NCBI GenBank assembly: GCA_003344405.1
Contig: NOWV01000001.1
Coordinates: forward strand, 806,001-870,000
Length of the DNA stretch: 64,000 nt
Origin: Trichoplax sp. H2
Taxonomy: Eukaryota
Direction of reading: 5' to 3'
This document shows, in pieces, positions 1 through 64,000 of this stretch. The translations under genes and the position numbers were made by a program. Position 1 is the stretch's first letter. Each line of letters opens with the position of its first letter. The notes under the pieces were generated by a model. That model had not been told where the DNA came from. It ran no database searches and saw only the letters and a list, made by a program, of their open reading frames with translations.

Positions 1-899
1 GAATGTTTACCCCAAATAATAATCAACATTATAAGGCATAAGATTAATTCTAAACCGCGCTGAATACTTTGGAAAGCCCACCATGGCCAGGCTTCAGCGT
101 AGCGAACAGGAGATAATACACTATAAACGCCAACCATAGCATAAATATGAGAAATACATGTTAAAAGAGATAGTATGGAGCAAGCGTAGATGGAATAAAT
201 TAAACGCTTTAGTGATTTATTAAAATCTTTGTCGTAGCCTTGAGCTTCAGTAACAAGATTGGTAGTAATTCTTTTCGCAGCAATAAAGTAACCAACCGAG
301 AGGAACAGGTTGAAAACGATATAAGTTCCTTGGCAAACGATCAATAAAACTTTGGCTTCCGTAAAGAATTGTACTAATAATTCAAGCAAGATGACAAATG
401 CAAAATTAATGATAATGACGATTGCAATATTTCGACTTTTATGAAAAAATGGCGGGGTCTTGTATTTTTTGGTAGTATCGAGCAACGCCAAGAGTAACAT
501 GGTAAATGCTGCAGTGAATGCTGGCAAACTTAATGCCCAGAGCAAGTGAAAAACAATTGGTAAAATAGACGGTCTTGATGCATAAGGGTCAATTAACAGA
601 GCACAAGATCGAGTTAGTGCACATATTGCCAAATTAGAATACAATGATAACGATAGTTGGCTATTTCTACCTCGATTTTGAAGGTTATCTTGGATTTTGA
701 GATAAAGCAAATATAGACATGTCAATAAGATCATGATATACGCTATCGATGTTAAATAAATGTGTATCGGCCATGCGGCTCGCCATTCTGGAATAGCTTC
801 TGAGAACTTTGGGACAATTTCTGGCCAAGGAGCTAAACTGTTGTTTACTTCAGTTTGAGTCGCCCTCTTGTTTCTGAGTAAATTCAAGTACAAATACAT
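1..899 (-). CDS. PRRT3/PRRT4-like multipass (about 7 TM) membrane protein; single long coding exon, 3' end beyond window
   Basis: Open frame from ATG 899 to the window edge: MYLYLNLLRNKRATQTEVNNSLAPWPEIVPKFSEAIPEWRAAWPIHIY...TRSCALLIDPY...LWALSLPAFTAAF...AEAWPWWAFQSIQRGLELIL. The W..H.Y, R....DPY and WPWW.FQ...R..E motifs match the PRRT3/4 membrane domain. Absent from the ORF track because it has no stop in the window. Confidence 0.8.
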   Translation of the reverse strand, partial: MYLYLNLLRNKRATQTEVNNSLAPWPEIVPKFSEAIPEWRAAWPIHIYLTSIAYIMILLTCLYLLYLKIQDNLQNRGRNSQLSLSLYSNLAICALTRSCALLIDPYASRPSILPIVFHLLWALSLPAFTAAFTMLLLALLDTTKKYKTPPFFHKSRNIAIVIIINFAFVILLELLVQFFTEAKVLLIVCQGTYIVFNLFLSVGYFIAAKRITTNLVTEAQGYDKDFNKSLKRLIYSIYACSILSLLTCISHIYAMVGVYSVLSPVRYAEAWPWWAFQSIQRGLELILCLIMLIIIWGKH

Positions 900-3800
900 T
901 TTTTACCCTTGATAGTATTTCTTATCGTGATTGCCACAAAATACCGAAATAGTTAAGATTGAATTTATCAATAATAAAATAAATGAAAAATATCAGTTAA
1001 TCTTGAAATTTATACTGGACACAAGTTAAGTTATACTAAAGAGTTTCAATTTTATATTTTAAGTAACAAAATTCCAATGGCAATGCCACAGCGTCTTTTG
1101 AGACTACGTCCAAATAATTCGATGATTAGTAGGGTTTATACCGAGGAAATCTTTCAATCTGTAAATGTTTCAAGCAAATTCTAGATGTAATAAGAATTGA
1201 ACTATTACTTAGAGTATCGAAATCAACGTTAGCCAGGTATTCAAAGACAAAACCACCCTACAGTTGTAGCTCATTAATAATGATGCAGGCTCGATCAGAA
1301 ATGGAAGTCTTATATCGCTTTCACGAGAATTATTAATAGCGTCTAGCTTTGATACAATAAGCGTATATAATTAATGATGGGTTGTCTTCGTAGAATAGAT
1401 GATATTGATTCAATAACTGAGGTGATGTAAGTTGGTATACAAAACGATAAGATCATCTAATAGTCTGAGATTTACACATCAAACAAGCTTATGAAATCAC
1501 TAGGCTGAATTTATCCTTTTTTAGAACATGATCTTTTTCTTCTTAATAATGTTTTGTTCTTTTTCAACTTGTACTCAATAGTCGCAGATGTTGGTCAGTA
1601 ACGTCTCCAATTTATCATTTCAGGTAGTCATATCATTAATTAATAATCAAACTTTTATTTATGTCATGTATATTAACTACAATGATGACATCACCGTTAT
1701 GTTTTGTCTTATTACCAAATAACAATAGCGATTGATTCATTAGTTAATAACTTGAACAATTCAATTGTCTTCTATTGTTAGATTGGAAGGCACCAAGTGT
1801 TGTAGAGAGGATAGCAATCACTCAGCCCAATCTATACGCAATGCTATAATCGCTGGCAAGTTATAATTAATCAGTACATTTTTCACGTAGTTTAATAGGC
1901 AACTACCGTGACCTCTCTTTCATTGAATCAAAACCAACGGTACTACCCACTTAATTGGCTGAAGGAGGCATTCATTTACATCGACATTTTTTATTGATAT
2001 TTGTTAATATTGATTAACTAATTATATGGGTACTGACCGCTCAAGTTGAACGGTTAGTGGAGAAAATATACAGTTGATTAGACACGCCCGAATAATGACA
2101 GATTTTTGTTATTCATATGTTCATCGATTGCGCCGCTATCCAAACGATTTTCTCATCGTCGATTGAAATAGTTGTTGTTAGGTCTTATTTTAATTGATAA
2201 ATGTCTATTTCATACTTATTCTATATTTACTTAATCAATCCAATACTTTTAAACCTTCCTCATTATGGTAAATTTATGGAATGTGCCCTATTGAATTCGG
2301 TTAAAGTTTACGCAATAGTAGCAGATAAATCACAAATACTAATTATATTATAATTGATATTTATATACCCTAATGGCGAACTAAGCTCAGACTTAATGCA
2401 CTAAGTAGTAGTTTCAGTATTGGGTCTATAAATTGATAGAAAGACTTGCAATATTGTTCATAAAAATAACTAGTTGTCAACGGATTCTTAGATATTTATC
2501 CATATATCTTGCCAAATCAAAAAGAGATTATAATTTAATGCCAGCATTGTTAGACAAACAGATTTCTGGTAATGGCCAATAAATTATAAATTCATTTCCT
2601 TTACACTGATACCCCAGATTTAATTGCAATCTGGTATTTTTATTCCATCGGATGTTAATTACCCTAGTTTTCGTATTACTACTGGAATACAAAAATAAGG
2701 AAGCTACTTATAAACGTAATAGAGCATACAATTTTATTCTTAACTCTTATTGTCACTAATGATTTCATTAAATAGCAAAGATAAAAAATTACATTCTTAT
2801 ACTAAAGATATTAATAACAATATTCTAGAACTACTTGGATGTGCGCTTATCTGGTAATACTTCTATCCATACCTATTTTACCGATTTAAAAACACGATAA
2901 TCTCGTAGTAATTTTTCAAACAGACATGAGTATGATAAGTAGCTGAAGTTACTATCGTAAGTCATATCTATTATAGTACTAATTTACATAGGAATATTGA
3001 TAACTGTAGGATAATTGCACAGAGGAAGCATTATTTATTCCAATGACGATTATTAATGATCAGTTAAGTTACAATTAATCACATCCTGTAGACTTAAACA
3101 AGTGAGATGGCTTTAATTTCTTATTAATGTTAGCATGCGTATATTATATTCCTTTTCTATAGCCAGCTTGAAAAATTTTATACTATTCGTTGGCATTCTT
3201 GAACTAGCAGCAATAGGATCGTCCATGATCAAATTTCCTACGGTAGAATTTAAACTTCTTTTTCATATATTTTTATTTAACAGACTTTGTCTCATAAGAT
3301 CAATTCCAAATATTCTAGGCCATTTATAGATTAAACTAAGATATAGCTTTTATAATTGTTAATGATATTGTTTATATCGAGCTTGTACTGCATTAAAATG
3401 ATTATCTTTGACAAATTTGAGGCTTATTTGTGATGCTTTGCTTTACAAACTATTTAAACAGTTTTAATTGAAGGTACAGTTCGGTAACTATGTATATTTA
3501 GTCGAGGTATCTTGCAATAGTAAATTTACCTTGCTGTTCTTGCTAATAATATAGGTCTCAATAATACATAATTAATATCACATTGCCACAACCAAGGTTA
3601 TGACACAAAGGGATAATATGAAATACGTAAGTGCGCTTTTCCTTTATTGATCTAGCAAATCTACCACGTAGCTATTGATTATAACTACCCTTCTAATACT
3701 TCTTTCAGTCCTGATATTATTGGTACTACTCTATTATTCCACGGATAATTCTTTGATCAACGCGTGCAACTTTACATTTAACTAGCTATTATAGCTCAAT

Positions 3801-6653
3801 TCAGCATCATTCAACTAGTCAATTACTCAAATCGGTACTATTTATTTATTTATTTATGAATAATCCCTAATACACAGGACTTACATCTTTCACTTAATAA
3901 ACAAATTATGCGATATAAATCTGTTATTGTCACACACATACTGTATATTCGAGTCTGTGAACAACGGTACAATGTTTACTTGCACTTCTTAAAATATGTC
4001 GATCGTAAAATATTGATGGTTATTAAGAAGGGCACTATTAATTATTTTGAAATATATCACTAACCAGTATCATCAGATAAACCCACAAATCATCTTGTTC
4101 CATACAAAACAAGAAGTCATGAATTTCGTCTGTGTACTTTGATGATACCTATACTATGTAATCACACTATTAAGGTATTATAACCAACTTATATTTCAGT
4201 TTGATGAGATATCCAGCTGATTTTAACTCGCAAATAGTCATTTTAAAAACAACGTGCTGATTCTAAAATATAATATCGTAATGTTTATTCGTAAAAATTT
4301 TATTCTACCATTCTTCTTCGTATTCATAATTATTGACGTAAACTAAGTATAATATTTTATTTTATACGTCATAATCAACTTTTAGATAGAAAAATAAAAT
4401 ATGTAATAGTTAAAGATCGTTTTAATTTAATTCCATTGCTGTCATCCATGACGGTTATCGAATAAGCCTTCACACAATTCGTTTATTTCGTTCTCTTTGT
4501 ATCTCATGTATTGTAATGAAGGCTTTTAAATGTATTAAGACTTCGTGGGTGAATTAATTCTTTATATATTAATACATACTTTAGGATAATGTATAATTTA
4601 TACGATAAAAATACATAGCAATATGTCTAAGCGACAACAGAATAGTTAGTTCTATTCACGAATAACTCGGTAAACTCTAACGAGACGGCATCATGTCTAA
4701 TTTTCTAAATCATTCTAAATCATTATAAATATTAAAAATGAACCCTACTGCAGCATCGTGATAAGTGATGATAATTTCAACCGATACTTAGTATCTTCCT
4801 TTATAAAGTATTAATCCTTCACCTCTGTCACGCGTCACACCCTCGATATTTCTGATATTTCTAATGAGGAAATATTAATAATTTAATTTATATATTAAAT
4901 TTGAAGCAATCTTATTAATATCTGCTATACTTATCTGCAAGAACTGTTAATTACAGTACAAGTTCTACCAGTCTGTCCGAAAAGATACTTATTATACAAG
5001 GGTTTAATCAGTTACTAGTAACTGTCGAATACTGTTGTGATTTTCTGACTTATTTGATATCTTTCACTATCCTTCGGTTCATTTAGTATACTGGATAAAT
5101 ATTAGAAATTAAATGGCCGATATCTTTATTAATTTAAATTGGATTATTAGTTAGATATTAGGTTAATAACGTATGTTTTCATAAGCTTACAGAGTTACTG
5201 TACTGTATTCGGTAACAATAACCTGATGTACTGTACAGTATAGTACTACTAGTATTAAACGGACTGTAGAAAATTGTCTTACTTTTGCAGTTGTTGATAT
5301 TTACCATTTCCGTTAGCAAGTGGTTGACTTATCTTGAATGCCTTCCTGATAGATTAAGTTCTATAATGATTAATAATTTTGTTTCCATCACCTTCAATTG
5401 TTGCTTTTATTTTGTATAATACGTTTGATGTACTGTACATCACCACACTGAATATTGTAATTTAAAATTGATAAATACTAAATGAATAATGAATTTTATC
5501 TGAAATAAATAGATTTGGGATAATAAAATAACAACATTGTTATGCTCTTTTAATATACCGTAGTCTATTCTTATTAGTAGTTGTTAGGCCAGGTACGCAT
5601 GTAGAATTGTGGGGACGTAAATTGGCGAAGCACGACAATATGGCGATATCGTACAGCCGGTACGGTACTGATTAATTATAAATTAGACAATACCCGTACA
5701 TTTAATTTAAAACAATAATGGGACTTTATTACTACTGCGATTTTAATCATTATAGCGCCCATTTAACGTGCTGATTAATCTATCACATTCTATATACCTA
5801 TTAAATTTATAAATCAAAAATCTATTTAATTTCGTATAAATGCCTTTAGGTACGGTACGTCAATAACATCTAGGCGGTCTACGACCATTATAACACTAGC
5901 TTTCTCTCCGAATACTATATGAACACCTGCTATGCTGCACCAGCATACGTGTAAGCAAAACCCTCTTACCAATTATTCGAAGGGAAATATTTCATTATGA
6001 GACAGTAAATTGATCTCGAAAGTAACGGTATCAGAATTAATGCGTTATGATTACCAATAGTGTTCGAATAAAGGCAACATAGTAATAGTCCAATACACTA
6101 GGACTATGAACGCATGGAATACGATTTTTATCAACTGGTGGTACGATTTAGAATAAAATCCCTTCATTGATTTGAAATATTGGCTACGGTATTTTGGATG
6201 TAATAATATAGGGGTAACCCTATCCCCAACATTAGCAGGGCCTTCACTGAATATATTTACCAAAACGATATAAAATTATAAAACTTAGAAACAGATCTGT
6301 TAAGGCCACATATACAGTATACTAAGGATTCAATGATGCTAACCTAATTATTCGAAAAATTTTATCAGATATCGGTCTTGAACCATTGAAATTGTATCAT
6401 CTGCTGACATGTCGACCGTTACTATCAGAGCTTCCCAAGGTAAATTCCCAACATCATTAAATTATCAATTTAAAATTTCATATCCCTTTTATCTAAACAA
6501 TATTTCATAATATCATTCTTTCCGTTAATAGTCCAGACTAATCCTTTTGCTATCTAACGATTTCCGGATGATTTGAAAACGTCATAAAATCAAATAAAAC
6601 TACAGATAAAAGTCGATTTTATTTGCAGATAGACAATTTACATATTGTAAAAA

Positions 6654-8775
6654 CTAATCGTCCTTGTGGAACTCAAAATGTACGTCCTTGCCAGTTAATC
6701 TTTTATAAGCTGCAACAAATGCTTCTTTCTATTGAGTAAAACATACAGAACAGTATATTATTTACACATTAGTTTTAGAACATACAAAGTAACAGCCAAA
6801 ACTTGGTCTTACCTTATGTTCTAAATTTTGTCGTTCCTTTTCCTCCAAATATCTACAATGCACGTAACAAAAATGTTACTTACTTTACAGTCTTCAAGCA
6901 ATTACACATACCTTATATACTGTTGAAAATATAAAATCACTTACACTTTAATTAGCCTTGATCCGTCAATACGAACTAATGTTCGTTTTCCTATAATTTC
7001 TGAAGGGAATACCACATCCTCCAAGATTGAATCATGCACAGCCGTAAGAGTTCGGCTGGTAAATAAACATATTAACAACTCATTAATTTCTCGCTGTTAA
7101 ACTTGACGTGCGTTGCAAAGGTGCCAAGTGAAGAATTACATAAGAGCAGTTGACTACTCACCTTCTAGGCCTTGGCTGCTTACTTTTCCTTTGCTTTCTC
7201 GTAGGCTTTTTAAGGATACGACGCTATGAGGTAACAAATACATAATAACATAAGCAACTATAATTCACTTAAATCTCCCACTTGATAACATAGCTACATA
7301 ACAATTTACGTCATTAGCTGATGTACTACTATCCAATTATAATTACCTGAGCAACGATTACAACAGAGCTACCAGAGAACTTCTTTTCTAACTCACGAAC
7401 TAAACGAGGCTGTAGGAATTGAAAAAAAATTATGATCATGTTAATAACATCAAGTTGAGAGCAATGATCACTCTAGCCCAGCAATGGCAATACAGCATCT
7501 ATACCGACAATATATACGGGTAATAACTTTATCATTACCTGGATAACTTGAAATGAACGCAACTGAGGAAAAGGTACAGAAATAATGATAGCTTTCTTGT
7601 TTAGCACATCAATTTCCTAAAATAGCATAAATATTGTGTATTAGAACCTATTAATCTTTGCTTTAAGAATAATCTGTATATTATAGTTCAATATATATAT
7701 CTAACCTTAGCTGCAGAAATCTGTAATTCTCGAAGTTGGTTTTTCAAATCGGAATTCAGTTCCAGCTCAAGAATTGCCTAATGTTTACATATGGTTAACA
7801 AGTATTAGGACTGATAGCTTCTGAAAGCTACGTTAAATCGAATAACAGTCCTTCTGTTAGAAACTGGCTAAATCTAACATTATATTACTTTACGCATGAA
7901 ATCATTTCTGATTCGTAGTTAAACGACAGGCTGTGATAATTTACAAATGGATTTGCCTTTTCAAAACGACAAGTCAAGCCTTTCAGTATATTAAGGGAAC
8001 GGTTTGAAAAGATAGCTAAGTTGATACTGTAATATTGTAAAGATTTCATACATTACACATTTAGTTTCGCTAATAGCAAACAACCCTTGAACTAGTACAG
8101 ATTGAATGCCATTACTACGTTACTATTGCAAGTTGCAACATGGGGCACTATACAATAATAAGGTTATGATGAACCCTAAATAGCAATCTAGCAGCCTATT
8201 TATAAGTACAGTACGAAGTAAACCTTACGTTGACTACGATTTACTCATGGTAAGTAGAGATTCATGGCCTAATCAGAGACCATTAGTTCCTGGCCTAATT
8301 CAAAGTCGATAGGCGTAGTGCGGGTCTCAGTCTATCGTTGACTGAATATACAAGGGCAACTATCACTCATTTTTTATTTTGTCTTTAAAGCGATCTATTG
8401 ACGCTATCCATAGCGATCTCCGTTCTCTTAATACTTGAAAATCTGGTTGAGTTGGCATCCTAGCAAACTGCCATCAAATCAATGTAATCTTACTAGCAAA
8501 CATATTCTACTGTAGTAGTCTATCAACATCTTCCTTCTTGATCAGTTTGAGCGGTATGATCGATGATGTAAAAATCGGTGTATTATGACTGTTTCGTTGA
8601 CCTATTTTTATCTCTCTACCTAGCTTTGGATGCTATCCAAGATATAGCACAAAGTTCCTTATAAAATAGAACAGCAAATTAATGTCATAGCCTACAGTAC
8701 CTGAGCAACAGACTGCTCGAACTCATCGGGTTGTTCGTTATTGGGCTTGAGGATTTTGGCTGCGGCTGACAACAT
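6654..8775 (-). CDS. RPS7: 40S ribosomal protein S7 (eS7), 8 coding exons
   Basis: Exons approx. 8775-8701, 7777-7706, 7616-7539, 7409-7347, 7223-7162, 7055-6945, 6852-6813, 6728-6654, all GT-AG. Spliced product [43 protein letters not shown]...[13 protein letters not shown]...[28 protein letters not shown]...[17 protein letters not shown]. Confidence 0.98.
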
Positions 8776-8965
8776 GATGGCGTTGACTACCTATTCATAT
8801 TCAACAAGACGTATATAAGAAAATTTTAAATCATCCAACTACAATCGATGGATAATCTCAAGTGAAATTAATGTTAAAATTATTTTGTAGTAAAAAGGGA
8901 TGGATATGATGCCCCAAATAGCAGTAGGATGAAATTGTTAACGACATGCTAAAAAATGCTCATAC

Positions 8966-9070
8966 CTTTTTCGGATCGCCACAAGGAAAGAGAACGAACG
9001 ACCACAATGCCTTGAGTAAGTAGGAAAAGGTTGGTCACGATTGGCGCAGGCGTATTCCTTGCCGCACGTG
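8966..9070 (-). promoter_or_regulatory. RPS7 TCT/5'TOP start site, short non-coding exon 1, CCAAT box and E-box
   Basis: Minus strand reads TTCTCTTTCCTT (8994-8983), a polypyrimidine initiator typical of ribosomal protein genes, then ...CCGAAAAAG|GTATGA donor at 8965. The acceptor is at 8791-8792, just before the ATG exon. CCAAT at 9040-9044, CACGTG at 9065-9070. Confidence 0.8.
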
Positions 9071-9084
9071 CAAAATTTGACGAG

Positions 9085-10400
9085 TGTACAGTTCAGTACA
9101 TGTACTGTGCACTGTACAGTACTGTACTGTACAGTACTGTACTGTACAGTACTGTACAGTATAGTATTGTGTGGTAATGGTACCGTACAGTACTGTACTA
9201 TATAGATCAAAACGGTTTGAACCGAACCGAACCTTTCTCAGGTCTACTGTACTGTACTGTACACTCAGTACTGTATTGCATTGGTGTTTTGCTGTTTTAC
9301 GTGTACCGTACTGTACAGTACATGATTAGAACAGTACTGTAGTTTCCACCTTTCCGGTACAGAAAGTACAGTACACCAATACTGCGTATAACACAGAACA
9401 GTACTGTACAGTGTACAGTGTATAAGTTACAGTACACATACTGTAGCCCAAGGTATACTGTACAGTGTACAGTACTGTTGTAATATTTTCTGTTGTACAC
9501 TCATGTACAGTACAGTATGTAGAGACGTACTGTACAACTCACAGTCAAGAAAACTATGTTCATTAAAGAAAGACAGAGAGGATAACAAGAGAGAGACGAG
9601 GTATAATCACTACTACCGTTAGCAAGAGATGCGCTCATTTATATAGCGATCTCTGAGCCTGTTGACAGGTATACACTGTAGTGCGTTGTGATACTCTAAT
9701 GATGCTTTAACGCATAATTAGTAGTTTCCGCCTTTCCGGTATAGAAAGTACTGTACACCAATACTGTCTGTAGGACTGTATCTACAGTACTGTACTGAAC
9801 AGTACAGTACTGTAGTCCACGACATACTGTACAGTGTACACTGTAGTGCGTTGTGATACTGTTAATGGTGCTACAAGTACACGTTGTACAGTAGTCTCAA
9901 TACAGTAGGTAGTAAAATATAATTACATGATGCCGGAGACTAATGTACTGTACAGTACTGTACTGTAGTCAACTACATACTGTACAGTACAGTACAGTTT
10001 GTCAGACTTACGGTATATTGTACTGTACACTGTACAGCACAGTACTGTATCGCTCGATTTTCTGTGTATTAAAAGCTGTTAAAATGAAAAATTCTTGCTT
10101 TGAAAGCCATACTGTACAGTTGTACAGCGACTAACTCAAGTGGCCTTTCTTTCTGACATTGTACAGTGTGCACTGTACAGCTCAGTATTGCTCGATTTTT
10201 CTGCCTATTAAAAGCTGTTAAAATGAAATATTCTTGCTTTGAAAGTCATACTGTACAAGTGTACAGTACAGCGACTAACTCAAGTGGCCTTTTCTTTCTG
10301 AATGCTTTACTGTACTGTACTGTACAGTACATACTACGGTACACGAACTACAGAATTGTACCGGTACTGGTACTGTACCTAACGGACTTACAGTACAGTA
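9085..10400. repeat. TACAG/CTGTA palindromic low-complexity array with embedded duplicated modules
   Basis: Dense TACTGTACAGTACTGTAC runs in both orientations. Duplicated modules at about 9340/9721, 9676/9841 and 10047-10156/10186-10301. Confidence 0.9.
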
Positions 10401-11129
10401 ATAAAGTTTCTCTTCTCTGAAACAGTTCTCTCTCGTCTCAGTCTAGAAGTAGAAAGACATAGTATTGCAGTTAGGATTAGAACCTGTCGTGCATATGTCA
10501 TACTGTCATACTGTAGAGTTAAGAAAATCTCGATGGTCATACAGTATACACTAGTATATACGAGTATAGAACAGTAATTGGTAGAAATCTGTATGTTATC
10601 CATTTTCTGTATTTAAACCTACTGTATGATTTAACCTTCGACAGAAGATGAAACTACAGGGCATACTATACTACAGGGCATACTATAATTTTATAGTACA
10701 ACTGTAGACTGCATTTCTCTTCAATATTATTCAAACATGATGACAATCAAAACTAGGGAGTTCATTATTTTCAGTATTGCAATTTTTAAAGATAATAAAA
10801 GATTGGTTACGAAATGGTCTTCTACTGTATTACTGTACATTCATTCAATTCACATGACAACAAAGTTCCATTAAATTTGAATGTGATACCAAACAATAGT
10901 TTAATGATGATCATGACTTGATGAATTCGTAAAAATATCGATAAACATAGAAAAATTGATTTTTATATAGATCCATCAAACGGTAAAATCAATTTGTTTA
11001 GAAATTATTAGGATATTACAAGTAGCACTATCAACAGAACAATACAATAAGCTCCATTATATATCATATATAGATTTATGGGTATATATATAATACATTG
11101 ACTAAATAAACTGGCATTGAAATACAATG

Positions 11130-12578
11130 CGTTTGGTGCACTGTAAATAGTTCATACAATAATATTTTAATTTGGATGTCAAAGTGTGTCGCAATGAATA
11201 TCGGTGAATTGGATTGAAATATAAAAATCGATGGCTAAATTTCAGCAATAACAGTATTCATATCATACGGTATTGTATGCGATACATTACAATCAATGAT
11301 CATATCTTCAGGTTGATATGTACGTACACTACTGCAGCTAAGGTGGCATTGGGATAAGTTTTCCTTATAAATGTTTCTTAAGCCTGTTCAATAATATCCA
11401 GATATTATCGAATACACCGGTTAAATATTGAAAAAATTAGTTGAAATCTAGTCCATTGTTAATAGTATCATTCCGTAAGAGTTGGTGATATTCACAAATG
11501 CTATTATGACATCGTGACTTTTCAAGCCTTTCCATGGCTTAAGGAGCTGTCACTATCTTTTCTAATCATTTCTTCACGTGTTTCTTCCTGCGTTAAAAAA
11601 TCATAATGGAACATTCTATTATCAGGCCCACGTTTATTACTTTATTTATCCAAGATATTTAACTATTTATCGATATAATTTAAACTTTTTTATACAAATT
11701 ATTATACGGATTTCATCAATGAATATCGTGTTACATATGCATCAATTCTGCAATCGAATTGCATAGTGAATCNNNNNNNNNNNNNNNNNNNNCGTTTGGT
11801 GCACTGTAAATAGTTCATACAATAATATTTTAATTTGGATGTCAAAGTGTGTCGCAATGAATATCGGTGAATTGGATTGAAATATAAAAATCGATGGCTA
11901 AATTTCAGCAATAACAGTATTCATATCATACGGTATTGTATGCGATACATTATAATCAATGATCATATCTTCAGGTTGATATGTACGTACACTACTGCAG
12001 CTAAGGTGGCATTGGGATAAGTTTTCCTTATAAATGTTTCTTAAGCCTATAGTTCAATAATATCCAGATATTATCGAATGGCCAGCTGATAATCAAATAA
12101 TTCAGCTGCTATAAGCATGTATATTACGTCATTCGTATATATATATATTAAATCACATCAGGTTTATGAGATAGAGTCATGTGTAGTGTTAACGATTATC
12201 AACAATACTGTACACCGGTTAAATATTGAAAAAATTAGTTGAAATCTAGTCCATTGTTAATAGTATCATTCCGTAAGAGTTGGTGATATTCACAAATGTT
12301 ATTATGACATCGTGACTTTTCAAGCCTTTCCATGGCTTAAGGAGCTGTCACTATCTTTTCTAATCATTTCTTCACGTGTTTCTTCCTGCGTTAAAAAGTT
12401 AAAAAATCATAATGGAATATTCTATTATCAGGCCCACGTTTATTACTTTATTTATCCAAGATATTTAACTATTTATCGATATAATTTAAACTTTTTTATA
12501 CAAATTATTATACGGATTTCATCAATGAATATCGTGTTACATATGCATCAATTCTGCAATCGAATTGCATAGTGAATC
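11130..12578. other. Assembly gap (N 11773-11792) flanked by near-identical direct copies; probable unmerged haplotype overlap
   Basis: 11130-11772 recurs as 11793-12578, starting exactly after the Ns. The copies differ by a few SNPs and small indels plus about 132 bp extra (12079-12210) in the second copy. Confidence 0.85.
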
Positions 12579-15500
12579 CTATAACAGTATTTGATAATGA
12601 TTATATCAACTTACCGTGGACAATGTCTTCGAATTGATATCGTCTAGAATAGCATTACATAAAAGATAAATACAATTTAAATTTCTCATTCATCAAGTAG
12701 TCATAAACCCAAGCAAGATACTTTGTAGCTTCAGAAATAATGATGAAATGATTATCAAGTATGAAGATTTTTGGTCTATACAGCACCTTAATGTTTTTAA
12801 TATAGATTATGATGCTATCAGCACTTTAACAATTACCTGATGAAAAATAATCACTAGGAGCTACTTTTGCTCGGCTACGAGAACCTAGGTTCTTCTGTTT
12901 ATTTCGCTTCATAGTCTAATTTTGAGAAAGTCGTACATAAAAATAAGATAACTATTATAATTAATTAGTTTATCCAAAGTTAATAAAAATTTTGTTTAGT
13001 AATTAAATTTATTAGACAGCCTTAATACAGAAAATGTGTACATATTGATGCTGTTAAAATAATTTTGAATTAAAACCTTCAACGGTGATCCTGAGCTGCT
13101 GGACTCATAACTAAATTTATTCGATTGGCGTGCTAATTTCGATTTAATCTGTAAAGAGTTCAATTATAGTTTTATAGAGCGTATTTTTTAAGCTATTAAA
13201 TTGATAAGAAGTAATGTTAACCTCTGAATTGAAGCAGCAGTGAAAGAGGAAAAAGAAAAATCCCTGTGAAATAACAAGAAAATACCGCGTTAGTTCAAAA
13301 TAGGAATAATTTACTCTTACATGTACGTTTCTTATCTACATTAGATACTAGCTAATGTATAAGTACAAAACTTAGCTACTTTACCTGCAAGCCGTTAAAG
13401 ATCACAAAGATGTAACTAAAGACAATAGTATTACTATCCACTGATAACAGACCAAATAGCCAAGTCAGACCCAATAAAGGTAAAAGAACAGTAACTGCTC
13501 TGAGGCTAGATCTACGAATACGAAAGATATTGCTTAGTTATGATAAAAACTTTATGTTGTGGACTTTTATTTAAATTGTCTAGATACATAAACGAAGACT
13601 AGTAATGAATGAAGCCTTACTTGAAGCTTTTCCAGTGGCCTTGGTTCTTTTGAACAATTTGAAACTTAGCCTTACCAACAACAATTCTCACCACAGTAGC
13701 CAATATCAATGTATTTATCTTTAGAAGGTAAGTAAGTAAAAATCAGATTCTAAAAGCACACGCTATTGCAGAAAGAATAACTCTGAAATTGCTATCATAA
13801 TAATATGTTTTCATTAAAGCGACATAATTCAAGTAGAATATAGCAGACTTACTGAAATTATGACTATAGCTGGGGCAACAAATGCCCAAATCAATCCGTT
13901 TTTGACGGATAACCAACACCTAGACAAGAGAAGAATATAGACATTATTACTATGAAAATAACTAAACCATTCATTTCATAAATAACATTAATTTAAATGA
14001 GGCGCATGTCGAATTGTACTTTATCTATATTCTGTAGTATCGCAATATCATTTAACTTACACGCTATTTGTTCCGTAATCTTGATGTCTAACAGCAACAG
14101 ATATAATGGTAATGATAAGTGGAATACCTATTAGAGGATAATACAAGCATCTATTTTAATAAATGACTTAGTTAGTACTTCTATATACTCTTCTAAGATT
14201 AAAAATGCTAAATTTTGTTACTGATTTTTAATCACAAGGGTATTTGTTTTAAAGAATAAAATATCATCAAGATCTCTCTGCATGTTCGTATATAAATTTA
14301 TATGCTCACCCCATCCAAGAGAGTAATATATAATTGTTTTAGATTTGGTCTCAAATACTGTTACTATTTGGAAGTAAAGATGTATGCCTTCAACTAACAT
14401 CCATGAAAAGATCGCAAGAAAGAAAAAGTGTTGATAGATAGCTAAAAATTTGCATGGCACCTATAGAGAGAATTCATTCATGATTATTATAACAAGATTC
14501 GGCTACCCTACTAACTCTTCACGAAATATGATACGACATAGCAAAAGATATTTTATTACACTAAGGGTTATTTTTCATCCTATTACGAATTAATTTAAAT
14601 AATTACCGGCCAAAGCTTTACAGCATCACCCAACAGCAAGCCAATTTGTGCCAAAAGTAATGAGATCCCTAAATTCATATGAATTTGATATCGATCGCTA
14701 GTCAATCTATTACAGCCGATATCAGTAATGGAATAGAAAAAGCAATGCATTAGCGCAAAATAAGATGCAGCTATAATGGTTTTATCCCAGGATAACAAAA
14801 ATGTATACAAATTTTTTTTGAAGTAAAATATAACGAATTACGAATATTTAAAAATTTAATTTAATATTACACTTTATTTTATAGCAACAATACAAAAGTA
14901 AAGTAGCCTTCATTGTAATAAATAGATAACTAAATTATCTTATAAATGATCATGCAAGAAATTCTTACAACAATCGCTTGCAAAATATTATACATACCTA
15001 AGCATAAGAAACACTACAATAGATGCCAACGTTCCAAAGATAGATAGTGAACAAACTACGTACGTTATAATGGTTAGAATTCTTGCGTGATCTTGAGAAA
15101 TCTATTTTTTAAACCATGTTTAAAATATTTTTCAGCAATCGCTTAATTTCTCGGACGTAATTATTCAAAATAAATTATAGCCTAAGCCAAATCACTTCTG
15201 ATCAAAACACTAACCGGTGTATCAGTAACTCTCATCAAGATCGCAAAATGAGTAAGATGGACACATTTGCATTGCGTATGCGTTGAATTCGTAGTAATAA
15301 TCTCACAACCTTCGTTCGACCAGGAACTGTGATAAAACAATTAGAAAACATGAAAAATATGTACTGAAATGATTGTGCTTTACAAATACAGCATGTTGTC
15401 CACTACCTTGTGGTAAAGTTCCAAAATGCACATGTTGGTTTATAACTAGCTGATAAATTCGTCTGAAATAGAACAAATAACAGGGTACTCTTAGTTTGAT

Positions 15501-18500
15501 CATCTTCAAATATATAATTTCAGTGCTTTTCAACAAATTAAGTATGGATGATAAGGTCTAGTGCGTTTCGTATGCATCGAAGATTCACTGTTTCAGTAAA
15601 TAGATAGACCTTATCTGTAGCGAATTTCTGTTGTTTTACCTGAGTATGGGTTAGCATAAAAGTAAATGGTTTGTCGGAAGTAAGGTATGGCGCAGGGGTC
15701 ATAGAGCACGATATAAGATATGAGTTCACAATTTCAACTCTACTGTTTGTCCTAAAAAAGTAGATCATAATTAAATGATAAAAAATTTTTAATTTTTTAA
15801 TCAACTTCAATGGTACACCCATAAAACTATTTTTGCCATTATTTTTAATCTTACAAAACTTTATTAGAATAATTTACCTATTAGTTGCTGAACCATTTGA
15901 ATTGGGTAAGTATTGTAAAGTAGGATAAATTCCTCCAATGACGGTTACGCTACCTAAATGTTGAATCATAATATTTTAGTTTACGCGCATACGTTGCTTA
16001 TGGTCATAATAGCGTCAACAATAATTTTACTAGATTTACGAATCTAATAACTTCATTCATTGGAATGTGATTTTCAAGATAGATATATTCATGATCTAAA
16101 CAGAAACCTTTGGCTTGATCTGCTGCAGTTGGAGGGAGCACAAAGTAATTGTCATTGCGCTGCTCTGCCGATAATCTGAATCCGCCCCCTTGATGTAATG
16201 CGGTAGCATTACTCTTCTGGATTTTAACTCGGATCTCTGACGAATTATAAACGAACGACTGGCCATTTTGTAAATTCTTACCCACTTCTTGAGAAATATC
16301 ATCAGTAAGTTTTAGCATTACACTGGTAGCTGCAAATCTCTAAACAAATTGCATTTGAAGTAAATTAACAATTTATGAGTGTTTGCTTTTTAAGTTTAAC
16401 TAAAAACTGTCACGTTTCATATTTGAATTCCTACTATAGTTTAAGATCATCCGTCAACAATGTCAAGAGTCGTAATGAAATCAAATACTTATCAACATTT
16501 CATCTTGCGATATATTAAAAGATAATGCTCATACCTTGCTTGCATTATGCCAGGCAGAAACCGTGTTTGCAGATGTCATAGAGCCTAATACTTTATAAAA
16601 TCCCTATACAGAAGAAATTTAATTTGCGGATCGATATTACAATAAATTCATTACGAGTTCGGTTTTGATTACTATATCGTCATTTCCTTAATAGTAGGCC
16701 TTCTAAACAAGCTATTTAGTCAATCTTACATTGAAAAATTTCACTTTCTTTTCGAGTGTAACATGAGTAACGTTGACATTCCTTTGCATTCGTATCAATG
16801 CATCTTTAGAAGCTACAAGATCACCGCCATTGACAAGGCTACCGTTGAAAGCAGTGTTTAACCTGGATAAAACATTGGTAGCAGCGCTAACATTGTGCAA
16901 TGTCGCAGTCGATTGAATCTAAATTGTTGATATGATATTATCATTAATAATTGCTTAATATATTGCCATGTAATCTGAGACAACATCGAATTTAAAGATA
17001 AACAGTGGCAATGCAGAAATCTACTTAGAGCTAACAAAAATTAACTTACACTCGGGTAAAGAGATTGAAAATTTTGTGATAACTCGTCCTTTTGGATTTC
17101 AGTGACCGTAGGTTCGACAGTAGCTATATGATTGTCGAATGCAACGTGAGTAAAACAGGTTAATTTTTTAATCAAAATTCAACTTAGATTTATGATTTAT
17201 GGCAAGCCAAATTGTTAACCTACCAATATTTCCATTTGTAGTGGCAATAGTTATTGCTGGTGAAGTTGTTACTAATGAATTAATAATTTAGAACGATAAA
17301 TTTCAGTAACAAATTCAGGAAGTAATCATCATTCTTCAGTTTGATGATTTAAAATAAACTACGTGCTTTAAAAAATTTTCATGCCCTACCCTTTGCATTT
17401 ATCGTTACTTTAGCAGTAGATGATGTCGTCTGTACTTTTACTGTTGTCCTTTCTGTAGTTGGTGCTTCGGTAGTTGATTTCGTTGTCGCTATAATTTAGA
17501 ATGAAATGTCATCGACAATCTCCAACTTAGAATGGTAAAATACATTTAAAATCCATAACTAATAATAAGGATTTCCGTTCTATTTACTGGCTTACCTTTT
17601 GGCGTAGTTATAGTTGTCATTGGTAGTGTAGTTGCAGTTGTTGGAGCATTTGTTGTAGCTGCAATTCATCGTGAAATATTATTAATAAATTTTAAATTGA
17701 AACCGTACAATACAGTTGTAATCTTTAACTAATAGCAAATCTTTCCGTTCTATTTATTCACTTACTTTGCGCCGTAGTTTTGGTTGTGGTGGGCAATTCA
17801 GTTGCAGTTGTTGGTGTATTTGTTGCACTTGTTGGTGTACTTACGCTTGTTGATGGTTTTTGTGTGGTGGAAGGGACAGTCTTAGTGGTTGCCATTTTTT
17901 GTGTAGTTAACACCACTACTTTTTCCGTAGTAGGGTGGGGTGGCAATGTTGTAGTTTCTCTCGCAGTCGCTATAAAAAAGTTTGATGGTGTGCAATATTT
18001 AAAACATTGTCGATCAAGTTGATATCATATACAACAAGTGAGCAATTTAGCATCAATTATACCTCTTGTAGGACCTTGAGTAGTACTTGTAGTTTTGATT
18101 GCCAATGTCTGAACTTGGCGAGTTGCAGTGGTAGCTAATAATATAGTCAAAATCAGCATTAACGCTATGTATATAGATTATGGTTAGTAAATATCGCCTG
18201 CTTTCTTCTACGCTAGCTAGTATAGTAATCGTGGCGGCTTAAGTCGAAGACATAAAGTACAGTATATGATATTCTTACATTTATTTGACTCTGTTGTAGA
18301 TCGAGTAGGAACTGTTTTGGGTTGCTGCGTTGTAATTATTGTTGCCTGATGTGTTCCACGAGTCGAAACAGCTGTATTAGATCGGGTAGCTTCAGTAGAA
18401 GGGATTGGAGTCGAATTTGTATTTGGGCTACGAGTTCTTGTGGGAATATTGGCTTGTGTTGTCGGGATCAAATTGGTTGTAACAGTATGATTAGGAGGTT

Positions 18501-21500
18501 TTGTAGTTGGTAAATGCATGATATCTGTAGGATTGGACGACGTTTTTGCAATCGAACTTGTACCAGTATCTGAAGTAGACTGTATCGTTTTTGTAGCAAA
18601 TTTTGACGGTGTTGTTGGCGTATTTGTCGTAGGTTGTTTAGCATCTGTTTTAACATTTGTTGCAGTAGCAGAATTTGTAGCTTGAGTCTGCGTTGATTGA
18701 GAATTCATTGTAGTTGCCATGGTGTTTGTATTAACATTTGTTGCTGTAGCAGAATTTGTAGCTTGTGTCTGCGTTGATTGAGAATTCGTTGTAGTTTGCA
18801 TGGTATTAGCATTTGTTGTTGAAGCAGAATTTGTAGCTCGTGTCTGCGTTGAATGAGAATTTGTTGTAGTTTGCATGGTATGAGCAATCATTACTGTTGC
18901 AGAATTTGTAGTTTTTGTCTGCGTTGATTGAGAATTCGTTGTAGTTTGCATGGTATTAGCAATCGTTACTAAAGCGGAATTTGTAGCTTGTGTCTGTGTT
19001 GATTGAGAATTTGTTGTAGGTTGCATAGTAACTTTATTAGTATTGGATGATGTAGCTGTATTTGAATTTGCTGTGTTTTGTGTTTGCGTTGGTTGAGAAT
19101 TCGTCGTAGATTGTACAGTAACTGTCTTAGTGTCAGCTGTTGCTTCAGTTGATAAACTTGCACTTTGTGTCTGTGCTGATTGGGAACTTGTTGCAGGTTG
19201 TATCGTATCCGTAGTGGAACTTACTCCATCATCTGTAGAATGTTCTGTAGTAGCTTGAATAATGAATAAAAATTAGATTAACAAATAAAATGTTACTGAT
19301 TGATTCCTTTCTTCTTACTGTAAAATCCTAATACATTTTCAACCTGATCGATTATAAACTGATACGATGTATACTTAGCCATGAGCTAGCCCTTCTAATA
19401 GCCCATAACTTAGCTTACAATGGAAGAATTAGTTCAAAATTAATCAATACGTAATATCAAAGTTTAAGCTGAGTGAAGTAACCAGGTCGATGTACAAACT
19501 AAATAGGGCATATGTATACTCTATGACTCTCCAATATCAAGAAAGAATGAGTAGATCAGATTCTGTAAGCACAAAATAAATCTGTCATTTTGCCTAAAAT
19601 AATTCATTCATGAGTAAAGATAAATTACTGAAGCTACAGTTATCGTTGAGTAAGCTCCACAAACTGAGATTATGTTGATAAAATAACTTTCGCACTTTTA
19701 ATCAATCTCATCTATATTTGCTTAGATCAACTAATAACTTCATTTTAGCGCAAATACCTTGTACGGAAGGACTTGGGCTTACAGTAGCATTGCCCGTACC
19801 TTTCAGGAACTCTAGATAGGATAACGATAAGAGTTAAAATTGAAAGGGACAAATTATTCCGAAATGGCAACAACATCATTCAAGTTTAATATCTTATTGT
19901 ACATACCTAACAATACATCCTTCTTAACCTGGCATATTCGAAGGTGATCTTCAGCACAATCTCGATGATACCAAAGCCATTGACCAGGTCGGTATATATC
20001 AGAAATAATCACGCATTGCTGTTCTGTCTGCGTTGGATCACCAACTCCCCAGTTGTTAAAACTGTTACTGGACGAATTATCAACTATCCACTTAAATTTC
20101 TCCAGTTTTGGATAGCTATAATAATTACGTAACCCGATCCAATATTCATGTATAGTATTTAAAGTTGGCACAATTGTTAGTGTCTTTCCTAATGTATCCA
20201 ATTTGGCCAATATTCCACCAAAGTTTTTACACGCCGCAAGCGCTTTAAAAAAATTTAATTTTGAGTCTTTGAAACCTTTATAGCAAAGGCCATCCATTTC
20301 GACCCAATCCGCTGGGCATACTTCCTCTAAAAGGGATGAAAAGAAAAAGATTTAAAATTTAGTAAAATGCCAACGCTAAATGCTAATTGTAACTAACGAT
20401 TACATACCGATACCAGCGGTGGCCGATGAATTATGGAAAAAGCACAAATAGTGGAACTGGAATAAAATAGAGCAAGAATAACTCCTCAATTGAGTAATAA
20501 ATTATATACTACTAAGGCAACTTTGTGATATTATACAATTAAAAATTGTAGTGGTTAATCACTGTTTATCACGATGAAAAAAAGTGGATTTTGAACGTAT
20601 CGTGATATCTATAATCTATTTATCATCAGGGAATAGAATAATGACATCGATAGAAAACCACAATACAAATATCTCATAAATTTTTTTATTCTCGTATTGT
20701 ACACTATTATATTAATATTCTCGCACTTATTTAATATATTAATAATTGTCTTCTTGATTAAGCTTATTAGCTATTTGTATTAGTAGGAAAATGCTCTTCA
20801 TTAAAGTACAGTACGTATACACCAATAATGGTATATTTCTAAAAATTCGGTGGCTATGCGACAAGAGTTCTGAACGAGGTTCAGTATGACATTTTAATTT
20901 CTTGCCTATAGCAACCGTATTTAACTTCAAAGGCGCGATATCAATTCTAATACTGTAGCTATATCGTTACTCATTTTTCAATTTCAATACTACAAATTTA
21001 TGTCTTTGGCTGTCAGGTCTACTGAGTGAGTGAGAAGTTTGGCAAATATTTGATTTCGCTGAGGCAACAATTACAAGCCATACCAAACTATGCATATTAA
21101 TGCTTTGACTCATAAAAAAAACAATTGAAAATTCATCCAATTTACATAAATTTTTCGTGCGTAGACGATAGGATGAATTACTCAAATGACGCTATCAATC
21201 GAAGTGCTGTAATTTTGCTTCCGGAAAGAGTGATTTCAGTTAAATACTACTATTACCTTTATAAATAATGATGTCAATCGAATATTACTCATGAAATTTT
21301 ATCTTTGTAAACGTTTAATTCCTCTAGCACAAAAGTCATAACTAATGATATAATAAAGTGTGTTGAGAGCCTGACAATGAAGAAAAATGATTAAGAACCT
21401 ATTTTATATTTTTTAATATTATCTATTCTTCGATACGATTAGTAGGATATATTTCGTAAAAGTACATAGTTACTTAAACGACGAGATCAATAACTTACTG

Positions 21501-22877
21501 AAGTATACTACTACAAATGTCAAAGCTACAGTGACAATTCATAAAACTAATTAATTTCTCACTTGGGGTGCTAAAATAATGATTCATGAACTAATACTTG
21601 GCTAGCAGGAACAATGCATCATTATAGAAAACATTATAGCCAAATTACGGTACACAGTAACAATTACTAAATTTGCAATATCTAGATTACATAAAACCTA
21701 AATTTTAAAAATCCTATGTTCAAAATAAAATCTATTTATGCTAGATTAGCGTTAGTCTATATCATCAACATATTATTAACTCTATAAACTATTATGTAAA
21801 AACAAAACGCTTTAGAATGCAGAGACTAATATCCTTGGACAGTAATTAGAAATAGTGTAGTGATAGCTTTAACGTTATATTTTGGAATAAAAACTGTTTA
21901 TCATTCCTTTCTGGCATTGATTAAATTATCGTAATACGATATCGAAAAAGTAACTTCAGTCTTTTTAGTATAATTCTCATCGCAACAATGAAAAAAGTGA
22001 ATCAACCGATAGAACATGATGTCCATTTCTATTCGTTCAAAATTTAAAAATTATCTAATCTGTCTTTCTAATTGAATTATAGTGATTGAAAATGTATATG
22101 GTTCTAATGAGTAGATAACCAACTTTACTGCTATCTCTACAATAGCAGGTAGCGATTTAAATTAAACGTTGTCATAGATTTAAAGTCGTAATTTTTATAA
22201 AAACTTAGCTATTTACTATAATCGATCTAATTACGCGGTAGCAGAGAAAGTCTTGTTCAGCTTGAATCACGGTAGCCTTTAATACCCCAGTAATTCTAAA
22301 TTTTCAATTACTGAGTACCGAAGATTAATGAAAAAGCACCCTATTTGAACTAGTATTTTAATTAATCAGCTAAAGTAGTAGCCAATGTATTGTGCAACTT
22401 GTTGCATATCGGCGCTAATTTATTACGATTGATTCCAGAACAAACTGTTCCTATAGAGTACATTTAATAGTAAAATTTTAGCCTATTAATTGGAGATAAC
22501 ATTCGCACAGTTAATAATTACAGTATTGTATTCGTAATCTTGATTTATATTTCAATCTTCACTAATTCTACAAGTGTTTCAAGTAGATTAATTTAACAGT
22601 AGGATATCGTCTACTGCGATTCAAGAGTAGAAGAGTTATAATAATAAGCTAACAATAATCACAGTCATTGTCATGAAGTGCCATACATTAGCGGGCATTA
22701 AAAAAATAATGCTCGATAACTAGAAGTTGGTTACCATTATACTAATCAAGTGAAATACGGTTAAAAAATAAAAATAAGAGTAAAAATGAAGCTATACTGT
22801 AGCTAAATAAATTCATGTGTGATCAATACCGATTTAAAACTATCTCTTACCAGTACGATTAAAAATAGAGACTTCAT
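12537..22877 (-). CDS. Adhesion GPCR A (signal peptide, C-type lectin, Thr-rich mucin stalk, GAIN/GPS, ADGRD1/GPR133-like 7TM)
   Basis: Exon 1 22877-22851 (MKSLFLIVL) joins about 20456-20408 ([15 protein letters not shown]). CTLD about 20326-19907, stalk about 19811-17050, GAIN about 16918-15594. [28 protein letters not shown] at about 15310-15235. 7TM exons include [40 protein letters not shown] and [12 protein letters not shown]. Last exon 12578-12537 [13 protein letters not shown]. Confidence 0.93.
18640..19210 (-). repeat. Coding tandem repeat, 75-81 nt (25-27 aa) unit, in the mucin stalk
   Basis: Five close copies of [22 protein letters not shown] plus two degenerate upstream copies, inside the large exon at about 19253-18279. 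Confidence 0.9.
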
Positions 22878-25462
22878 CTTGCCAACTCCATTTTTAACGA
22901 TGATTACAAGAAAGAACGACGTGACTTATCGACCACTGATCGTAAAATTAAGTACACTGGCAATTTTTTCAACTACAGAATAGTAATAAGTAGTGTAAAC
23001 AGCCAAGCACAGAATTGTTGAAGGTTTTAACATTGTAATCATTCGGAGATAATTTATGTTCTATCTTGCTATTGGTTCAATGATACCGCTATTTAATGAA
23101 AGATGTGAATGATTTTATTATTTTGCATTCGATTGATCGCCATTAGATCAAAAGAATAATAAACTCAAAGACCTTTTGTTTAATGATAATTTAATGTAGT
23201 TACATAAGAATAATGGTTTAGATAATTGATTCCACCCAACTCGGTCACAAACAACTTGACCTAGAGAAATATGTATAACCCCATTAAATTCTAGTATGTG
23301 GTATGTGGTATTCCAATTCTCCAAGAATTACTCTCAGGGATACGCATTAATTAATTATAATGATAATCAGAGTTAACATGATGTTGCAATCAGCTCTATA
23401 GCAATCATTAATTTGTATAATAGCTGTTTAATATTTGTGCAACATTTAGTTATATTTTTCTTTTATTTCCAATGTAGTTTCGGCGTCATTTATTTTTCAC
23501 TTTATTTCGTTTTAAATTGAAATTTTCTAATGAAAAGACACTGAAACCCTATAACTATTAAATTTAAGATATAAAAGTTAGCAGCGATTTAACTACCGCA
23601 ACTCACAAATAAATCAAAAGTGGCACGTCTTCTTTAGGGCTTACATATTGTATTTGCATATTGTATTTTTAATGACCACTAGCAAAACTCTAAATACAGA
23701 AAATTGCTATCGCAAATAGTGTACAGTCAGGCCTCGTTAAGATCAAAAATTAATAATCAAATCCCGAATAGTTCACATACCTAATGGAATAGATAATAAA
23801 ATGATTGAAATAGAAAACATCTTGTAAAAAAAAATGAAGTAAAATAATGCATAAAAGATATTTCGTACAGAAATACGGACAATAGCGTAAGTACTTGTAA
23901 TTCAATTCTCAAGTTGTTGAGTAATAAACAATTATAAAATTACGCTTTTATGATTTTTAATACTTCCCTGACGTGATAGTGTCTTGTACTCAGAATGCTA
24001 TTACTTATCAGTTTTGTTTACGAGGGATGTATAGTATTCGCTTATTTATGCGCCTAACAGTCGTAATCGTTGTATGAAATACAATAGCCTATGCTATTCA
24101 TGGATAGATTAAAAAAAGTAGCCTAAAGAAATTATTATTAAATGAATCCTTGTCACTCACAGCAGGAAGTATGTATATCTGTAGATAAAACCTAGGCCAT
24201 TCTTAACGACAGTGACAAGAGATACAGAATTGTTCCTGAGATTATGAAGAGTCAAGATTTACGTCATCATAACGTCAAAGTATTCAGCAGATGATTGTAT
24301 CTACGGCAATAATGGCTTTTAATCATAAAATACTAAGTGCCAAGAAGTACCTTCTATAGAATGTGAACAATCCCTGAATGTGTATAGTCCTCTAAGAAAG
24401 ATTTGAACGCAGGAATTTACCACTGTCGCTATATTATCATCTTTTACCCGATTGAATTGTTTGAATGAGCCTGAATTCTGTTTCATGCTACACCTCATGT
24501 CAGTATTACGATGTACGCTTTTCCTTTAACTTTTATCATTTCATGTATGGACAATTTAAAAATTTTACTGCATCAATCATTCTAACTGGATTACTGCAGT
24601 AGTATTAAGTACCGTGTCAGCTAACCATACTAACATACAAACCCTGTATTGATCCCATAATTGTAGAGTATATTACTTAATCACTCCACGGTACTTACGC
24701 AGCATTCTAAATACATACAGTATCCTAGCTAACTTGATTCAATGTAACAGTTGCCATGATAAATAAATAAAGCACGTGCAATGGCAGATCCCAGAAGGTA
24801 TGTAAATCATATAACGCAAATTGAACAATGAAAGCAGATAGCGTTTCAATTGTCAACATCCGAACAAAAGTTTAAAGTGAAAACACATTTACTCTGATAC
24901 TAACGATGACAGAGTACTGTCATGTATACTATATTGTATATAATAGTGTAGTCACTTACATAAAATGATTTGAAATAATTCGGGAAAAAATTCTTATAAT
25001 CATATAAAACTAGAGCATTTCAGCGAAGGGTAGATAATCTTCAATTTCTAATCAAATAACAATATAAATAATAATGCATATAAAATATAGGACATTAAAA
25101 AAATATTCATATGAGAAGATCATTAGAAAAGATCTGCAAATGGATATTAAACTAAAGTATTTAGTCATATGATTATCATATGCCATGATCGGTTAAAATT
25201 TACCTGAATCTTAATTGCCATTTCGGCTATACAAGAAGTATCGAACCAATAGTATGGCTTATATGCAAGTCTATAATCAATCTATCGACACCATTTGAAT
25301 GTCGTCACATTTGAACTTAATCCGTATAGCTAATCAAAATTAATACTGCTCTTCATCCTTTAACTGTTTTTACCAAATACTACTGCTGGCAAATATAGTC
25401 TGATCATTAATGGGCTTTATCAAGTGTCCCCTAAATTTCAATGTCAGATCAAATCAACATAT

Positions 25463-28020
25463 TTAAGATGGTAAATTAAAACTAGTAAGTTCCTTGTTCC
25501 ATCCAAAAAAGCTTGTTGGTAAACCTGCTGCTTGACGCTGACGAGTAGCTACGGATGTAAACGATGAAATACAATTGCCGATGAAATAATTGGCTTTACC
25601 GAGTATTAAAAGATCTGTCTGGGGTAATTTATTGTTGACGTGAACCACTTTAACCTAGAAAATATTCAATCACACAATCAAAAGTAACCGGATATAGATA
25701 CTTAAAGCATCCTTGCGAAAATTTACGTAGGATGTATCATCAAGTAGATATTATAGTTACTGTCATAGCGAGTAAACATATACACATGTAACTTATCTTT
25801 AATAAATTTAAAGTAAATTTTTTATCCTTTGATACAACTATAGTTTACTACATATAATACCTTTTTCTTTTGCAAATGTTTCGTCAATTTTTCAATCATG
25901 GGGTTATGATCAGTTGCTACATAGACATATTTGGCTTTTATTTTATTCACAGCTTTCTTGACACGTTTTAGTATTTCCTTATCACTTGGAAAACATAAAT
26001 CCGGGTTGACATCTTCCTTTTTTGGATATCTACCTAAGCATTGCGGCGATTCCATATAATGGCCAACCTCCATAGCTGCGGTCATTGATTTACATGCATT
26101 TTCCTGTATGAATGAAATTACGTGAAATTAAAAATGATAGAGGAAAAGTTTCAGCATAGAATATGGCATATCTAGAGTTCAATAAAAATTACCCAATCTA
26201 TCCCATTTCTTAAATGAATGCCAACATAAGCACCATCTGGCATATATTGCTGAATAACTTCATCAGCTGTTTTATTCATTTCCTTGGTCCATATCAAATA
26301 CCTGTGTAAAGGTCTATCAGCATCAGCTACTGGAAAGTTTGCAGGGGCACCTCGAAGCGCAAGAACAGGATGTTTCGAAGCAGGAAATCTAATATAGTGT
26401 TGAGATTACATAGATAAATTGAATGCATATCTTACACTAGCATAGCACATTACTTAAGCTAATAGATATGATTTTGACGATATCAATAGTTTGCAGGCAA
26501 ATTTTTATAACTAAAACTTACGTTTCGTGCCACTGTCGTACTGATTGTGGATATGATGTATCGTACGATAAGAAGTAGCGTACATAATCATCGAAGTCAA
26601 TATTGAAATGATCCCAAAAGTAGGCGAACGAATGCTCTTTAAGTTGACACTTTGCATCTGAGCTAGGAGGTAGCCAACAATAGCCTCGACGTTGACCTTT
26701 AGGCCAATATTTCGGTGCCAACTCTTTCATAAATTTTTCCATAGATATTACTCGATGAAATTTCTGTATGGTCTCTAATTCAAAAAAGTCTGTAAAAGGA
26801 ATATGTACCTTTGAAAGTAAAACAGAAACACAGTGTCAAGCCTAAACACGGCCCTATACAAGACCCTATATAGTAATCGAATTAAATAATACTATAAAAA
26901 TTTTGTAAGGCATTTAATCATCAGAATACAAAATCAAAAGGCTATCATTAGTTCAAATTTACATCAGCGAATTTTCTCTAAAACGATCGAAGTATATCTA
27001 TACTATAATATTATCGCATAGATGAAAGCTGTAATCCATTCCATGCTACGGTAACAACTATCTAAAACGTAGCCAACAACAACTACGATACTCATTTCAT
27101 TGCATAATAAGTTAAATTTGGATGTACCTCTTGACGAAAAGGAGGCAAGACTAGAGTACGATTGATGCCTTTTGCGAAGCGAAATGCACCCAAGAAGTGA
27201 GCAGCTTGATTTCCAAAACGACCTAGAATGGATTTGTAATAAACAAACTGTTATCAACAGAATTTATACTAATATCCTAGCTGCAATCATACATTAATTT
27301 TGCATTTGCATATATAACTGAAGTCATTTTCCATAACTTACAAATAAAGCTTTATTCATTGTTACATTATAAGTAGCTCTTCATTATTAATAATTATATA
27401 ATCAGAGCTCATTAATCCTATCCAATGATTTTTAACCCTTAATGAACGCATATCCGTTCGTCTCGGCCATTGCACAAATGATGACTTAAAGGGCACAATC
27501 AACAGGCGGTCAATGAAGTTGACGAGTTTAACGATTTAGAGTTTATTAAATTAAATTTCACTATTTCATAATAAACGATCTTCATACCATAGCATAGCAC
27601 AACTGATAAAAAATGATCAATCTTACTGGTCTATACCCTATAGTAATAACTCGAATGGTACTATGTACGTGAGACTGCTATTGATATAATTTTATTCGAT
27701 AACTACGAATACCATTCATTCTCTGCTAGGCATAAAACTACTGATCCATTAATCAATTCTTATTGGTATAGTCGATATATGATAGCTAATAATTATATAA
27801 TAGTAGTTAAGTTCATTATCTTCCATCAATACAATGGATCAGTTTAAGCTGACTTACCCATGCAAGGACAGTATATAAGGTATCCATTAGGATCATTAGG
27901 AGGAATTAAACTAGCAGGGCCGAATTCAACTTTTCCTGGAACTTCGAATGGATCGGTTGCTTGCTGATCACACACCGATATACCAAGCAATAGTGAAATA
28001 ACCGAAAGCCAGTAAATCAT
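25463..28020 (-). CDS. POFUT1: GDP-fucose protein O-fucosyltransferase 1, 6 coding exons
   Basis: Signal peptide, then [24 protein letters not shown]...[60 protein letters not shown] and [20 protein letters not shown]. Exons approx. 28020-27858, 27222-27128, 26807-26522, 26388-26193, 26103-25861, 25654-25463. Confidence 0.97.
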
Positions 28021-28227
28021 GGTACACAATGAACGTCTTTACCAGAAAGTCTACAGCTATTCAATATTTTTAAATCGTAGCAATTAATATTCTTATGTGA
28101 ATGACTGATGCAGTTGCAGACATTACTATAATTGAGAAGGCCAACAAGTCAGTGGTTGGATCTTCTTTAATCTGTCGTTTTTGACAGTAAACTGATTACA
28201 TATGAAGTTCCTCTATTTCGGACTATC

Positions 28228-29460
28228 GCAAATGTAGTTCAGTAAAGTAGAATAAACTGGCTAACAATGGACGTACTTTGATACATCTCTTTATTAAACA
28301 AACTTATCATTTTGACTTTAATCTAGCAGATTATACCGACTTCGGTCTAATACCGATACAAATACGTGTCCGAAATTAATTATTGCAATGTAGTTCAATA
28401 ACGCAGAATAAAACAGCTGGCAATGCAAGCACTTTTATGCAATCTCTGAGAAATATGCTACTTTAATTTTACTTTAGCCTAACCAAGTGTACTAACTTTC
28501 GTCTAACATCGATGTAATATGTGTCCTTGAATCAAATAAAGCGTCTTCCAACATTACGTCAAGATAAAAATTTTGAAAAAACTTCACATTAACCTTGATA
28601 CATACGATATAAGTAAGTTCGTCGGCAGAATTACCGTATCAAGGGTTGTATTACTGTATTTACCTTCAGTCTAAAATTACTTAACTTATTACAACAGAAT
28701 CTAACCGTCAACTGTATAAGTAAGTATCATAACCTTAATCTTATGCTATTTGAGAGCTGCATGACAAGAATTATAATTTTTTTGTAAAGCTTCACATTAT
28801 TGCATCTCGTCAACTTCTGTTAATATTCTGTGTATTATGTTAATTGTATTCTACCGATATACCATAGGTTCGTCTGTTGAATTATAGTACCAAGGATTGT
28901 TTACCTTCAGTCTAAAATTATCCAATTCTCAATTAATCTTATAAGCGAATCTTACGATGTACGAGTATATGTTATAAACGTTAATCTCAAGCTATTTGCA
29001 GACTGTGCGACAGTCCTATATATCGAGCTACTTCATTTATAGTTCAATAAAAGTAGAATAAAATGGTTAGTAATGTAAATACTTTTATGCATCTCTTGGA
29101 AACTATAACCATTTTAATTTTAACCTAGTACGCTATTAACTTAGGCTTCATCACCGATGCAAATACACATCCTACATGTCCAACCATCGCAAACGTAGTT
29201 CAACTAAAGCAGAATACGCAACAAATGGCTAACAAATGGCTAGCAATGCAAGTGCTTCTATACATGTCAGAGAAAGCTCTCCTTTTAATTTTAACCTAGC
29301 AAATTATACTAGTAGGCTTTGATTTTTGGTCCAATCATCGTAAATGTAGTTCAATTAAAGCAAAATACGCAACAAATGGCTAGCAATGCAAGTGCTTCTA
29401 TGCATGTCCGAGAAAGTTTTCCTTTTAATTTTAACCTAGCAAATTATACTAGTAGGCTTT
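28228..29460. repeat. Degenerate ~150-bp tandem repeat (5 copies) interrupted by a second 2-copy repeat, upstream of POFUT1
   Basis: Unit (G/A)TAGTTCA..AA.G.AGAATA...CAATG...TTTTAATTTTAACCTAG starts at about 28228, 28384, 29039, 29186 and 29336. TTACCTTCAGTCTAAAATTA occurs at about 28660 and 28901. Confidence 0.8.
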
Positions 29461-30048
29461 GCTTTAAAATCATGCATATAAATAGAAAGAAATGCTGCTA
29501 TAGAGACCATCGACGTACATGAACTATAGAGTCTGCAGCACTTTACTTTAGAGATCCGATGTAAATAGTAGCCATTACAATCGATCCTCCAGTATCTGGT
29601 GCCTTACCTTGAATAAATTAGTCGTCGTATTGAAGGATTGCAACTAGATTTTGGTTAATTTCAGCCGTTTATGCCTTAATATACTCAAAATATTCGCTGA
29701 TAGTTAAAGCTAGCAACTTTTACCCCAAGAGTGATGGCCACGTTAGCAGCAAACCAGCAATGATGTTATGCATTACTAAATAGGAAATCTACAGACTACA
29801 GTACAGTAGAGTCCATTAGAATTCTAGGTCATGCACCGAACCATGGACTAACCTATATGAAATTGTCCCTAAAGATGGAGACTGCAGACTCATATCAGAA
29901 TGACTGATTGTAAGCCATACAGTAGCATCGGAGTTGCCAGTGCCGTATAGGGCACACTACTCAACTCAGTATAGTCAAGTGTTGATTTATTTATTATAGG
30001 GAAATAAGTCGTTCCTATTAAGGAGCGCTAGCTAAATGCCTGCAATTA

Positions 30049-30621
30049 GGCTAGAAGTAGGCAACTTTAGCACTTATGGCTTATATTGATTGATTACTCA
30101 TTAATGAATTATACTATAACCTGGACACTGTACTACTACTAGCCTAAATTAGACGATAAACAACGATAGTGCTAGTTGAATTAGATAGCCTTAATACTTA
30201 TGGAGCTTACTCATACGGATGCGCTTTGGATTGACTATGTAGCTAATGATAATTATGCATTAGAGTAATGAATTGCGTTATAACTCAAATTGTACAATAG
30301 TCTCAATTGATACCATAAACGACTATAAGTATTCGGCTAGAAGTAGGCAATTTTAGCACTTATGGCTTATATTGATTGATTACTCATTAATGAATTATAC
30401 TATAACCTGGACACTGTACTACTACTATCCTAAATTAGACGATAAACAACTATAGTGCTAGTTGAATTAGATAGCCTTAATACTTATCGAGCTTACTCAT
30501 ACGGATGCGCTTTGGATTGACTATATAGCTATTGGTAATTATATATTAGCGTAATGAATTGCGTTATAACTCAAATTGTACAATAGTCTCAATTGATACC
30601 ATAAACGACTATAAGTATTCG
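30049..30621. repeat. Recent 286-bp tandem duplication, with a third partial copy at about 31679-31830
   Basis: GGCTAGAAGTAGGCAA.TTTAGCAC begins at 30049 and 30335 and the copies are near-identical throughout. AATTAGATAGCCTTAATA...TAAACGACTATAA recurs at 31681-31830. Confidence 0.92.
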
Positions 30622-32372
30622 TTATATCGCTAAGGGTGGCCACTGGGCCTTTCAATTTTGATTTGATGTAATACTCAGATGAAAATTGAATAACCATAGA
30701 ATCTTTATAGAGTTTTCTACACAGCCATTTTGGTTGTTACATTTTCTTATAACGGTTGTTATTGCGTTTGCAAGCAAACGCAAGCGATCTTTAGATACAT
30801 TATAATGATTGGTATAGAATTGACCACAGTACTAAGGACATTGTGCCGCACTGTAGATATCTTACAGTACCTGCTAATCTTAACTTGGTATGTCCATCAC
30901 CGTACATTAGTTATCATAATGTGCTTTGGACCATTAACTAATCTTAATATAGCATAGTACATTACTATTACCGAGATATATATAATATCGAATAATAACA
31001 CTATCTGTTAATTTTATTAACAAATTGAGCATAAACGTATGTTTGACAGTTTCGCTTACCAACCTTAACAAAGCATTAATACTATATATAGTAACCATCC
31101 TTATTCGGTAAACATACTAATACGAAAGTTACTTAACGAAATTTGAATTGGTATAGAAATGAATGATCTCTAGGGTTTATGTGAATATTATTGAGAAGGT
31201 ATTAGTGATAGATACACATCAGTAGGTACTATGAGTTCTATTGCTCTCATGCAATCCGTAGTGTTACCCTATTGTAGTTCCCATGTCCCGGTTATTTATG
31301 ATTGCCATATATCATAAAATAAAAAAGTTTCTAAGAGGATAATATTAGTTAGTCACCGATCTGATAGGCGAAAGCGAAGTGAACAAGGCGGAAATGCACG
31401 ATCAGTGTACATTAAATCAATCTCTAAGTAATATCAGGAATTCTGAAGTAGATAGTACTCCTAGAGATCAGAATCAGTCAGCAGGTTATCTTAGGAGAAA
31501 TTATCATCATCGCCAATTACATCGAATAGGAAGATTAGGTGATATTGACTCCATAGCAACAATCGATGATTTGGTGATGTGCGAATACAGTAGTTTATAC
31601 CCATATCTAGCAATATATTTCATTTATACATTATCGTAAACAGTCAGCAAAGCGACGGGAGTTTGTACTAGTACTAATTAAATTAGATAGCCTTAATATT
31701 TCTGTAGCTTACTCATATGGGTGCGCTTTGGATAAACTATATAGCTATTGGTAATTATACACTAGAGTAATGAATTGAGTTATAACTCAATCTGTACAAC
31801 AGTCTAAATTGATACTATAAACGACTATAAAGCCTATAGTAGAGTTCAACCTAACTGCATGGATAGGCAAATTGCAGTAGATGAGTTCCTATGAAAACAT
31901 TCGAAATTATACTTTGCTTGAATTGATCATATTTAGTATCGAATTTTTATATAAAACCTAATTTTCATACTCTTACAATACTATAATATACTCGAGTATA
32001 CATATATAACATAACATATATATATATTAAACTCCTAACGACGATCAGGGATTAAACGAACAATTTTTTCTAAATCGTCTATACGTCCATTATTAGCTAG
32101 TTGGTATCTGGTATCAGATCGTGTTATTACTATATTGATATTCGCAAAATACAGAGTTATTACAGTACATAATGATTAAATTATAATCATACAATTAACT
32201 AATTATATATGTAATGGAATGATGATCATTCTTGACGATAGATGTACGTAACTAGTATATACTTTATATACTAATAAATTTAATAAAGCTAATTTGTCCT
32301 ATAATTGTTCACTTTTCCTTAAATCAATAATTGTAGTACAGTATATGAGTAAATTAGTAACATAATCGCAAT

Positions 32373-35300
32373 CTAATCCGTCGGCTGGTTAAGAATAGTC
32401 TCATTTTCTTCCGGAAAACTGAAAGCACTAATCACCGTATTACAAGAAGGAGTCCCAGAAGGATGCCGAAGAATGGATGTTCCCTATTAGTACCGCAGAA
32501 ATTAATAGACAAATACAGCCAATAATACACTAGAAAATCTTAAATATGACTTCAGGACATAAACATCATCACTAGTATTATAAATTGATGTCAACACTAG
32601 AAAATAGTGTGTAGATAATGATGAATATATGAGGACTGTATTAATTGACAGAGTACAATTAATTTCTTCGGTAGAAATACTTACAGTATACAAGCGTTGT
32701 AAGCCAATATCATCTAGAATTGATTGAATAAAGCATATATTTATACGTTACTGTAGTAACCTTCATATCAATAATAGTATGATATAAGTACCAAATTCAT
32801 CAAAATAACTTACCGTCATTATCCATGGAGATGCTGCTAGCTCGTGCATGCTGTATTTCATGATCGGCCATAGCAAAACTAGTAACATTGGTTTTCTTTC
32901 TTACAGCCTAAGATAGATTAGAATGGAAAAGATAAACTTAAAAAGGATAGTAAAGTCATATTAGGAATACTAAGACTAGCTTCTTACAATGGCCGCGCAT
33001 AAGATAGTTTCATTACAGTACAAAAAATAAAATATACTGTACGCTATGCTTAACCGTGTAAACATTCGTACCTTCAACATCGATGGACCGCTGCTGGATT
33101 CATATCTAAACTTATTGGCACGACGAAGAAGTGTAGATCGAATCTATGGATATTACAACGCATTTTTATGTTTTAAGAAAAACAGCGATAATCATGCAAT
33201 ATCAACTTTACTACTTTATGTGGCAATGGAAAATAATCTCAGTGAATCAGATGCCTGTACAACAGCACAAATTCTATACGGTACCTCTGTATTCAGAAGG
33301 CAGTGCATGATAAAGAAGGAAACTCCCTATAATTTATAACAAAATGAATCCATCTAAATATATATATATCTGACTCATAATAATTTCATTTTTCTCTTAT
33401 TTTATTGTAGCCAATAATTATCATACGTTCTTAAAACTATTAGTCTTAATTACCATTTTAAAACTTACCTGTAATCCGTTAAATATAACAAAAAGATAAC
33501 TAAAAAATATTGTATTAGCATCAATTGAAAGTATTCCAAACAGCCAAGTTAAACCCAAAATTGGTAGTAAAACAGCAATCGCTTTAGCACTAGATCTATG
33601 GAACAACATTAGAAGGCGTACTATAGAGTAAATCATGTCATTCAATTTTAATAAACTGCTTACATACAGTAATAATATCAATAGAATACTAGTACGAAAG
33701 TTGCACCTTTAACCGTAAATCAATTTACTGTAACTAGTGTTTATTTTCAAAATAAATTATACATTTGACCGAAAATTAGACCATACGTTGGAAATTATTA
33801 TGTATAATCTTACTTAAAACTTTTCCAACGCCCTATACTCCTGGCACTGACTTGGAAAGCTGCTTTTGATGCAGCGATACGAATCACGATCAGTAAAATA
33901 ATGAAATTAACCTATTGGATGGGTAATACGAGTATACAATAAGAAAAAATAAGATTTAACATATTTCTTACTTTTAAATATTGCAATTTTTATAGAATCC
34001 ATGACAGTGTAAAATCTATTAGCAAGTGAATAATAAAGACAGAACTAAGAAACATACAGCAATAATTGCTATTGCGGGACCAACAAACGCCCAAATTAGT
34101 CCACTATTAATGGATAGCCAGCATCTATAGTAAATTATTGGAATGATAAGTTTTACATATTTATCTTAGATACTACTGGGAAAACAACAAGTAGCACTAA
34201 TTGCTACAGCAAGAAACATACATTTTATTGATGCCATAATATTCTAAGCGTAACCCTACAGATACAGATACGATAACGGTGGGGATTCCTAAGAGGAAGA
34301 TTAAATGTCCGTATCGATCAGCTATATTCGTACAAAGTCTATCATGAAGTACTTGAATCTGCTTAAAATTTTTATAAGTTATCAAACGTAATCTATCAAG
34401 GGATCTGGCAATTGTTTGTAATCAATGACAGCACTTAAGTTATAGTAGACGGCTTATAAATCAAGATTTATCTAATAACGTAAAGCGTATTCTATAGCTA
34501 CAGAAACAAGCATGGAAAATACATTCAAGTAGATTATACCCTTAGAATCCTTGTAATCATTTTTTTAATTTTACAGCTACTATTAGCAAAAATTTCCTTT
34601 TCTAGTATTACTAACAAATCGCAAGCGATTGGTATGGATATATTAACTAAATTATTGACATCTATAGGAAAATTGATTTATTTTAATTGAAATTTTATAG
34701 CCTATTTTCGTATCGATTTAAATTTTATTGAAAAATTTGTTAATTCTAAAGTAGTCATAATAAATAGTTAAAAACTTGAAGCATAAACAATTTTACGCAC
34801 TTTAAAAATTAGTAAAGATATCAGGATAAATGAACTTACCCCACCCTAATATATAATACCAGCGCAACTTTGGTTTAGTGGTATAAACGGTTACAATTTG
34901 AAAATAAAGATGAAAACCTTCGGCAAGCATCCACGAAAAGATAGCAGAAAACAGAAAGTGCAAGACGATCGCCACGATTTTACAAAGAATCTGAAATTAG
35001 ATGGCAACAACAGTTCAGTTATGGCTTAATTGATACTTTACGTGGCATATTTTCAACTTCTACTATATTTAAGATGTGAACTGCAAATTCAAAGAAAGTA
35101 AAATATCTAGGTGACGTCTTAAACTTTATATAGGATCATAACTCAACATGTAATAAAAATTTGCAGCTAACTAAAAAATAAGCAAATATTATAACTTTTC
35201 CTTTGAATCTATCAATGTATCAAAAGCAGTTTAAAGGAAAATTGAAAGTGTTCAATAGCAGCTATAATCTTGCACATAATTTAAGCCAAAAGTAATACTA

Positions 35301-38300
35301 GAAATTCAACTAAGATTTACAATACCCCTGAAAATAATTTGCAGTGTTAGTACCGGTAGTTAGTAATTTTACTGTATATCTGGATTGTTACAGCGAGATA
35401 TGGGCACTTAAGTTAACTACAACTGTAAAGGAAACATAATTTAATTAAAATAGAAAATAGAAGAGTACAGTATTAGCGAATGGATCTTTTACCTCATGAT
35501 TAATAAATAAATCACTTAATAAGATAATGCATTGAGATGAGACTATAGCGACGACTAAATTGAAGTGAATATGCAGTCTTTCTGAATTCAATCTGTGTAA
35601 ATAAAATGATAGATAAAATGGGTAAGAAAATATGAAGTGGTATAAAAAATGTGATCCGGAGAAAGGATGCAATGAATTTTATACATAAGCATCCAGAAAT
35701 GGACCTATAATAGGATACGGTTAATCTTAGTTATCCTATTCATTTTTAACTAAAATGGAATCGAACTTTGTTAATGACAGGAAAACGATGGACATCAAAA
35801 GCGCGACCATAGAAGAGCCACAACATATCTGTGTTAACAATGTGAGAGTCTTGGTATGTTCATCGGAGATCTATTAAGATAATTGATCAACTAAAGATAC
35901 TATCGATCTGGATTTCAACGTTCAACATAAGCATAATGTTTAACAGTAAGTTCATTTTAGTCTACATTATAAGGAATGATATAGCTACAGGTAGTGAATT
36001 AATAAACTACGACAGCCATTGATATAAATGACTCAGTTCTACTTTCTCCTTCTCCTTTTTTTAGTATTGCCATGAGAATTCATTTTATTTTAATCTTGAT
36101 TAACCTTAACAGTTGAAACCCTCATTAACATTGCAAAGTGAGTAAGATGGCTGCACTTGCATTGGACATGAGTTTTATTGGAATTGCCTACTACACAACC
36201 AAAATCGGACCAATTGCTAAAATAAAATTATACAAATTGCAGTCACATAAATAAATCGTTTTAGCAACGATTAGTCATAGTCTCATAAAATTGAACATGA
36301 TTTATGTTGCTAATGACCATAAAAATCCATGGAGCCACTATAACATTTTACTATATAAACCTTTTCTAAAAGTTTGATACAATTATTTCTTAACATATCC
36401 AAATCAGTCTTCCACATGTTAAAATTAAACTGTTAATTCGATTATTTCGCAAAATCTTAACTTCAACTTCTTATTAGGGTATTACATTAAATCAAGAATT
36501 GAACATTTCTAGACACCTTTCAGTCAAAGCTACAAATCTTTTCAACAATTTGAATTATAGAGTCATACTAATTTCACAAACAGTAAGGCTTAAGTACTGT
36601 AGAATTACATTATAATCTTTGATACTTATTCAGCAAATTGAGTAAAGTAATATGATGGATTTTACAGTACTTAATCAACATTCGTCCAAGTATGACGATA
36701 AATTACCGTATCGGCAATAGGTTTCACATATTTAATAATAATCAATATGAAATTACCCATTTTGAAAGTCCCAAAAGACACATGAAGGTTTATAATTCGA
36801 AGAGTAATTGGTCTAAATACAAATAGTTATAAAAATAGCTTTGTAGTTTAGATTAAAATTGCAGATTTTATAGGTTATAGCAAAAAAATTTTCAAACTAC
36901 GGCAATACCATATCAATCTCATTTCTACTGAATTACGTTCGAAAGCAACATACAGTTTCGATTACGTAGTTTTATACTAAATACTGCATAAGATAATCCA
37001 ATAAATAGGAAACATACCTGTTGATAGGGTAAAGTATAAGTAAAAGGTTGCGAATGATTAAGTTGAGCTGGCGGATCCATAGAACAGCCAATAACCATGG
37101 AATTAATATAGCCATCGCTATCAATCGCCCCTTGGCTAGCATAAAATAGAAAAGCGTTATGAAAATAGTTTAATTAATCCCTATTCTGCAGTAGAATAAT
37201 AGATTTATTTTCTACTCTTCCACTGGTTTACCTGGTTGTAGGCGTTTTCTCCTCATTTGTGATATATTGTAAAGCGGAAAATTCGCTAATTGTTATAACT
37301 GGTGCATTGGCTAGGAGCGGATTAGTAAAGTTAAGATACATTCGAAATGCTCGAATTATTGACATTATATAGCTAAAGCAATTATTCAAGTGTATAGTAG
37401 TAAAGCTAGTAAGCAATAGAAATCTCCAAAGCAACAACATTGATTCTATTTTATAGTGTAAAGTCTACGGCTTGGTCCTCCATTAAATGTGCTTAAATAT
37501 ATCTCTGAAATACGATAGCGATTGCTAGTTTACAAAGTGAAACAATTCTGGTTATACTCTATAAAAGAAACTTTCGAACTATAAAAATAAAATGGGTTCA
37601 AGAATTTTTTTTTCCATTACCGTTATTATTATTCCCAATCGCTGTTGCAGGTAGTGAAAACTGGTAGCCTTGGCTAGCTATCTTATAACCGGAACGTCTA
37701 AATTGATTTGAAGATACTTTCTCAACCTGGATAGCTAGATCGATTATATGGAATGTGTATTAGAAAATAATCATTCCCAGGAAGTAGTTTTGTTTTTACT
37801 GCTAGGATTTTGTGTCTGTTATAAATCCATAAACGTACTCATTTCCGGGGTTTTGGTAGTGAAAATTTGGCCTTCTAATAAATTATTAGCAACTTTTTTA
37901 GCCATGTCATCCGTTAACTTTAAAATGACCGATGTTGGAGAAAAATTCTATGGATAGAGTTGACATTTAATGAGACATGCATTACAAAATAATTTTTCAT
38001 CAAAACTTATCCCACTCCCATCGAGGTATATGCTAATATTTGTAGCGAGAAAAAATCAATATGGATAGAGGTTATCAATTTCTATTTCCATGTATAACCT
38101 CATCCCTTTGGATCATTCTTTTTATTTTAGTAATTAATAACGTCGAAAGAGAAAAAAATCACTATTGTATAGAAGATATGTATCTTACTTAATATTTTGC
38201 TATAGAGGGCTCATAGCTAGCAAATAGGTAATAAAATCAATTAGTACTAAAACTATTTCGATCTTTTCAATTCGGTCCTACGTACTGTAACGATTATATC

Positions 38301-41300
38301 GAGAATAACTAACCTTATTAGCTGATTTCCATACGCTAGCCTTGTCCTTTGATGTTAATGAACCAATAACGGTGAAGTATTTCTATCATATGATGAAGAA
38401 TGGAGTTTAAAAGGACACTACTATATTTAGATCTAATTTCAAAAAGATACCCATATTAGCGGCCATTCTCTACCTGAAAGTAAATTGTCTTCTCATCGCT
38501 ACTGGCGTTATTAAGATTAACACTCTTCGATAATGCCGATAGAGCGTTTTTAGTAGCAATCAAATCACCACTATTAACATTATTATCCGTCTGAAAAGCA
38601 CTTTGCAATTTTGTCAAGATTCCCGAAGCATTGTCAACAGACTGAACTTTTCCAGCGTCTACAATCTGAAAATAAGCAATAATCAGTTTGCTATCATAAA
38701 TAATCAATAACGAAATTACTGAAATGCTCTTTCATCGATATCTATCTACGGATAAATATCTATTCGATATAGCATGAAGTAAGGAAGAAGTTATCCTCTG
38801 GCGTCTTCGATATAAAGGGATACCCATAACCAATGATTATATGAATTTAATTTAGATTCAGATTTCTTTCTAGTTATCAGATAATCGAACTGAGAGATCC
38901 ATGTCATAAAGAAGTTAAAATCATCACATACATCAGAATAGATGAATTGAAATTTCGCCGATAATTCTGTCTTGTTAATTACCTCTATTAAAAATTGGAA
39001 ATTATTTAAATAAAGCCTTTTTTAGTCATGCTATAAAACACTTCTATAGGTAAAGAAGATCCCAAAATCAAAACCCTTAGAATAGATTATCAATTTGATC
39101 AAGTCAGACGTGCAATATATGCATAAATCCGGAAATTAAATTACATAGCAAAAATTGATAACTTTATAGCAAATTAACACCCATCTCTTAGTGAATTCGT
39201 AATTTAATAATGTATTAATACCCCCTTTATAGGTGATTAGGATCTAAAGACTAAATTTTCTTGCCTAGACTATCGATACTACTGTCTATTAAGAATTAAT
39301 TTTAGAACCGTTTTATAGGCAAAAAGATTCAAAGCTAATTTCCACACCAATGAGTATCGGTACTATTTTTAAATTATACGCGCACATTTATTGTTATCCG
39401 ATGAATATCAAAAATCTATTTCACTGCATACCTGTAGTAGAAGTAAACGCTGTTGTACTTATTTCTGTCTGGATAATGTTAACGGTCGTATACTGCGGCG
39501 GTGTCGTTGCTTTAGGCATCGAAGATGTTGCTTCTATGTTAAGATTTAAAGGATAGAAGTATTTCGATATACGTATAATAACCTATTTCAAGTTAGTAGT
39601 TATACCCAATAGAAGATGGTGATAATTCTACGTAGAATTAATAGAAAAAATCACTACTAGTATTATATCACTCTACTTTTTTTGGATAAGCAATTAATCA
39701 TTTCGAGTTAGACGTTATAGTTTACAGAGCTTTATCGTAATCTTATTTATGGTTTTGTTAATAACATCGTCAGTGGTAATATATTATGCTACTTTCAGAT
39801 AAATGACAACTCACTTGGAGCTAACAGCTGTAATTTTTACTTATTGTCAAGGAACATCGCCAGTAGAGATATACCGATGCATTTTTTTAAATGATAGATA
39901 ATTCATTTGGAGCAAATATAGCTGTGGCGTGCTAAGTATTATCAAAATTCTATATTATACCCCACTTATGACTTACTATATTTGATCCTGATATAACTTA
40001 TTCAATAATAGTATCATGCTACTGGGAAACCTTGTAGTATGCTAAGTATTACCAAAATCTATGTTATATCGCTATTAATTTATTTTATATCTTATTCACA
40101 TTTATGATTTACTACATTTGATCCTGATATAATTTATCCAATAGTAACGTCATACATACCACTGGGAGACCTTACCACATGTTAAGAAGTATTATCAAAA
40201 TTCTATATTATCTCGCTGTTAATCTATTTTATATCCTATTCGTATTTATGATTTACTACATTTGATACTGATATAACTTATTCAATAGCAATATCATATT
40301 CCTGGGGGATTTTATTTACTACCACTGTGGCTTATACTTTAGAGGAAGAAATAACTAAGTACAACTTTTAATTCCAGTTCGTCTCCATTGTGACTTACTG
40401 AAAGTACTAGAGGTAGGACTTTCAGGTTTTAATGAAGGAGTGTTAGAAGGCTGACGAGGGGTAGCTTTAATTTCAGGTCTAGTTGCTAGCGTACCTCCTT
40501 CAAATGCATTTACGGATATTATAGGTAACATGAGATAGATCATTTGCATCATTTCTTAATATAAAAAAGGAATATTAGAATACGAATACGAAAAAACTTA
40601 CTTGGAGTTTTCTGTGTTACTTTTACAGTCTGGGTAGATGGAATCTGTGTTGGCTGTTCGGTCGTAATAAGGGGTTGTTTGAATGATGCTGTTGATGTAG
40701 TTCGATTTATCGAGCCTGAAATAGTGCCATTAACGTGGTTTAAAGTCGAATATAGAATTACTATTCACTAAACAACCACTAATAGATCATTTCTCCTACC
40801 TGATGTAGAAATGAAATTTTTGCTTGAGGGTATTGGCGTAGTTGCTATTGGAGTAGTAGTTGTGATTTTCCCTGTAGCTACTTCAGTTTCAGGACTTGAT
40901 GCCGTTGGAATGCGAACTGTGCCTTGTGGTATTATTGTAGGGGTAGTCGCTACTGTCTGTGATAATGTTATTCTAGTTGATGGAGCTGTAGTGGTTGGAA
41001 TACATTGTATACTAATGTTTTCGAAAGGAGTAACACTCGGACACATTGAGATAATGGTCGAACTAGAGGTCATTTCTTTACCTGTATTAAAGTCATAATT
41101 ATTGCGATTTAGATCGTCGTATTAGATTATTGAAGGTTAGTAATAACTTGTCCAACAATATAATATTTTATATCAAGCTGGAATATATAATACTACTTTA
41201 CAGTATGCTGTATATGGAATTGCTCCATATATAACAGTGCAGTATAAAGGATTTCATTCAAGATATAAAAGGTCTAATCTTTCATTATGTCAGAAAGAAA

Positions 41301-44300
41301 AGATTAAAGAAAAACGATGCCTAGAAGAAATATTGCCTTATACTTATGTAGAAGTATTTATATTCCACGCTAGTACCTTTACTGTTTATTTGCAGACCCA
41401 AATGAAATACATTACTTCATCAAACTATTAAAAATGAATTTCATCCAAGGTGTTATTAGGTATAATTCCTCATTTTCTGTCCGACAATTAACTAGATCTA
41501 TTTTCAATTCTATAATTCACTATTCTACTAGTGTTTCCTTCCAAATTATTCAGCTTACTCTACTCGAGAGTGAAATTGCTAAATTATAACTTAAGACAAA
41601 TTACTAGACTGTCTATCTTCATTTTCATATCTAGTCATCAATGTGATCTATTTCCTGTTATATGCACTACTTCATTTGCTAGTTTATTCAACTTGATACA
41701 TTCAAGGATAGATTGTCAAAATGGTATGCAATATAAAACAAAAGAGAGGTTGCTGATCTGAACTACTACGAGTAATTAATAATATTAATTTTAGAATCAG
41801 AGCCTAAATAGAAACAGATTTAAATTATGATTTACCTACTGGTCACGAAATATATTAAAGCGTATAACTGCAATTAATGAGTCTCAATAACTTACTTGGA
41901 TTGATAATGAAATTAGTAGGAATTGTTAATGAAGATAGTGCTATTATTAGTATAGGAGAAAATTGGTTTATTGAAGAGTGTTCCTCTGGATTTATCTGTA
42001 TTGTAACACTTCTGTCCATATCAGCAGATGAAATAAATAAATTTAAGCTTGATAGAGCCTCTACAGAATTGACCATAGATGAAACTTGATCTTGATCTAC
42101 ATGTATTGAATATAAGTACAGCAAAAAGTAGGCAATAAGCTGTAGAATTTATATTCGTATTTAATTATTTTTTAAATGGTAATTACGGCTCAAAGACTAT
42201 TTTGAAATATTCATTTTTAAAGCTAATCCTGTAGAACAAGAGCTAGACTTACTCAAAGCAGTCGTAGTAACTGGCTTCTCGGTTAGTACTTGAAGTTGGT
42301 TTGATGGAACTGTTGATATTGAATAGTGTAGATTATTTCCTGAAGACATTTCATGATTAGAACCCATCATAGAGTTGGAAATCAAACTATTTGTTGTCAT
42401 CTTGTCACCTATAAATAAAACCAAATTAATCAACAATCGGGAAATATAATACATGAAAGAATTAGAACGTCCTGGAAAGTATCGATTAAAATTAAGCGTG
42501 TTAAGTATAGTAATTCTAAATAGAACGATATCGGCTATTATGTGAACTTATTATACGCATTTTAGCGTTCAGAGACATTAGCGTATTCTAGATTACGCCT
42601 AAACCTTTAAGTTTCAATTAGTGTTTATAACAAATCTACAATCTGCTATAATGCTATACTTACTTGATTGTATCATTGACAGAAATACAGCTTCAGTATC
42701 ACTTGTAATCACTTCAGCTACAGCAAATAATACATTATATGGAATGAATAAATAAGTTGAAGTATAACTGTATATTTTAAAATTTTAATCATAATTTTAT
42801 CCGATTGTGGCTATACAATGTGTATAAAGGATAATATCACTTACATGTTGTAGAAGCAGACAATGCAGGAGTAGCAGTAATAGAAATGTCTAGATTTGGA
42901 CCTAGAGTTAATGCTGAATTGTAGAAAATGCTATTGGGATATAATATGCTTTTATCACATGTTATAGCAATGTGGATAATACAAGTTTGACTTATATTAA
43001 TATGATAACTATAGCAACTTTCGACCTATTGATGATAACCTTTATATTATAGAATTCAAGAGTATTAAATATTATCAATTAAAGGAGAATTTAAAGATTG
43101 CCTTACCGTTATTAGAAGATGCTAAGCCATTTGAAAATAGGATCGTTGATTCTGTTTGCACTTTGGTCCCTACTTTACGCAATTACAGATGTAGTATTTA
43201 ATTCTAAATATGGTATAGTCTATTTTTAGTAAAAGTATTAGTTTTCACTAGGCTGTAGCATACGAGTAACTCTAAGACCGTAACATAACTCTAAATATGT
43301 ATTGTCTATATTTAACAATTTACTCTGTGGAAATACCTTGTACTCTAGCTAAATTATACCGTAGCACTAGCTCAACACAGAAGTAATCTACTTTTATGAA
43401 TCATTCACGCTTATAAATAATTTCCTCCTACTGTGCTCTTAAAACTATAAAAACTATTTTCTTTCGCCTATTTCATTAATTAGTTCTGGTAGTTACACGG
43501 TAAGCTTGTACGCTCTACCTATTCTACACTGCTATAATCATTCGACTGGTCACGTCGTTACTCGCTCAATAATCTTACACGATCATTCTCTTACACTAGC
43601 TCAATGAAGGTTACTCTTCCGTTAACTATTCTATTGTACTTTATTACCACTAATGCCGAACTCTTAACCTTCCAAAATATCACACAGTACAGTTAACAAA
43701 TTACGATATCCGTTCGATGAGAATTTTATAACAAGTCTACTGATTTAAGTAAATTATGAAAGTTATCTTAGTTGATTTGGTAGACGACGATGTAAATGAT
43801 TGTGCTACTGAAGTAGACTGAAATTTTCTTTAGGTTCTATTTTAACTTTTAAGTTCAAGCATTATACCTGGAATATATGATTCTGTTGTAATTAATTTTG
43901 TGATTGCTTGTTGTTCGTTAGCAGTAGAAATAATTGTGTATGAATTAAAAGTAGAAGTAATCGCCATTGTCCTGTGATCAGAACTTAATTCTATAGATGA
44001 AGTTCCAATGGGATAATCAGTGAATTTTGACGATGTTGTCGGATTAATTTCTACTAGATCACTAGATGATTGGGCTAAATGAAAAGAAAACTTGAAATCA
44101 TCAATTTTACTATCTAAAGCCCATACTTTAAGGTTGGCTTTAGGTAATGCCAAAACTATCTCTTTATTTATTATTTTACAATCTATGGAGGTAAGGACCA
44201 ACCTGATGAAGTCAGGAAAGTTGAGGAAATGTAAATTTGTGTTGTTGTTGCAACTGCATCTGTTCATTCAAATCATAAAGAAAAAATATTTCATTCGTTA

Positions 44301-47300
44301 GCTATTAAGGTGTCGCTTGCATAACTCTGTCGTAAAAAAATTGAGAAATATTGCAACTTATCTACGTATTTGTCGGTATGACAGCAAATTTGTGGAGTTG
44401 CTTAATAGTATTATTATCGTTTACTTGTAATATGACCCGGATTGCTGATCTACATCAGCTCCATTTTATTACCTTTTTGACATATATATCGATATGCTCC
44501 ATTACATCGTCGATCATACCATTTCCAACGACCATTTTTATTCGAGAGAACGATACAAGGTCCTTCATGATTAGGTTCAGTAGCATACCAGTTACTATAA
44601 CTTAGGTTCAGTAGTTGAGTATTATCTGCAATCCATTGGTAATGATCGCGATTATTATCATTATTAGGGTTAAATAACCCAATCCAATAGTCACTCCACC
44701 ATCTTAAGATAGAGGTTACTGCATTTTCTTTGCCTACTGTTTTAATGGAGACTAATTGCGCACTATAAGTATGACATTTATCTATAGCATCGTCATAGCT
44801 CTTAAAGTTATTGTATTTCCTAATACAAGTATTTTCATAAAGTTTCCACCCGCTAGGGCAAGAATAGCTGACAATATCTAAAAAATTTAATATAGAAATA
44901 GGATTAGTTACCGTCAAAAGATGAATATTATTAAAAGATCTGAGTTCGACTTAAGTATAGCACATCATTAGCTCACCTCGAGCTTGAAGAGATAGAATAA
45001 GAGAATTCAACTGGCACAGCTATATAGAATTAAAAATGATTGATTACAAATTTTACCTACTTTTTAATTTTATAATATAGACTAAAAATGAAAATTTAAT
45101 TTTTATCTATAAATTTTTAATGGCCTTGAATATTTTCAAGAATTGATCCCAAGGTATCTAACAATATTCAGTACAGAACTTTGATGTAATATCGCATTGT
45201 AACAAATCAACAAATTGAAAGTATGCCAAGGCATTATTGCCGAAAATGAATTATCAATTTTAAATTCAACTTTTCAATTATACTACTTTGAAGTAGAACA
45301 ATCCCATATTAGTCAGTATTTTCATCACAAAGAAAATATAAAAGTTCCTATTTTAACTCGAGAGAGGGAGATAAGTCTATTATCGAAAAATGCACAACAA
45401 TATGCTCTTTAGATTAAGCTATTTCAATTATAGTGCAATATATATATATATATATATATGGAAAGAGCAAATAGATTTATTATTCTGAAATTTCAGATAT
45501 TTTGTTCTACATTGATGCTGATTTACGTTATACTCTCATATAAGCTAATAATATCACCTTTAAAAATGCTAAAGTATCCGCTGTAACTTAATGAAAAAGG
45601 AATGAGTCAACTCGCAATAAATGTCACAGCATGATATTGGGTAAAGCATACATAAATAAGTTATGATATGTAACAGAAATTACACGAATTCAATAATCGA
45701 GAATACTATATAATTTAATACTCTATATGACCGAGGAAATCAGCATGGTATGATATAAACTCTTAAATTTATCGAGTTTTGATTTAAATTGTACTTATGG
45801 ATGTACAATTTTGTCTAATTAGTCTTTATCCTCATATTAAAAAATATAGGTTAGGTTAAAACTTGATCAAAAAATAGGTTTAACTGCTACCATCATAATA
45901 CACGGATTTGTTTAAATTAGGCACAAATTATAAATATAGTTTATCATTTAAATGAAGCTATTTCAATTGCTTTATAATACTGTATACTTACGATCATATT
46001 AAGTGTCGTGATCTATAAACACTTAATCTAAATATATTACAGATCCTTAGGTGAATATCATATCGTAGCTAAAGTTAAGACGAATAGAAATTTATCTTCT
46101 GAAGCTCCTTTAAAAATTTTATGGTGACCAATTACTAAATTATTTATATAACTTGCGCCATGGATTTGTATTAATTTCATCATAGCACTAAAAATGAGTA
46201 TTACGATTTTGGATAATAACTGGATATTCGAGACAAAATTATACTAATTTTAAGAATCATGTACGTTTCAATAAAATGTAAAATCAATTTTTTATTGAAA
46301 AAAATCAGTCAATAAATGAGTCAATCGATCAAAATTAAGATATCGGCGATAACCAGTCATCCTGCTATAGTAAAGTTTTCAGTTAGCAACGAATTACTCT
46401 ATTTGAATCGACTATCGATCACGAGAGGATTGTACCATACTATATTTTAATTAGTTTCGTAAGTTACTTACCGATATGCTTGTAAAACGAAAAATACAGC
46501 AAACAAATTTAGCTTATTGACATAATAATTTCATTATTGGTAATAACTAATGAGATTATATACTGTAATCTGCATAGGACTACTTAATTTTAGCAATATA
46601 CGAATACAATGAATAAACCAGATGTCGGATTTACATCTGGAATTACATTATTTAAAAAAATATTGATTAATTTACAGGGATATTCCGTAATTAGCATAAC
46701 GACTCACTGTAGGTAATTCATCTGCGCTACAAACTTAATACGGAACAACTAGAATATATAATTTTATTTAAGGGGAAGCTAATCCAAATTTCTAATTATC
46801 AATTCTGGATAATCAATTAGCAGTTGTATAAAAGAATTAAACATTAAATCTTCACGTCGTTGTATTCTATACTAGCTGGAATTAATGTGATTGCCTTGCG
46901 ATCCAATTAAAAAACGATACCCTAATTTTAGTTCCACATAAATTTAGTATACTCATGACTTTAGATCACTTTTTAGGAACATTAATCATTTCACGAGATA
47001 ATATAAGGCGAAAAAAGAAGAAAAAAATTTTAAAATGCTCGAAATCGAATCGGACTGCAAGTACAACAATGTATTTATAAAAAGTATAATAAACCCTATA
47101 TATTCAAACTATGAATAAACGATAAAATTTCCGCACCTATTACTATCGATCACTTGAAGTTCCTTCTTTATGTTTAATTCGTTTTCTATTTCTATTTTTT
47201 AAGGCTATTAAAGGCTACAGCCTTGTTGATAAGTAAAGCTGAATGCTTAGCTTTCGCTCGCAGTATGTATGGATGAAAAATGTAGCGATTTCTACTATCA

Positions 47301-48405
47301 GTGACTGGATAAATCTTCGCTACATACTAAAATGTTCTATAGTAAAGCGATAGTAGTAATAGCAAAGTAGAGTAAATTAAATATAAACCATGCCCATCTA
47401 TACCAATTAGAATTATTACTATATCGTTATTTCACTATAAATAAGTTTTTATAAGATGAATTGGTGATGTCGATATCGATACAGAAAGTCCATAACTAAG
47501 ATAACATTCAGGCGTGGTTAAATTATTTCCAAAAATATTAATAAGTCAAAATTTTGCCTTAACCTCGATAATTTATGCACTAAATATGTTCTTCAAACAA
47601 ATAGAAAAATCTATTTAGTTTACGTTTTTTAAACGATTGAGATAGTTATTAACTCTAAACATTTGATTCTACACATTTGAGAGTGAGTAAAAATTTTTAA
47701 GTTAAAGGAAAAAAAAGAATGATTTACTTATTCATCTAGATATCTATAATCTTTAACAGACTTTTACTCCAGGTTTTGACTTGCTTCTGTTACACGGACA
47801 AAGACAAAAGTAATATTTTTTTAATGATTGAGTTACAGGTATTCAAATTTAAATGCATTCTGATTTTATCAGTTTCAAAGTATAAAATCTTCATGGTGAC
47901 TCTATCATTTGCTCATTAAATATTTGAGCAGATCTTTTAGCAAAATTAATAAGCATTTTTTTAACATAAATAACATATTGTTATGAATGCTTATAAGAGT
48001 TTAGTTTAATAACTGACAATGTTATGAATAAAGCTGCGGATAGGATGATAACATTGGTTGTCAAGCTAAGAGGTTAAAGAAAGAAAATTTCGTACGAAGT
48101 GGTGCGATAATCGCTATACTTTATGGTTTTTCAAACGGATATATGACTTATAATTAACGCAATCAATCGTAATCATTTTCCAGTGCATGTTGATATGTAA
48201 TGTATGACTTAACACGACAGATTTAGGGCATATTGAAATATAAAATACCGACATAAAAAACTCAACACTGCTTGAGAGGAATACTTAATGTAGTGTAATG
48301 AGCAGTAAAATTCATGGTACCGAAGCGGTACCTACAAAAGGATGACATAATTAATCCTAATAAAATATGACTTACCAGTATTAAAATAACGTATACGACT
48401 TTCAT
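32373..48405 (-). CDS. Adhesion GPCR B (signal peptide, C-type lectin, Ser/Thr stalk, GAIN/GPS, ADGRD1/GPR133-like 7TM); paralogue of A
   Basis: Exon 1 48405-48376 ([10 protein letters not shown]) joins about 45020-44978. CTLD about 44877-44472, stalk about 44180-38932, GAIN about 38665-36758. [10 protein letters not shown]...[13 protein letters not shown] at about 36216-36104. 7TM exons include [40 protein letters not shown] and [18 protein letters not shown]. Last exon 32483-32373 ends ...ETILNQPTD*. Confidence 0.93.
39930..40305. repeat. Intronic degenerate tandem repeat, 3 copies of about 110-145 bp
   Basis: AAGTATTA(T/C)CAAAA...TTACTA(T/C)ATTTGAT.CTGATATAA...CTGGG recurs at about 39934, 40044 and 40187. 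Confidence 0.8.
45438..45459. repeat. (AT)n microsatellite
   Basis: About 11 AT units in intron 1 of adhesion GPCR B. Confidence 0.85.
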
Positions 48406-51400
48406 CTTTAGCATAAATTTGGATTGGTGCTACTATATCTTGGAATGACGTTGAATCATCAAAATTATGGAAATGGTTCAGTTATAAGTATTTTTAATTT
48501 TGTCGGTAGTTCGCTCTTGATGTGAGAAAAAAATTGCTATGATATTCCTTTAGCATAACTAGCGAACAATGATGTTATCACATTCGATACTATTCACCTT
48601 AAAGCTGTAATGATTAACTAGTATATTACCGTGATTATCGTGACAAGGTGACATAGTAGCATCCAGGTGTTATTCTGATTATTTTGAGTTCCTCATTAAG
48701 TATGTTATTAATAACAATATTTTATTAAGGAGTCACTTGTATGAATTAATTCGTTGATTGATACATTCATAAAACTTCTTTCTAGAATTCCATAGAAAAT
48801 ATCACATTACAAACAGTTAATACTTTGAAGGTAAGATTTTAGACGATTGTCAATCACACTAAAATTTTATTATTTAATTATACGCTAGAAAATCTGCACG
48901 ATGAGATGGTTACAGTAAACAATTGTATTTAGACAACTATTAGATTATATAAAAAGTTATTGAAGAAAGGATAATAAAAAAGTAATTATAGAAGCCTGTA
49001 AACGTAGAATTATTCAAGCATTCAAAGGCAATTATAATTTATATTGATTGTTAAATACTTCAATGTTATTAGTAAACAAAAATTGTAAATAAAATTTGTA
49101 AAGTCTCTTTGTCGTTTTCAATTAATTAATAAAATGAAAGTTATTTTTGGAAAAAGACGATAAGATAAGGCCGGTCATATCCATTATCTAAATTAGATTA
49201 ATTAAAAAGTCAAGAGCTATTACAATGGAAGAGAAGAAAAGCGTCTAGGTGAGTTAATGCATAGATAGTATTAACACCATTTGTTCAATCAGTAAATGAC
49301 TTTATAAAATCAGAATATTATCTATTTATTGAAGTAGAGAATAGCCCTCATATTTGTAATGATATCACTGATTATCTCTAACAATTTATTCATAAATTAA
49401 CTGGATGAATTACTGTTTTATTTTATTTTATAATCAAATTACTTGTAAACACAATTTAGCACTAAATCTGAATAGATTCTATTGATAATTGTAGTACGAG
49501 TATGTAGAGAAAAAGATGTGACGTATATTTTTAACTGGCTAACCATCATTTTCTGGCTTATGAAAAATAATATTCACTTGAGAATAAAGAGCAAATTGTT
49601 GAATCTTGATAAAATATATCTCAATGACTCTATATCAAGGCATCGTCTCAGAAAATAATGATAAAGTATTTTAGAAGGTATTTATGATTAGTTTTCGCTT
49701 TCCTTTCAGATACGTACTAATATTAATACTTCGGCCATTCATATCATCATAATTTAATAATTGCTGATTTTGATTACTGCATAATATATGTAAACGCCGA
49801 TTTCAATTCATCACAAGTCATTCTCGTAAATACTGCATCTATATAATCCTGTAATAAATGCGTCTCACAATAACTAGCTTAGTCAAATTGTATTTTCGAA
49901 AAGGCCTTTATTACAAGGTATTAGAAATAGTAGAGCATTAATTAATTACTACATGAATTTAATCTAAAATCTAAAGTATTCCGAGCTCAAAGCGAAGTGA
50001 AGTCTCTTCTCCTCTGTGAGCTCATCTCTGCAGTTCTTATAAACATTTCATTAAATCCATTTATGACAACTTGATTCATCTACAATCAGATATGAGTCAT
50101 CAAACAAAATACTTTTCTCTAATGGTACATCATTATTTTCTACAATCTAAATTATTCTACTTAAGATGTCCCTACTTTTTTCGAAGGGCATCTTAACAAC
50201 TACAGTGTTTCTAGCTACATAAATCTTGTACCATAATTAGTCAACTAGCTACTATAAGTCATCAACAATTTCTAATATAGTAGTTAGCAATCATCTAATA
50301 TTACCTTCACGGTAATATCTATTCAAAGCAACATAACTATATCAAATATAGCTATCCGTATAATCAAATACGGGTACATCACTACAAGTCCGTATAAGTT
50401 TTGCTTGCATTTTTTGTTTTTAATGGAGTTGATGTGATCCTAGGCTATCTGTGCCGAATGATAATTTAGCTGATTATTCAAGTAATACAATTTTCTTCTT
50501 AAATTTAATCACTTATTTATTGTATTTATAAAATAAAAAACGATGTATCCCAAGCATAAAAGTACTAAATCTCGAATTAATTGTAAGCGTAACGTTTCTA
50601 TCCTTTGATATTTTTCGCAATTATACGAAATTTTCTCTCCTATTATCGCATTAGTACTCTATACAGGCAAGAATAATGCATATTAAGTGTCTTGACGGCA
50701 AGCGAATAGAAACTTTTCAGAATCGCACCTATATTTATTTTATACATACATTTTTGGAAAACTATCGCTTAATTTGAAGGAATTACAGCTACTCACTAGT
50801 TGCTTTGCTAGGACGTAGTTAATTATTCTCTTTGCATGTTATCATTAGAAATTTTGACAAAATTTACATATATTAGCATTACTATACCACTTTTTTAGAC
50901 AGAGCAATATTGTAACTTTGTCATCTGATTTTCAGCAAGTTTCGAAATGCTTTAAATCGGCATCAAGTTATCGGAAATTTAGATTGTTTAAAGGCAACAG
51001 TTGCTAATGCATTACTTCTTTTTCCTCATAGTAATAGATTGATAGCCAATTAATTAATTAAATGTATTCAATTTGTTGACGTCATAACTTACCTCATAAG
51101 CTTAAACTCTTCTAAATCCTTATCAGAATTAAAAATATTGTGCTGGAGCCAGTAGTATTGTATTTATTTATTGTGATCTACTCATTGGTATAGTCAATCA
51201 ACCTAATGTTAAATGAGTATTGATGATGAAGCAACTAATATTGCTCCTTATACTGTCTACAACCGGGCATGGCTACTATCAGCACTTTTCGCCCTCTATT
51301 CGCTGCTGGAGGATCTAGACAGCAATAAATGTAATCTGTGATGATGCTCATTGAGTCTATAAATGTAAACTATTACGATAATTACGAACACTAAGTCAAT

Positions 51401-51907
51401 AATATTTGTTGATCTTGAACTGCTATATAATACTGTTTTGTTCTTTCGTTAAAATGCCATAATTTAATTTTCTTTGGGTCTGGCAGAAAGATGCCTAAAC
51501 GTAATGACAATATATAGTTGCCGTAAAAAAGATTACAGTATTTACTTGGTAACAATGTTTAGCCAAAAAATCTCCCTTACCAATTAAACAATCAATTAGT
51601 CCATTTATAAATATCCTCAGTCCCATATGTTCACGTAATTACGCTTTATACTACTGTACGATCATATTTCGAATAATCGATATATCGCATATGAAAACCT
51701 CCATATTTTGTTATCGTGAATACTTTTCATTGCGACATTTTAATATACTCGTATATACGTATTATGATATTTGTCCTAATACACAAATTTCGATCATATC
51801 TTATTAAATAATATTCCTCGCATTGATAGCACAGTGATAAGCACATATTCTGAATAATATTAACGTTATGTGGTTGTTGTAAAAAGCAAATATGCAATCA
51901 AGTCACA

Positions 51908-54900
51908 TTAGTTATCCTTTTTTTCTGAAACATCTTCTGAACCTTTACCTTGATCTTCATCTTTATACCTAGGGAAATATCAATAGATAACTTATTATCA
52001 TTATTTCTTGCCATATTGGAAAAAACTTAGCCGACATAGGTATTAGCAGATCATTTAACTTTTATATACATACGCAAATAGTTCCTTCAATTGGCCTTTT
52101 ACTAGTGCCGTTAAAATAGTTGAACCAATACAGGCTGGCACCAAATATAATAATGCAGGCTACAATTTTGTATAAAATTTGTTTGTTAAAATGTACATTA
52201 AGTATAGCTTCAAGTAAAATAAGCATCATCATAAAATTATGCGAGAAGTCGCCACAAACAGTGAAAGTTACCTGTGCTGCTTTAAATAGTAGAAGAACTG
52301 CGACTGTAACAATTAGACCAATAATGTAAGCCACGAGTCCATTATAAAAATAAGCCTTACTGCCCTTATTAGAACTAAATTATTGCAGTAAAAATTAGTA
52401 CCAAAGCTTTAGAGATAGTTTATCTTAAGCTTAATATAGTATCTAACCTCAAGTCGAAACGCAATAGCAATGCAATATAAATTCCTATTTATCAAAGACG
52501 TCATTCGGACAAAGAGTTAGTATGATTTCAATTCAATTTATGGTTTGATAAGTTTAATTGTAATTGAATAACATAATGAAATAGAGACCTCTTTACTGAG
52601 TTTAATTTACATCAATTAAAAGACATGATACTTAAAATTATACTTTACCTGGTATGACAATATCACCTAAACCTAGCATTGCATAATTTGTAGAATTGAT
52701 TCCCTTTTCAATAATATCTACGGGAAAGATTACTATTGCGAACGATTAAAACAAGAGAATATCATTAGAATATCAATGTTGTGTTAAAGATACCATAATG
52801 ATACTGCTTCATGTCAGTGGTTACAAAGGTGCACCTACAAGCGGTATAAGGTATTATTAGCCTTTTTAATCAGTAAGACCTACACTTTATAGGAGCTTCA
52901 AAGGAGGTCGCCACAGTAACCATAACATCAGTACCGAAAACCTATTGATATTAAAATTTAATTCATGTATAAAATATAACATTATCCTGGAAGGTTTAAT
53001 ACATTTAATAAAAATGTTTCTTTAAGTATCTCTTTTATGATGAGACAGATTGTGAATGATTATTAATAGATATCGATATTATAGCTAACCCAAAAGATGT
53101 CATAGAAGAAGAGACCACCAAGTAAAATACAACCCGTTTGAACACTGTAAAAAATATTAACTAGATTATTTACTGTTGTTAATTATCCACTATCTAGAGA
53201 TACTATCTGGCAAGATCAACGTTACCTGTTCAACTGCAAGAGTTCAACCCCAGTCGACGCAAATGCTAGTCCTAAAATGTTGTTAGCGATCCAATGCTAT
53301 TCGATATGAATAAAAATTTTTGAGTTCTTCTTAAAGACAGCAATAAAAATTTCTGTACATAAAGTTGTTTTGATGTACTGTATAATGGACTGCAATTTCT
53401 CGAGATGCTTCGATAACTATTTTATTACAGTATATGAGTAGTATGATATACGGTATCGAGTGTGCACCTAATGCGACTAGTAATGCATACATTTATCATT
53501 AAAACCATCATTTTGAACCCTATTCTATTAGGACTATACATAGCATGTAACATTTATTTCAGTATTTATTATATCTACCTTTTTAATAAAATACCAAACA
53601 TTAAAGGCAGCGGATAAAGCCAAGGCCATCAATGTAATGTAATCGAATTCGATATCGTTTAAGGCTAAATAATTAAAATAACATTCAAGAACAAATTCTA
53701 ATAAGTAACTATTTTAAGCTATTATGTTAACTTGTCAAAAATTGCTATTATTTTAAAGATACTTCAAATTTGCCTAGATGTTATTGTAGCATCTTTGGTA
53801 ATTAAGTAAGCTTTAATAATCGAGATGATCGAAAAACTAACTCTCTTTCTTTTCGTCTTTCTTTTGAATAAACAGAAATTGGTAGCAAGTTTTAGGTAAT
53901 ATACCTATAAAGATTGGTCGGATGACTGGGCTAAAAAAATGCAAAAGTATTTTATTGACAGTTGAACGTGATCAAAATCGAGCTAATACTGACTGCTAAT
54001 TTCTGAAATTATTTATGACACTATTTACTACATAAAAGCCTTCGCGGTAACTTTGAGTCACCAATACTTACTCCAAAATGGACGTTAAACAACCGGTACC
54101 AAGAAAGAAGAAGTAGCCAGCTAAGAGTAAGTTAAGATACTCTTTGGATAAGAGCTGCAAAAAAATAAAATACATATTTTATTTTTATACGCGTTCTGTA
54201 TATTATGAAAGATAAAGCGATTGAATTTTGTAAGTCACAAAGGCGTAACTTTCTAGAGAGCGATTAATCCACTGAAAGTGCAATCGTCAGTTAATAAATC
54301 AAATTTTTTTATCGTTACAGCAACATTTATTTATTATTACCTTTATGACTATGTATAGACTAAATAGCGCGCCACTGGCGACTAATGGAAACATGAGGGC
54401 GTCTTTAGAATTCATAGTCTCCACCTTTCAAAAAGATTGATTGCAAATAGAAGTACGTAACTTGTTATAACGATAAGACACGCACATATAATATTATTAA
54501 TAATTAAACGTGATAGGAGGATTTCAATTTTTAAATAAATATAACATTACAACTTTATGTTGTGAGTAAAGAATAAGTTAGCTTATTATTGCAAGATACG
54601 GTAGAATAAGTGGTGCAGTTTCAAGTCGTTACATTCGAGATAATCAGTTTTGTTGGAATCAAGGCATGATATGCGCGTATAATACAGTATATTATACGTC
54701 TACAGTAGTACTGTATGATGCGTTTATTATTTTCAAGCAGACTTGTAGTGTAAATAAACCTAAAAAGCTTACAAGTACAGTATAGTATACCGGATGGTGA
54801 CTATAATTATAAGAGTCGGCTTAGGTTTGATGTATTATCACTGTTCTATAGTACACACATAAATATTGGTGAAGTAATAAAATTAGTATACACACATTGT

Positions 54901-56523
54901 TTGATGAATGACGCAAAATCTTTCCATCAAAGCTAAGAAAATGTTGTCCCCGTACGCCTGTACACAAACGTAGTTACATGCATACTTTTAGCTTATTTGT
55001 ACGATAGTCATTGCTTGTTGTCAATTATGAGTGAAGATCGTGCTTAGAATCATATTGATGTACGGTATTAATTATTTCAATCGATATAGCAGCAGCTACG
55101 GGCACGTACGTCTAAATTTGAAATACGTCATTGTGTACTGGGGGAGATTACGTTTTAGACCAAAGTTATGTAGACTATCATCGATCAAGGATAATATAGT
55201 ATACAAGAAAAACTATTTAAATTGTCCAACGCACCCAATTCAAAGTCTGGTAATTTGATCTAAGAGCTTTTTACTGTGCGAAAGTAACTTGAATTAATCT
55301 CGATTATGGGACACCTTTGAATTGCATCACTACGAGTATTCATAGTACAATAAGCGGAAATTCATGTCTGTATAATACGGATACAGTTGTTACAGGCATA
55401 GCTGAGGATTAACGGTGATTTTGGCCACTGTTCCAAAATCTTTAGTGATTTATATACAGTCAGCGATAAAGCGATATGGAATAAAAATGTAGTTAGAGAG
55501 CTTGCTAATTGCAAGCGAAGACAAATGTTACGTTAGCATCGTAAATGAGAATCTTCAGTAAATTTGTGTATTGGAGAGTACGTGAATGCAAAAGTTGAAG
55601 GGTTCTAGTATTATACTGTAACATTTTACTCATTTTGACATTAACTTAGAATCAGTTTGCAAATTTTATTGATTAACAATTGGTGGTTTGCTGAAAATTG
55701 TTCAAGGGTAAACGTTAAATTATGCAAACTCATTTCTACTTTCATTTTAATATCGTTGCGTAATAATGCTTTCCCGATTAAACATGGTTTGCTTTCGCTA
55801 TGTAGACTACGTCTATTTATAGCTTTACGGCGTCATCGTAGGAAAAATTCAGACTGTATCAACCCTATACAAAGAATAAACTAATAGACATAAAGTGGAT
55901 ATCATGATGGTACAATATTTTTAACAATACTAGGAATGGAAGGATTAGTAAATTGAGATAGACAAGTTATGGCCGTATAGTCCATTTTATTTTCAAGATT
56001 GACGAGAACTACAAGCGATATCCAGTTCTACCCTCACGTCCATCCACCAAGTATATTACAGTACTCATTCATTGCTATAGGATGATACAGTAGTATTACA
56101 TTTATAGACTATAATGTAGTGTAGTGTTCATTTCATTGAATGAAGCCCTTTCAATGCAAGACGACTTCATTACCCTAGCCAAAGCGTTAATGACTATTCG
56201 CCGCTATGACTTGGTGTAATTATTTTTCGATCAATCATTTCAACTCTTAATCAACATGTAAAATGGATACGCTTTGAAAAGATTGGTTTATTGGTGATTG
56301 CATTTTAAAGCGTATAAATGCAATGACAGCTTACCTTGGATTTTTGCGTACGATAAAAAGACCGAAAAGAGCCATAACAAATAGGCAAGATAGACATGAT
56401 AATTAAGCCACTATAAGCTACGGCTAAGCCAGTAGGGGTTCCTTTAAGTGATCTTGTAGTCTTATTACTTTGCTCGGTTGCATTTTCAATGATAGCAGAA
56501 ACAGTACTGTTGATTTCCTCCAT
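51908..56523 (-). CDS. HM13: Signal peptide peptidase (GxGD intramembrane aspartyl protease), about 13 coding exons
   Basis: Exon 1 MEEINST...GLAVAYSGLIIMSILPICYGSFRS. Later exons give KDALMFPLVASGALFSLY, HWIANNILGLAF, catalytic GLFFYDIFW|VFGTDVMVTVA and AMLGLGDIVIPG, and Q|PALLYLVP. C-terminus is KKDN* (KKxx ER-retrieval), which fits SPP rather than SPPL2/3. Confidence 0.97.
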
Positions 56524-56689
56524 ATTTACGCTTCAAAGTTAATTTTTTTCGAGCAATCGAGAATAACTGCGTTGTCAAGATCGAACCAGAATTGCTCAAG
56601 TGAGGCAATAGTAACGACAACTCGATGGACGTCAGCTATTGTACTGATAGCATTAGAACCAGACTTGATGTCCACTTCTGCGTGTAGGT

Positions 56690-57530
56690 ACAGAAGTACA
56701 GTACTGTACAATACAGTACAGTACTGTAGAGTAGTACTGTATGATCAGTATGTACTGTACAGTACAGTACAGTACAGTACCAGAATGTACAGTATTATGT
56801 GCAGTGTACAGTAGTAAGTACTGTACGCTACGGTAGTACTGTACAGTATGTTGCTACGATACCAGGTACTGTAGCATGCCTGTACACTGTACAGTGTACT
56901 GTACAGTACAGTACTGTACAGGCATGCTCAGTAGGGTGCAAATTCTACAGTATACAGTACAGTACAGTACTATCATTTCAATCTCCGGGAGATACAGTAC
57001 TGTACTGTACTGTACTGTACTGTACTGTACCCGTTGACCATTGAATGTGCTAGGCACTGTACAGAAGTACTGTACATACTGTACTGCGGTATGATCTGTG
57101 TATAGTACAACTAGTACTAATGTACAGTACAGTACTGTACAGTATACAGTAGTACAGTACAGCAGTACTGTATGTTGCTACGATACCAGATACTGTAGCA
57201 TGCCTGTACAAAACTGTACAGGCATGCTCAGTAGGTGCAAATTCTACAGTGTACAGTAGATATTAAACCATTGACTGTGCTAGGTACAGAAGTACTGTAC
57301 TGTACTGTACTGTACTGTACAGTATGATCTGTACAATACAGTAGTACAGTACAGTACTGTACTGTACTGTATGTTGCTACGACACCAGGTACCGTAGCAT
57401 GCCATTACACTGTACTGTACTGTACTGTACACTGTACAGTGCTCATTGACCATTGACTGCGCTACTGATTCATGTTACGGGACTACAGACTGTACTGTTA
57501 TACTGTACACTGTACAGTATACTGTAGACT
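56690..57530. repeat. TACAG/CTGTA palindromic array with higher-order repeat, filling the HM13/ARFRP1 bidirectional promoter
   Basis: Runs of (TACTG)n and (TACAG)n. Module TATGTTGCTACGA(T/C)ACCAG.TAC.GTAGCATGCC occurs three times (about 56847, 57171, 57370). CCATTGA.TG.GCTA also occurs three times. Confidence 0.9.
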
Positions 57531-57675
57531 AAAGTATCAACTAGCCCATGATGCCGTGCGAGCGTGCATATCCCACTACGTCACCGTTGTGCTTGTGTTG
57601 CTGAAGTAGACTCGTTTAATACATTCGCTAATCCGTAGGATGGAAGCTATCCCAAAATAACCTCCAGAAGTAATC

Positions 57676-59900
57676 ATGTATACCTTACTCTATGGATTAT
57701 GGAAGTATATGTTTCAGAAAGATGAATACTACGTTCTTATTCTTGGATTAGATAATGCTGGTAAAACGGTAAGGATACGATGATGACAAGATCCATTTCT
57801 TGGCGACACAATTTTACTATTTCTTTTTTATCCATGGTTTATATTGAATCGCTCTCAGTGCTGCTGAATCATTCGGACTGCTTCTACTAGTAGTACGACT
57901 AAAAATTGAAAGATTCAAAGTCTCTTGATTACTCTATCATCATTCAATTTTTATAATAAAAGCCTTGATGATTTAATTCCAACCATTCAGTGTTCAACTT
58001 AACCTGATAAACATGATAGTATGCGCTAAATTGCGCTCAAACCATAGAATGAGAGTAATGTTCACTTTGCCGGTACATGACGATAAGCTAGCTAATGGAC
58101 GATGGATAAGTATTGGATTAATGAAACTTTTAGACGAGTTAACATAGACACCTTGACAACATGGTATCGTCTTAATAGACAATCTTTACGCTTTTCTCGC
58201 ATTTTCTTCGGTGTATCGTATGTAAATCCAATTCCCGTATTAGATTAAACAAATAATAGTATACATTTCATCCATTTTCTCTTCTATCAATACAAACTCA
58301 TGTATCGTATCGTCGATTCCACAACATCTGTAAAGAAGCCTCTACTTCCTATACTAAATCAGTAAATCCCCCAATGTCCATGTGTATAACTAACCTATTT
58401 CGTTTACAAATAAAGTAGAATTAGTATCTTACTCGTACAAAATAGCACATCCTATGGAACATTGGATCCTTTTTGCCGTTATATGAAGAAAACATAGGGG
58501 AAATAAACAGCATGATAATATGGATAGAGGAGTTAGTGACTTGGAGATTATAACGCAATATGGAAAATCCGCAGTACTGTACAATACTCAGCCATGATAG
58601 GACTATGCTTATAATCCTTGATGGATGGTAATCTATCCTAGAGTTTAAAGGACGCCTTATTAATTAAAAGTACTAAAATTTGTCTGATTAATTTTGAAAT
58701 TCCATTACTTATAGACATTTCTAGAAAGGACGAAAAGTAAATTTTCTCGAAATTATCAATCTTTATCCGCGGATAAGATTTCACCGACCGTTGGACTAAA
58801 TAGTAAGAAGTAGAACGTAAACCTTCTACAACCTCAAGTTCTATCATTATTACGATAATGATGATAATTGCCAAACTAGAAATTAAACTCCATAACTCAT
58901 AATGTCACACAATTGAAGTACTGCAATCGATGCCACAGTTTAAATAAAAATTTTTCTTTCTACAGTCGGAAGAATAGATTTAGGATCAATTAGATTACGC
59001 TTTTGGGATCTTGGTGGCCAGAAGGACCTTTTAACTTTATGGGACAAGGTAAAACATTATACCTTTCTACGTCTGTTTTTCTCAAAAGAGAATATTGCAT
59101 TTCTAACAAACCTTATGAGCACTAGAATCTTATGAGATTTGACGGTGTATCTGCTTCTTATCTTCAAATTTTTGCATACATATGCATTATTGGATACTAG
59201 TATTACTCGGAAGCCCATGCAGTCATATTTATGATTGATTCAACGGATAAAGAACGTTTGTCTATGTCTAAAGAAGCATTCGGTGAGAAGTTAATAAATG
59301 CATCATATCGGTACACTAAGATGCGGCTAATAATATAATATATTCTCAAATGGACGTATTTTCTAACCAGCAATTGACCTTCTATTTCCATTCGTAGATG
59401 AAATGATGGTACACCCAGCATTAGATCGTGTACCTCTACTTGTTTTAGCTAATAAGCAGGATTTAGAGGTATTATCGATATCTTAGCTTTGTAAAGTGTA
59501 CCATTAAAAATGATATGGTTGTATGATAACAGTTATGATACATGGTACTTGACAAAACACATCATTTTGTTCTATATCTTTCTTCATTATTTTTAGTCCG
59601 CTATGGCGTTGGATGAAATAAAAACCATTTTTAATGAGAGTTTACAAAATCTTGGCAAGAGAGATTTTAAGATTCAGCCAATTTCCGCTCTAAAAAGGTA
59701 ATTCTCGTTTAGAATTGGATATTAAATTTGATTGCTTAGACGTGACATATTTTCTTTTTTAAATCCGAGTATACTTTACTATTTCTTAATGGAAATTTTT
59801 ATACTTTAGTCAAGGCATTCATGAGAGTATCGACTGGCTAGTTTACTGTGCAAAGAAAAATAGTGACAGGCCACCTAGCACTCGTGAAATTACATCATAA
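57676..59900 (+). CDS. ARFRP1: ADP-ribosylation factor-related protein 1, 7 coding exons
   Basis: MYTLLYGLWKYMFQKDEYYVLILGLDNAGKT (57676-57768) | TFLERTK...PTVGLNI (58715-58802) | FWDLGGQ (58966-59048) | YYSEAHAVIFMIDSTD (59201-59282) | LANKQD (59398-59468) | 59597-59697 | ...RPPSTREITS* (59810-59900). The N-terminus is diagnostic. Confidence 0.97.
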
Positions 59901-62718
59901 AATTGCTATGGTATCGTATCTGGCTACTAGACAAATTTATCAATTTTCTTTCTACAATTTTAACTTATGTAACTTCAACAGTAAGAAATCAATATCTAGA
60001 TGTAATTCAGAATTACCAAATTTATACGACGATAAGTTATCTAGCACTCATCACAACTAGCGGAGTGATCAATTAAAGTAAAATTAATGCATAAAGAGTC
60101 TAGACCAAGATGCTCCAGCCCAAGTTGTGCTTACGGGCAGACTTATTCCTGATTGATTTGTTGAATAATAAGAAAATATACAGCAGAATGAAAGAAATAT
60201 ATATATTCTAGGTGAATCTCTTAAGTACCCGTTGCTACATTAGACTTGCAGTTTTATTGCCATCAAGATAACAATAACAATTTGCATATTATCTACTTCT
60301 CCCATGTACAATATCTAGTAGTGCTATATTTAGGTATTTATCTACCGTAAAAAACAAATTCTTCAACACCAAATAAATACTGTATCATATTGTGCTTTAC
60401 TATAGTTAGATTGAATTTAAGATTTAAATTATGTTCATAAATATAGCTCATATACAAGCAGCACATTTAAAAGATTAAAAGAAATGTATAATTCATTCTT
60501 AATACTTTTGCTATTGACCATTCTGGATTATTTAATTACTGCATACCGATGTACAGATTTGTTATCCCTAACATCACATCCTGCGATCGATGATGCAAAC
60601 TTGTATTTGCTTGATAGTATATATTACTAATCAACGTTTTTATCTATCTTGTCGACGTTTAAAGCAATATGTCGATGTGATCATGTGGTTTTAAAGCGCT
60701 AATTAAGATGATAATCAAACCATCAAATTAATAAAAATGTCCAAATGCCTGATATAACCTGTCAAGTCAAAATAGGCTTTAAATCTCTTTAAATACTTGC
60801 TTAAATTTTAGCTAAAGAGATAGGAATATCTTTCACTTACCGTAGCTTTTTCACGCTTTGATTACTAGTTCGATAATATAATTAATTAGTACTACAACTC
60901 ACCTAGCATACTGTGTGATATGCAAAAGATATATTGTATCTGACTGTTAATTGCAGTCTACAGAAAAAAATTAAACTAGTTCAAGTCGTGAAAATTTTAC
61001 AAGGTTACGGTAGAAAGCTTACATGGAATGAAAGTATAGCCTGCGTGTTTCTTATACTGTATTATTGGTTTATTTACTTAGTGTAACTTTACGTATAGGC
61101 ACATCTAAAATATTAGCATACGTGTATTGCATGTATTTACGAGATTTCACTTTTTCATGCTTTTAAATATTTCTGAATTGAAGTCATTTAGCATGTAGCA
61201 AATTGTTGCTTTACGGATACAATGTGCACGTATACTGTACGAAAGTATAATTAGTGTCAGAATATAGTTAGTATATCATATTATGTGCTGTATCAAATTC
61301 TTTATTATACAGTAGAAACTCATTAGAAAGAGCATATTATATACTGTAAGTAGCCTATATTCATTTAGGTAATACCCGTACACTAACTAATTAGTCTCAT
61401 TAGATGCAGATCTGTGTCTTTATCCTCGCTTTTAATCGTAAGTAACAATCTCTCGATAGTAATTACATTTTTCATTTCGAGTACTACTCGTATGTGTGCG
61501 TAACCAAACGATATTAATGTTTTTAGATTAATATCATACCGGCACAAGTACATCTGTTCCTGTTTACATTCGGTATCCCGGGACACTGAACTAAGTATAT
61601 CATAACATTTCTTGTCATCTTTAGGATAAATAGTGCATATAGTTTTTTCTCGTAAATATCACGGGTACATTAATTACCACTGTAAATACGGTACATTATA
61701 TGCCAATAATCATGGTCTCCTGCTATTACGTTATTTCTCACACGAACGAGTACTTTATGCAAACCAATATAATTTTCATAATATTTATGACAAATTCTAT
61801 TACTTCATAATGCATTAATTAGATTTCACAATTAAACAAAACTATAGCGAATGATTTTTACTGTTACGTAATACATCAACAAATCTACAATAATTGTTCA
61901 TAAATTGAGATAACAATTTATCGATACTTCCTTAATGTTTATAGTAATTTAGCGTAAACTGACAACATTATAATACGGCGTCCGCCTGCAAGGTAACAGC
62001 TATGATACTAGTACCATTTAAATTATCTGTACTTATTGTCAGATGTAGATGAGAATAGAGCCTAGTTTAACTTGCAATAGATGCCTTTTAGTATAAAATA
62101 GTACTTGCATTAAAGTAGGTCTTTCTATGAACACTGTGATACTCTAAATGTAGGAGATTAAAAGACCTCTAAAGACAATAATAAAATGCACTCTAGCCTT
62201 CATTGTTAAATCAATCAACTAGGTCGATCAACTAGGATGTAATAGTTTCTATAGTAACCATCATTTGCATACTATCAATAAGAATGACGATAATATAATA
62301 TCGTCTATGAAGCAGTTCCAGCTAATTGCACTCTTCTACGGATTGTTTATACAGATTGGTCAGCATTCGATCCAATTCGGCAATAGTAACCCCTTGTATA
62401 GGAGTATAGGATGATATTGGAGTAATGTTTAGATTTGAGAATTACAGTTAATCATAAATAACGGTAGCTTTAGCATATTCTACGATCGTTCTTAATTAAG
62501 TCATATATAAAAATGAAGAAATGGTACTAAGAAAGCATTGAAAGTTTTCCACTTCATCATTCTTAATAATCATGATAAGTAAGCTACGATGAATCTAGTA
62601 TATTTAATACTTAAAAGTTAGATCTCGATGATTTCCTATTTACTACAATAGTAAATCCTTTACTAAAAGTTAATATTGTCATGCGTTTTTTGATGCACGA
62701 TTATACGAAGGTGAGAAA

Positions 62719-64000
62719 ATGGATGTCAATGAAGATAATTTGGTGAGTAAAATGCTATCCAGAACTGAGAGTCGGAATTTTTATGCCAATATGTACATTT
62801 CAGTTTACACTGCAATTATCATTACTGTTATGTGATCTATTATTGCACATTTAGTTATAAATAAGTTGAAAAGTAGATGAAAATTAACACCAATATCAAA
62901 ATCTTAAGTAATCTTACAGTTTATACCATTTTATTTACAACGAATTTCAACGTTTTTTTTTGTCTAGTAGCTTAACTGCTATTCTCAGATTGTCGATAAG
63001 TCCAGCTAGTATCCATTCTTTATTACTAACTAATCCCTGTTTTTGGATTGTCTACTATGTAGTTAAGATAAATTGAAAAGTTTGATAAAATTTAGCAGCA
63101 ATTCTGTATACTATAATAGTCGTAGTATTCCATTCATAGCAAATTTCACTCTTAGTAATCTAATTTTGACCTACATGTTGTCGATTATCATGACTAATAT
63201 GCCATCAGCTATTTCGATATAATCGTTACTATTGGCTTGATTATCGTATAGTCTAGATTTCTGAAAACATCGATGTTATGATCTCGAGCAATCCTATATC
63301 ATACATAAATTTTGGTTATACTTTCCGTTCTTTCGGTCGTGCAGCCCAATTTTAACTCTTAAATTGCAGATAGATACGTCTGGTATATAATCAGTTATCA
63401 CCTCCTAGTGTAAGATATGTCTGGAAATTTACACTCAATTAAAGAGTTTATTTTTTATCACTGTCGTACAATATTGCTAAACTATTCCACCCTTTTAAAC
63501 TGAAAACTTTCAAGTAAAATTAATATAGTAAATGCAGACAACTTCATCCTCACGTTTTAGATAGGAATAGTTTATTTAGCTGTAGAATTATAGTATTACT
63601 TTAACTATAAAGACTGAAATTTTATATTAAATACTAGATAATAAATCATTCATTCATAAATTGAACATTTTATATAGGAGACTAAGTTAATGTACGACCA
63701 ACTGCTGGTAGAATTTCTGAATGAATATTTGGCTTCACCGGTAATAATAGATAAAATCAAACGATGACTTTTCTATATTCTTAATTCCTCTTCATAAGAG
63801 AATTTTTGATAGAATTTTTACCACTTTATACGTTGCATTAGACTTTTGGAGAGCGTATAACTTACAACTACAATACGGGCAACTTTGAAGGTCTACGAGA
63901 TGAATTAATTGATCAGAAACAATTCATTAGCAGTAAACGAACAATTTTTATACCACCAGGATCACCCGATCCAAACTCATGTACTTCCATTCATGTTTAC
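62719..64000 (+). CDS. Possible 5' part of an unidentified gene running off the window
   Basis: ATG micro-exon 62719-62742 (MDVNEDNL|GTGAGT) is phase-compatible with an acceptor at 63841. That acceptor opens 53 stop-free codons (TFGERITYNYNTGNFEGLRDELIDQKQF...) to the edge. No family recognised. Confidence 0.35.

Follow-up and report, generated by a model that had tools for sequence, protein, structure and literature searches.

Composite TACAG/CTGTA arrays beside gene starts in Trichoplax sp. H2 belong to the known (ACAGT)n repeat class

In the genome of Trichoplax sp. H2, an array of interleaved TACAG and CTGTA pentamers fills the space between the start codons of two divergent genes, which raises the question of whether such an array is a promoter element, the trace of a mobile element or a microsatellite that grew without any role. 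The window in which it was noticed (i.e., the whole stretch of DNA analysed here) is 64,000 nucleotides long and corresponds to positions 806,001 to 870,000 of contig NOWV01000001.1 (assembly GCA_003344405.1); all coordinates below are those of the window. The original prediction, made from the sequence of this window, was that this array and a second one upstream of RPS7 represent a repeat-based promoter system of housekeeping genes, analogous to a CpG island and acting as a protein-binding platform, a nucleosome or cruciform element, or a chromatin contact anchor.

Both dense arrays proved to be real. TACAG and CTGTA together occur 30, 24, 21 and 10 times in the successive 500-bp intervals from 9001 to 11000, and 32 and 45 times in those from 56501 to 57500, as against 0 to 7 times per 500 bp elsewhere in the window. 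The richest 850 bp hold 81 of these words, far above the counts in 200 mononucleotide shuffles, in which the maximum per 850 bp averaged 6.5 and reached 9 at most. Pentamer words make up 383 of the 843 bases (45%) of array 2 (56688..57530) and 347 of the 1316 bases (26%) of array 1 (9085..10400), which is of the same kind but looser and lies upstream of RPS7, compared with 1053 of the 61841 bases (1.7%) outside both; neither array was assigned to a strand. Perfect (TACAG)n or (CTGTA)n runs of at least 10 bp number 40 in the window, 20 in each orientation, and 33 of them fall inside the arrays (17 in array 1 and 16 in array 2), as do all 17 of the runs longer than 12 bp, the longest being 34 bp (56997-57030). 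The run listing also brought out a minor cluster, likewise without strand, of three short CTGTA runs (10-12 bp) at 5196..5438. Both edges of array 2 were confirmed by a public DNA run that carries another species label (run X4), the contigs of which cover 55733-56874 and 57431-64000.

The most fitting description of the arrays is (GTACW)n, i.e., a ladder in which the palindromic word GTAC recurs every 5 bp and is separated from the next by a single A or T. Inside the arrays, 74 of 151 successive GTAC pairs are spaced at exactly 5 bp (39 in array 2 and 35 in array 1), compared with 7 of 215 outside, and the base between the 5-bp-spaced cores is A in 29 cases, T in 43, C in 2 and G in none. Since the choice of A or T at this one position sets whether a unit reads as TACAG or as CTGTA, the two orientations interleave in register and palindromes arise automatically; GTACA on the opposite strand is GTACT, with the register unchanged, which explains both the interleaving and the palindromes. 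The absence of G and near absence of C at the spacer base suggest that the switches of orientation are not ordinary point mutations, and point instead to a strand-symmetric process or to constraint. Adjacent spacer bases in array 2 were the same in 19 cases and different in 6, where a fraction of 0.53 would be expected to be the same. The corresponding counts in array 1, which includes a 15-bp tandem repeat, were 5 and 10. The clustering in the former and the tandem repeat in the latter are signs of slippage and small duplications.

The palindromes follow this ladder. The arrays contain 30 of the 75 perfect palindromes of at least 12 bp in the window, with 16 falling in array 1 and 14 in array 2; one of the latter, at 57343-57368, is 26 bp long, and the 14-mer GTACAGTACTGTAC occurs 9 times against an expectation of 0.01. 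The palindrome TGTACAGTACTGTACA, which had been put forward as an example from array 2, is present once in the window, at 9143-9158 in array 1, and is absent from array 2, where equivalents are found. As a single strand, the array folds with -215 kcal/mol, compared with -144 +/- 5.8 kcal/mol for 20 shuffles (z = -12.3); this strong folding results from the inverted pentamers and is uninformative on cruciform extrusion in chromatin. With respect to orientation, the half of array 2 on the side of the HM13-like gene is mostly TACAG and the half on the side of the Arf-family gene mostly CTGTA. A rule by which gene direction dictates pentamer orientation was rejected, as array 1 is oriented relative to RPS7 in the way opposite to the pattern of array 2.

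Between the pentamer runs lie non-pentamer spacers, which repeat only locally; none is common to both arrays or shared with the rest of the window. This difference in spacers bears out the earlier view that the two arrays did not arise by copying of a single inserted element. In array 2, alignment (repeat family D7) revealed a local higher-order unit in three plus-strand copies of 130-320 bp, which differ mostly in the length of their pentamer runs: copy A (56836..57075), in which the spacers include a GCATGCC...GGCATGC hairpin frame that encloses pentamers, copy B (57160..57300) with shorter pentamer runs, and copy C (57359..57480), which has partly diverged. Array 1 has local duplications of its own (10052-10106 matches 10190-10245, 9672-9706 matches 9837-9872 and 10128-10156 matches 10272-10301). 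In addition, comparison of the window with the DNA of the other species label (X4) revealed 5-bp insertions or deletions at 56804 and 56836.

As had been stated, two divergent genes flank array 2, which takes up the space between them, and both start codons can be read in the sequence. On the minus strand, the first coding exon of a signal-peptide-peptidase (HM13-like) gene occupies 56333..56523, with its ATG at 56523. RNA contigs (X16 and X17) join 54422 to 56333 and then show 11 more CT..AC joints down to 51964, which resolves 12 introns of the gene, and its exons give a Peptidase_A22B match at 52065-52379. On the plus strand, the first coding exon of an Arf-family GTPase gene, which has Arf-family matches, extends over 57676..57767 from a readable ATG to a GT..AG joint (57767 to 58714; X16 and X17). 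This gene is presumably ARFRP1, as in the original prediction, the domain matches giving the Arf family only. One array edge lies 165 bp from the ATG of the HM13-like gene and the other 146 bp from that of the Arf-family gene, with non-repeat DNA in between: a proximal promoter flank of 164 bp on the HM13 side (56524..56687, minus strand; GC 0.41, CpG observed/expected 1.32), and 145 bp on the other side, comprising the proximal flank and the probable 5' leader of the Arf-family gene (57531..57675, plus strand; GC 0.455, CpG observed/expected 1.07). A contig of a further run (X19) spans 57425-57746; as that run is of unknown kind and also covers the introns adjoining the array, its profile was not used as evidence.

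The remaining genes were recognised by domain scans. The first covered 142 of the 171 stop-to-stop frames of at least 55 aa, after 24 frames inside the arrays, one across an N gap and four overlapping the long frame 18220-19272 had been dropped; the second was restricted to four gene-poor stretches and took in all of their 257 frames of 30-54 aa, giving 399 scanned frames altogether. The coding exons of RPS7 (6944..7616, minus strand), which came to light in the second scan, match Ribosomal_S7e at 6944-7096 (E 1.7e-16), 7332-7472 and 7476-7616, which supports the claim that array 1 is upstream of this gene. The claimed distance of about 90 bp depends on a putative leader exon with a pyrimidine-rich start (8960..9000, minus strand), which was read from the sequence and would place the start of RPS7 near 8990. 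On the far side of array 1, the domain scan found no recognisable gene. Two adhesion GPCR genes (7tm_2 and Lectin_C; about 13.4-20.4 kb and 33.4-45 kb, minus strand), the first with a further 7tm_2 exon at 13379-13537 from the short-frame scan, and POFUT1 (O-FucT; 25.4-26.9 kb, minus strand) are preceded by no array, with 0-3 pentamers per 500 bp on their 5' sides, in agreement with the original prediction. Three of the recognised genes in the window bear an array and four are free of one, and on its own the window proves little.

A wider view was provided by public sequence runs under two species labels that contain this stretch, most of the DNA runs totalling about 100 million letters of contigs. 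In the DNA run X4, 3209 contigs matched a 20-kb stretch, and the summed depth was 7594 and 2475 in the two array bins, compared with about 30-38 in the majority of the remaining bins. These contigs match only as far as the edges of pure pentamer runs (e.g., 56758-56780, 56896-56918 and 57418-57440), and the loose ends beyond give a consensus of low agreement, i.e., many different flanks. As the matches stop at the run edges and continue into diverse sequence, the runs are dispersed at very many loci and the spacers are not. In the RNA-Seq library X16, 167 pentamer-bearing contigs were matched, 97 of them only partly; these may include DNA carry-over, and contigs of this kind cannot show transcription starts. 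A perfect 23-bp (TACAG)n run was found in at least 113 metagenome contigs. Among those listed, none shows similarity to the window beyond the repeat itself at E <= 1e-10 when low-complexity sequence is filtered, so that they look like microsatellites of other organisms and provide no extra placozoan loci. A phage collection gave no match.

A search of the literature for a prior description, which the original prediction had called for, was successful. In Trichoplax adhaerens, pentanucleotides account for 7233 of 11697 microsatellites, with ACAGT making up 78% of the pentanucleotides (Wang et al. 2010, PMC2871265), i.e., about 5,600 loci by our own arithmetic on these figures, and to the knowledge of those authors this was the first report of a eukaryotic genome with pentanucleotides as its most abundant microsatellite type. 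More than half of the ACAGT microsatellites (54%) are found no further than 1 kb upstream of a gene, and the share rises to 85% when the limit is set at 5 kb; the linked genes are enriched in translation (58 genes, mostly for ribosomal proteins) and protein modification, and the repeat was suggested to be a transcription-factor site (PMC2871265). The likeness to our arrays is close: ACAGT is TACAG rotated by one base, the position upstream of genes is the same, and the link to ribosomal-protein genes recurs at RPS7. The window also agrees with the published class in its particulars, since the 17 perfect ACAGT-type runs longer than 12 bp all lie in the arrays, both arrays are within 1 kb upstream of a gene (165 and 146 bp at array 2, about 90 bp from the inferred start at array 1), and the X4 depth in the array bins indicates a high copy number in the genome. 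The arrays therefore are members of the known (ACAGT)n gene-upstream class. They are a rediscovery of a repeat in print since 2010, and as its association with genes has been published for as long, they do not constitute a new promoter system. The proposed promoter mark is thus upheld as far as the association with promoters of broadly expressed genes is concerned, which agrees with the genome-wide data (PMC2871265), but not as a novelty. The two descriptions differ in scale, as Wang et al. scored only perfect runs longer than 12 bp and the arrays here are composites on the kilobase scale; the relevant passages of their paper are silent on the interleaved orientations, the GTAC core and the local higher-order duplications described above (PMC2871265).

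Membership in this class leaves the question of what the arrays do, and the account that we hold to be probable, on balance, is that the region is an (ACAGT)n instance that has grown by slippage and duplication and serves as a multivalent platform in housekeeping promoters. According to this account, the arrays would change as whole units slip and as blocks of 130-320 bp are duplicated locally in tandem, and each would form the central part of a housekeeping promoter region, some 90-165 bp from start codons or an inferred start site, with the promoter region of array 2 being common to the two divergent genes. The array would probably be a landing platform with many sites for a putative factor reading GTAC or ACWGT, and such a factor would prevent the region from closing and would either insulate it or keep it in contact with other promoters. 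DNA that is kinkable, self-complementary and periodic at 5 bp may also itself affect nucleosomes by disfavouring a positioned one. Counting for the platform, the arrays adjoin the 5' ends of RPS7, a signal peptide peptidase gene and an Arf GTPase gene and are absent at POFUT1 and the GPCRs. Counting against it, there is no orientation rule, and POFUT1, which is also broadly needed, has no array; moreover, microsatellites can build up in open promoter DNA without any function.

Several low-complexity sequence classes, including CpG islands, GAGA/(GA)n and poly(dA:dT), mark or open broadly active promoters, and a CpG island is recognised by a CpG observed/expected ratio above about 0.6 together with high GC. 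The (ACAGT)n arrays may work in a similar way, but their composition differs from those classes and is depleted in CpG: the observed/expected ratio inside the two arrays is 0.31 and 0.62 at a GC content of 0.39-0.41 (31.6% for the window as a whole), which is not that of a CpG island, and only the short proximal flanks reach 1.07-1.32. Hence, the analogy with CpG islands drawn in the original prediction can hold for function only and fails for composition. The established classes are read by proteins such as GAF, CLAMP and the CXXC proteins; within the parts of the literature examined, no report of a binding factor for the repeat was found.

The idea of a contact anchor has a counterpart in print. 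A model trained on Micro-C data of T. adhaerens, which were taken from Kim et al. 2025 under GEO accession GSE260572 (PMC12817080), finds a repeating ACAGT motif de novo (Chimaera, NAR 2026, PMC12817080), and according to its authors all motifs found were confirmed by in silico mutagenesis (PMC12817080). The same repeat is thereby tied, computationally, to three-dimensional genome patterns; the tie is a neural-network attribution at the level of the genome, and the relevant passage does not specify whether the pattern is insulation, a fountain or a loop (PMC12817080). In placozoans, the promoters of about one third of the genes, those with housekeeping roles, are open and rich in H3K4me3 and come together by looping into hubs; a conserved motif marks the loop anchors and is found as well in the terminal inverted repeats (TIRs) of elements annotated as "Mutator" by EDTA v2.1.0 (Kim et al. 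2025, Nature, PMC12221973). These GP1 hubs resemble the arrays in that housekeeping promoters of placozoans bear a repeated, lineage-specific motif, which in their case is conserved across four species (PMC12221973). The motif linked to transposable elements is, however, given at second hand as repeating ACGG and not ACAGT (PMC12817080), and the arrays show no transposon features. TACAG, CTGTA and GTAC are all absent from the text of Kim et al., and TACAG and CTGTA from three supplements, the motif being printed only in figures (PMC12221973). Within the arrays, ACGGT/ACCGT is weakly enriched (2.75 per kb, compared with 1.1 per kb elsewhere). Since this enrichment is only weak, the arrays cannot be tied to the published promoter hubs.

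The strongest alternative to a promoter platform is that the arrays are a neutral by-product without any role, produced by slippage, template switching at GTAC and local duplication, and tolerated or even favoured in nucleosome-free promoter DNA. Much of the anatomy would suit such growth: insertions and deletions between lineages are the size of one unit, the main difference among the copies of the local unit is how long their pentamer runs are, the spacers are not common to both arrays, the orientation of the pentamers follows no rule, and the correlation of neighbouring spacer bases in array 2 (19 same, 6 different) is a signature of slippage. The occurrence of the perfect 23-bp (TACAG)n run in metagenome contigs of unrelated organisms also fits. 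Nevertheless, the prevalence of a single pentamer (78%), its position within 1 kb upstream of genes (54%) and the functional enrichment of the linked genes would be hard to obtain from mutation bias alone (PMC2871265), and the contact-map model finds the ACAGT repeats informative (PMC12817080). In addition, G or C stands at the spacer base in only 2 of 74 cases although transitions should be common, which speaks for constraint or for a generating process that is symmetric between the strands. Weighing both sides, we regard purely neutral growth as rather unlikely.

A second alternative concerns how the unit itself arose. The canonical excision footprint of Sleeping Beauty is TACAGTA or TACTGTA, i.e., TA + CWG + TA (PMC6943129); one unit of the arrays together with the TA beside it has exactly this sequence, down to the ambiguity between A and T at the centre. 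The units might accordingly be iterated footprints of Tc1/Sleeping-Beauty-type elements at TA, with CWGTA added in each cycle and slippage following. When the arrays are cut into TA-delimited tokens, CAG or CTG accounts for 115 of 301, compared with 67 of 7345 elsewhere. The next informative tokens, CAGTG (6) and CACTG (7), are presumably similar to Tc1-type termini. A footprint origin would also account for the restriction of the spacer base to A or T and for the mixing of orientations in register. The A/T spacer, however, is also the trivial outcome of a single motif occurring in both orientations, and the spacer bases of array 2 are clustered and not independent (19 same, 6 different), as the central bases of separate footprints should be. 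Known footprints are single scars, whereas the arrays string tens of units together and have clustered spacer bases, so that amplification would be needed as well. Trichoplax has few transposable elements, apparently inactive, with only 11 Tc1/mariner copies (PMC2871265), and no active Tc1 element is reported for it in the relevant passages of that work (PMC2871265). A single literature search brought up no precedent for microsatellites built from footprints. Iterated excision scars are thus an improbable source of the arrays.

Most improbable of the three is that the arrays are TIRs or decayed copies of the "Mutator" DNA transposons at GP1 promoters: such elements do occur at these promoters with the loop-anchor motif in their TIRs (PMC12221973), and inverted pentamer blocks do give 48 long imperfect inverted-repeat pairs with arms of up to 49 nt, but the 399 scanned frames contain no transposase or other mobile-element domain, X4 contigs from elsewhere match the pure pentamer runs only and not the spacers, the spacers repeat only locally, leaving no combination of TIR and spacer common to copies, and the transposon-borne motif has been assigned to repeating ACGG (PMC12817080).

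The correspondence between the array unit and the Tc1/Sleeping Beauty excision footprint TAC(A/T)GTA is what is new here, and we offer it, from sequence comparison, as a lead. In its furthest form, which we consider a long shot, the arrays would be a fossil record of promoter-targeted transposition, in which TA-CWG-TA scars, left by repeated insertion and excision at TA sites in open promoter DNA and then extended by slippage at thousands of housekeeping promoters, were later co-opted by a GTAC-reading factor to open or tether these promoters; the printed "ACGG" repeat could then be a GTAC-cored pentamer with a G/C spacer.

To return to the reading that we favour, of (ACAGT)n arrays as probable platforms in housekeeping promoters, the window reveals no new phenomenon; what it adds is a compact description of a known one, consisting of a GTAC core, a 5-bp ladder, an A/T spacer, and growth by slippage and local duplication. 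In placozoans, a pentamer repeat specific to the lineage appears to take the place of CpG islands as the mark of a large class of broadly expressed promoters. If it is true that a GTAC-reading factor exists, that factor would be a candidate organiser of promoter hubs in early-branching animals.

At least 113 metagenome contigs (G + C contents of 0.35-0.53) contain perfect (TACAG)n runs of at least 23 bp, and the bare pentamer microsatellite is thus not unique to the genome represented in the window. Arrays in one orientation form the majority among the metagenome contigs listed, none of which showed similarity to the window outside of the repeat. Around the arrays of the window itself, by-eye reading picked out the word ACGTCA (a CRE-like half-site) in both proximal flanks of the array lying between the HM13-like and Arf-family genes (56524-56687 and 57531-57675), as well as the words CACGTG and CCAAT in the RPS7 flank.

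A second dispersed repeat, different in kind from the pentamer arrays, occupies 49337-50670. The summed contig depth of X4, a DNA run labelled as another species, reached 458 and 1716 in two bins of this segment, compared to approximately 30 in the adjoining bins, and contigs from RNA runs likewise accumulate over it. A search of the reading frames of at least 55 aa in this repeat detected no Pfam domain. Two non-coding tandem repeats were also observed, one at 30045-30621 (two copies of 286 bp, 96% identity) and the other at 39966-40298 (2.4 copies of 144 bp, 80% identity). In addition, a 20-N gap (11773-11792) is flanked by direct duplications, with 11130-11385 identical (100%) to 11793-12048 and 11413-11599 matching 12211-12397 at 99% identity, and these look like an artefact of assembly or scaffolding rather than biology.

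Concentrating on the genes, two adhesion GPCR paralogues lie on the minus strand at 13.4-20.4 kb and 33.4-45 kb, each including an exon that encodes a C-type lectin domain (19857-20351 in the first and 44453-44950 in the second, both minus strand), and the first also contains a coding tandem repeat (18650-19030, five copies of 75 bp). A minus-strand exon of a multi-pass membrane protein (3-902, 300 aa) has relatives that carry PF25987; the nearest relative other than the sequence itself shares 80% identity with it and comes solely from an assembled public run.

The heptamer TACGGTA/TACCGTA, in which a GTAC-type core is combined with a G/C spacer, occurs 26 times in the window, compared to 6.25 ± 2.4 (maximum 13) in 100 dinucleotide-preserving shuffles. 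The copies are dispersed across the window (e.g., 56829 and 57390), with small clusters at 5.5-6.2 kb (including 5556, 5661, 5851 and 6185) and 60.3-61.7 kb (60343-61687). A "repeating ACGG" motif is named in PMC12817080, which models the Micro-C maps of T. adhaerens, and the heptamer might be related to this motif.
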